Shown: positions 1-64,000 of the stretch, piece by piece
How the letters are laid out: each line of letters begins with the position of its first letter
Position numbering within the stretch: the first letter of the stretch is position 1
Assembly (NCBI GenBank): GCA_051294905.1
Contig: CM119373.1
Coordinates: 3,350,001-3,414,000 of the forward strand
DNA from: Botryllus schlosseri
Lineage: Eukaryota
Length of the DNA stretch: 64,000 nucleotides
Direction of reading: 5' to 3'
Notes under the pieces: generated by a model
Told to the model about the DNA's origin: nothing
What the model saw: the letters and a program-made list of their open reading frames with translations, nothing else
Database searches by the model: none
Program-made: the position numbers and the translations under genes

Positions 1-3000
1 TACGCTTTTCAAGGGAGGTGCAAATAAACAGCATTGTTTATAGGAGTTTAATCAGATAATACGATTGTATTTGATTGGACTTTGAAGATGAGTGTTCAGT
101 TTATAGGGATGAAAGGGAACCGGCTGCTTTCAGAGACCGAAATCTCATATTCAACCCGTGAATAGAAATTTATAAAGTCTTACAGCATATTTAGGAACAT
201 GTAAATTATTGGAGAGTTACAGAGAGATGAACTTTAATACTATTAATAAGATTACAACATCAAAGAGCCTTGAACAACATCATCTCATCCCATGGGTGGT
301 AAGACTCGGCAGAAATCGTGTTACGGAGGTTCAAATTTGTGAAAAATCAATAGTTACTACTAGAGCAGCGCTCTCAATGTACATTTTAAAAGCCACTCGA
401 TCTGATATGAACTTGAAATTTGAAGTGTTCTTGGGTGCGGGTGCCGGGTATTCATATGTCAAGTTTTTTACCACGTAAATGCATGATGAATGAAAAATCG
501 TGATATTAGGGACATCTTTCGGTTCGAACGGTCACGGCCTACTATATTTTATATAATTTACCATAAAATACTCGAGTGCATTAAATATTTGAACATCCTA
601 CAAGATAAATGTGGCAATTAGTGCTTAAACGGTGGGGTGAGAAATTGAATGTAATGATTTCAACGCTTATTAAGGTTTTAAATTATTTACACTATAATCA
701 GTAGGCAAATTCAATTATTTAAGGATGTTGTCAGTGGTGGGTATTGTTTCTGAATAATTTAAATTTACATCCCCAAATTCCCCATCAACGAATATCAATG
801 ATAAAAAGGTTAAATCCGGTGTTTTAAATTATTACAATAATTGAGTTGCTGAATTCTTTCAAAGCGTTCCTCATGGACATCACCACCAGATTTGGACAAA
901 TATATAATTCTAGTTGTCCAATTATACTAATCAGAACAAAATACCAGTTACAATCTAATTCTAATCTAATTTGGAAGAAATTGTGTAGCAATAATTCTAG
1001 TTATAATCTAATTTACAAAAGCTCAAAATTTTATAGTTGTCAAACTAATGCCCACAATGAGCCTGGATTCAAATCTACATTGGTCTGTTGATGTAGCCTA
1101 TAACAAATCTGTTTCAAAATTATTTGACACTAACAGCTGAGCTGTGAATTGCAATGTATAGAATGCATGCAAAATCATTTAAACAACTATTAAATTCATA
1201 TTATGTCACGCGACGTATCGTTACTCTTATAGATCAAACTTATCAGAGGTTTAACGTTGTGACATCGAAGGTAAAAGATGTACATCCATAAGTTTTTTGT
1301 TTACGATTGCCACTGTAATAGTAGTCAATTTTGAGGCCGGCACTATATGGTCATCAGTGCGGTATCATACAAGGCGAAAAGTTATGTTCAATTTGCGATT
1401 TCATATTGAAGAAAATCAATATCCAATATTCATCAAATCTTCCATAGTATATCAAATGAACAGAGGTAATATATTATAGTTATTGGAATTATAATGTAAT
1501 GATGTATACTTCAATTCACTGCAGTTCATCATCAAGGCCAATTGCCTATATCAATATTACTTCACACTTACAGCATACTTTTGAATTATAATTATCAAAA
1601 CGATGGCAGACTTAACGTATGATCTCCATGTTCTCTTTATTTTGCAATAAACAATCGGCCGCAAAGGCAGTTGCATTACTAAAAGCATCGTAAGATTCGT
1701 AACTAGAATTGTCGATGGTCGCATCACGATGACTAACGATTCGAGTGAGCAAATATTGCTATACACGTCACGATAATTTGAATGCAAACCCAGGTATAGG
1801 GGGCTAGGTGCGAGGGTAAAAATGATGATGGTTTATAAATCATGCATACAACAAACAACGCAATCACTACACTACCACTCTGCTACGAATAAAATAGAAA
1901 AAATTGGTTACCTTGTTACTGTCTCCAAGACTACGGTGGCTATGGCGTTCTGTCTCGAGGCAACTGTTGCCCAACGAGACAGCGTATTCATCCGCCAACT
2001 GTGACTTCACAAATAATTCAAAATTTGAAATTGGCACGCAGCATTTTCGGCGTAAAATCGCTTTATCATTGATTTATGGTCTATTTGAACGAATTGGTAC
2101 AGTATATTTTGCATATATTGTCAATTTACACATAATATTCTTCATGCGTAACAAGGACGGGGAAGCGCACCCATGCAGAGGTCAAGTAACGAAAGCTTGA
2201 TGACGTCACGTTAATTTTCCAACATAAAAACTTGATGAAGTATTCTGATTGTTCGATTTGAAATTATTTGAAAAGATGGAGAAAAATAATGAAATTTAAC
2301 ATATTTGATATTTGAAGATATAAAAACGATGCGAAATTCGGCTTCCAACGGGCGCGTTTATGAAATCCGCGAGATGGCGGTTTGTCACCTTGGATACTTG
2401 TGAAGCTCTCAGGTAATTTTGTCAGGTCTCCTCAACATGATAATATCTTAAAATGCCGGGCCCGTTATTTTGGGGATTCAAAGGTTTATTTAGAAAAAAA
2501 TACAATCTAGGCACAATTTCAGGGCCTTTTAGAGAAAATTCAATCCCACGGGCAGTTAATCCTGGCTCCTCGACCCTCATAGACCAGTTCAGCGCATCCA
2601 GCTTCAGTTCAGTTTTATTAATGATTTTAAAATACAGCGAAATCGCGATAAAATGAAAAGATGGGAAGGAACCGAAACGACTTACAGCAGTCTTTCGACC
2701 AAACATCCAGACCAATTAAAGCGAAATCACGTTATTTTAATCCGATTTGCCAAATGTTTCTATACTCTAATTTTAATTTAATCTAATTTCTGATTTGCCT
2801 GAAATGTTACAGGAGAACTGTATATAGTGAGAAACGAGCCAAACACCGGGTACAGACATTGTCTGTCAATCGTCATGCCTATGAGAGTGAACTCTGTTTT
2901 GATATGAAGTGAACATGATGTTTTTGTATTTCTTATCGCGGATTCAGCAATTTTAATATAATTTGGAAAAACTGAAAATTTTCTAGTTTTCCAAGTCTGC

Positions 3001-3537
3001 AAACACCTACCTTAGCCTAGAATACATAATTCAGAAGCATTTTCACATAGGATTTTAGTTTATTAAGCTAGGCTAGGACTTGGAAGAATAGCCTACGGTA
3101 CTACTGTTGGTGTAAGTTATAGTGGGCAGTGTCTTACTAGTATTGTCTACGCCGATGTGAGCTTTTGAACGGTGAATTGCAACTGCTGTTTTACTGTGTC
3201 CTTATATTTTCATTTGACCCTAATTTTGTTGTGTTTCAAAACAAGTACGGTAGACAGATTTTCGTCTGCACCTTCACCATTAGGATAAGAGTCTATGCAT
3301 GTTGGCTATGTCACAGCTATGTTGATAGGAAGGAAAAAATCAACTCCGAGCATACCTAAGTGCAGTGTGTAATAATTAAATTTTGATGTTGGCTCCTTTG
3401 ATTTCGCATTGCATAGGCTACCCAGCTTTGTTGGGATATAAAAGCTATAAGGTTTTGAGCGTCAAGGCTAGAGTGTATGTGTGACTTTTCCAAAACTACT
3501 TCACTTGAGTAGGCTAGTATTCGAAGCAAGGAGATTC

Positions 3538-4369
3538 GGCGCTTCTTCGATATACGCCCCAGATCGAAACAGTGTTTCACATGTAACCAGCAAGTGTTTC
3601 CCACGAACACGATCAAAATTTATAAACGTCAAAATAAATTGTTTTTTGCCTGTGGAGAGACGGATATTAAGGTTGGATGTGGGTTAGGCATATCAGGGTT
3701 GGGAGTAGGTGGATATTAGGGTTGTGTTAGGGTATTCCGGGGGAAGGGAGTTATTAGGGTTGGAGGTAGGTTAGGGTGAAAGTTGGTGTTAAGGTATCCC
3801 AAGATTCGGGTTGGGGATATTATGGTCGGGAGAGTGTGGAATATCGTGTCCCGCACTCCAAACCTATTCTTGGGTTACCCTTACCCTAACACAGCTCTAG
3901 CCCCAACCCAGCTCTAACCATAGCTCTAAACCAATCCCCTAACCCTAATATCCCCCCTCCCCAACATCCCTATTTCCTAACCCTAACACAGCTTTAACCC
4001 TAACCCAGCTCTAACCCTAACTCTAAACCCATCCGCTAACCCTAATATCCCGCCTCCCCAACCCTAATATCCCCCTCTCCTCCAACCCCAAAATCCCGAT
4101 TTCCTAACCCTAACACAGCTCTAACCCTAACCCTTATATCCCCCTCTCCTCCAACCCTAATATCCACCTTTCCCAACCCTACTCGACCCTAAAATCCACC
4201 CTCCCAAGTCCTAAGATCCCCCCTCCTCCAACCATAATATCCCCCTTCCACAACAAAGACAAAAAACAATTTATTTTGACGTTTATAAATTTTATTGTGT
4301 TCATGTGAAACATATGTTGGTGTCATGGGGAGCACTGTTTCGATCTGGGGCGTGTATCGAAGAAGCGCC
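3538..4369. mobile_element. Non-autonomous DNA transposon (foldback/MULE- or Merlin-like) with ~115-bp TIRs and internal telomere-like repeats
   Basis: TIR GGCGCTTCTTCGATATACGCCCCAGATCGAAACAGTG at 3538 and its near reverse complement ending at 4369. 8-bp direct repeat GGAGATTC at 3530-3537 and 4370-4377. Interior is TTAGGG-like followed by CCCTAA-like degenerate repeats. Confidence 0.85.
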
Positions 4370-5478
4370 GGAGATTCTACTTGTATAAGTTTGGTGCAGC
4401 CGAACCTGAGTAAAATTCCATGTCGCTTCATCTATTCCTAATTGTGTAACTTTGCTGATAACTTTGACCGCCTCTGCTGATTGATTAGTGATGGTACGAT
4501 GTCAATAAAAATAATCAATAATCGACAGATTATATTTTCATGTAATCCAGACACACACATGTAGGCTACTATGTGATAAGACACAACGCTATGTAATGAA
4601 CAGATAGGAGAATGCCGAACGACCAGTTGCGGTCTCTTAAATCTGGAAACCACCTCGGCCTGGTGTCCGATGTCACAGTTCTTTCTGTCGGTGTAAATCT
4701 CTATTCCGCGGCGCTTTCTCGCTCTGTCCATTCATTGCGAGTGCTGCTTTCATCAGAACTTTTTCAGGGCCCAGATATACCGCCGAGGGGTAATCGAGCC
4801 CATGCTGTGACACACTCGGCATTCACAAAGTAGATTGACCCTTACGATGCTAGGACAATGGTTATATAAAGTAACTAACCATTAGGTCATCTGGTCAGCA
4901 CCATTTTTTCCTCTTCACCCTATCCCGAAGTTGGATGAATTTTTATTGATCTCGATATTTTTGTTGTTTCTGGCTAATTCTGGGGCATTGACTCTGGGAA
5001 TGTCATTAGTTTTATCGCTATTATCGGTTAATAACACATTGTGAGGGTGGGGTAGGGCTAAACTGCAATATATAATGAATACCGGTAGCACAAATCCCAT
5101 TTAGTATCATGTCAGTGATGTCACCATTGTTTAGCTGTGGGCAGATTTGTAGAAATGAAGGATGCCAAAAGCTTAATAAACTTACATATGTTGTAATGTT
5201 GTTATAATCTGTATCAGAATAGTGGGTTTTGGCTAGTATTCCAAATATTTGCTTGTGAAACAAGCTATTTCTTTCTCCGTTCGAGAGTGTAATACATCAG
5301 TAGATGTTATCATTGCAGAGTCACATATTTTTTAGCGTGATAACTTGTCATTACGAAAAAGATTTTACATTTTTTCCCAATATAGACCTCGCAATTGGTA
5401 GTAGACAATGAAAATTTCACCAGAGAAAGAGAGAATTCTTTTATTCGTCAACCATGAAATATATACTATACACTAGCC

Positions 5479-7440
5479 CAGTGCTTTTCAACCTTTTTGT
5501 GCTCCGTTCGCACTTTTTTTGTAAAATAAGTTTCATTCGCACAAACTAATCGAAAATTGTTATACTAAAAGTAGATGAAGATAGGCCTACTTAACAACAT
5601 TTTGTTCAGATATGCAACAAATTGGCTACTATGTAGCTTAAGCTATCAAGTGCCTCAATAGGAAGGCAATTTTTTTCGATCGTTTTGCTTCTAATTATTT
5701 CACTAAAACCCTTCTCGGCCAAACAATGTTGTTGGGAATTTGTACAAAAACGTCTACTAGTGCTTGGATGGCCACTGGCCAGGTCTTAAAATCTGTTCTG
5801 CAATCCTATCCAAAATACAGCGTATTTTTCGCGAGTGAAAACTGCTTGCGGGCAGAAATCGTATTTGAGAACTGACATAAAGGTCCCGCAAGGCTCCAAT
5901 CTGTCGAAAGGGTGAAAACCTCACATGATTGTGTTGAGGCTTTTTCTTTATTTCTTTGGAAGATAAGGAGCAAAACGATAAATGAGAGTAGGCACATTAG
6001 AGCTCGCTATCTGATGATTCGTTGCTTCAACTTCTGTCTCGCAAGTTTATGAGAAGAGCAAATAAACTCACGATACTGTTGGTTATACTCTTTAGCTCAA
6101 TCTAACTTGGGAATTCATGACAGTTTAATAACGGTAAAGCAGCTTTCAGACTACCACCAAAATCTGAATTTTTGTGACATCTCGCGATCAGAGACTCACC
6201 CATGAAAAGAAATTTATTTTTAACATTACAGTTGTATGCTACGATTTTACTGGCATGTATGACATACAGAACGCGCACACCACAATTCTACCCAACACAT
6301 ATCTACAAAACATGTCTGACGCACGCGATTTCCAAATAGGGCAAATTAAATTCCTCTGCCAGTCGCAGCTGTACTACTATCTACTCAGATTGCAAGAACA
6401 GGACTATTCTGTGCAGACAACAGAACATATCCAATCCGTCTCGAAAGGTTTGGCCATCCAACATCGGTAATTTTTAGACCGAGGTTTTGTCGCCGCTTAT
6501 GTTTTTGGCACCGCAATTTATAAGCGGTTTGTTCGCCAAAACTTGACGTCGTCATGTGCCCGACGCAGAAGGGATTGGCCTCGAAATGAATGAGTCCAAT
6601 AGGCCTGAACTCGCTCGTTGCACACCCCTACACTAGTTCATCCCAACGGTCTTCGACCATGTTTTCCAGAAAAAACAGTCGGACAAATCTTATCATGAAT
6701 TCTTATGATAAAGCCACATTTAATGCGTGTCTCGCTTATTGGCTACGATATGTAGAAACGATCACAGGATTTTTTGCAATAAATTTAATAAATATTACAT
6801 ACATATTAACAGATAGCTCTGGCACCGTGTAGACCCAAAATTATACCCTTTGCGGTCCATACTGTAATAACCCTTGAAGGGGTAAAAATTTGCATTACAG
6901 TAATTTACAAATTTGAGTCTGTAATGATGGTATTTACTACTATCCTCGTGCCTCGCGCAAATCGAACAGTTATTACGGAAATATGATGATTGTTTAGCGA
7001 AAGAAAGCAGAAAGTCTATTTGACGTCATTTTTTCAGCCTGTCCCGGGCTCAGACGGGCTGATGTACTGTATATCTGCCACTATATAGAGATTGTAGAGA
7101 TCTCTATACTACCACTACACCAGCTTCAAACCAGGCTTTTGGTTATGTAATAATTAGAGTGCGGGAATATTAATTCACTACGGCTTGTGCGGGCTACGAT
7201 GAGTGGTGCGTCGTATTAAGTTTTACAATTGCATCGTAACTACAAAAGTTACACTGATCTTAAACTTCCTATTAGGTTCATTTGAATTTTTCCACGTCAG
7301 AAAAGTTAACAATCAATCACGGTTTTCATTCGCACTCGATCCGGATTTTCATTCGCACTATTCGCACCACCTTCGTCATTCGCACTGCAATTTTTTCCAT
7401 TCGCACCGGTGCGAACCGTCACACAGGTTGAAAAGCACTG
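5479..7440 (-). mobile_element. hAT (Charlie/Buster-type) element with decayed transposase
   Basis: TIR CAGTGCTTTTCAACC / GGTTGAAAAGCACTG. TSD CACTAGCC at 5471-5478 and 7441-7448. Frameshifted minus-strand remnant FPTT..EKGFS near 5700-5745 resembles the hAT dimerisation domain. Confidence 0.85.
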
Positions 7441-8154
7441 CACTAGCCCATACAGTATAGGCAATGTTTACAAACATTCACATCCGAGAGTGACATAATT
7501 TTTTTATTTGCATAAGCAGCCTAACTACCAGTATATATATATTACGTGGTATAGACTGGGAGACCCGATATGACCGAAGTCTTCAAGGCCGGAGTCACCC
7601 AAGCATATTTGGCAGTATTAATAATAATAATTAATCAATTTCTTCTCTCTGTTGAGTAGCGGAGCAACTATATAAAACTAAATAAACAAAACACTGGTAA
7701 GGAAGGCTTCCATTGTTGACAGTGTGATGTGCTGTGATCAGAGAAAAACAATTTGACCCACGTACACAGTGTTAATATTATTGTAACATATATTTCGTTG
7801 CTAAACACGTGACAAATAAGATAGTGAAGGAAGCCAAGGAGAGGGTAGGTTACAGACTGCATACTGGCATACCCAGAGTACCAAAATAATAATACTCGAG
7901 ACGTAACATGAGACAGCTGTGGGGTTCCGACTGGGAGGGTCATGTCATTTGCCATTCCGAGAGTTTGGAGAGAGACAAAAAAACACATTTTGGCGACTGT
8001 TATTACTTTTGTTTGCTACGCAAAGCACCAAACGATCAAAGGTACTATTTTTTTGCGTCTATAATCTAAAAAGATTACGTTGAGCTTATGCCATCTGTTC
8101 GGCTCAATACTTCAAATTTTGTATGCCGGTAATGACATATTTGTTAGTACGCCT

Positions 8155-8302
8155 GTTTATATGCAAATGTTCTTTTGACATCTCTACTAGTTGCTGACGA
8201 TTACCCTCTGACGAGTGTCAGCCTAATATATTCGGGTTTATTTCAATATGAATATATAGTTCAATTGCATATTCAATTTCTGTACCTCCAAGAGGTTTTC
8301 AA
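8155..8302 (+). mobile_element. Penelope-like pLTR fragment, hammerhead core mutated (GAAA to TAAT)
   Basis: Matches 41020-41164, including CTGACGAGTGTCAGCC and the tail TTCTGTACCTCCAAGA. Confidence 0.75.
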
Positions 8303-8787
8303 TACCAATATTGAAGTTCTGTAACATAATTCAGCTATTTAAAATCATGTCAAGATTGTTCTCGTCAAGGACAGAGTTCCAGGGTTCTAGATAGGGGGGG
8401 GGTGGGGGAACTTGAGTAAGTAGGGGAATTTGAGTACATTTGACAAAAACTTTTGCTTTCTCAACATATCTGCTTTAAATTCGGCAGTTCTGCATTTATT
8501 CATTAGCTCACTATGTAAGCTCTAGATAAGACTAATAACCATTTTTATCAAAGGCCGATTATAGCCTCCACGTGGAATTGAAAGTTTGTGAATTTTTTTT
8601 CATTTTTGACGCCACTTTTCAACTTCTTTGCAGACAGCATAAAAATGGTTGTTGCATATCCAAATATTGCTTAAGTTTGTGATAGTTGATCATACTACAA
8701 GGTATGGCAATGCATTTTGTCAATGGTGGTAAGAGTAAGTTTTAATTTGAAGAATATTTTTTTGGGGTGATTCGGGTATAGTATAAA

Positions 8788-11700
8788 TTATATATATATA
8801 TATAGGTCTAGCTCTGTCTGCATTCAGACTAAGAGCACCATCACCGAGGTGATGGAAATATCCATCGAAAAAGGACACAGCAATAAAGATTTCAAATATA
8901 AATTAAATTTCGCGTGAAAGTGCTGCTTTCGAAAATGTCCTGATGTCGGTATCGTTCCGATTAAGGACATTGTTCATCAGCGTTGCAGACGGTCTTCCTT
9001 TCTTGGTTCTCCTTTCATCTTCAAAGGTTATCGACTTCACGACACTATCATTAGGTTTCCGAATTATGTGGGCAAGAAATTTAGCTTGTTGGTGATCAAT
9101 AAAGGATGAGAGATCTTCAGTGCGACAGATTTTATGAAGACTTTTATTACTAATTTTGAAGGCGTGGCCGGTTCCCTTTCGAGTGTAGCCTCCATGTATC
9201 ATTTTTCGCAAAAATTGTCTGTAGCAGACATCCAGGACGTTTCTTTGATTTTCTGAAAGGGACCATACGCTGCAGCCATATGTGAGTCGACTTCTCACAA
9301 AAGCATTTAAAATTTTTATTCTTGTACCAATCCAAATTCTGAAGTTTCGAAGCAGGTATTTATTGGATTGGAAAGCTGCATGAGCCGAGCTGATCCTGTT
9401 GTTGATTTCGGTTATTCCCACATTCGTTTCCTTATAGTGAACAATACATCCAAGGTATTTGAAAGTTTTTACGTTTTCAATATGATGATTATGCAGAGAG
9501 CAGATTGAAGTCGGGTAAGTCAGTTCTTCATTGTGGTTAAATATCATAGTTTTTGTTTTCGACTCATTAATTTGTAATCCGAAATCAGTAAGAACTTCTG
9601 ATAGCAGTTTCAGGCCTTCCTGGAGAGAAGATTGGTCTTTGAAAAAGAATTCAAGATCGTCCGCATAGCCTGAGCCCATGTTGACAGCTGTTCCTTGGTA
9701 GTTTTTGTCCCTTTTATTTTCTCGTGCATAGTCCGGTGTGCGAAAATGATACTGGCTGAAAGCGATATCGGTTAGTTCCGCTCTGTGTAGGAAAACCCTC
9801 ACGGCATAGTCCATGTAAAGATTGAAGAGGATAGGGGACTCGGGACCGCCCTGTCGAACTCCAGATTTTGTGGAAAAAGTTTGGTTAGGGTGGCTTTTCA
9901 GTTCGGTTGTTGTGGATCGATATAGAGAGGCAAGTAAGTTCACGATTTTGGTTCCCTTATCCTCACCGATTCGATTTCGTAGCGACTGAATTAGCCAGGT
10001 TCTGTTGACGTGGTCGAACGCAGAGGAGAGATCGACAAACAAGGCATATGTTTGTATATCAGTTTTTTCCGCAATGATTTGAGACTGCTTCGTGACATAT
10101 ATACAGTCGGTGGTTCCCTTCCCTTTTCTAAAGCCACATTGGAATTCGAGAATTTGCTGGTTATACCATTCCTCTATTCTTGATATGATTATTTGTATTA
10201 ACAGTTTACAGAATACACTTCCAACTTGAATAGCGCGATATGTTGATGGATCGGTTCTGCTTCCTTTGTTTTTCCATATGGCAGTTAGCTTGCTATGGCC
10301 GAATGATTGGGGTAATTTTTCAATCTCCCATATTGTTTGGAACAATTCTGTAATTTTATCCATGATCAATTTTGATGACGCCATTGCTCTCAAAATCTCC
10401 GGTGGTACGTCTGAACTGGATTTCTTATGCTTCAGTTTTTCAATAGTTCGTTTAATTTCCTCGAGTGTTGGTGGGTCTTCATCGATAGTGGAACTATTTT
10501 CTCGCATCAACTTTAAAGCATTTGGAATGTTTTCCAGATCATTTGGCATCCCATCCGATTTCTCATTTCTTTGTTCGTCAAAATGGTTTTTGAAGAATTC
10601 AGCCAGTTTACTGGCTTGGCAGGAAATTGTGGTATTGCCTTTACCCAGAGTACAACCGTGTGCTTTAGCGTTTTTGAACAGAGTTGCGGTCTCTCTGTTT
10701 ATCGCATTTAGATTTATTTTTTCTGCTTCAGTTTTCCAGTGCCTGTTCATCAAAAAGTTTTTCCTTTTTCTAATTTTCTTTCTGAGGAGTGTTATGGCAC
10801 TTTGAGAGTCTGGATTGTTCCGTCCCACGTCTTTCAGTTTCTGTAGCAGATCGTTCAGTGCTTGATCACTTTCCCATATGTTTCCGAATTTTTCCTTATT
10901 ATATTTCGGGAGTATATTCTCCGTGGACATTTGCATCGATACTGTTAGCTTTTCGTATAGTGCGTCCACATCATTTTGCTGGCAGTCAGTTGAAAGAGAT
11001 TGTTCTACATCTTCGATTAGCCTGTTTTTGTAGTCGGTATCATTTAGGTAGCCGAGGTCCGGGGCCCCGCTCTCTTTTTCTTTATTAAGTTTCCGTGGTC
11101 TGAAACGTTCTTGTCTAGTAAATGGTGTTTTCATTTTTGCCACTAGAATTGTATGATCTGAATTTATTTGAACAGATCTTTTTGCACTGCAGTCGGTCAT
11201 ATATTGTCTCAGCCAGGACTCACAAAGAATGTAGTCCAATTTTTTTCGCGTTTTGCCATCTGGGCTAGTCCATGTTGTTTTCTTCCGTTCGTGATGTATA
11301 TAGAACGTGCTAGAAACGCATAGGTCTTTCTCTCTGCAGAAGTTGATCAGGCGATCACCGTTATCATTGTATGTGCAGTTCATTATGCCATTCTTGCCAT
11401 TGAATGAGCTGTGTGTTTCGCATAGGTTCGTCGTTGCATTCATATCTCCCATTACAATAATTTTCCGATGCTTTTCACCGTCATCTGCTTGGCAGACTTT
11501 GGAAAGACTATTGTAAAAATCGGCCTTGGTTGATGACGCTTTATCTTCCGTCGGGGCATAGGTGATAATAAATTTTATGTCAAGGTTGTGTACGGTAAGT
11601 TTTGCCGCAATCAATCTGGGTGATATGTTAATTACGTCTCGAATCTTTATGAAGCTGCATTGTCGAATTAATATGCCGACGCCATGTTTTCGAATGGATT

Positions 11701-12150
11701 TGTGGCCTTGCCAGTAAAATTTGTATTTACATCCATTCGCCTCAATAACTTTTTCTCCGCTGTCAAGTCGTTTGGTTTCTTGTAAACCGACGATGTCTAG
11801 GCCTGCGTCGCTTATTGCTTTGACGACTTCGTATGCTTTCTCGTCCTCTCTCATGGTTCTGACATTTATAGTTCCAAATTTCCAGTATCTTTTGTCTTGG
11901 TCTCTGATGGATTTTCGATTCGGAACATTTCCGGATGGTGCTGAATCACTGCATCCCATCCTGTGGAGTATATGGTTAAGAGATATTGTTGGTCCCCGCT
12001 TAGCTGGATTGGGGTATTTATAGATGTTCAAACTCTTTAGTGTAGTCTTTAAGGCTGATGTGATGCCTGTTCTTGTGAAATTACCGGTACTCATTCTCCT
12101 GGTGCACGACATTGTCTTTGGCAGATCAACAATCAGGTGATTGGCGGCGC
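8788..12150 (-). mobile_element. Near full-length single-ORF LINE (RTE-like) with (TA)n tail; 5' boundary approximate
   Basis: ORF 8903-12112 followed by a ~100-nt 3' UTR with hairpins and a (TA)n run at ~8789-8804. No TSD recognised. Confidence 0.8.
8903..12112 (-). CDS. Non-LTR retrotransposon (RTE-like) ORF: AP endonuclease plus reverse transcriptase, 1069 aa, uninterrupted
   Basis: APE motifs GTINVRT, DIVGLQET, YAPT, GDMNA, LDYIL, SDH. RT motifs QCGFRKG, FVDLSSAFD, GVRQGGPESPILFNLYMD, YADD, FKYLG. RTE-like C-terminus HIIRK...KKGRP. Confidence 0.95.
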   Translation of the reverse strand: MSCTRRMSTGNFTRTGITSALKTTLKSLNIYKYPNPAKRGPTISLNHILHRMGCSDSAPSGNVPNRKSIRDQDKRYWKFGTINVRTMREDEKAYEVVKAISDAGLDIVGLQETKRLDSGEKVIEANGCKYKFYWQGHKSIRKHGVGILIRQCSFIKIRDVINISPRLIAAKLTVHNLDIKFIITYAPTEDKASSTKADFYNSLSKVCQADDGEKHRKIIVMGDMNATTNLCETHSSFNGKNGIMNCTYNDNGDRLINFCREKDLCVSSTFYIHHERKKTTWTSPDGKTRKKLDYILCESWLRQYMTDCSAKRSVQINSDHTILVAKMKTPFTRQERFRPRKLNKEKESGAPDLGYLNDTDYKNRLIEDVEQSLSTDCQQNDVDALYEKLTVSMQMSTENILPKYNKEKFGNIWESDQALNDLLQKLKDVGRNNPDSQSAITLLRKKIRKRKNFLMNRHWKTEAEKINLNAINRETATLFKNAKAHGCTLGKGNTTISCQASKLAEFFKNHFDEQRNEKSDGMPNDLENIPNALKLMRENSSTIDEDPPTLEEIKRTIEKLKHKKSSSDVPPEILRAMASSKLIMDKITELFQTIWEIEKLPQSFGHSKLTAIWKNKGSRTDPSTYRAIQVGSVFCKLLIQIIISRIEEWYNQQILEFQCGFRKGKGTTDCIYVTKQSQIIAEKTDIQTYALFVDLSSAFDHVNRTWLIQSLRNRIGEDKGTKIVNLLASLYRSTTTELKSHPNQTFSTKSGVRQGGPESPILFNLYMDYAVRVFLHRAELTDIAFSQYHFRTPDYARENKRDKNYQGTAVNMGSGYADDLEFFFKDQSSLQEGLKLLSEVLTDFGLQINESKTKTMIFNHNEELTYPTSICSLHNHHIENVKTFKYLGCIVHYKETNVGITEINNRISSAHAAFQSNKYLLRNFRIWIGTRIKILNAFVRSRLTYGCSVWSLSENQRNVLDVCYRQFLRKMIHGGYTRKGTGHAFKISNKSLHKICRTEDLSSFIDHQQAKFLAHIIRKPNDSVVKSITFEDERRTKKGRPSATLMNNVLNRNDTDIRTFSKAALSREI

Positions 12151-13694
12151 GTCGGTTTCCTCACAATGCTGTTGCAACTATTAGATATATCAAGATATTC
12201 TAATATAGGCTACCGGTACTCGATATTCCTGTAAACTTAATACAACCAAATACTCCAGGGGTGGGTTAAATTGAGTATACTACTGAATGAGAACTTTTTT
12301 TGTTGCACTGTCATCAGAGAGGTTGTAGATACTCTTTTGAATCTTGTTATTCTGATTTTGTTACACAATTAGAGATTTAAAACAGTAACAGACATGCTCA
12401 GGTATTATAAGAAGAAGCGAACCGCTAAATATGCACCACATGAATTCGATCATGCCATCAAAGAAAGTAAGACAGGAAAGAGCTGTTATAATAGAGTCTG
12501 GGATTCCCTATGAAGCACTCATAACAAAGTTAATTAGAGCAACACAGAAAATTGTAGCCACGAGAGCAAGAATCAGTCGAGGAAAGTGACTAGATGAAAA
12601 GTTTGACTCGGGCAATTACTACACAGTAGTCTCACAAATAATGAAAAGAGAATCAAGAAATTATTTAGCTAGTCATAATGCCAAAAGAAGGCATGTTCAC
12701 TTGATCACGCCATAACTGGTGAGGTGCTGACATCAGAAGAAAGCATGACCAGACTGTAAGATGAGGAGAATGTATGAAAGCTAAAACGCAAGAGCAATGA
12801 AGTTGTGGTCAGTGACGATTATGAGGAGGAAGTAGCCACTTTAAGTACAGTTCTGAGATGGACTTGGGGAATTTGAAACAGTTCAGAAAGAGGAAGGATA
12901 TCAACGAGTTGGGTTGGCTCGTTATACAATACAGACAGACAAAGTTTCTGGGGCAGGTGGAAAATATGATGGGTGGCGGTGAAACATTCGAACATACTTT
13001 TTTGTTTGGTATGAACATAGCATCAACCAACGGGTTGCATATTTTCCTATCCCTGAAACATTGATGACATCAATTTCATGTGGAGAATATTTTCCATTTC
13101 ATTCAATGAAGTAATTTTCAAAGTGAAAGCACCAATTTCAGAAAGAAGAGGGGTTGTCAAATTTGAATCCAAACATTTAGTGAAACTTTGACATCTGATT
13201 ATTTCGTTCTGCTGTTCCTCCTAAAAAAGTTTCTGTTCAAGCAACAATAACAGATCTTGTTCCAGTTTCTTTTTTAAAAACATGTAAATATACTCAGTTT
13301 TCCCATACAATGGGTCATTTGGGTATAACGTGGGGATAAGGCTTGCTTCAAGTACACTTTAGACAGTATACTCAATTTTCCCACAAAATTGGGGTAAATT
13401 GAGTATACGAATTTGTAAAAAAAAAATCACAATATTTTTCCACTGCGAGCAAATTGAATCTTTAATTAATTTGCAACCGAAAATTCAACCATACAATGTA
13501 ACAAATATCAACCAGCCACCTTTTTATTAGACTGTTTATGAAAATGACAGCTGCTCAAACTTGAAAATATACTCAAATTCCCCCATCCCCCCCTATCCCT
13601 GGTTTTCGTAAATAATTTTACATGAAGATTTTCAGTAATTTGTAATTCACATTCTCTTTTTACTTCCACACAGTATAGCGGATTACGATAAAGC

Positions 13695-14552
13695 ATGCCT
13701 CCAATTCTAAACATCCCCGGTAACAAAAAGCCCGCGCTGAGCATATGGGCCGACTTGTCGGTGCACCAAGTCGACCAGCTGAACGCGGAGATAACGACCA
13801 ACGGAAAACGTCAGCTGCTACGTTCTATTCTCAAATTCGACGAGTCGCCAAGGAGCGAAATACTGCTGGACTTGTATCTAAACACTCTGAGATTTGCAAA
13901 ACTGCATAAATACAAAAGAGATCAGACTTCTGCATTGTTTTCAGTAGTGAAACAAACGCATGATACTGCTACATCAACGCCTTTCGGTAACATGGAGGAA
14001 TGCTTTGAATATTTCCGTGAGCTCATGCTTTTACACACGGTACACCGTCCACCGTGGAGCATAGAAGTATTTAACGCTGCGCAGCTTGAAGAAATCACGG
14101 CGCACGTGATCAATACATACTTCAGGCATTATAAACTGTACAAATACGCGTTTACGCCGAAAGTAAGGCTTGATTTGTCGATAAATTACGAAGGAAGAGT
14201 GCCTACTCCTGAACCTATAGAGTTAGATGACGACGATGATCAAGATGACATGATTGTAGCTTCGGAAAAAGCATCAGAACAAGTCTCTCCACGTAGCGCA
14301 GCCACTGATTCTCCGAAACAAGACGCTGTAAAACAGGACGAAACACACGAACAACCTTCTGAACTGGAAATAGTTGTACGAAAAGCGGTGACCGAACAAA
14401 TCAAGCAAATGCAACAGACCGTGGAGAAGCAGTTACACGATACTGACCAGATAATCAACGAGAAGATTCAGATGTTGGAACAGGGGCAGACGCCGGTGTC
14501 ACCGAAACCGAGGAAGTCGCCGAAAGGCAGCGCGAAGAGCAGGAAAAAATAG
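13695..14552 (+). CDS. CFAP119: Cilia- and flagella-associated protein 119 (CCDC189), single-exon CDS
   Basis: TPFGNMEECFEYFRELMLLHTVHRPPWSIEVF...INTYFRHYKLYKYAFTPKVRLDLSINY matches the CCDC189/C1a-32 family as I recall it. C-terminal coiled coil and basic tail. Confidence 0.9.
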   Translation: MPPILNIPGNKKPALSIWADLSVHQVDQLNAEITTNGKRQLLRSILKFDESPRSEILLDLYLNTLRFAKLHKYKRDQTSALFSVVKQTHDTATSTPFGNMEECFEYFRELMLLHTVHRPPWSIEVFNAAQLEEITAHVINTYFRHYKLYKYAFTPKVRLDLSINYEGRVPTPEPIELDDDDDQDDMIVASEKASEQVSPRSAATDSPKQDAVKQDETHEQPSELEIVVRKAVTEQIKQMQQTVEKQLHDTDQIINEKIQMLEQGQTPVSPKPRKSPKGSAKSRKK

Positions 14553-15022
14553 CCGCGGTCTACGATACGTTTATTTGCGATTTACGTTACTGAATATATA
14601 TATTTTTTTGAAAAATCTCGTTGGAAATTGGTGGCAACTGGTAGCTAGAGACCAAAGGTGGTCCGTAACTGAGTACTTCAACTTTTCAACATGGTTGTAA
14701 TGACTGGAGTCGCGATTTTTTGGATGGTTGACTTGTCTTGAGTAATTTTTTTGTTAATTTAAAATAACTTGAGTAAATTTGGGTATTGACTCGAGTCATT
14801 GCGCATGACTCGAGACTCAGACGGCCAAAACCGACATTTCATTGTAATTTCGAAGAATAGTAAAGTTACCGCACTATTGGGATTTTGTGCATTGGCACTG
14901 GTATTTGACAATGCGACCAGAACCTGCTAAAAGTGAGGAAAATTAGTAGGTTATATTATTAATGCGAACCATTCGATATCACCAAATTGAGTTATAAAAA
15001 GTGGGTTAACAAGACTGAGCAG

Positions 15023-15641
15023 TAGGGCTGTTCAAAAATAACCTTTTTTCCTGAATCTTGCTGGTTACTTGATTAAATCGTTAGGTTGCCTCAATAAACG
15101 ACGCACACCAAATTTGAATTCATTCCAACCAATATTCGCGGATTTCGTAGAGTTTGAAAATTTTGAATTTGCCTAAGAATGCAAAAAAATTTTTTTTTCC
15201 AATTTTCCCTCGAACCTTATGAAATTGTTGCGCTGTCTTCAAAAACGATGGAAAACAAATTTGACTCAATTCCAAGCTGCAGAAGCGGAGTTAATCAAGT
15301 TTTTTGATGATAATTCTGGGATGATCCATCAATCAAGGATAATCCCAGAATTATCAAAGAAAAACTGAAATAACTCCACTTCTACGGCTTCGAATTGAGT
15401 CAAATTTGTTTTGCATCGTTTTTGAAGACAGCGCAACAATTTCATGGGGTTGGCAGAAAAATTTGAAAAAATTTTTTTTTTGCATTTTTAGGCAAATTCA
15501 AAATTTTCAAACTCTACGAAATCCGCGAATATTGGTTGGGATGAATTCAAATTTGGTGTGCGTCAGTTTTTAAGGCAACCTAACGATTTAATCAAGTAAC
15601 CAGCAAGATTCAGGAAAAAAGTTTATTTTTGAACAGCCCTA
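15023..15641. mobile_element. Palindromic hAT-type MITE (TAGGGCT family)
   Basis: Near-perfect 619-bp palindrome TAGGGCTGTTCAAAAATAA...TTATTTTTGAACAGCCCTA. TSD CTGAGCAG at 15015-15022 and 15642-15649. Confidence 0.9.
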
Positions 15642-15742
15642 CTGAGCAGTCAACGCAATGACTCGGACTCGAGTCACAATACCATGACCCGGACTCGACC
15701 CTCTGATCACTGACTTGGACTCGGACTTGACTCGGTGGTGAA

Positions 15743-16899
15743 CAGAGGTGGTCAGTAACGAAGTAATTCTACTTTTTTGAAGTACTCAAGTAGTTTCCCG
15801 CTACTTCTGGTACTTACTCACGTAGATTTTCGCTACTTCTACTTCGAAATATTATGTGATCTACTTACTTACTTTTCGCTATTTTCAGTTTGTCAAGTAG
15901 AAGTAGTTCAATCCTCTAATCAGGAAGATATCCTGAGGAATTTCGGGACTGTTTTCACGGAGTATCAACATTTAATATTCATAAAAGTTGAGTAAAGCCC
16001 AGAATTTTCGTCGCGCTCAGTGGAGTGACCAGTATGATTTCACGAACGCATCGGTGAATATAATTTAGGTAGTGGGTTGGCGTGGTTCCGTTCACACCGC
16101 ATTGTCGCCCATATGAAATATTTCATCACAGTATATATGGCTCATCATAAAATTTGAAACTGATGTTTCCAAATGTGGCATTTACTTATCATATCTTGAT
16201 CTAGCAGTCCATGTCGTGTCCTAATCTGGAAGAGTGGACTCTGGCTTTTTTTTAAGTTTTAGACCTGTTTTAGCATACCACCTTTGAAACTTTCTGGACA
16301 AACGACATGAAATACATTTTCCGCTTTTAGAAGTAATATTTATATTTAACTTTCAATTCCCAGTACTTCTGGAAATAAAGCTACACAATACGGCATTTTT
16401 ATGATCCACCATATTTTTTAGTCACGCTTACTAATTGCGCAAAGTGTTTACATCGTATCCTATACAACTTCTCCGTATTGTTCTTCGACTAAACTACGGG
16501 CCTTATAATATGGGGGTGTGCGCCATACCATGATATTTTCTAAAACGTGCTGTTCGAGTAAACAGGATTAGTATCGAATTTCCATATCAATACTATTATT
16601 TTCATTATGATGCGGACAATTGCTTATGCTGTCGGAAATTGGATACCGCCTGGTATGCATCAAGCTTGGCACCATTTCGCATAGCTCAATTTCCACCTTT
16701 TGACAATCCATGCGAACGAATTACGATCGTTTACACAACTACTTACTTACTTGAGTAGATTTAAAGTCAGTAAATTCTAATTCTACTTCAAGTAGTTTAA
16801 GGTTGCTTAGTAGAAAAAGTACTTCTACTCGTACTTGAGTAGATTTTTTCGTTTCTACTTCTACTTGAGTAGCTTTCTTGACTAATTTGAACACCTCTG
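15743..16899. mobile_element. hAT-type non-autonomous element (CAGAGGTGGTCA family)
   Basis: TIR CAGAGGTG / CACCTCTG. TSD GTGGTGAA on both sides. AAGTAG/CTACTT subterminal repeats. Colinear with 22132-23403. Confidence 0.9.
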
Positions 16900-17624
16900 G
16901 TGGTGAATTGAAAACGACTTGACTCGAGTCAAAACTATAAAAGGGAGATTGACTTGTGGCTAGGTTACAACCATGCATTACAAAGAGTGCGTTTTGCCTA
17001 TACTTGCACTACTTAACAGACTGGTTATAATTTTAGACTAATTTTACTCAACAAACAGCTTTGACCACCTCTGGAGGCTTAGAGGTGATCAGCAGGACAA
17101 GTTTTGGTGCAGTAAAATCAGTTGAAAGTTGCACTTATTTTTCACAAAAGTTGCATTTATGGACAAGTTCCTTAAAATTGAGATACTCGTGTCGTTCCAT
17201 ATCGAAGACACTGTCAGTAAAAATCAATGTTGGCTACTTCAACCTAATCAATAGCCCGAAAAAATTGACCATGTGAAAATATCATTTTTGGCAGTCCAGC
17301 CTGAATATACGTCAAATCAGAAAGGACCTCAAATTTAAACGACAGTGAAGTAATCAAGCGATCTATTTTCATATAATGCCAAATATTTCTAGTAAGGAGT
17401 TAGTAGCATGAAAAAAACGAAAAACTTGCAAAAAGTTGTATGGGAAATCGAAAAAAGTTGCAATATAAGATTCCTCCAAACAGCTTAAAACACCATACTA
17501 CATTTAGGAAGCTGCCGTAAGCTGTAAAACAAGTTGCAAAAACTGGCCCTGGTGATCAGTAGTGAAGTACTTCTACACGAGTAGGTTTTGCCCCGTTCAC
17601 TCACTCAGATTTGTTTGTTCTTAA

Positions 17625-19420
17625 AGGGCATCTTTATCGGTTGAATCGACTTTCCGTAATACGCTAGATATATTTCCACTGATTTTGAAAATATATACCG
17701 TTTTCGCGGAATATGGGTATTTTTCAAGATATCGGGCGTAAAACAGCAACCTCCGCTGAAAAACACAAAATCGCTCGAGCGTATGATGAGGTCAGACATT
17801 GGACAGATTTATTTCTGTTGCTCACTCACTGGTCGGGTGCCGTACGGCGAACGTGGATATTTGGTGACCTGTTGGTTTGTTTCTTATTTCTGTTGAAGTG
17901 ATTGGCGACTTTTTCGTGTATCGAAGAAGATGGACAGAGTAGATAGCAGACTATCGAAGAGGAGACGAAAAACCGGTAAACGATGCGTGGCATACGGGTG
18001 CTCAAATGGCCCCTACACAATACCTAAGGTTTCGTTCCACGCATTCCCCAGAAAAGGGTCTCAACCCATAAGGCACAAGGCATGGGTTGATGCGGTTAGG
18101 AGAACGAGGAAAGACTGGGTGGGACCACCAGAAAAACTATCCGCCTTTTTTAGTTGTGTTTTGTGTTCCAACCATTTTGAAAAGAAATGCTTTGTGCCCA
18201 TAAACGAACTTCATAGGCAGGCTGGTTTTCGATGTAGTAAAGTGCAGCTAAAAAAGGATGCAATTCCAACTAAATTTTATGTGCGTGCTCGGGATAAACA
18301 ATTGAAGAAATCGAGGGACACAACGTCATTGGTCAAGCTTCATGAGGCAAGAACATATGCATCCGTCATCAAGCATGGTGCCATGGAAACTGATTTTTGT
18401 GATATGGATATCATCAAATCATCTATGAACGACAGTACTTCCGCTGGTGATACCTACTCCGATCACCGAATATTATTAGATAAAGCGACTCAGACGGATA
18501 AAGGTCATGCTATAAGGAAGATGAAAGATTTTTCATGTCAGGTTGGAAGTAGCTTCATTCATTATTCATTACCCCAATGAGGAGGATTATTGCAATGGAA
18601 GTGAATGAAATTTGAGTGATGCCGACTCTGAGTACAATGCTGAGAGTGACAAGGAATCAGAAATAAGCGATGTTACTGAAGAAATTTGAAGTAGGCTACC
18701 ACCAGTGGGTTTACGATGGTTAAAAACAGAAGATCGTTGATCTTTTATCCAACCTACCCGTTGTTCCAAATGAATACGACATTAAAGTTTCATGGTTAAC
18801 GAGAGTTGATCAAGGGTGCCCTGACAAATGCTGCAACTATCACCGTACGTGGGAAACATTGTGATGACCAGTGCAATCATGTTCAGTGGATCATCTCCTT
18901 CGAAAGCACTGAAAATGTTTCGTTTGATGGGTTTACTGTCGATTTCCGACTCTTCGTGTGTATGCAATACCATAAGGTACCTATTTGATTCCATTTGTGA
19001 ATGTAGATTATACTACGGCGAATGACTGCGATTTGGCAATGGTTGGTGGAAAGTCACTGATACTACCTGACGACGGGAGGGCTGACAGTCCAGGACATAG
19101 CGGAGAGTATATGATTTACACTCTGATGGATACCGCCTCAAGAAAGTTTTAAGCAGCAATACTTCTGACAACGAGACCTTGACCGCACTCCTCAATCACT
19201 TGATTTCGGTGCGTAAAGTACTCCATTTGAAATTTATCTCACAATCCTTTTAACGTGGCTATTTCAATGAAGTGGACTAATTTCCAGCTAATCCATGTCA
19301 TATATTTTTTTTCGTTTACTCCACTATAGGCCCTTGTCAAGATCAAAACAAGTGGAAAAGACATCCCTGCCTCTTCAAGCATACCTGGAACACGATGTCA
19401 CTATTATTTCAAATATGACC
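17625..19420 (+). mobile_element. Decayed Kolobok-like DNA transposon (THAP plus transposase remnants); right end lost or approximate
   Basis: TTAA|AGGG left end at 17621-17628. THAP ORF followed by out-of-frame remnants GNIVMTSAIMFSGSSPSKALKMF (~18850-18920) and DGRADSPGHSGEY (19072-19110). Confidence 0.7.
17930..18580 (+). CDS. THAP zinc-finger protein, 216 aa (N-terminus of the transposase, possibly a pseudogene)
   Basis: C2CH THAP signature CVAYGCSN..SFHAFP..W..AVRR..W..LCSNHF..CF..LKKDAIPT. Confidence 0.8.
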   Translation: MDRVDSRLSKRRRKTGKRCVAYGCSNGPYTIPKVSFHAFPRKGSQPIRHKAWVDAVRRTRKDWVGPPEKLSAFFSCVLCSNHFEKKCFVPINELHRQAGFRCSKVQLKKDAIPTKFYVRARDKQLKKSRDTTSLVKLHEARTYASVIKHGAMETDFCDMDIIKSSMNDSTSAGDTYSDHRILLDKATQTDKGHAIRKMKDFSCQVGSSFIHYSLPQ

Positions 19421-20530
19421 GAAATTTCAATTTGACTGACCTCGGCTTCTACTGGTTGGAATTGAGTGAAATTTGGTGTGCAACGTTTTTTTAGGTAACC
19501 TGACGTTTTGACAACCAAGCCGATGAAATTTGTAAAAAAAAATGTTTTTTTAACACCACTAGTGCGCAGGCTCGTGAAAAATTAGAGGGAATTTTGCCTG
19601 TTGCTGTGTGCATGTCATGCTTATTTAGGGGGCTTCAATAGTTTGGAAGCCATGTTTGTATTCGCTAGATGGGGCATGCTTGACCGCATTTCTTGGTCAT
19701 GTCTAACGAAACATTCTGGATATAGGTGTGATAAGGTATTTTTTGTACGTATCAATAGTAATCAACCCACCAGCCGTTCCCCACTATATTTACCTACCGT
19801 ATCTTGTTGGGTCTTTAACTATCTTGTTCGATCTATTTCCGTATCATCAGTGAATTGGTACTTTCAAGCAATATTCCGCCACTACTTCAGGATCGCGTAT
19901 AATTACATAGGGTAACTAATAGGACTTAGCAGCGCTGGCAGAAGAAAGGAGGGCAGCTCTACATCTAGAATCGTTTAGGCAATTCAGCTACTATTATATT
20001 AGCAGGGGGCTAAATACAGTACTTCAAGTAGATTTTGGTTACTCGTGCCACTTCTACTCGACAATTTTCAGTTTTTGAGATGAAACTATGCTTAGAATGC
20101 TGACTTTTTTACATGGCTTCTGCTTAAGTACCAGTGGCTGCTTGAACACATCTGTATTCACTAGCTACATTGCCTTCTTTTCCGTACTATCTTCTTTTAC
20201 TTTTCATTCAGTGTGCGTTGCGCCTCTTTACATCGCCTAGGCCAAGGTAGGTGTATGATTCCAAAGACTTCTCAATGGTACTCATTACTCAAGTTGTTTC
20301 GACACCTTCCTATCTTTTCATTGTATCGCAATTTTTGTGTTGTATTGAACTGATTAAAATTGTTAATAAACCGAAACGAACTGGTGCTCAATTCATTTGC
20401 TCAACAAATACATTAATGAATGATAAAAACGAATCCTTTTTATAGCTGCCAGAGGTAAATTCTATACAGAACGGAGCACAACCTCAACCGCCGTGTTATC
20501 GGAACTAACACCCATTTAGGCTGAGCAACC

Positions 20531-20995
20531 CAGGGTTGTAATGACTCAAGTCGCGATTTTTTGGTGACTCGAGTCATTTTCTTAAAAATGACTTGACTCT
20601 GGTTAATTTGTGTATTGACTTGACTTGTACTCGAGTCATTGCGCATGACTCGAGACTGGGTCTGCCAGGACAGGCATTTCTTAGTAATTTCGAAGAATAG
20701 TAAAGTTATCACACTATTATTATTTCGTCTATCAGTACTGATACTTTTAAATGCTAACATAAACTGATAAAAGTGAGGAAAATTAGTATATTATGAATGC
20801 GAAGCATTTGATATCACCGAGCAGAGTTGTAAAAAGTGGGTTTCACATGACATTAACTATAGGGACTGATCAGTGATCAGTCAACACAATGACTCGGACT
20901 CGACACTATACTTAGTGACTTGGACTCGGTGGTGAATCGAAAATGACTCAAGTCAAAATTATAAAAGTGAGATTGACTTGGGACTTGGTTACGAC
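20531..20995. mobile_element. GACTCGAGTC-family MITE with its right end interrupted by another MITE
   Basis: Starts CAGGGTTGTAATGACTC. Body similar to 27623-28191. Confidence 0.75.
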
Positions 20996-21181
20996 CAATG
21001 TTCCCTCTAAGCTGCGCAAATGCGCAGTGCTAACACGGTCTCTGCGCACAGAAAATGTAAGTTGCGCACAAAAAATCCGATATGATGACCTTTTTTTTTA
21101 GTCGTTAGGCCTGTTGTCCAAGGGTCTGCGCAGTGAGTTCGTGAGTGTGCGCAGACTCGTCAAAAATTAGAGGGAACATTG
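20996..21181. mobile_element. hAT-type MITE (CAATGTTCCCTCTAA family)
   Basis: TIR CAATGTTCCCTCTAA / TTAGAGGGAACATTG. TSD GTTACGAC/CTTACGAC. Confidence 0.85.
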
Positions 21182-21230
21182 CTTACGACCCACATCAAAT
21201 GATAACCTCACACTCGAAATCATGGTTAAA

Positions 21231-21495
21231 AGAGAGAGAGAGAGATATGATATTCTTTCTCGCCTGCACCATCGAGATGCTTTGGCGACGGAGTTGCGAT
21301 ACGGCCCCATGAGGTCATCTAGTCTGCGCCCCCGTTTTTTTTTTCTCCTCCATGCTATCCGTGATTGCTGAGCGCCTAGCAGGATAGCTGCGGATACCAT
21401 TTTTCGAGTCTTTGGTATGACCCGGCCGGGGATCGAACCCACGACCTACCGCTCGAGAAGCCGGACGCATAACCATTACACTATCTCGCTCGGTC
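21231..21495 (-). mobile_element. tRNA-derived SINE
   Basis: Minus strand: A box TAGTGTAATGG, B box GGTTCGATCC, central GGTCATACCAAAGAC..AAAATGGTA..GCGCTCAGCA, (CT)n tail. Near-identical copy at 56058-56314. Confidence 0.9.
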
Positions 21496-22131
21496 AACTA
21501 TAATAAGCGGTTCTTTTATTTCCAGCCTCACAAGACACACAAATTACAATGTAATGAACAGGTCGTAGGATTTCGAAACGACCAAGTAACTGTTCAGTTG
21601 AATACAATGAGAAGATCGGAAGGTGTCGAAACGTGATGGAGAAGTCTTTGAAATCAGACACCCACGATCCACCTTGCGTTAGGCGATGTGAAGAAGAGGC
21701 ATGCACATTGGATGAAATGATATAAAGCAAGACATACAAGGAGCAGCGATGGAATTGAGTATGGCATGTGACAGTAGGCGAGGTCGGTGGCCCCGTAATC
21801 TTCAAGACTGACTATAGCTTTCCTCGCCACGCCCTTCACATGGTGTTTCTCTGACCTCTGTTGTGTGAAAAAATGCCGTAATATTGGATGAGGAGGGGAG
21901 GATGAGCCCTTATATAGCCTACCTTCGACACCTCGTAACGTGTTGTAACTTACAACCAAGTCCCGGGCATGGACCAGGGTGCTACCAGTAAGAGCCTTTA
22001 ATAAACAATTCTGCCATAGGTGACTGGCGGCACAAAACTTGAATATTGGTTTCAATTTCAAGACTACATTCATTGCAGTGTAATTTATTTAGACTTTTCT
22101 TGTGGTCCCCAACAGTTAACTGCACAATTAT

Positions 22132-23403
22132 CAGAGGTGGTCAGTAACGCAGTACTTCTATTTTTTCGAAGTAATCAAGTAGTTATCCTCTACTTCTGGT
22201 ACTTATTCAAGTAGATATGATTTTGCTACTTCTACTTCGTAATATTTTGTTATCTACATACTTACTTTTCGCTATTTTCAGTTAGTCAAGTAGAAGTAGT
22301 TTAATCCTAATTTCAGGAAGATAGCCTGAGGAATTTCGGGGCTGATTTCAAAGAGTATCCACATTTAATTTTCATAAAAGTTGAGTAAAGCTCAGGATTT
22401 TCGTCGCGCTTCGCGCTCAGTGTATACGGAGTAGCCAGTATGATTTCACGAAAGTATCGGTGAGTATAATTTAGGTAGCAGGTTGGCGTGGTTCCGTTCA
22501 CACCGCATTGTCACCCTTCGCCCATATGAAAGATTTCATCACAGTATATATGGCTCATCATAACGTTTAAAACAGATGTTTCGTAATCTAGCATTTACTT
22601 ATCATATCGTTATCTAGCAGTCCATGGCGTGTCACAATCTGGAGAAGTGGACTCCAACTTTTTATAGCTGTTTTAGCGTACCACCTTTAAAACTTTCCGG
22701 ACTAAAGACAAGAAATACATTTTCCGCTTTCAGAAGTAGTATTTATAGTTCATTCAATTGCCAGTATCGTATACTTTGAGTTCTAATAAATATCGGTTCT
22801 TTTGTCTGGATAACGTACATGTTGAAGAATAAAAGAAAGTGTAGTAATGCCTTTAATTTCCAGTAATAAAGCTACACAATATGGCATTTTTACGATCCAC
22901 CATATTTTTTATTAACGTTTACCAATCACACAAAGTGTTTACACCGTATCCTATACAACTTCTCCCAATTGCTCTTCGGCTAAACTACGGGCCTTATAAT
23001 ATGGGGGAGTTCGCTAAACCATGATATTATCTAAAACGTGTTGTTCGATTAAACAGAGGATTAGTATCGCATTCCCATATTAATAGTCAATACTATCATT
23101 TTCATCGCATGATGCGGATGAATGCTTATGCTGTCAAAAATTGAATACCTCCTGGTATGCATCAATATGAATCAAGCTCGGCACTTTTCGCATAGCTCAA
23201 TTTGCACCTTTTTACAATCCTTGCGAACGAATTACGATCGTTTTCACAACTACTTACTTACTTGAGTAGATTTAGAGTCAGTCAATTCTACTTCAAGTAG
23301 TTTCAGGTTGCTTATGGAAAAAGTACTTCTACTCGTACTTGAGTAGATTTTTCATTCGCTACTTCTACTTCTGTAGCTTTTTTGACTACTTTGACCACCT
23401 CTG
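22132..23403. mobile_element. hAT-type non-autonomous element (CAGAGGTGGTCA family)
   Basis: TIR CAGAGGTGGTCA / TGACCACCTCTG. TSD ACAATTAT at 22124-22131 and 23404-23411. Confidence 0.9.
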
Positions 23404-24065
23404 ACAATTATACACATATAACGTAGATTCAAAGGAGTGAGTTACTTGTTCCGTTAACTCTTGATAAAGATAGGCAGATCAGATTAACTACGCCAAAAAA
23501 TGGGACATTATTTGCCAGCAAGTAAATCGAAAATAGAATTGTAACGTTTGATGATATTTTACGTTTCCGCGACAGGCAATAGTTACAAAATATATTTCTC
23601 AGTTTCAGCCCATGTTTCTGCCACAACTTTTGCTAATAAGGTATGATCGTTTTCAACGAGATCATAAAATTGTTTGCACATAATATCGTTGAAGTTTGGT
23701 ACCCCCGTCGAGGTGTGTTCGGAACTGATCCTACTAATAGGCTACTTCTTTCTTTCGCAATTGTGTCCGTTCAAAGAAAATTGGGTCAGATCTTCGCAAG
23801 TGAAAAGGCCCAAATGCAGCAGAGAACGTCGCACAATGTTTGCAGCAACAATCAAGAAGGTAGGTAATTTGTCGGAAAACCTTTCTGAAACCAACAATGC
23901 AGCATGTTTCAAGGTTACAGAAATTTTACGGAAATAAATATAACGTCTCGCCTAAAAGTCTTGAGAATGAGAACAAATCCTAAAAGAATGCCAGGGTATG
24001 GCCGCTGTCTACGAAACATCATATTCGAATCACAGCACCGTTTCTACAAAATCGATTTATTGCAA

Positions 24066-24268
24066 TCACCGACACGATTTTTCGTTCAAAAAGAATTGTT
24101 CTAAATATTCTTGCTCCAGAGGATGCACCTTCCCGACCACAATGAGCGAGTGCAGCGGTTTTCCCATGTCTTCGTATTCGCTCAGTTCCCGTAAGGTGGC
24201 GGCCGCGATCCGCTGATCTTCGGACCCCACGCGCGACAGACCGACGCACAGCGTATCGCTTGAAAATT
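24066..24268 (-). CDS. DPH5: Diphthine methyl ester synthase, coding exon 6 (last)
   Basis: tttcAG acceptor at 24269-24270. (E)FSSDTLCVGLSRVGSEDQRIAAATLRELSEYEDMGKPLHSLIVVGKVHPLEQEYL..stop. Phase matches exon 5. Confidence 0.93.
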
Positions 24269-25422
24269 CTGAAACGCCGAAAGCGATATTCAACGTTTGT
24301 AGCTATTGTCGTGAGCAGCAAACTATATACACAATCGCCGGCAAAAAATCGTTATGTTATGGGAATTTTTGGCCATTTTAATCGATAAATTGCCTCTCTT
24401 GAGCAGACTTATACAAACTACTTGGTTTTCAAAATGCGCAACTACGACTAGAACTAGGAATACTCACCTTTTAAAACTCGTCGTTAGACCCAAAAGGAAC
24501 GTAACTAACGAACTATAACACAACTAACTAATAACTGATGATCAGAAATACTGGATTTCGAATAAGCTAAGAAATATTAGAGATAAAATCGGCATTTCAA
24601 AGGGAAGGGGTTTCGAGTTTGAACTGGGCGGGTTTCCGACCCCTAAAACCCACCCCCGTCTACTCCACTGTTAGTAGGGATGACTCTGGGCTAGCAATGG
24701 CTGCGAGAACATCGCACAACTGAACACAGGTATTACGACACACGCCAAATGACGTCACGTGTTTTAATTTGGAAAAAAATTGTGTAGCCATAGTCGTAAT
24801 TTCAATCTAATGTGGAAAATCGAAGAATTTTTTTCGTAGGCGAACAACACAAATCAGCACAACCCTTAGGTGGCAGTAGATAGCCACAATATCGATTGAT
24901 AGTTGATACACAATAGCAACAACATCAGCAGATAACATTGATTCTATTTGATTATACTCGGGACACACGGAGTGTTTGCTGAATGGTGCACTTCACGATG
25001 CGAAAATTGGTTTACGAGTAAATAGAATGGTTTTGTTAATGGCACATTATATCGGAAGTAGAATTATCAATTTCGCAAAAACTTGGAAATAGAATTTAAT
25101 TTCGTATTGGGAAGAAATACAACCAAAATCAAGATAATTTCATATCAGATGACAGTTCATTTCAGAAGCATGAGAATTGAGAATAGCAAATGCATGTACA
25201 TTGTACACTGAGTTAGGCTCGTTTCACACAATACAGTTATCCTGAATCGTGATACCAGTGTTCTGTTGTGCGATGTTCTTACTTAAGTCGTCCCTACTAA
25301 CTAGGGCGACTGTTTTTTGAAATGTCTAAATAAGTCAAAAATCTTTCAAATTTGTAGCGGTAGGTTAAAAAATTCTCTACCTAGTTTATTTTTTTGCAAC
25401 CTGCATTTCGTTTTATTGCTGC

Positions 25423-25704
25423 GTGGCCATTGGTTCTTATATTAAGAAGTACATGATGACAAATTGTAACGTAGACAACATTGTCACAATGAAGCAACAC
25501 GGTGTGTCACCAGCAGTACACGCACAACTTGAGTGTTGCCAGCCAACAACTGCTGTTGTTGAACGTTCTTTCTCCATTCTTGACAAGCTACTCAGTGAGG
25601 ACAGACACTTTCTACCCGACTATGTAGGACAGCAAATTTTGACTATTTCTACCATAATGCGTGATGTAACTACTGGAATTCTTTATAGGTCCAGATTTCG
25701 TTAA
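25423..25704 (+). pseudogene. hAT-like transposase C-terminal remnant inside a non-autonomous element (~25302-25950)
   Basis: CCQPTTAVVERSFSILDKLL motif. A second copy lies at ~30820-30930. Confidence 0.65.
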
Positions 25705-26458
25705 GATGAAGTTTTTTCATGTAAAAATTTGTCAGCTTTCAAGTCAAAAAGTTTTTTTTCAGGCCAAACTACTTCGTAAGGACAAACAGTGCCAACAAGA
25801 AATGAAGATAGGTAGAACAATTGTAACATTTTGTGGGAAAACACCTAATTTGTATACATGAGGTCAAAATTTCCTCAAAATTAGGTTTTCAAGGTAAAAC
25901 AACGATAAAATTTTGATTTTTTAGGTCTTCCGTTTTTAAGGTTTAGTTAGTAATTCTAGTTCTAATTGCGAGTTTTGAAAAGTGAGTAGTTCTAATTCTA
26001 GTCGCGTATCTTGTAAATCCAGTAGTTTGTGCTACAAGTCTTGTTACACTTCGAACAGCATGTACTGCCTGGGAAAGAACGCTGACCGAGTAACACCAGA
26101 GATTACTTTAGCAAGCCCTGTACAAAACACAGATCCCCGATCGAGAAGACCGCCAAATATTGACATGTTTACATGTGGTAAACATCACATGACGGCCCGT
26201 TCGCTTTCAATTGATAGGAGTCATTAAACAAAGAAATTATGTTTTCGCTTACAGAGTCCACAGATCAGCACAAGTTGATTCTTGCGTGACATATATGTCA
26301 GAAATACCGACTCCCTTGTGACTGTAGCATTACAGAAGAGGTTTTCACCGGTCAGCAACAAAGTAGTTGTACTTTTTCAGAATATTCAAGCAGTTCTTGC
26401 CTGCTTGCGCTATTTGCTAAAGTGCTTATATTTTTGACTACTTCCACTTCTACTTGGC

Positions 26459-26890
26459 AGCTTCTTGGCGGTCCAGAACCTCAATATACAATTGAATAGT
26501 ATTCATAATAAAATGAACTCGAATATTTCATGCAGACAGTCGTCAGGGGCAATCGTCTGCAACTAGTAGAGGATTAGGAAGAACATTGTGGTGTTTTGAA
26601 TTGATCAAAATTCTTAACAATCTGAACTGAAAAAATTAAGATCGACAATCATATCACAAAATATGACGTCACCAGCATGGAATTTCGAATAATCAGAGAG
26701 AAGAGAGAGCTTAAGCTTAACGTACCAACTAAAAATAGTACATGAAACAGAAGATCCCTCTTCGCCCCGATTATTCGAAATTTGATGCTGGTGACGTCCT
26801 ATTTTGTGATACGATTGATGATATGCAATGTTCTTTCCAAGTCTCTATTATTAGGCCTAGTTGCTGACTATTACCATTCGGGTTCTTTTT
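26459..26890 (-). mobile_element. Diverged Penelope-like derivative with inverted arms
   Basis: Similar to the reverse complement of 40943-41164, then a partial inverted arm. Ribozyme cores are degenerate. Confidence 0.75.
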
Positions 26891-27356
26891 TACATGATTA
26901 CACCAACAAAATGTAATTTAGTAGAAATTTACGGACTAATTCTACTTGAGTAGCAAAGCTGACTACTTTGACCACGTCTGGTTTTACTCAAGTAACTAGT
27001 AGATAACGGTAGATATCTACTTCTACTTGAGCATGGCGTCTGCGCGTTGCACATTCTCGTTCCAGAGTAGATGTAACATGCGATATCTAATATAGGTGCA
27101 TCATTTTCAGGTCGCGTTTACCCGTTTTTAAACACTTGCAATTTGACTTTGCGGAATTGTCATTAACGATTTTGTTTGAGACACGTAATGCGCAGAATTG
27201 ATGAATACGGTACATACATAAAAACATTTGCTGAAAGTATATTTGCCCTTGCACTAATCGACAGTAAAAGCTGGCATAGCAAACAAAGTGTTTACTTTCA
27301 TTATGCGGCAAAAGTCGTGTAGTACTGGTATCTGTTTAAGTAAATAAAGTCAATAC

Positions 27357-27448
27357 CTGATTCAGGGTTGTTTTTGGTGACTTCTAAAAGCTGCTGGCAC
27401 GCAGTGGACACTGTCATGAATCTCGGCGGCTCGTAGATTTTACGCCCT
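27357..27448 (-). CDS. DPH5: Diphthine methyl ester synthase, coding exon 5 (not in the ORF track)
   Basis: tttcAG|A GGG CGT AAA.. encodes GRKIYEPPRFMTVSTACQQLLEVTKNNPES, then G|GTATTG donor. Phases match both neighbours. Confidence 0.93.
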
Positions 27449-27622
27449 CTGAAAACCACACAAGTTCAACTTAAACGAATACTTTTTGGCAAAATCGAGT
27501 ACGAGTGATTTGATTCAGAATTGGGTACTGGGCTTCGAGTCAAATCTATCACAGTATCACTCAGTATGACGTTTTACCACTATAATGATACTACACTACA
27601 CTACAATGCTAGTTCTACAACA

Positions 27623-28191
27623 CAGGGTTGTAACCAAGTCACAAGTCAATCTCACTTTTATAGTTTTGACTCGAGTCAAGTCGAGTCATTTCAATTCACC
27701 GCCGAGTCAAGTCCGAGTCAAGTCCGAGTCCAAGTCCGCGAGCAGAGGGTCGAGTCCGAGTCATGGAATAATGACTCGAGTCCGAGTCCAAGTCATTGTG
27801 TAGACTGCTCAGTTTCCAGTTAAAGTCTTGGTAAACCCACTTTTTATAACTCTGTTTGATGATATCGAATGTTTCGCATTTATAATATACCAATTTTCCT
27901 CACTTTTAGCAGTTTCTGGTCTCATTTTCAAGTACCAGTACCAACAGACGAAATCCCAATAGTGTGTTGGCTTCGGAATTACAATGAAATGTCGGTCTTG
28001 GCAGTCTGAGTCTCGAGTCAATGACTTGGTTCGAGTCATGCGCAATGACTCGTGTCCAAGTCGAGTCAATAAACAGACTGACTCGAGTCGAGTCGAGTCG
28101 AGTCATTTCCGTATTTTGAAAAATTGACTCGAGTCAAGTCGAGTCATCAGAAAATCGTGACTCGAGTCGGACTCGAGTCATTACAACCCTG
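27623..28191. mobile_element. Intact hAT-type MITE (GACTCGAGTC-repeat family)
   Basis: TIR CAGGGTTGTAA / TTACAACCCTG. TSD CTACAACA on both sides. Further copies at ~28720-29097, 31830-32800, 34700-35101, 35830-36277 and 37700-37900. Confidence 0.9.
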
Positions 28192-30477
28192 CTACAACAC
28201 GCCTAGCTTTGTAATGCATTCGGGGTTTCAATGCTAGTATTGAAACTAGAAGTTCCATTGACAAATTAACCCTAAGCAGCAAGAAGCGTATAATTTCAGT
28301 ACTCGATATAATCACCTCTCACCTGTCGTTCAAATGTTCAGAGTTAATACTCGACACAAATCCGAGTACTCGAATCACAGGCTCAGCCCTAGCAACAGTG
28401 CTATGACTGAGTTCAATTTGGGAGTAGAAGTAACATGCTCATGACACCGTAACAAGATAATATCTACTCTAGTAAGACGCAAGCATGGCTTTTGACTACC
28501 GTAGTAAAACACCTAATTGATGATCTTGGGCTGGTTAGGAACTAGAATCTTTGCCATGCCAGAATTAGCAATAGAATTTCCAATCGTTCCCAGCTTTTAC
28601 CACAGATTCTGACAAATTTGAGGCACCGACTGATATTGGTATCCTGTAGATTTGGTCGGGTACTGCAAAATAAATTGAATGTAGCATTTGGATATTATGA
28701 AATACTCTTATATTCTAGGCAGAGTTTTTTGATGACTTGACTTGACTCGATTTGCACTGGAGTCACTGTGCACGACTCGAACCAAGTCGTATGACTCGAG
28801 ACTAAGACAGACATTTAGATTACTTCGAAGAATAGTAAAGTCACCACATTATTGGTATTTCGTCTATCAGTCCTGATACTTGGGAAATGGTGCCTGAAAC
28901 TGTTAAGACTGAGGAAAACTACGATATTATGAATGCGAGCCATTCTATATCAGTCGAGCAGAGTGACTCGAACCTCTACTCACTGACTCGGAGCTGACTC
29001 GGTGGTGAATTGAAAATGACTCGACCTGACCCGAGTCAAAACTATAAAAGTGGGATTGACTCGTGACTCGGAACCTTGTGACTTGGTTAGAACCCTGATT
29101 CTAGGGTGACGTGGAAATATGAAAATCTAGTCTTATCCACATTGCATCATGATTGACCAATTTTTCTTATCTGAATTTAGACATACAATTTCTAATAATT
29201 TTGAAATTCCATGCAACTCGTGAAAGAATTGTTATTTCCATGACGAGCTTGAATTTGGCATGTTACAAATTGAATTCAGGATTAGCACTGATTTGAACTT
29301 AAAATTGTAACAGGACTTAATAAATCTGAAGTAAAAGTACTTATTTACTGACCAATTCTTATCACAAATTCAGTACATTTCCCACAAAAAATACTAACAG
29401 CAGTTCAACGTGCTTGCGCGGAAAGTGATTAGGATACAGTTACCACAGGCTGGTCGTTTTCAAATTTCCAAATCAACATAACGGTATGACTTTCGTTGAG
29501 TTCAATGCTAGTTCACTGCTATGAGTTAAATAACCGAGCTGTAAGCAATTTTTCAAGCTTTGTTGCGCTCTGACCATGCAGGTTCATTGGTAAATTCCCG
29601 AGGCAGCTAATTTACAAATAGTTACATCATCATTTTGTAATACCAGAGGTCTTGTGAAGATGTTGATGACAAACTGAGCTGACCTAGCTGTGTATTGCAT
29701 ACTATCACGGAATGATGTCCGTGCTGGCAACTAGACATGAAGCCAGATGTGCACAAAGTAATCACAGTTGCTACTTGAGGAGAAGGGTTCCATGAAAACC
29801 CTACTTGAGAGCAAGCATAAATAGTGATTACTTAGCTCACAAGCCATTTGAAAACTTGAAATAGTTCCTCAGTGTTACAAGTCCCAGATTCGAATATTTT
29901 GCCAAATGTGCTTTGTCTCTGTAATTGGTCACGAATAATGCTACTACCAGACACAGTGCTGCTATGATAACAGTTATATTTCTACAAGAAAACATAATTG
30001 TGACAACATTACTATTTTATGATCCATCTACAAGAGAGTTCATCTGTAAAATTTGTCAATTTGAATTGGAAACTTTGAAGTCAAAGCACCATTTTAAGTG
30101 GACATCAGGACATCTGTTCTTTTATTGTAGGCCGATCTTGCACTATGATTTATTGACTTCGCCACATCGTTTCGTCTCCTTCCCATCTGCCCATTATATT
30201 AGAATTCTTATGGTGTTTAGAGTTGACAAAAATGTTGATAAAATGATACTTCTACTGAACGTAAATCCAAATTCAAGTAGATTTACTCTCATAATGACCA
30301 ACTCTGAGCAGAATCATACACTATCCAGTACTCAAGCAGTTACAAAGACCTTGTGGGTGTAACCTGTTTGGCTCAAATTCAAAGGTGGTGAGTAGCAAAG
30401 TACTTCTAGCATTTCAGTGTGTTCAAGTAGGTTGCGATTTTGGACTACTAATTCTACTTCTACATAACAGTTATCAA

Positions 30478-31230
30478 TGGGGCGATTTTTTTTTGTTGAC
30501 ATTTTTAAAAAAAGTCAAAATTAGGTAAAAATTGTAGCGTTAGGTCAAAAAATGTTAAAATTGTTTACAAAGTTACTTCTTTGCGACCTGCATTTCGCTT
30601 GTATCGTAGATTTTGCATTGTCGGTGAACTTTATCATTTGATATTTTACAGCTTTGTAGCCTACTTTATATGCCTACCGGTCCATTTTTGGCTCATTGTG
30701 AATCATAAGTAAACATTCAAATGCAACAAATAGGTTGACATGGTGTTATGCTCAACGTACCGCAATATCCCTACTGAACCATTGCATTGTTCTTATATCA
30801 AGAAGTGCATGCTTGCTGCAGTGTACGCATAACTTGAGTGTTGTCGGCCAACAACTGCTGCTGTTGAACGTTCTTTCTCCATTCGTGGCAAGCTACTTGA
30901 CACTTTCTACCTGATGCATGCACTACAAAATTTTTCTACCATAATGCATGATGCAACATACTGGAATTCTTCATAGGGCCAGATTTCGTTAAAATGAAAT
31001 TTGTTCATGTAAAAATTTGTCGGTTTTTGAGGCAAAAAAGTATTTTTTCAGGCCAGACTACTTTGTAAGGACAGACAGTTCCAACCAGAAATGAAGATAA
31101 GCAGTACAATTCTAACATTATGGCGGAAAACATCTAATTTGCATACGTTACGTCAAATTTGGTCGAAGTTAAGATTTTTAAGGTAAAAAATGTCAAAATT
31201 TTGATTTCATATGGACAAAAAATAACCCTA
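30478..31230 (+). mobile_element. Non-autonomous hAT-like element with ERSFS transposase remnant
   Basis: TSD GTTATCAA/GTTATCAG. Ends ...ATAACCCTA. Homologous to ~25302-25950. Confidence 0.7.
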
Positions 31231-32100
31231 GTTATCAGTCTTTTAGGAAAAACTAGGGCTAGCATATTTACTTTTTATCATTTGGAAATGCTAGTTGCAC
31301 TTGAGCACCAAATATGACTAGTTTGACGGCCGGTGTTGAAATTCCCACTATGCAATTTCAATGCTTGCTATCTCCACCACAATGCATGTTACTGTGGTTA
31401 GCACTGGATGATATCTCGGCGGGGAATTGGTTAACCAAAACTAGCATCCTCATCCCCACAGAACATGATAATAAAGTCACACTGAGATAAAACTGCTGTG
31501 CTGGTTACTGAATCAATCTCGCAAGATATGCTTATTCTGTCTTATGGCAATAATCAGCCTTGGTCAGCATGTATAGTTAATCTTGCTAACGAGGGGGAGA
31601 AGTTAATAACAAACCATGTTAACTCCAGCCGTGTAGACGGGATGTGTAGGCCTATTATATGCAGATATGGTTGAAGTAGTCAGGATTGGTGATCAAGTAG
31701 AAGTAGGTGTAGCGTTTCCAGAACATGACAAAATTACTTTGAGTGGGAGTAGTAAATGAGATTCCAAAAGTACCCAAGTAACCAATTTCAAAAAGTAGAT
31801 TTGATTGAGGGGTCGCGTACTTTCAAAATTGCAAGATGACTCGAGTCCGACTCGAGCCACGTTTTCTTTTTGACTCGACTGGACTCGAGTCATTTTTTCA
31901 AATGCGTAAAATGACTCATTGTGCATGACTCGAGACTAGGACGATCAATACTTACATTTCATTGTAACGTCGAATAATAGTATTTAAAGTAACCAACTGT
32001 TGGTATTTCGTCTATCAGTTCTGATACTTGGAAAATAGGGTCAGAAACTGTTAGGAATGAGGAAAATTATGATATTATGAATGTGAGCCTTTCTATATCA

Positions 32101-32602
32101 TTGAATACTATATTCATATTGAAATGACCCCGAATATTTTCGGCTGACACTCGTCAGGGGTAATCGTCAGCAACTAGTAGAGAATTCAAAAGAACATCGT
32201 ATATCAACAATCGTAGCACGAAATATGACGTCACCAGCACAAAATGTCGAATGCAAGAGCGTTCAATGTACTATTATTAGATGGTGCACAAACTCTTTTT
32301 GTTGACACAGCCTTGGCCGGTGTATTTTGATAAAAGTCGACTCCAAGGCACATAAATGAAAGTGTGAACGACCATTTCCGAGTACGGTATGCGAAATCTG
32401 TCATCTCGACAATCCAGCCTGTGCGCAAAAATTCGACATTTCATGCTGGTGACGTCATATTTCGTGCTACGATTGTTGATATACGATGTTCATTTGAATT
32501 CTCACCCCTGACGAGTGTCAGTCGAAAATATTCGGGTTCATTTCAATATGAATATACTATTCAATTGTATATTGAAGTTCTGTACCTCCAAGAAGCTGTT
32601 CA
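32101..32602. mobile_element. Penelope-like derivative with inverted arms and two intact hammerhead cores
   Basis: Direct repeat TTCTATATCA at 32091-32100 and 32603-32612. Minus-strand GIY-YIG C-terminal remnant (GRSHFHLCALESTFIKIHRPRLCQQKEFVHHL). Cores at 32128-32161 (-) and 32504-32537 (+). Confidence 0.85.
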
Positions 32603-32928
32603 TTCTATATCACACAAGCAGAGGTAAAAGTGGATTGAATCGGTTCGGGCTCAAAACTTGACAGTGAACACAATGACTCGGACTCGAGCCACAACACCAT
32701 GACTCGGACTTGACTCGATGGTGAATTGAAAATGACACGGCTTGACTCGAGTCGATACCATAAGAGTGAGATTGACTTGTGACTCGGTCACAACACTGGG
32801 GCTATTTCACGCGTTTCGTAGGCATATTTCATTCATAAAAGCAATGGAAACTTATCCAAAAACTGCTTTCTACTTTTGAAATCCGAATCCACACAAAAGT
32901 CGGTACTCCGTTACAAACCACCTCTGAC

Positions 32929-33170
32929 CAGAGATGCTCGGATTCCAAAATTTCGGGATCCGAATCTATCCGGCTCCGGCTGAAAATTAAAATTCAGAGT
33001 CCGAAAAAATCCGGCCAAAATCCGGCAAATTTTTCATATGTCAACAGAAAAATCCGGCTAAAATCCGAACGCAAACGCAAATTAAAAATCCGGATCCAGT
33101 CCGGCTACGTTGAAATTTGATGAAATCCTGCTCCGACTCCGGCTCATGAACCGGACTGTGGCCATCTCTG
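32929..33170. mobile_element. hAT-type MITE with ATCCGG repeats
   Basis: TIR CAGAGATG / CATCTCTG. TSD CCTCTGAC on both sides. Confidence 0.85.
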
Positions 33171-33295
33171 CCTCTGACTAGAATATTGCAGAAGAGTATG
33201 GAGTCATTCTGATTTCAGCAAGTTGACCCGTTATATTTTCACAAATTACGTGGCAAATCGGAGATCAAAACGCATACAAACTGCATCCTTCCCAC

Positions 33296-33456
33296 CTCAT
33301 CATGTTTTCCACGGTCTGCTCCTTCATCTTGATATCGAGCAGACACAAAGTGTGCAGGCCGCGCTTCAAATTCGAATTGATCTTCTCGCAGAAGCTATCG
33401 GGTCGCCAAGAGTCTGTCCAGAACACGATCGAGACCGTCTCACCGAAATTGTAAAG
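33296..33456 (-). CDS. DPH5: Diphthine methyl ester synthase, coding exon 4
   Basis: [53 protein letters not shown], bounded by gcAG and GTGGG. Confidence 0.95.
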
Positions 33457-33692
33457 CTGCAAAGAAATGCTCGCATTTCAAACGGAACACTAGGTACCGA
33501 TGACACTCCAGTGAAAGCACCGCAGTGATTTTTTTCGAGTACTGAAATTACACGATCCTTGTCGATAAGAGTTAATTTATCGACGAGATACATAGTTTTG
33601 ATACTATTTTCCACTGTGGAAGTCTGAAAACCTCGATTGGTTGTATCGCAGCGTACGAAACATGTAGACGGACAAATATTTTGATTCCGTAC

Positions 33693-33801
33693 TTGCAAAC
33701 CACAGCACCCGACGGCATTCATGATTGACGCGTTGTGCACCACCTTCCAAGGTATGTTCTTCTCTTTCGCTCTTAGCACCAGGTCGCTGTGTGTTGTAGC
33801 A
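33693..33801 (-). CDS. DPH5: Diphthine methyl ester synthase, coding exon 3
   Basis: [36 protein letters not shown], bounded by ttttcAG and GTACG. Confidence 0.95.
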
Positions 33802-33824
33802 CTGAAAATACATATTAATATATT

Positions 33825-34050
33825 AAGAGCTTCTTGGAGGTACAGAACTTCAATATTCAATTGAACAATGGTAGTATATTCATATTGAAATGAACCCGAA
33901 TATTTCTGACTGAGACTCGTCAGAGGCAATCGTCAGCAACTAGTAGAGAATTGGAAAAAAACATCGCATATCAACAATCGTATCACAAAATATGACGTCA
34001 CCAGCATGAAATGAGATCTCAAATAGGAGAGCGTTCAATGTACTATTTTA
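33825..34050 (-). mobile_element. Solo Penelope-like pLTR next to the DPH5 exon 3 acceptor
   Basis: Reverse complement of 40950-41164 including the tail. Core variant CTGACGAGTCTCAGTCAGAAATATTC. Confidence 0.8.
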
Positions 34051-36464
34051 AGAATTTTTTAGAATATTTTTAGAATTGAAATAAGGGCGTAAAATCATTT
34101 CGCAAATTAGATTCGAATTAGAATGAGACCATAGAAGCAACTCGCAAATTAGATTACATTTAGTTAAGCGGCATTTGTCCAATTACAGAACTCGTTGTCC
34201 ACTATCACTACTATCTCATCCATTGGTGTTGTATGGCAAAATATATTTAGTGTTCCATTCATGAGAGTAACATAATCGTCATAGTTGTTTTGACGCCAGC
34301 CAGCAGCTCTGACGCATTTTAAAATGTCTCTAATTAATAATGCATCTTGGAAGGTATTCTGTACCTAATAGGGGTGTTATTATTGCGTGTATTATGACAA
34401 CATGACTGAACTACAAAGCAAACGCGGACAAATAATGCATGAACACAGCAGAAACCTGAACCTTACCTGTCAGTGTGACCATATTGACGTGAATTTAAGT
34501 GTACTATCTTAAAAGTCACTTGCGTGGGACATGATGATTTTATGATGAGATGGAACCATTCTCAATATCCGAATACTGTAAGCGGACATGCTAACCTTTT
34601 TGAATTATTCAGAGATTTTAGCAAAGGCCATCAGTTTATCCACATGCGGAGCGAAAAATTAATTTTTTTCGACGACTTCATTCGAGTTAATTACTTAAAA
34701 ATATGAAATGACTCGACTCAACTTGAGTCAATTCGTGTATTGACTCGACTTGTGCTCGAGTCATTGCGCATGACTCAATCAAGTGATATGACTCAAGATA
34801 TTCTATATTATTTGATTCAAGTCTCGTGTAGAAACCCAATTTTATCTTTTTGAACAAAACAAACGCGTCAAGAGTGAAAAGAACCTTACTTGAACTCGGT
34901 AATGAACAGTGGACTCTGTAACTTGGACTCAGACTCAAGTCTTAACACGATGACTCGGACTCAGCCCATTGTTCCTGGAATTTAATTCGAATTTGACTCG
35001 GTGTTGGAGTGAAAATGACTCGAATTGACTGGAGTCAAAACTTCAAAAGTAAAATTGATTCGTGACTCGGCTCTGGACCTTGTGACTTGGTTACAACTCT
35101 GCAAGAATGTCACCACAGTCATGTGACTAGCAATACATGTATGTTGAGGTTTGGGAAATTCAATTCACACCGACCCCACCCCTGAAGATTATTCAAATTC
35201 ATCCCCCAAACCCACATAATTATACAGTGTCTTACATGCAATTTCTCCTGCAACTTTCCTTTATAATTAAGAGTTAAAGAATAATCGTAATGGAGTGACT
35301 GGGGCAGATTTGATTGAAATATATTCATAACAGCCTTGTCAATTTCATTTCTATCTACCTCAGCAAAATCTGGCTTGACACACCAATACCCATGAAGCAG
35401 TCATCAATTAAATTTGAAGTACAAAAATCAGATATTGACAGAAATATCAGTAAAATGATTGATTCGATCAGCGCCAAAACCAGCATTAGGTCCCTCAGGA
35501 GACACATAGCATATCAATCCTAGATATCGGCATATGTTACTTCATTAAAAGGTCCACTGGAATTGAATGGTTTCCAATTGATACCGAGATTATTGACAGT
35601 TCCATTGCTAGAAATAATTTGAACCGCTCTCTGAAATCAAACCCATGTTTTTCTGTTCATGGTATTGCGATCATGCGATATTGACAATAAATGATGATGA
35701 TGATTAGTTCCAGACCAATATATCGGGTTGATATCTGCCTCTGTAGGCTTTTGAAAGTACAGAACTGCTATTGATAAGAGTAATTTATTATCTGTCTCTA
35801 AAAAAATATTGGTACTAAGGAATTACAGCCAGGGTTGTAAACAAGTCATTCCGAGTCAAAAGCCAATCGTACTTTCATAGTTTTGACTCGAGTCATTTTC
35901 AATCACCACAGAGTCAAGTTCGAATCGGGAATCATAGGGTTGAGTCCACTCTATTGTGTTCACTGTTCAATTTTGAGTCAAGCCCACTTTTTTGCAACTC
36001 ACCTTGAGTGCTATCTAATGCCTTGCATTTATAATATAAAAATTTTCCCCACCTTACCATGCTTCTAGCCCTATTCTTCAAGTACCAGTAATGATAGACG
36101 AAATACGGTACCAATAATGTGTAAACTATACTACTCTTTGGATTAACAATGAAATGCATGTCTTGGCCGTCCTAGTCTCGAGTCATGCACAAATTGACTC
36201 AAGTCGAGTCATGTACTGTATTGAAGAAAATGGAGTAGAGTCACCGAAAAATCATGACTCGAGTCACTACAACCCTGATCTCAGTCGATAAATGAAAACA
36301 CTTTGGTATTGTACGATTGAGGACCATACGAGTTCACCTCTTGGTGAAACTACTGTTTCCATACATATAGAAATTGAGCTACAATATAAAGGTCACGTCG
36401 AGTAAGTGCGACAGTGAAGATATCGCGCCATTAATTTCGCAATGGACTAAGAAATGGTGCGCAG

Positions 36465-37131
36465 TAGGGCTCTTCAACAATGACTTTTTTTTCTCAAATC
36501 GTACTGGCTACTTGATAGCATTGTCAGGTTACCTAATTCAAGCCTACACACACAATTTGGTTCAATTCAAGCCAGTAACCGCTTTGCTACAGGAGAAGAA
36601 GGTTTCTATTTATTATATAAAAATAAATAATAAAAAATTTGAAAATTCTCTGTTCACCCCATGAGAGTGTTAGGCTGTCTATAGAAACGATGCTCACCAA
36701 ATTTGGTTCAATTCCAACCAGTGGAAGCGGAGTTATTGCCGTCGAAAAATTTGGATTTGAATAAAATAGTATTTACGGTGACCGATTCTTTGTAAAGGAC
36801 GTTATTATAGTTGTGCTCACCGTAAATACTATTTTATTCAAATCAAAATTCTTCGACGGCAATAACTCCGCTTCCACTGGTTGGAATTGAACCAAATTTG
36901 GTGAACATCGTTTCTATAGACAGCCTAACACTCTCATGGGGTGAACAGAAAATTTTCAATTTTTTATTATTTACTTTTACATAATAAATAGAAACTTTCT
37001 TCTCCTGTACCAAGGCGGTTACTGGCTTGAATTGAACCAAATTTTGTGTGTAGGCTCAAATTAGGTAACCTAACAATTTTATCAACTAGTCAATACGATT
37101 TGAGAACAAAAGTCATACTTGAAGAGCCCTA
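36465..37131. mobile_element. Palindromic hAT-type MITE (TAGGGCT family)
   Basis: TAGGGCTCTTCAA / TTGAAGAGCCCTA. Arms of ~320 bp. TSD GTGCGCAG on both sides. Confidence 0.9.
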
Positions 37132-37427
37132 GTGCGCAGCCGCGGCAGCTGGAGCGGAAAGGTTCTATGTAAATTTCATTTAATTGCAGCTCCATTACGG
37201 TGGCTTTCTGGAGAAAATGGCTGCGGCCAAAAAAAAATTTTCAATCTGCGCTTCAATTTGAGACCGCATCATTTTTAGAGCGCAGTGCCCCTGTAACTCT
37301 TGATGGAGAGGAGTGGATAATTTCAGCACTGGAAAAAATTATATCCCACTAATTCACTCGAACCATTAGTATCAATATTCTATTCAGATTCAAGTACACT
37401 TGTGCCTACTACGTTGTGCCTACTCAC

Positions 37428-37552
37428 CCAAAGGGATCCCCAACTACGAGAAAAACTACATCCTCCTGGGCTGCATTTTCTAGTATTTCATCCGAGCCTT
37501 GCTCCACTGTATCTCTGTCAGCTAGGATCACCGATCTTCCGTAGAACCTTTC
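37428..37552 (-). CDS. DPH5: Diphthine methyl ester synthase, coding exon 2
   Basis: [41 protein letters not shown](G), bounded by ttaAG and GTGAG. Confidence 0.95.
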
Positions 37553-39387
37553 CTTAAAAGATTGAACACATAATAATGCAACTATACATGAAAAATGATG
37601 TACTGTACCCATAAGTCAATGTAGTTATTAGAACTTTCTGGGGTACGGCTGTGCAGGATATTGGTTTGAAAATAACCGAAGGCAATAGGCTATATATATC
37701 AAGGTTGTAACCAAGTCACAAGGTTCCCGGTCACGAGTCAATCTCAGTAATTATAGTTTTGACCCGAGTCATTTTCAATTCACCGCCGAGTCAAGTCCGA
37801 GTCCACGTCGGCTAGTAGAGGGTCGAGTCCGGGTCACTATGAGTCGAGTCACTAATACGGAAAATGACACGACTTGGGTCAATTTGTGTATTGACTAGTC
37901 ATTACTAGAACAACAGGATAGCCCAATAGTTCAAAAGGGCAAGCATGTTTTGCTCCGGGGATATTTTCGACAATCATGGTAATCACAGGAAGTGGTTACA
38001 TCATCACCATCGAAATATCAATCTAATAACCTAATCAATTGCTGACAATGTATAGGATATGAAATCAGACGACGCAGGATAGGCTACATGTATTCAATGA
38101 GACAGTATTTTGCAATTCATGCCTACTTCAACCCAAGATACATCGTGGCATCTATGATCAGCCCCATCATAATACAAGCATCATTTTAACCAATCTCCGA
38201 ATGTCAAGCTCAGCAAAGCTATATTAGGACAGGAAAGTTCAACTATGTACCTTTTATGTGACCACAAAGATAACAATGCCAGTTCTACATCACATTAAAG
38301 ACAATTGGGTATTTTTGACTATACCTATTTCATTGAGCTTTGTGACAATGCTGTGAGTTGATCACAACTTCCTTTTCACCAATGTGCGTAGCTTTGGAGC
38401 CTACTACGTGTTTCGTATGCTGTGATACGGCCAAACGAGATTTCAAGGCTTCCACAGTGGAAAATAGTAGTAAAACTACAATTCTCACTGTTCAATTAAT
38501 TTTTGTGGCAAGGAGTGTATAATTTCAGTACTCGGACAATTATCTCCCATTACTCGACTTGATTCACTGGAAATAATGATTTGAGTACCGTACTCGAATC
38601 AATTGTCCTCAGCCCTAATTATGAGCTAGCAAATCTTCAGCGTACTCATCTACATTTGAAAGGTTTTCAATCAGAATGAGTCACAATAAAGCAGTCTTTA
38701 ATGAGAGGCTAGGGAAATGCTGTTGGAAAAATCAACATTTTAGAGAAAATAATAACGTCTGTGTTTGATGGACAATGATTTCATCAAGAAAATACCAGAT
38801 ATGGTAGCTTTGCAGTGAATAGAAACCATGATTTGAATCAAACACATGACACCACACATGATTTACATTAAAATATCAGTTTGAAATATTTAAATTAGAT
38901 GGATTATCATGGTTTACATGCCTCAAGGTTTCCTGTCTGAAGGACAGTTGCCTGTCATAGGCTATTTTTAGAGAGAGCTTATTGCTTTATTCATGCTTTT
39001 AAACTTCGACGATGAAGGAAATTATGGTGTGCGTGCTGTGATTAGCCAGAAGGCTATTTAAGGATTTGAAACTGGAATCTGGTTTAAACAATGAGATCGA
39101 TTGACAATATGTTGCCGGATTTGAAACAGTCCAGGTCAAGATTCCAAAACTTGCAGCAGTCCACAGATATCGACTTCCAACTGGATTAGTTAGTAATGTA
39201 GGCTACCCTAAAGAACATAGTCATAACGTTTGTTGGAGAAGAGAGCAGAAATTACTTCAACATCACAAGTCAAATGCCATGAGATTCTAATAGTAACACA
39301 ACATGCATGACGTCGAACATTTGACCAGAAGTATCCGTTATCAGCATTATCTGCCTCTGCACAGTTGAATCTGACAGACAAACTTAC

Positions 39388-39525
39388 CAACGCTTCCTTA
39401 CCCACAGTCAATATGGAAGTATACGCTTCTAGGTAAACTCGATCGGCAGATTTCACAATTTCCAACCCCTTCACTGTGATATCTTTAGCGTCGCCCAAAC
39501 CAAGACCAACCAGGTAGAACACCAT
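39388..39525 (-). CDS. DPH5: Diphthine methyl ester synthase, coding exon 1
   Basis: [51 protein letters not shown]. The six exons sum to 828 nt = 275 aa plus stop. Confidence 0.97.
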
Positions 39526-40617
39526 ATTTTTTAAATTTTATTATAATCTGACAAAAAATAAGACCAGCCTGTTCACATTGAGTCACAAACACTGCAGCAC
39601 ATACTTAATCTGGTTACCACAGATTGAACACCGGAAAGATAAATATATTTCAACTTCCATCACAAACAGTATACCGAATACAAGAATGCTTGACGGAATC
39701 AAAAGTACTTATGTAGCTTGTAAGACATTTGCTTGACCAGCAATTTCTCTTCAAATACGACACAGAATATAGAAACATTACACACATTTCCAAAGGCGTA
39801 ACCGCAAAGATGTGTACACTATTAATTTGAAGCATGTTCATTCGACATCAAAGTAGAATACGATTTAAGTTGATTGTATAAAGCTAGATCTTATACAGGG
39901 ATTGAAACATTCACAATAATTTCTGCATACTGCCAATTTTGCTTGTCAAAGTGTAACATGAAAATATTAAAGGTACAAACAGGTAAGGCAGCCTACATAA
40001 TACTCACGAGATATTCAAATTCTACAATGTATAATCATAATATATATCCATTTAGCATGTACAGTGTACAGTACACCACACAAAATATTGTTAAGACACT
40101 ATTAAATCGTGTACTTTGGAATATTTTTTGAAGATAGGACAGTTAAGTCGTAGAATAGTTTTAGAATTGGAAAGAGTAGAGAAGAATTGGCACTCCGATA
40201 CAGAGAATAAGGAGTTATAGAGTGTCATGAATTGCATAACGAACGAATTTGGGGTTTGAGTTCATGAACCTGCTATTTAACGCAATTCAAATGGTACTGA
40301 TCCTGGATAAATTTTTCACCACATCTACTCATCAACATGTTGTGGTAACAATGAAATTAAGTGAAACAAGTGAAATAGTCATAAATAACAAAGAATACAG
40401 TTACATTATAGCAGTAACTGGGCTTAAGAGAAGTGCTGGAGCTTGAGTCATGACATCACCGTGATATGTGTCTGTAAAGCAAGTTAACTTCGTATAGTTA
40501 CATTTACCAACTTTACTGCGGTCAAATATAACGCTTTCAATCAAGTTCATTATTCAAGCTATCACAGGATCTTTTACACATTAGTAGTAATTAAATAGTA
40601 TATTCATATTGAAATGA

Positions 40618-40661
40618 ACCCGAATATTTTCGGCTGACACTCGTCAGGGGTAATCGTCAGC
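40618..40661 (-). ncRNA. Minimal type I hammerhead ribozyme motif (inverted arm copy)
   Basis: Exact reverse complement of 41055-41098. Confidence 0.75.
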
Positions 40662-41054
40662 AACTAGTAGAGAATTGGAAAGAACATTGTATATCAACAA
40701 TCGTATCACAAAATATGACGTCACCAGCATGAAATTTCGAATAAGAGAGCGTTCAATGTACTATTTTTAGGTGTGCCATCGGCAAACATCTGTTGGAGAA
40801 TCCGATTTGTGCGAATAATTATCGAGACGACCGATTTCGAATCGTAGGTCGAGGCCGTTCACAATTCCATTTGTGTGCCTTGGAATCAACTTTTATCAAA
40901 ATACACCAACCAAAACTCTGTCAACAAAAGGAGTTCGTGTATCACCTAAAAATAGTACATTGAACGCTCTCTTATTCGAAATTTCATGCTGGTGACGTCA
41001 TATTTTGTGATACGATTGTTGATATACAATGTTCTTTCCAATTCTCTACTAGTT

Positions 41055-41098
41055 GCTGACGATTACCCCTGACGAGTGTCAGCCGAAAATATTCGGGT
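41055..41098 (+). ncRNA. Minimal type I hammerhead ribozyme motif
   Basis: ACCC-CTGACGA-GTGTCAGCC-GAAA-ATAT-TC-GGGT: full catalytic consensus, 4-bp helix I, palindromic AATATT helix III. Confidence 0.75.
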
Positions 41099-41474
41099 TC
41101 ATTTCAATATGAATATACTATTTAATTGTATATTGAAGTTCTGTACCTCCAAGAAGCTCTTCAAACATTAGTAGTAGTTTCATTCACACATCACAGTAGG
41201 CCTACCATCCACTATCTCCCCAATATCAACAATGTATTGTTTGCACAACTAAATTAAGGTCAGGACTCTGTGAGTACAAAACATAACAAAAGACAGTTGA
41301 ATCTTAAGTGCTCATATAAATCAGGCACTTGCGAGTCAATAAAAGGTGAAGCCACACAAAGATAATTCGCAAAAGTACACAAACATATTTTGTTGGTGGT
41401 GTGGTGCATGCCGGCCAGGGCCAGCGGCATATGTAAATAAAATACAGTAGTAATGAGATTGTTACCATTTCATA

Positions 41475-41808
41475 ACCTGGGCCAAATATCCAGTGAAATA
41501 TGTAGTCTGACGCCAGTACAAGGAAACAGTCTATTGAGATGCCTGTTATCTATTCAAAATAGTATATTAAAGACAACATAGTATTTTATTACTCATTTCC
41601 ATGCTATTCTTTCAGGGTAGCATCCATTTAACTTATATATACATCGACCTGGGCCAAATGTCCAGTGAAATATGTAGTATGACGCCAGTACAAGGAAGCA
41701 GTCTATTGAGATGCCAGAAATCTATTCAAAATAGTATATTAAAGACTACATCCTCATTTCCATGCTATTCTTTCACGGTAGCATCCATTCAACTTATATA
41801 TATATCGA
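41475..41808. repeat. Tandem duplication of a ~165-170-bp unit
   Basis: ACCTGGGCCAAAT.TCCAGTGAAATATGTAGT...AACTTATATATA.ATCG occurs at ~41475 and ~41647. Confidence 0.85.
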
Positions 41809-43364
41809 CTTTCAATTAAATAAAAGGGCAAAAGAAAACAGGGAACAAAAGAACATCAAGATAATCAGTTTTGGGCCCTTGTTCAGTGCCTCCAGCGTGG
41901 GCGGTCATGGGCATCTTCGAGCAACAGCCCACGTTGCGCTAGCCCGAGCATTTAACTTACACCAACTGTGGTCATACATCATACTTAATTTTGAAAACGG
42001 GTATCATATCTAGGAGCTTATTAGATCATAATTGGTGAATTCCGGCTTCAGGTTGGAAAAAGGGCAATTTCTCCATGAACATTAATCGCGATTGATCATA
42101 TGCCGTCAGATTCATAAATGGGAAATGATAATGATGATGGGAAATGATGTCTACTGACAAAAGGGAAATAAAGTAGGGTAGCCAAGTTCAAAATAACGTT
42201 CACAAACTCTCATTGATGATAACACAGTCAATGACTTGGGCAAGGCAGAATTGAAAATTAGGACGGTGGGCTTATTTTGCATCATTGTTACACTGCCATG
42301 GTTATATTGTGATATTGTGATGCAATACAGGACGGATAGCTCCAGATACGATTTCTCATGCAAAACTACTGACAAATTTTGAATGTTTGCAGTTAAATTG
42401 CCACGGCAGCATCAAATATTTGAATCAGAAGAAGGAAAATGTCTTATTTGCAGATTTCATCAATCCTCACTCTAGTTACGTAAACTAGGAGCCCACACAC
42501 CTATCAGTGGTGATTTTCTACACTAAAACCCAAGTAACCTCACCCCTCAAGGCCCAAATATTTTAATTGAAACAGAGCGGGTCTGCTTTAGAAAACAGTC
42601 CTACATTCATACGTCATTTGGAACAGTAGCATCACATCCACTCCATAGTTTAAATTCCAAGTTCTTACACCCTATTGCAAAATACATGAAATCATAGAAA
42701 TCTATAGTACAGAACGCATGGGATTGTCAGGTATTTCAATACCATGCAAGATCAAGTCATAATGATTAAAATACTGAGTCTGGGTAAGTCTTTGGTTGAT
42801 TACGTTTAACTAAGGTAGAAATTAAGAAGGATACAGAAGAGAAAAGATCTGAAATCTCTTAGATTATAGCTATGAATAAAAAGATCAGTGCAACTGATTG
42901 CAGAGGTGGCTAGTCAAGTAATAAAGCAGTTCTACTTCATTACGTACTCAAGACGGTTTCGTCTGCTTCGGCCACCTTTGGCCAATTGTCAACATAATTT
43001 AGTAACTCGGGCCCAAGTTGGGAGAGAGGTCTCAAAAAATCCATGCCCCAAAACCGATGACTATTTTGCTCATTTCAATAATTACTCAAGCATAAGACTG
43101 AGGCATCCACGTCTAGTTCAAGTTTAGTCCATTCAATACGAATGCTAGAAGGCATATTATTAGTATTTATAAATCGTTTGGGTTGTTTTTTTTTCAACTA
43201 AAAAAGGGTTCAACATGAAGTAAGTCATGCTACATACTTGAGTGACTCTTCTAGGCAAGTTATTTCTTCATATCTACGTCATGGCCTTTCAAGAGTAGAG
43301 ACATGATGTACTGCAGTTCAATAGAAGGGAATCGGGAAGTAGCTAAGGATACTCTACTCAAAGC

Positions 43365-43673
43365 TAGGGCTGAGCACAATGATTTGAGTGCTCGAATCTG
43401 AATGGAGTATTAACTTTAATGATTAGCCACTAACAGCTATACATCAACGAGAATCATAGTTTTGATTCTACTTTCCACAATGGAAGACTGTAAACCTCGA
43501 TTGCTGTATCGTAATATCATAATGTGATGTAATTTTAATTGTATACTCTATCGTCTCACAAAGTTTACATAGTATTATGACATCATCACCAGTGATACTC
43601 GGAATACTCCACCCGAAGCTTCATACTCAATTCAGATTCGAGTCGCGCAGACACTCAATTTTGCTCGGCCCTA
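43365..43673. mobile_element. hAT-type MITE (TAGGGCTGGGCA / GAGTACTCGAATC family)
   Basis: TAGGGCTGAGCA / TGCTCGGCCCTA. TSD CTCAAAGC/CTCAAAAC. Relatives at 49919-50310, 61427-62503 and ~38200-38617. Confidence 0.8.
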
Positions 43674-44074
43674 CTCAAAACTGATCAGTTCAGTGCATTC
43701 TAAAAGAGCATGCTGAATATCGCAGAAGAAACATTCAGGACAATAACAGAACAATCTATAGAAATATAGACATTTGAAGACAAGAAGATAAAATCGATAA
43801 ATTAGTAATAGAATTTACACATAATCGCACTTGACAATATAATACACACGCCGCATTGTTAAAAAATGTTTGGCTCCACAAAATTCACCACGGTTTTGGG
43901 TATTTTGTTACTGGCGTGTAATGCCGTAATCCACAATGTGTAAAAGCGTACATCGTTTCGTTTCTGCGATTAATCAAAAAACTGTCCCAATTCAGGTTGA
44001 TGTGGCTCTTGAAAACGATCGTAATAGGAGCATAACATTTGCTGCCAATTTCAAATAGATGTGCCGCATGTAAT

Positions 44075-46039
44075 CTAGTAATTAAAATGAGGACTAGGTC
44101 GGCGCTTAGGTGGGTCGTCACGACGCATGTAGATTGCACTCAAATTACACCCCCTACAAGCCCTTTCGTAGGCATCCAAGTCTTTAATATACCAAACCGG
44201 CGGCCAGCGTAACGACTGTACACGTCTCAAATTACAATCGGACAGACACTTCATAACTTTCTTGCATTTTTTACACACATCGTTATAGTTAGTGGCAAGG
44301 AAATAAACACACCATTTGGCAAGGTTGGGCGCGTTGTGGATGTGCGCTACTTCGAGCATGCACAGTACGTTCTCGTACAGTTCTCTGTCTATGCAGACAG
44401 CTGCTTTTTCGTTAAATTTCTTCACGATGTAAGCCTCTACGATAAGCACCAATTCAGGAAGGCAAAGTCTGTTAGCGAGCGCAATGATATCATCACAAGC
44501 GTTTCCAAATTCGATCGCAATTGAATTGGTGTCGACTGCTTTGGTGTAGATGTATTCAAACGCAATTTGTAAACACTCGACTGTAGTTTCAGGGAAGTTT
44601 AAAGCCTTGTTTCCCTTCTCAACGAAATCACTGAGCAACATAGCGCTCATCATATCAGAGCCGCACACCAGCAAAGCCTTGTGGGCCGGTAAGCTGCCGT
44701 TATCGGCAACAAACACAATGTCAGAGTACAGGTCTTTGCACAGGAACATAGCGTTCAATCTGTTCTTTCTTAGCACGTCGAATTTTTCGGTAGGCAAAAT
44801 TTTGTCAGGACGTTCGACATAAATCCATTCAAGCGCCTCCACAAAATGCGTAACGCCGAATGCCGTGCCGATCGTCAATAACTCAGAACGTTGGTGATTT
44901 TCTTCTAACCGTGTTCCGTGTGAGATGTCGCTTTGAAACGATCCAGTGTAGATAAAATGCATGACGCTCAAGAAAGCGAATTCTGTAATATCCGCGGTTA
45001 ATATGAGTACGTCTGATTCTGCATTGTGAAATTCGTATCCCACGACAAATTCTGGATAGTCCGAGTCTTGGAAAGTGGATTTGCCTTTGAAATTATCACC
45101 GTCTGGGTTGTGATTCGCGTCTAAAATCGTAGTTTTGGATCGAATTTCAAAAATTCGATGAAAAACGTCTGACGCTGCAGCCAGCACTACTTTGTGTGCC
45201 GAAAATTTAAAATTTTCGCCCACGATACGCAAGTCGGAAGCCACCGAGTTTTTGTACAAGCTTCCAAAATTAACGGGAGCGTCCTCTACTGCTGGGCACG
45301 GAGGTGGAGACGGCTTCGGTGGCTCCAATGGTTTTTGAAACAAAGGCCTGTTCAGTGTCGGCCGTGAAAACGAAGAGAATAGTCCCCGTGCCGGTACGCA
45401 TACGCGTAACACATTTTCAAATACATCTCTAACGCCGAAACCTTCGAGTACGCTGACTTCGTAGTACGGCAACCCCATGTCTTCGGCAAAATTCCTACAA
45501 ACTTCAGGGTATAGGATGTCGCAGGCTTCCAATTTTTTTGATACTGATGCTTTTTTGCGGTTAATATCATCTAAATCGGCATACCTTAAATCGATCTTAC
45601 ATCCGACTAGGATAATCGGTGCTTTTTTACAATGTTTACGAACTTCAGGAATCCAAAACGACTTCACGTTTTGGAATGATTTCGGATCACCTACAGAAAA
45701 ACACACAACAACGCAATTAGCTTGCCCGTACGCGAACACGCGGTTCTTATTATGGTCGCCAAAAGTATCCCACAGTCTCAAAGACACTCTCCATCCGTCC
45801 AGAGTTTCTCTCGAGTATTTGAGCACTAGCGGATCAGTGCGGTAATGGTCAAGAGCCCATACTGTCGGAACGTGAATCTTCAGATAACGTAAGTGGTCAA
45901 CTTTTGATGCGTAGCTTTTGTAAGCGCGAGCACACACTAATTTGGTTTTGCCGACATTGTTGTCGCCGACCACTACGCATTTTATTGTCTCCTCGTTGGC
46001 GTTATCCATGTTTCGGAATTTCCCATCTAGGTAGTGCAT
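44075..46039 (-). CDS. RHOBTB: Rho-related BTB domain protein (RhoBTB1/2-like), single-exon CDS; the start may be the second Met at 46009
   Basis: Atypical Rho domain (GDNNVGKT, VPTVW, LWDTFGDH, GCKIDLR), proline-rich linker, two BTB domains (SAHKVVLAAAS, PAHKALLVCGS) and C-terminal RWPPVWY. Confidence 0.95.
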   Translation of the reverse strand: MHYLDGKFRNMDNANEETIKCVVVGDNNVGKTKLVCARAYKSYASKVDHLRYLKIHVPTVWALDHYRTDPLVLKYSRETLDGWRVSLRLWDTFGDHNKNRVFAYGQANCVVVCFSVGDPKSFQNVKSFWIPEVRKHCKKAPIILVGCKIDLRYADLDDINRKKASVSKKLEACDILYPEVCRNFAEDMGLPYYEVSVLEGFGVRDVFENVLRVCVPARGLFSSFSRPTLNRPLFQKPLEPPKPSPPPCPAVEDAPVNFGSLYKNSVASDLRIVGENFKFSAHKVVLAAASDVFHRIFEIRSKTTILDANHNPDGDNFKGKSTFQDSDYPEFVVGYEFHNAESDVLILTADITEFAFLSVMHFIYTGSFQSDISHGTRLEENHQRSELLTIGTAFGVTHFVEALEWIYVERPDKILPTEKFDVLRKNRLNAMFLCKDLYSDIVFVADNGSLPAHKALLVCGSDMMSAMLLSDFVEKGNKALNFPETTVECLQIAFEYIYTKAVDTNSIAIEFGNACDDIIALANRLCLPELVLIVEAYIVKKFNEKAAVCIDRELYENVLCMLEVAHIHNAPNLAKWCVYFLATNYNDVCKKCKKVMKCLSDCNLRRVQSLRWPPVWYIKDLDAYERACRGCNLSAIYMRRDDPPKRRPSPHFNY

Positions 46040-48061
46040 TAACCGTAGGGCGTAGGCTAACGGATAGAAGGCATCTGTATGACAGAGAGATAAAAAGAAA
46101 TATATTGATCATTAAATTCACCATTAAACAGTTCTGAATAGTTTGAAATAGATGAAAAGCTGCACCCAGTTCTGAACTTCACGTTAACATGCATTTGCAG
46201 TGACTCACTGGGATACCGGTACAGAACTAATTTACTAGTAAATAGTTGAAAAATATATCCCTAGGAAGACTATATTGTAAGACTGCTACACCGTCTTTCT
46301 TCAGGGCTCCCATATAGCGTCCCAGTGCACTCCATACCCTCTGTCCGACAGTCCGAGTAGTTCTGCCCCTTCGAAATCAAAATCGCCCCCTGGTCTGATG
46401 AAAATTTGAATAAAATGACTTTGACTATAAAATGAGACACAGACTAAGCGTCCTTGTTTAGGTTACAGCATCACTGTCGAGTTCTCACTTCCTTCTATTT
46501 TCAGCAGACTCTCAATATAGTCAATTGTCTGACAAAAGGCCAGGACAGATACGGTAAGCCTCGTGATTCAATATACAGAAATAACGCAGCTAATGTAAAA
46601 ATGCAGGCTGCAATATGTTAAGTCCTATGAAGCGTTCATGAGATAACATTATATGCTGAGAGGATAAACTTCCAGCTGGTAACGGGTCTGAGCGACTAAT
46701 GGCGAGACACGACTTAGGTTGTATTTATCTACCACACGAGCACAAGCCAACATGCCGGAATCGCACACGAATTGCTGATTTCGTAAACAAAAAGCTCTGA
46801 GCATACTCGAAGACGTCATCGCATGAAGGGGGCGGTTCATGGGCGTCCATCCTCTTCCTGGACTTGAACACCAGATACAATTTGTTAGGGCCGTGTTGAC
46901 TGTTGAGTGTTGTTATGCTCGCCATGGAGGCACATCGTCTGATACAAGTATTGCACTACTGAATCGACAAGTTTCCATCATTGTTTACTTGTACAAACTA
47001 CCAATTTATTTATAGTTGATGGTCAGCTGTAACTCCTGTCTTACAATAGCCTTAACAGCTTGTGTGGAAAACCGATCCGATGAAATTAAAATGAATGAGT
47101 TGCTTCGAAATTCAATTTGATATTTGTTGAGTTTTAGTTAGTTAGTTGCGGATTTTAAACGTCGTTAATTCCAGTTCTCGCTTTAGTTGCGAGTTTTGAA
47201 AATCCAGTAGCATCAGATCAGTATCACTTTTACTAATAATCTCATCATTTCAAAACACCACACGACTGCGATGCGATAGGAAGATGCCGTCTGCCGTAGT
47301 ACACGCATACTTTTTGTGAAGGCTATATGGTACAAGTGAGTTATATAGTGGTTGATTAATTTATGAGCAGGATACACCTTCACAAACACATATTTAAATA
47401 GTATATTCATATTGTAATGAACCCGAAGAGAAGGCATAGCAATTTACAATGTAGCTTCGTTATAAATGGCTATGGAGAAGGTTTCATACGTTAGGTTTCG
47501 TTGATGTACTTTCGCTGCTTGTTCTTAGCAGGGCATGGTATGGTATGGTATGGAACGAGAATTTTCCATACTCCATACTTGCCTTACTCTCTCCATACCA
47601 TACTTGCAATTTTCCATACCATACCAACATTGTTCCATACCATACTTAATACATATATTCCATACTTTCGAATACTTCAATATCATAAGTGTAGTACCTT
47701 TTCTCACACATATATTATTGATATTTCGGATGTCGTTATCGCTTAAACTAGCCATGATGCGAATCTAACTCCTGGTAATAGTTTTACAGAGTCTGTTTTG
47801 GTGAGGTTTAGTTCACAGTGGTGAGGTGCCGTGTACCTCCTCTACTCGACAGCTTCCGCGAGCAAAATGAGATGGTCAGCAGATTGTTATCTAGGAATGT
47901 CCACAAAAGGGACTGACAACATACGGCCCGCACCGAGATTTTGTCCGGCCCGTGACCAGTTTCCCGTCTTACATGATCATGTGGCCCGCGGCCCCAATCT
48001 GCCGAGATTCCCCACTAGTTGCCTAAACATCAAATTTTAGTGACTGCATGTTATTATATAG

Positions 48062-49005
48062 CAGTGGTCGGGAACCTTTTTTGTCCGAAGAGCCCTATTG
48101 GCCCTATCTTACCCCATCTCGACTCCCAAAGAGCCATACATGCCAATTAATTGTGACGTCACAATTGGAAATTCGTGACGTCATGGCAGCATTAATTCGA
48201 ACTCACTACATGGGATTCCTCGTATGCGCCATATTTTCTCTATAAAAACTGGTATTTATTGTTCGAAAATAAAGCTCGAAACGAGAGGTAAGGCACAGAC
48301 GGGCCAAAGCCTCGCCATTGATAACGCAATTCATCGTAAGTAGCTTGGAATTTATTATAACTGATATTAATCGAGTGTCACTGTCACACTGATTCCGAAA
48401 ATCTAAATACTTATCGATTTCTCAATTCTCAAAGTATTCGGCGGTTACATAACGTTGCGCTACACGCATACATTTTATCGCCGGTAGTACACCGAGTTAT
48501 ACTAACTAATCAAGAACGTGGATAGCTATGGCGTGGTTTGTAATTCGAGTTAGTAATTGTGAATGTCACATGGATGTGGATCCACAACAGTTCATTTCGC
48601 GCCGTGTATCAGGAAGACAATGTTGATTCGAAAACTGCGTTTTGAAATGGGCGTCGCCATGTCTACTATGCTCTTTGATTAACCAACGTATCGCACAATT
48701 CAAGATTTCGAGTCGGGTACATAGAATTCGCGAGTGATATTGGCCGCCAGCCTGGCAGTAACTTAAATTTGATGATTTTGAAAAGAGGGGTTTGAACCCC
48801 TAAATTTGCAGACGGCATTGTCTTTCCCCCTCAAAGACATGTTTATACTGCCACGAGAAAAATTATTCTGGCCGTGATGAAAATTTACAAACAAGTCGCT
48901 GCAATATTTATCAATTCAGTACAAAACTTAATATTTGGCAAAGAGCCATATCTTATACCCAAAAGAGCCATATATGGCTCGCGAGCCATAGGTTCCCGAC
49001 CGCTG
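48062..49005. mobile_element. hAT Charlie-type non-autonomous element, nested in an older GGCCCG-repeat element (~47908-49439)
   Basis: CAGTGGTCGGGAACC / GGTTCCCGACCGCTG. TSD TTATATAG on both sides. Confidence 0.9.
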
Positions 49006-49918
49006 TTATATAGGTCTGCGCACTGCGCGAGAGTGGAGCTTACGGGTAAGTTCTTCGAAGCGAGAAGACTTGCATTATCGGCATTTACGATGTAGGCCCT
49101 ACTCAACCCTAATGAATTGATATCTTGGTAAATTTTGGGTAAAGGGGCTTATCAAACGCTTTGAAATCTTAATTGAGGATTGCACTGCGAGTTAGTTGAT
49201 CATAGAGAAGCAGACATGGCGGCGCCTGTATGTCAATGCTGTTCTCAAATCCACATTGTATTTTCATCATTGGCGAGAAATGGCTTTGAAGTGACGTTGC
49301 TGTCGATAAAATACATTCAATAAATACGATTTATTCCTTGTATATATGGGCGAATAATTTATCCATTCAGCAATCCGGCCCGCCAAGTACTTAATTTTCC
49401 TATATCCGGCCCGCCGACTAAAGAAGTTGCACGCCCCTGCTCCATAAGAATATCATCGTATTTCCGGTACATTGGCATGAGGCACATATATAGGCTATGC
49501 AAGTTTGAAGTAAATACTCGCAAAATAATTTATAATTAGGCGCACCCATAAAATATCCCAGCTGCAGGCGATCAATACTGCAGCGATCTGCGCGATTATT
49601 AGTACATATTTGGTTGGGGTTAGTGTGGCGAGAATTTCAAACTAGAAATACCCCGCTCCCTGATCTATAATCCTAATGCGAGAGCGTTTGAGATATGACC
49701 AATAAGATATCTCGGTATGTAAATAGTATAAATGTGCGGATAATGTTTCAGAAGAAATGTAATTATCAATCACATTGAGCATTAAGTAGGCCTAAGTTGC
49801 ATCATGATTGCTTGTAAGCTCTCGTCGCTCAAGGAATGAGGTAGTTGGAGGAGCCAACATTACCAATTACTACGTCACATGACAGACTACTTGCTCGGAG
49901 ACGTTGTGTCTACTAGAC

Positions 49919-50310
49919 TAGGGCTGGGCAAAATCGAGTACCTGAGTGATTCGATTCTGAATCACGTAATATGCTTCGAGTCGAGTCGAGTAATCGAGTA
50001 TCACTCATTATGACGTCACAGCAGAATGCACTATGTCGAAGTTCAAATATGTACCTTTTATGCCGTGGCTACTTTTATGTCGTAGCTTTAAACTATGTCT
50101 GGTATGGTGCGACACGGCCAATCAAGGTTTCAAGGCTTCCTCAGTGGAAAATAGTATCAACATTATTATTACCATTAGTAAATTAACTTTTAGTTGCGAG
50201 GAGCGTATATTTTCAGTACTCGAAAAATTAGTCTTTTACTACTCGACTCGAATCATTAGAATTAATACTCGATTCAGATTCGAGTACTCGAATCATTGTG
50301 CCCAGCCCTA
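49919..50310. mobile_element. hAT-type MITE (TAGGGCTGGGCA family)
   Basis: TAGGGCTGGGCA / TGCCCAGCCCTA. TSD TACTAGAC/GTCTAGAC. Confidence 0.85.
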
Positions 50311-50781
50311 GTCTAGACTCAATAGAATATCGGATCAACATTAGTGTTGTCATTATTACATCACAAAATCATGCCATTCCAAGTGCTCGTAAAACCGTTG
50401 CACAAGCGTGTATTTGATCCGACACAGCGTTCAGTAGTTCACGTTCACACATAACAAAAGCGATAGTATTCCGTGAACAGCGAACAACGTACGCTTCTTG
50501 AAGCTTGCACCATTATAGAATCGTCGGATATATTACTTGCCTGATATGATACAAAAGGCATGTTGGCGTACATATAGCATGATAACGATACATTAACAAA
50601 TAAGCTATGACAGGTTACTCCAGTTGCAATGTAACACGATAACATGCCGATTACACTGCTCGAAAAACCTTACCGGCAGCAAAATTTGACATCTTAATTT
50701 ATAAATTGATATCTCATCATCAAGAATTGCGCACAGAAAACATACCGCGCTAACCAATTAACTTCCTACATCTGATTAGAG

Positions 50782-52010
50782 CAGTGGTTCCCCAACGGTG
50801 GGGAATTCAATGGTTTCTGGTGGGGAACAGACGCATTTGTTAGAAATTATATACAGGACAGTCGACATATTCACGGAGACACATGTGCAATTACCGCTAC
50901 CAGTTACCTGCTCTGATGTATCGAAAATTATATTGTGTGTTGTTCACAAAACCTCATTTTTGACACTGGATGGCCAATTATGGCGTCACAAACACATCCA
51001 GCACGACTAATTTGACGTGAAATAACGCTTTCGCGAAATTATGAGCGTTACTAATACTGGTATCGGTTCACAATTCGTTTTATGTTGCAGTTATAGGCGA
51101 TTTTCTTGCGTACTGGTGTGGTTGTGTGTCTTGTGTAGTCAAACCAGCAAATAGCTGTTCTGTGACGACAAAAGAGCTGGGTAGTGGGGAACAGAACCGT
51201 AACTGCCGCACCCCGAACCCCCCAATTGGGGGGGGGGCAAGCTCGAAGGGGCCCAAAATTATTTCGTGAATTACCATAAATTAAAGTATTTTTTTTAAAT
51301 TTATGCCACTTTTTCGAAAAATTTTCGCGCTGTGTGCGCGATTTAAGATTGCCAAATATCTGATTATTGGGTATACCCTTCCGCCACGAAACTACGTAGA
51401 ATTTATAGAAATGGAAGACTTCGGCGTCGGCCGTTACTGCGCCACGACGCACCAAGGCATATGAAGTTAGGAAAAATAATTTGCCAGTGAAGCAATACCA
51501 ATTTGAAATCGCGTGTGCCTTTTAGTTTTGGCAATTCCATATCTTTTGACATAACAGATATAGGAGGCCACGAAATAGCATAATGTAACGAAGTCAATAT
51601 ACCAACGGGTCCACCCGAAGATGTTCAATTTTTATTTAGGGGTCCTACCTTTTCCAACACAACTCCCTCAGCTCTACCGGTAAATCTGATTACGTGAGCT
51701 AGGGGGGATGAAAAATTGATAGCTAAATATATGAAATTCCCGATCATATTGTCCGATTCAAACTCGAATTATATAAATTTTTCGCCCTTCGCGCGTTTAG
51801 TCGTAGTAAGGCGACGCGCTGAACAGTAGACCCAATGCAGCTGATAAGTTGCAGAGAAAAGCGTACTGAGCGGTGCTGAGGGGATTCCGGGGGCCCAAGA
51901 CCAACGTTTTTTTGGCGGGGCTGACAAAGAGCCCTACGGTCTTGGTGGGGAATGAACGCTCGGAATAATTCTGAAGTGGGGAATGATGACAAAAAGGTTG
52001 GGAACCACTG
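50782..52010. mobile_element. hAT Charlie-type non-autonomous element
   Basis: CAGTGGTTCCC / GGGAACCACTG. TSD GATTAGAG/GATTAGAA. Confidence 0.85.
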
Positions 52011-52286
52011 GATTAGAACGTAACTTTTCCCTATGCTCAAGCGGCGGAGAATGCATCTTGGCGACTGCCTTCCCAAACTGCCGAAGCGGAACGATCGCTA
52101 GTGTCTACACCAGTGGTTCTCAACCGCCGGTCCGCGGACCGGTGCCGGTCCGCGACGACTTTCCTACCGGTCCGCCAGGCATTTTACAGTTTTATACTTT
52201 AATTTCCAGATGCGATACGGTGAAGGCTTGTCCATCGATGAAATAAATAAAACATTAAAAGTTTAACTGATTGAGAACTTCGTGAG

Positions 52287-53765
52287 CAATGTTCCCTCTA
52301 ATTCTTCATGAGTCTGCGCAAATACGCCAACTCACTGCGCAGGCCCTTGGACAACAGTGCGCAACCAGCCCCCCCCCCATAAGGTGATAAACCGAACTTC
52401 TGGGGGGCTTCGCCCCCCAGACCCCCCTCAGTCTACACGCTCTTCACCGCTACTAATCATCTATATCTGGTCTTCCTTTGGTGGTCGTTTCGACTAAACG
52501 CGCGGGGCGCGAAAATTTTCTATAATTCATGATCAAATCGGTCAATTTCATCAGGAATTGCATATATTGCTATCAATTTTAATCCTGTCTCTGCTCACGT
52601 AATCACATTTACAGGTAAAGCTGATCGAGTGAGATGTGTTGGAAAAGGTATGACCCCTAAATATAATTAAACATCTTCGGGCGTACCCGTTGGTATAATG
52701 ACTTCCTTACATCATGCTATTTCGTGACCTCGTATCTGCTATGCCAAAAGATATTGAAATCTGGACATAAGTCACTTTGATTCCACTATGACGATATGGT
52801 GACATACTATGGATTACTAGAAGACAGACATACACGCACGAGAACGCACTTGAAATCAATACATGCGATCGATGTACGCCTATCATGTTAAAACACTGAT
52901 GTGACGTCTTAATACCGGCAATGCACTCATTACTATCAAGACATTCAGTCAGATATAATGATACGAATATTCAAGTCTGATTGAAGCAAGAACAAGATCA
53001 GCGTATGACCTTATCGACGGAAGATACACGTTCAAACGAATCGAATAAAATCACAAATTTGTGCTGCTGTGTAGCTGATCTAATGCAACGCCCTACAGTG
53101 CATATAGTTGCTGCATTTCCCGATCAGCGTTTGCAAAGGGATGGATTTTTTCAACAATATTGGTACTTGTACTTGCATATTCTGCATATTATCCTATATC
53201 ACCATACGTGATCAGATTCGCCTGATGGAAGTGATGACTTCGAAAATTCGCGGCATGCAATTGTACAGTAAATCTTACACAATATTCATGACACGCGGAG
53301 AAGACTATTCGTTATTTTCTCGCAGTTAACTTCTAGCTGACCCATTGTTATTTATAATTTTGTTAAACCATGTTATTTCGCCATTCCCACAAGGGATTGC
53401 GCTATTGATATGATATCAGTATCGCTCACGCGTACGATACCATAGTAAAAGAAAAATCTCTTTCGTGAGTCGCACACGATTGCAAATTCTCGTTGCTTCG
53501 CGGAGCGCAATATTTGCCTTTTCGGGCCGCACTTGTGGGCCTACCTCAGTTTCAGACTTCAACAATAGCACTATTTACCCCTGGCAATGTTCCCTCTCAT
53601 TTTTCTCGAGTCAGAGCGCCTGCGCGGTGCCTTGGACAAGAGTGCGTAACGATTAAAAAAAAAGTCATCACTTCGGATTTTTTGTGCGCAGCCTAGATTT
53701 TCTGTGCGCAGAGACCGGTTCAGCACTGCGCATTTGCGCACGTGCGCAGCTTAGAGGGAACATTG
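52287..53765. mobile_element. Composite CAATGTTCCCTCT-family element
   Basis: TIRs at 52287 and 53765. TSD TTCGTGAG on both sides. An extra left end lies at ~53586. Confidence 0.85.
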
Positions 53766-54465
53766 TTCGTGAGGTAATATTAGGTCTAGAAACATTTGAC
53801 TTGAAGTTCAAGCCGTGTCATTTGACGACATGCGAGCGACAAGTACGAGCTGACTCGCTAAAATGCACAATTTGCACGATGATTCGTTTTCCATTCATTC
53901 ATTTTGTGCAGTAGCCTACGCCCTATCGTAACTGCCGCACCACTAACCCCCAATTGAAGGGTGACCGAAGGTATTTCGTGAATGAACATAAATTATAGAG
54001 TATTTTAGTTGGAACTTCATCCAACTTCCTTCAAATTTTTCTAACGCTTTGCCCGATTTTCGTCACTAAATACTTTGAATTTTGGGTGTCCTTCCGCCAA
54101 GAAATACGAATAATTTATTAGATTAGGCATTTTCGGCGTCAGCCATTGACGCGCCACGACGCACCAACACATGATAAAGTTTAGGAAAACATAGGGCTGG
54201 GAAAAGTGTGCCAAAAATTTGGAAGCAAGAAAACTTTGGTCAAAAAGGACTGCCCTTTGTAGACCGAAAGCCTTGGTATAGATATGGAAAATTGCCCATA
54301 GGCACTTAAATGGCTGGAGCCGAATTTCACTATCCTGGCAATCTGTACCACACAGGAAAAACGCCATCCCACAGAGCAAAATTATTTTTCAGTGAAGAAA
54401 TAGCAATTTGGAACTGTGTGCATCTTTTAGTTTAGTACGCTTTGGTGATTTCAATATCTATTCAC

Positions 54466-55111
54466 TAGGGATGGTCTGAACGTGTGGTTCACGTTCACGT
54501 TCTGTGTGCGAACCTCAGAAATTTAAAGATTCACGTTCACAAACGAACCTTCGTATAGGTTCTGCACTGTGAACCTTTTTCCTATATTACAATTTTCCAC
54601 GTCATTATAATGTCTTTGGTTGCAATTCTTTGCATTTCAACTGCGGGTAACTTTATGCATATGCCGACAGCAGAACAATGCAACGCTATATGAGCAATTG
54701 AGCATGCACCTTGACAATCTAAAAAATTCTGCTAGCTTTGTTACCAAAGTTTGCTCGAAATATCTAGTTTCCCGCTTGTGAATGTTTAGCGACTCTAGTG
54801 TGAGCTTGACCCGCAATAACACACCGAAATACGCTATACATGTAGGACGTGCATAGGTAGTCTGCGAATGATGCTTATGGGATAATATCGGTAGCAAGTG
54901 TAGAAACCCGTTTTACACTCTGCTCAATATCAATGTAGCAATTCTCAGACACCGAATATATTGTGCGGTCTGGCCTAAGCGTTGATGCGTAAGCTTTTAT
55001 TCTCTTGCAAGTCATCGTCGAAAATTATCAAAATGACGTCACGTGAAGTCATGAATTTCACGTTCGCGTTCACACAGAACCTGAACATTTCAGAGGTTCA
55101 CACCATCCCTA
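54466..55111. mobile_element. hAT-type MITE with GTTCAC repeats
   Basis: TAGGGATGGT / ACCATCCCTA. TSD CTATTCAC on both sides. Confidence 0.88.
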
Positions 55112-56057
55112 CTATTCACTATATAACAGACAGTAGGTCATTAATTAATGACATGTAACGAAGTAAGTATTGCAAGAGTCCCATCCGAATATGTTTAATT
55201 TGATTACATGCCCTAAATTTTCCAAGACGACATCTCACCCAGCTCTACCGGAAAATCTGATAATTCTGAGAGGATAAAAAATAGCAATATATAGGCAATT
55301 ACCAATATTATTGACTGTGTTTCGGTCATGAATTATATAAAATTCCCACGCTTCCCGCGATTAAGCTGCGCAAAGTCTCTACCTGCACTGGTTAGAATGG
55401 ATGTGCTCACAAGTATTGGTGAAAGCATCCATCCAGCTGTGTGGGGGGGGGGGGCAAGACCAACGTTTTTCGGGAGGTTGACTAACGACGAGCCTTTTCG
55501 GCACTGGTTTTGTGTATGGTCATTAGCCAGGTATAGCTGTTGCCAGGTGTTTTCGTGCTGCGCATTGTATCCGTATATACAGAGTAGCAGCCTACGTCTG
55601 GTGGTAGTGGGCAATGAACATTCAGCAAGGTAGCACGACAAGGTGCTTGATTCGACTCCGAAACACTTCTTCTCTCGATATTGTCGAAGAGAAGAATATT
55701 ATTCGAGTTGGCGTGGTCGTTTAAATCCACGGCATACGGCGCGAAAGACTGTAAACGACTCTCGGCGGTAGCACGTTTATCTGGGAAAGGCAATTTTACC
55801 CCGACTCAGCAGACTCACTACTTTAAAGTCACAAGGACGCCATCATGAACATAATTAATTACGATCAAAGCCCTAAAAATGTCACTCTCTTGCCATATAT
55901 ACTTGCAAAAACCGGATGCATACTTTACATTTTGGGTTGATTTCAATTTCTGAAATTCACCGGTCCGCCAAACATTTTTTGAAATTTCACCGGTCCGCGA
56001 GGTGAAAAAGGTTGAGAATCACTGGTCTACACCACCTTAGAACACTATGCTTGCACA

Positions 56058-56314
56058 GAGAGAGAGAGATATGATATTCTTTTTCGCCTGCACCATCGAG
56101 ATGCTTTGACGACGCAGTTGCGATACGGCCCCATGAGGTCATCTAGTCTGCGCCCCCGTTTTTTTTTCTCCTCCATGCTATCCGTGATTGCTGAGCGCCT
56201 AGCGGGATAGCTGCGGATACCAATTTTCGAGTCTTTGGTATGACCCGGCCGGGGATCGAACCCACGACCTACCGCTCGAGAAGCCGGACGCATAACCATT
56301 ACACTATCTCGCTC
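56058..56314 (-). mobile_element. tRNA-derived SINE, second copy
   Basis: Nearly identical to 21231-21495. Flanked by a GCACAGA direct repeat. Confidence 0.9.
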
Positions 56315-56929
56315 GCACAGATCACGATAAAATGTATAAAACACCAAAGTATGGAAGTATGGAAATGTCGTTCCATACCATAGATTCAAATCTTCCATTC
56401 CATACCATACCTCCATTGTTCCATATTCCATACCAAAATATCGATCCATACCATACCATGCCCTGGTTCTTAGATAGGTTCGCCGCATGTGGGTGGTAGA
56501 GGTGTACAATATCTCGAATCCTTTTGTTCCTCAACAAATGTATAACGCAAAAAGTGGTTCGACTTTTATAGAATGTGAAAAAGTGTATTCTGATTCCCGA
56601 TGTTGTGAGGCGGATTTTCGCGAGGCGACTTGTATTTATAGAAAGTGTCTGGAGGCTAAGGAATTATAGCGCGCTATGAAAACAGCTCCATCGCGGCATC
56701 CTGTTTTATTGTTACTGCATCAGAGCGCAGTCACTTTTCGTTAACTTATCTTGTCGTGTAATACTAGCGTTCTTGATCATATACGGGGAATTGATCATGA
56801 AATTTCAGATAAGTATCAATATTTTTCGAAACACGGAGATTCGAGGCAGGTAGCGGTACTTCACCGAGAACAAAAAATGCTTTCTGAAGAAGTTCAATGC
56901 CCAGTTCAATGCATGCATATTTTCTGTAC

Positions 56930-57877
56930 GATTACCAGTGAACCCGTCCCTCGGTGAACCCGTCCCTCGGTGAACCCGGCCCTCGGGAAATTTTGTATTC
57001 ACCGGCAACCCGGCCTAATATCCCACCTCCGGCAACCCTAATATCCTACCCCCACCCCTAATATCCCACCTCCGGCAACCCTAATATCCCACCTCCGGCA
57101 ACCCTAATATCCCACCCCCGGCAACCCTAATATCCCACCCCCGGCAACCCTAATATTCCACCTCCGGCAACCCTTATATCCCACCCCCGGCAACCCTAAT
57201 ATCCCACCCCCGGCAACCCATTTATCCCACCCCCGGCAACCCTAATATCCCACCTCCGGCAACCCTAATATCCTAACCCTAACCCTAATATCCCCCTCCC
57301 CTAACCCTAATATCCCACCTCCGGCAACCCTAATATCCTAACCCTAACCCTAATATCCCACCTCCCCCAACCCTAGTATCCTACCCGAACCCAATGTCCC
57401 ACTCCCCGAACCCTAATGTCTCCCTCCCCCCTACCCTACCCAACCCTAACACCCCACCTCAACCTACAGTTGCAATAACGAGCAGACCACGCGTGGTTGA
57501 TATGTGAGCAATAAGAATCGTTAGGATATATTTTTCATCTGAACAAGTCACACACAATATACAATGCGATAAGACCCAATGCGATGTCATGAACAGATAC
57601 GAGGATGTCGAACGTCGCACGTCCGCCCCTCGCCAAGTCAATTCAACAATGAGCCGACCACGCAATCGTGATCACGTGATCTACGCATGCCCTGACCACC
57701 TTACAAGATCGACAAATCAGTTGATAATAACATTATTAGTTTAATAATTCATATTAATACTTGTTAATACACTTAATTTCAAAATTTCCCGAGGGCGGAA
57801 TTCACCGAGGGCCGAGTTCATCGAGGGCCGGGTTCACCGAGGGACGGGTTCACCGAGGGACGGGTTCACTGGCAACC
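56930..57877. mobile_element. Non-autonomous foldback/MULE-like element with 16-bp subterminal repeats and an internal 23-bp telomere-like minisatellite
   Basis: GATTACCAGTGAACCCGTCCCTCG.. / ..CGAGGGACGGGTTCACTGGCAACC. TSD TTCTGTAC at 56922-56929 and 57878-57885. Unit CCGGCAACCCTAATATCCCACCY tandemly repeated over ~57002-57360. Confidence 0.88.
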
Positions 57878-58341
57878 TTCTGTACCACCACCACTGCCGT
57901 GTGTTATGTATTTTGGTTTGATGAAAATAAAGACTCTCTCTCTCTTAGTTAGTTTTTAAGACGGAGCAAGAGGAACTGGAACTGTATATCGTGCGAAACG
58001 AGCCAGGCCCGTTGTACAGATATTCACCATTATTGTGCTTATGAGAATTTGATGTGAGCTGAACCTGATTTTTGTTGCATTTCTTTCTGATTCATTTTTT
58101 TGGGAATTTCCAAGTTAATACGTAGGCTATCCAGTAATTCTAATCTAATTTGGAAAAGGTATCGGTGACTAATTAACAAACCATTATGTCTTTGCATCGT
58201 ATTGCTATCGTTTGGTTCAGGTACGGTATGACAATTTTAATCTGAAATTTTGTCGACCCGCAAGTGAAATAGTTTGAGAAACACTGTTGTAGGCCTACTG
58301 CTTTTGCCATTGACATATTACATTGAAAATACACACTAAAC

Positions 58342-59441
58342 CAGGGGTGGGCAAACTTTTAAGCTCGCGGGCCGCATTCAACATCTGAATCCATTCGCGG
58401 GCCGCACTATATAAAATTGGGATTATAAGCCAAAACGAAATATTGATATTTGAATATATAGTGAGGACATGGAGATAATATATGTGCTTATTTAAAACAA
58501 GCCAAACATTGCTTTGACGCACACGCGTCAGAAACACATAGTGGCGAGATGGGCTGGCGGATTTCAATAATCAATTTGTCAAAACTACAGAGATGAAAGT
58601 CGGTCGGCCCGATTTTTAGAACAGGATTGAAATTTAAATCTGTGAGCAGCGATCTGTTCATAGATTTACTAATTCCACTTTTGGTTTCGTTCCAGGACAC
58701 ACAATGCTGACAGAATCATAACCATGTTAGCTTCAAAGACGCTTCTACTATGTGTAGAATGTAGATAAATACCCCCATTCTACGCATACAGACAACGAAT
58801 CTACCTAAGACACGCCCGAATCGTTTTTTATAAGCACATCACTGAAAATATTAAAAATGGAGTGGCCAATCTGAAATCCCACTGATGATCCAAATTATGT
58901 CAATATCGTTACAGCTATCCCGCTGTGATATTAAGTATTTACCTTAGATCAGTGGTTCTCAAATTTTTTAAGACACGCCCCCTCCTTATGATGGTCAATG
59001 ATTTCGCGCCCCCTTATCGTCATATCACAAAACCCAACCAGGATGCTAGCAAATCTAACAGGTAGTTTGATGGCATGGAAGGTTACGACTGTGGCTGAGA
59101 GATTTTAAAATATGTAATTCAGACTAAAGACAGAGCAATAACTAAGAATTGGATGTAAATCGCGCGAAGCGCGAATAATTTTTTCAGTTGAGCTCAGATT
59201 CGCGGCCCTATCCGGTTGCTTTCACGCCCCACGGGGGGCGTGCCCACCAGTTTGAGAACCAATGTCTTCGAATTATCATGGTGAAATTTACTAAGAAAGA
59301 TTTAATCAAGTCCCTGCATTAATTCGATTTTTTGTACGCATTTTATCAATATTTAAAAAAGTTTCTTTAGACTCTCGCGGGCCGCACAGAACGTTGTTGC
59401 GGGCCGCATGCGGCCCGCGGGCCGTAGTTTGCCCACCCCTG
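58342..59441. mobile_element. hAT Charlie-type element with a nested MITE (58950-59264)
   Basis: CAGGGGTGGGCAAAC / GTTTGCCCACCCCTG. TSD CACTAAAC on both sides. GCGGGCCGCA subterminal repeats. Confidence 0.9.
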
Positions 59442-60389
59442 CACTAAACGATAGTGAAATTACTTTCTGATATCATGATGCAATACCAGCTTGTTATGGT
59501 AATTTGACTGTGAACTGGATATATCGTCGCTGGACAACCAAATAGTCTTATGTCCATTTCTGGAATTTTTGTCTTTATTATAATTTGGACGTAAACCACA
59601 ATTTTGTTTTTAATTTACCTTGAAAATGCAAGTTCATATGTCCACTTCACTAGAAATTCATATCCTACTTAGGAACTTGGAATCCGGTTAAAACGAAAGA
59701 TAGCCTATCTATATATGTCGAAGTATGACAAAAAACTTCCAAAATACGAAAAGTAGACATAAGACTGTTTGGTTTTCCATAGGTCTATCTAATCCGTCCA
59801 AATATTTGTTTTCGCTATCTGTAATGTAGAAAAGTTGGTGGTTTATGGGGAGTAATAGCAATAAAATGATAATTTATATTCATCTGATTGAATATTTCAA
59901 CAATTTTCTGAACAGCAGAGAATTGAAATGTCGGGAAATTTAACTTGTCAGTTGAAAATGTACCCCGACAGTCTCACAAATATAATGAGGTATCAGTATC
60001 ACTATATCCAAAATCCAGTAAATTGATATTGGCAATGCAATAAGCGAAATGTATTACTTTTAGTTTCAGCTAGTGGGAGAATTGGCATTATTCGTTAATT
60101 GATCGCAATGTAAATCTTGATTCTAAAGTGGTGAGAGTGAGTCGAAGGCTAAAGCTATTAACTAGTCATACGAATGCGAAATCCATTGTAATTCATGTTT
60201 GAAAACGATGATTCACAGCTATAAGTAGACACAGATTAACGATAATGGATTTGGTTAGTAGGCCTCAATACTGAATCAGATATGGTTCTGTTTCGGCACT
60301 GAAGTTCAGTAGCCCTTTGACCCTACTAAGTGATGTGTTCTATATTCTATATAGTGGGTTTGGTAGCTGTGTAACCTTGAAATCTGAAT

Positions 60390-61406
60390 ATGGCTGCCAG
60401 CCATAATGTCAATCGACGGGCGTATACCCACCAAAACGGAGTACCAATGAGAAATCGTAACGGGACTACCAAGTACGCAGTCACAGACGCCGGAATACGA
60501 GCTCCATCTCATGTCTCGGCCGCAATCTCATCAGAAATGGTTGAACGCAAATTACGTGATCTAACCTTAGAAGTCGAAAAAGAGTTGAGCTCACCAGGCG
60601 GGTCTGAAGCTTATTTTGGACGCTGCGCCAAATGCGCGCAACCTGTGTACGGGCACTCTTCTGCGTGCCAAGCTATGGGGAAAATATACCACAACACGTG
60701 TTTTGTGTGTGGATGCTGTAGCCGGACTCTACGCGGTAAAGCGTTCTACAACGTAAACGGAAAGATATTCTGCGAAGAGGATTACTTGTATTCTGGATTT
60801 CAGCAAAGCGCCAAAAAATGCCAAGCCTGCGGACATCCCATCATGGAAATGATACTGCACGCTTTAGGGAAACCTTACCACCCTGGCTGTTTTCGGTGCT
60901 GCGTATGCAACAAATGCCTCGACGGTATACCTTTCACCGTCGACGTTGAGAATAAGATATACTGCGTTGAAGACTATAACAAGCTACAAAACATTTACGC
61001 GCCAAAATGCGCAAAGTGTCAACGGTCTATTACGTCTGTAAATGGACGTAAAGAAACTGTAAAAGTAGTGTCAATGGGTGAAAATTTCCATTTGGATTGT
61101 TTCGTGTGCGAAAGTTGCGGGATTCAACTCAACGACGCCAGCAAGCCGAGGTATTTCATGCTAAACGGCAGGCTTCTTTGTCACATGTGCAGGGAGACGC
61201 CTTCTCACCATCAAAGGACCGCTGCTCATCGTTATTCTTTGCAGAATTTTCCTTCCCGTACGTCGTATAGTAGCACGGGATCTTCAAACAGTTCGAACGG
61301 GAATCCGAACCCTGTGCGGATTCGGTCGCTGGATATAGACAGGCATCACCAGCCGCATAATTCTCGCGCGCCTAGAGTGAAGTCTTGGCACCCAACACCG
61401 CAATAA
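60390..61406 (+). CDS. WTIP: Ajuba/LIMD1/WTIP-family three-LIM-domain protein, single-exon CDS
   Basis: ERKLRDLTLEVEKEL helix, then three LIM domains including ACQAMGKIYHNTCF.C..C.RTLRGKAFYNVNGKIFCEEDYLYSGFQQSA. Likely co-orthologous to AJUBA/LIMD1/WTIP. Confidence 0.88.
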   Translation: MAASHNVNRRAYTHQNGVPMRNRNGTTKYAVTDAGIRAPSHVSAAISSEMVERKLRDLTLEVEKELSSPGGSEAYFGRCAKCAQPVYGHSSACQAMGKIYHNTCFVCGCCSRTLRGKAFYNVNGKIFCEEDYLYSGFQQSAKKCQACGHPIMEMILHALGKPYHPGCFRCCVCNKCLDGIPFTVDVENKIYCVEDYNKLQNIYAPKCAKCQRSITSVNGRKETVKVVSMGENFHLDCFVCESCGIQLNDASKPRYFMLNGRLLCHMCRETPSHHQRTAAHRYSLQNFPSRTSYSSTGSSNSSNGNPNPVRIRSLDIDRHHQPHNSRAPRVKSWHPTPQ

Positions 61407-61664
61407 GGGGCTGGGATTGTTATTTATAGGGCTGGGCGAAATCGAGTAATAGTGATTCGAATGTCACTAAAACGTCACGACAGTATAAATGAAGTGAAAA
61501 GTTCAAATATGTACCATTCATGTGAGACAAAGTATTCTTCAAAGATTCTACGATCTATTGTCGACCGTACCTATTTCATTGAACTTTGTGACAATGCAGG
61601 TGGGCTGATTTCACAGATACATGTCATTTCCGCTAATGTGCCTAACTTTGTGCCACATGTACAG

Positions 61665-62291
61665 AATGGCTGTTCGAAAACAATTTTTTCTGTCAAATTT
61701 CACTAGCTACGTGATGGAATTATTATGTTGGCTAAAACAACGCTGCACACCAAATTTGGATTAATTCCAACCAGTAGAAGCGAGATTCTTGTAGTAGAAA
61801 ATTTGAATTTATCATATAAAAAATGAAACTTCAAATTTTTTCTGTCCACCCCATAAAATTGCTAGGCTGTCAGTAGAGATGATGTTCACCAAATGCGGCT
61901 CAATTCTGAGCACTAGAAGCGAAGTTATTGCAGTAGCAAAATTTCTAATTCCATGATTTTATAATGAATAATTGAAGAGTTAGCCACCGTAAATACTATT
62001 TTATTCAAATTAAAAAAAATTTACTGCAATAACTCTGCTTCTCCTGGTTGGAATTGAGCAAAATTGGGTGTGCAATGTGCATCATCTCTACCGACGGCCT
62101 AACAATTTTATGGGGTCGGCATATAAAATTTGAAATTTTATTTTTGATATGAGAATTTTAAAATTTGTACTGCAAGAATCTCGCTTCTACTGGTTGGATT
62201 TGAGCCAAATTTGGTGTGCAGTGTTGTTTTAGCCTACATAATAATTTTATCACGTAGCCAGTAGAATTTGAAAGAAAAAAGAACTGCCCTA
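61665..62291. mobile_element. Diverged palindromic TAGGGCT-family MITE nested in a TAGGGCTGGGC MITE (61427-62503)
   Basis: Long inverted arms similar to 36465-37131. TSD ATGTACAG/ACGTACAG. Confidence 0.8.
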
Positions 62292-64000
62292 ACGTACAGT
62301 ATGTTGTGATTCGACCAATCGTGGTTTACGGCCTCCCACAGTGGAAAATATGATCAATGCTATAAGACTTGTTGCTAAATTAACACTCAGATCTCTGTGG
62401 CAAGGAACGTATAATTTGTTTACTCCAAAATATTATTCCTCACTGCTCATACGAATTATCAGAATTCACCCTCAAGTACTCAAAATCATTGTGTCCAGCC
62501 CTAATTATTACGTGTCAGTCACATTCTGTTACTCTGTTACATAACAAAAGCTCTGCTAATAGTCTCAATTATGTTTTCTTGAATTTTTAACGGGTATTAG
62601 TTGCTATTCTTTTCTTGTTACATCTTAGGAATTTTATTACTGTAAACATGCCGGGGTGTAGAGCAAATGTCGCCTACCTTTTAGCCTGATTTTAGCCCAA
62701 TATCTTATCCATAACGTATTGCCATCTTGTCCCTAAGTTACACAGACCGTCACCAGCGGTTTTCCCTTGCCGTTACCAAGTTGAAAACATTACGAATGTG
62801 TGTTATGGCATGATCAGAACGAATGTCTATTTCGCTGATAACATTATCTATAGCTTAGTTGACATTTTTGTTTAATCTGAACTGTTTCCGATGGTCTGTT
62901 ACCAATTCCTAGAATGAAGGGCAAAATACTTTGAATCCTAAATGGAACATAATTTCAATACTTGGCAGTTGCGACTGAAAGTCACACAGAAATTTACTCG
63001 AAAACTTCATGCGACATTGCTTATATAGCCTTCCAGCATACCAGCACAATTTTTGCATTCCCTCCCTTCAGAAAAACCGGAATAAGTTGTGAAATTAGTA
63101 GTCCCTTCCATACATAGACCAGCCCTTGATTTGGCTATCGCGGTACAGCCCACCTTGTTTTAAATGTGCAAAATTATGATTGTAAGCTTTACAATTTACA
63201 TTTACACGTAGGCTAGGTATATTTTGTTTTGTTGGATAGCCTACCGATCGACTGCATTAAAATGAACTTCTCAGTAGCCTAGTTAATTGTGTTTCATTGA
63301 TAATTGGTAACGTTACCTTGTCCCAACCTTGATGATAGTTACTGACCTTTGTACTACTAATACTGGCTGGTTACTGATATTCACTATCGCGCTGGATATT
63401 TTAAATTTTAATACACGGGCCCGCAAACTTTCGTGGGGCTGTGAAGACCTCAAAGTGACTCCACACTCTGATTTGGCATGCATGCAATATCGTCGATAGG
63501 TAGGCTTAGGCTACATTTCATTTGACAGTTGCTGCTGATGATAGGTCTACATTATGGTTTCATTTTCTGTAAGAATAATTAATTTAATATACTCATGACA
63601 CAGTCCATCTGACTTCTGCTGTACTTGACTTTGTTTCGTTTTTAATGAGTAGGCTGCTGTCTCCAAATATCATAATTGATTGTAGGTGTGTCTATGGTAT
63701 TTGGATTTTCCCCCGCCCTAGGAGTTTCATTCCATTGAAATACCTTGCTATTATCCAGGATATATCTGGGAAACACGACATGTACCAGAGATACATCATC
63801 TGCTGTTACCAGATAGATCTATGGGTTCTGGAGTGGGTATATTTTTCTAATGTACTATTAGTGTTTGATCGATCATATTGCTGCATATCTTTTCCTGCTT
63901 ACTTAAGAAATCATGGCATCAACTTGAATCTTAGCAGATTGTTTTGGTTAACTTGAAGCGAAAACATGTTCACATCAATCATGATAACTCGGGCATGTAG

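Follow-up and report, generated by a model that had tools for sequence, protein, structure and literature searches.

The window analyzed here, a 64,000-nt stretch of Botryllus schlosseri DNA, contains uninterrupted frames for a CLAMP-domain protein (13692-14552, + strand), a THAP-domain protein (17897-18580, + strand), a RhoBTB-like (Ras plus BTB) protein (44075-46108, - strand) and a LIM-domain protein (60381-61406, + strand). A LINE-type element with an intact ORF of 1,085 amino acid residues for endonuclease plus reverse transcriptase (RT) is located at 8903-12160 (- strand). The insertion considered below sits 2.9 kb beyond the stop of the minus-strand RhoBTB-like gene, and a two-copy direct repeat (41475-41809; ~170 nt, 93-95% alike) adjoins its right side.

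The insertion is composed of two opposed pieces of one element. A direct, 5'-truncated copy occupies 40774-41164 (+ strand) and corresponds to positions 2302-2692 of the master unit described below, while an inverted, 5'-truncated second copy, the inverted pLTR, occupies 40589-40773 (- strand; master 2471-2655), stops at ORF position +19 and is without a tail. The right arm (40943-41127, + strand) carries the last endonuclease codons, the 3' UTR, the hammerhead motif and the first 19 nt of the ORF. The original prediction had described 185-bp inverted arms free of mismatches, an unpaired 37-nt tail and a 12-bp flanking duplication. The arms (40589-40773 and 40943-41127, 185 nt each, spaced by 169 nt) are indeed 100% complementary, and the tail (41128-41164, + strand) has no pairing partner. 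The duplication is likewise present as identical 12-bp words at 40578-40589 and 41165-41176 (+ strand), but it is not separate from the 185-bp arm: base 40589 belongs to both, so that the count is 185+11 or 184+12, not 185+12. The 62-codon frame reported between the arms is real (40775-40963, + strand; codons 40775-40960, stop 40961-40963), but its last 18 coding bases and the stop lie within the right arm. It has no start codon and represents residues 787-848 of the element ORF, the C-terminal part of the putative GIY-YIG endonuclease; the stop-to-stop frame comprises 72 codons, the first 10 of which are read from the antisense arm. The 5' end of the next unit's ORF lies at 41109-41164 (+ strand), with its AUG at 41109, 14 nt past the predicted ribozyme cut, and the 37-nt tail equals positions +20 to +56 of this ORF (codons 7-19). 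A TGACGTCA palindrome at 40993-41000, which has no strand of its own, is a candidate pLTR promoter element. A CGTCA half-site was found 64-74 nt upstream of the hammerhead core in 8/8 representatives from the B. schlosseri genome, and this CRE-like site may have a promoter role for the pLTR.

When the genome (495 Mb, 219 contigs) was searched with the segment 40774-41164, 2,791 candidate matches were obtained; 40 of the 2,791 were scored, and all of these were 99-100% identical. A 30-mer from the tail occurred exactly 1,839 times. Tracing the longest copies upstream led to the master, a direct tandem of 2,692-nt units with an intact ORF of 848 amino acid residues, so the genome-wide check for an RT-GIY-YIG master copy that had been proposed returned one. 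The master loci, L031 (G000:C16:20948000-20957000) and L034, are multi-unit arrays, both direct and inverted, with intact ORFs, and many intact copies of several Penelope-like element (PLE) families are present genome-wide. Compared with the master, the window copy carries two changes over 391 nt, one private (40798) and the other common to 2/29 copies (40973). Given this near identity and the absence of any mismatch between the arms, the insertion is very young, as the original prediction had supposed of the family, which is also a very active one.

The master ORF matched RVT_1 (E 8e-9). The master protein on its own gave no Pfam GIY-YIG match; the GIY-YIG profile was matched by 8/23 aligned relatives at E<=0.1 (best 1e-4), and the motifs NVVY..YVG, CHC, NQH, KHL and ALE were recognized by inspection at master residues 724-823. 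The assignment of a putative GIY-YIG endonuclease to the master rests on these motifs and the aligned relatives. The window peptide is identical at 61/63 positions to the C-terminus of the intact RT-GIY-YIG ORF, which bears out the proposed Penelope-like origin. The profile search that had been suggested for the peptide failed: neither the 72-aa frame nor the peptide alone matched any Pfam family, and the GIY-YIG motif itself is absent from the peptide. Three features place the element among the EN+ Penelope-like elements, namely a single ORF in which a C-terminal GIY-YIG domain comes after the RT (complete in the master, with only residues 787-848 in the window copy), tandem units forming pLTRs (L031, L034), and an inverted 5'-truncated copy with a one-sided tail and a target duplication. 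The linker of the master protein has just two scattered Cys (615, 693), in keeping with the Penelope/Poseidon type, which has an EN without the Zn-finger-like linker of Neptune/Nematis. A DKG motif, named in a portion of PMC8557442, lies at residue 270, and the master RT matched TERT profiles at E 0.08-0.1 only, more weakly than the profiles of two other RTs. The same genome contains seven or more related families whose open frames are long (protein identity 55-69%), and no relative was found in viral contigs.

The architecture of the window copy was then compared with that of other genomic copies. Among the first 30 of the 1,839 exact tail matches (contig C1), an inverted arm was present in 12, with its end at master 2653-2661, and nine of them were flanked by a duplication of 12-14 bp. 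Five of the remaining matches represent one old fragment inside another repeat, five run past the fetched stretch, and the others are plain or rearranged. Within the 30 best-hit loci, all 12 inverted copies with both ends visible carry, each on its two flanks, the same word of 12-14 nt; the duplication lengths include 0-5 nt also matching the element ends and leave the true stagger uncertain. Family-wide, direct copies end at about +56 of the ORF and inverted copies at about +19, and the window copy, with its direct piece ending at +56 and its inverted piece at +19, confirms the expected inverted pLTR lacking the short tail. The outer ends are constant and the inner breakpoints vary from copy to copy. 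Moreover, 29/29 other best-hit loci run on into the ORF at 40774, and none has the 40773/40774 junction. The window piece has a junction of its own and is an ordinary truncated insertion, not the separately amplified derivative that it had first been thought to be. It is accordingly most improbable that the 576-bp unit is a non-autonomous, MITE-like or retrozyme-like element multiplying in this form. Such a reading would suit its compactness, its perfect inverted arms and the duplication on both sides, and pLTRs alone can mobilise in trans according to part of PMC3846280; against it, inner breakpoints differ in every copy, so the unit is not its own family, its junction is absent from 29/29 other best-hit loci, and its left flank is single-copy in the assembly. 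A non-LTR retrozyme (non-coding tandem repeats of 150-450 nt with same-strand hammerheads) was also considered and rejected; the copies here are opposed and come from a coding unit.

This insertion architecture is already published for PLEs: the inverted pLTR, a tail of 30-40 bp made of the first ORF codons and the target duplication are described in passages of PMC3846280 and PMC8557442. As described in the same passages, Pen2a of Adineta is alike in its RT-EN ORF of ~840 aa, partial tandems, inverted 5'-truncated copy, tail and short duplication, whereas the duplications are 8-10 bp in the Adineta examples and 12-14 bp, as counted, in B. schlosseri; the architecture is otherwise the same. 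A parallel to the process is offered by Poseidon_Ac of the green anole, for which sections of PMC11167929 report that in vitro the PLE protein nicks both strands, that reverse transcription starts at two internal sites bounding the tail, that the RNA is uncleaved, and that hammerhead cleavage is dispensable for insertion. The two systems share two fixed ends in the 5' end of the ORF, AT-rich targets, a hammerhead at the pLTR-ORF junction and a lack of RNA reads ending at the cut; the AUG of Poseidon_Ac, however, lies within the ribozyme and the cut falls 26 nt after it, whereas the predicted cut here is 14 nt before the AUG, and those sections mention no flank pseudoknot. In B. schlosseri, 27/30 direct segments cross the predicted cut upstream and 0/30 start at it, which argues that the template RNA was uncleaved. 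By analogy with the in vitro work, the element protein would have nicked both target strands, reverse transcription would have been primed on uncleaved RNA at two internal sites (portions of PMC11167929), and the two short cDNAs would have been joined head to head. The fixed ends at +19 and +56 would make this a second natural case of two-site internal priming.

The hammerhead motif, ACCC-CUGACGA-GUGUCAGCC-GAAA-AUAU-UC-GGGU, was located in each arm as had been claimed, at 41065-41098 (+ strand) and mirrored at 40651-40618 (- strand). Searching the genome with the motif pattern gave 5,364 forward matches (many listed twice) and 3,256 reverse matches, ~6,500 in all, and the reversed control gave 0; the occurrence of the pattern is not due to chance. 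In the predicted type I fold on the plus strand, helix I is formed by 41065-68 and 41095-98, the core CUGACGA lies at 41069-75, a single pair, G41076-C41084, closes the loop 41077-83, and GAAA (41085-88) is followed by the palindrome AAUAUU (41088-93), with the predicted cut after C41094. The mirror hammerhead, together with its pseudoknot strand, would occupy 40618-40661 (- strand), with a cut between 40622 and 40621 as deduced from mirror coordinates. A CUGAnGA core, GAAA, UH at the cut, the C3-G8 and G10.1-C11.1 pairs and an open helix I were all found, as expected of a type I hammerhead; with these core elements and AAUAUU in place, the original prediction of a type I hammerhead with a palindromic helix III, cut after C41094, agrees with the sequence. 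Minimal hammerheads of PLEs, opposed pairs 100-700 bp apart included, were described by Cervera and De la Pena 2014 (part of PMC4209133), and those of metazoan PLEs are alike in being type I with a helix I of 4-5 bp, G10.1-C11.1, a palindromic helix III and U3-A8 variants.

Helix II sets the motif apart from that published form. The nine bases originally labelled as helix II cannot form a stem past G41076-C41084, and a one-pair helix II was found in 10/10 representatives (8 from the B. schlosseri genome and 2 from metagenome contigs), whereas PLE hammerheads in the text consulted of PMC4209133 have a helix II of 7-8 bp with an extra base at 9.1. A long helix II of 7-8 bp with a 5' unpaired base was seen in none of the ten, and the classification as a published minimal hammerhead had to be given up. 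In distant PLEs (27-44% protein identity, animal contigs in metagenome-assembled genomes (MAGs)), the published long-helix-II form was found in 9/31 loci; it was not found in this clade. The covariance check for known hammerheads was negative as well, in that Rfam searches on 3 kb and 121 nt of the window returned no hammerhead family, even at E<=10. Helix III is rudimentary. It consists of the AAUAUU palindrome in the window and is palindromic in 7/10 representatives; it is non-palindromic in families C, D and I, so that a dimer step is not valid clade-wide.

In place of helix II, the motif likely folds with a pseudoknot to its 5' flank. The loop at 41077-41083 is predicted to pair with a strand at 41055-41061 (+ strand), outside the motif first described, and this pairing shows compensatory change between families. 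All ten representatives have a loop of 7-8 nt, closed by G10.1-C11.1, with 5-6 Watson-Crick pairs to a strand whose 3' end lies 8 nt upstream of the core (9 nt in one case). The pairing reads GCUGAC/GUCAGC in families A, B and H, CGUGCC/GGCACG in family C, UGUGCC/GGCACA in family I, GUGCC/GGCAC in family D, ACUAAC/GUUAGU in family G and UCUGAC/GUCAGA in the metagenome pair. Over 12 aligned rows, 97.9% of cells pair, compared with 77.1 +/- 3.3 in 500 shuffles (0/500 as high), and 28-49% pair when the partners are slid out of register. Four of the six pseudoknot pairs changed on both sides; C3-G8 alternates with U3-A8, and G10.1-C11.1 is invariant. Three sequence classes can be told apart; a flank forms 5-6 bp with loops of its own class and 1-2 bp with those of the other classes. 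Since the 12 rows are related (8 families) and also supplied the structure, and the shuffles ignore relatedness, the evidence amounts to three sequence solutions plus single-pair swaps and not to twelve tests. On these alignments, the pairing is kept by compensatory change across seven families here and two metagenome loci. Between families, the ribozyme segments are 68% alike, whereas the 64 nt preceding them reach 52%, with shuffles at 44%. An upstream CUGACGA at 41056 was tried as the core and rejected; in families C, D, I and G it varies together with the knot, whereas the core pattern is retained by the downstream copy.

The fold resembles the PK hammerheads described in parts of PMC3088659 and, for PDB 8YDC, of PMC11300833, in which a single G10.1-C11.1 pair is combined with a loop engaged in a ~6-bp helix that replaces helix II; these known examples, with a one-pair stem II and a pseudoknot of 6 bp, come from outside PLEs and are active. 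The 8YDC structure places the partner strand inside the helix IV loop and contains an A-minor triplex (same portion of PMC11300833), whereas the partner here is linear flanking sequence separated from helix I by 0-4 nt, which leaves no space for a helix IV, and helix III is rudimentary. Neither a helix IV around the partner strand nor an A-rich linker of the 8YDC type was seen; 8 nt (9 in one family) separate the partner strand from the core, and 4-8 of these are in helix I. PLE minimal hammerheads, by contrast, have no tertiary contacts according to part of PMC6155905, and a flank-loop knot is predicted here.

Plain folding favoured a core-trapping hairpin and not the hammerhead, with a stability no better than that of shuffles (z -0.6 to -2.0), and the cloverleaf without the pseudoknot was unfavourable (+5.2 kcal/mol). 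The pseudoknot helix (-7.8) is stronger than the core-trapping hairpin (-5.4). A real flank-loop helix could instead switch the ribozyme off or serve as a hairpin for protein binding, keeping the RNA uncleaved and available for reverse transcription. Such a role would fit the tight space, in that 8 nt of flank must accommodate helix I and the knot along with the single G-C pair; it would also fit the derivation of insertions from uncleaved RNA and the finding, in part of PMC11167929, that the Poseidon_Ac hammerhead cleaves only with protein. The knot helix is nevertheless compatible with every core pair, the 8-nt spacing between its strand and the core is constant in 9/10 representatives, and the portions consulted of PMC3088659 and PMC11300833 describe active ribozymes that fold with a 6-bp pseudoknot and a one-pair stem II, which makes an inhibitory or protein-binding role improbable. 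We consider it highly probable that the locus holds a recent 5'-truncated head-to-head insertion of an endonuclease-bearing PLE, whose hammerhead likely combines a helix II of one pair with a bracing pseudoknot of 5-7 bp to the 5' flank.

In the window copy, the ribozyme is likely a silent passenger and would be at most a source of dsRNA. Its read-through transcript is predicted to collapse into a hairpin of 185 bp (-369 kcal/mol), with the left arm pairing to the motif over its full 44 nt, so the ribozyme is likely inert, and the opposed strands of the two motifs preclude a dimer in cis. That both opposed hammerheads are active and cut transcripts of both strands, as predicted for the mirrored sites, is very unlikely. 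Both motifs are intact and identical to those of the master, and a transcript starting within the arm, past the CRE-like site, would avoid the hairpin; the full pairing of each motif by the other arm and the location on opposite strands count against cleavage, and the 6% of a single RNA run that was read contained nothing covering the flanks of the insertion. In raw RNA reads (3-6% of three runs), no pile-up of starts or ends was seen and none at the predicted cut, a weak test with fragmented libraries. Read depth lay on the short 3' end in both orientations, with little on the ORF, and 65-97% of reads continued into unrelated flanks, so that they look like copies carried along within host transcripts. 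The joints listed included no spliced one in the pLTR, and none of the indexed RNA runs is on record as holding the element.

Transcription from the pLTR of a tandem master would yield an RNA with two knotted ribozymes spaced by one unit, the first of them lying directly before the AUG, with its predicted cut 14 nt ahead of that codon. Cleavage would probably be slow or aided, either by a second copy closing helix III through the palindrome or by the element's protein. The predicted cut lies 3-24 nt before an AUG in 9/10 representatives. In portions of PMC13725137, RNA viruses are reported to carry type I hammerheads with a short helix II ahead of start codons, where they aid translation. Motivated by that report, one may speculate, with little confidence, that one animal PLE branch independently built a knot-braced hammerhead that combines the fast PK fold of microbes with the dimer-dependent fold of animals, and that its cut, falling 3-24 nt before the AUG, turns template RNA into an uncapped message and thereby serves as a switch between copying and translation.

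The insertion represents a known kind of element with a likely variant ribozyme. PLE hammerheads have been described as weak and without tertiary contacts, and a knot-braced build is of modest importance in this respect. The abstract of Lunse 2017, on PLE-associated hammerhead variants, is said to call pseudoknots between the stem I flank and loop II common in hammerheads, and this work may be an earlier source of the knotted form. A literature search by title and opening lines of the abstract found no description of a flank-loop knot in PLEs, and the words "Penelope" and "retrotranspos" are absent from PMC11300833. Within a single genome, the predicted knot-braced form recurs in no fewer than seven families that have intact ORFs, which provides natural mutant pairs for probing how and when such ribozymes cut. 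It was missed by Rfam, which suggests that censuses using helix II descriptors undercount such ribozymes.

Several further variants were recorded. Family I (L129, L130; intact ORF) has the core UCGAUAA, in which U4 is changed to C together with U3-A8, a rare core change in a natural hammerhead. Loop III is non-palindromic (GUUC or GUC) in families C, D and I (L068, L074, L089, L129), which for this reason may be independent of a palindrome-mediated dimer. PLE reverse transcriptases were also seen on contigs of bacterial and archaeal MAGs (L134-L164), most likely from contamination of the assemblies by animal hosts. An old PLE fragment, a passenger in another repeat of ~1.5 kb, accounts for 5/30 tail matches (L171, L172, L177, L178 and L183, around 1280-1540); it consists of 98 nt of the 3' end fused to an inverted ORF piece, and its ribozyme lacks the 5' helix I and knot strands. 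At least six PLE-family insertions are present in the 64-kb window. Degenerate 3'-end fragments of the same family (83-97%) lie at 8123-8302, 26459-26875, 33817-34052 and 47394-47427, and an older copy at 32100-32602, about 85% identical to the master, has the same inverted build and a 10-bp flanking duplication, with the pseudoknot 5' strand deleted from its right arm.
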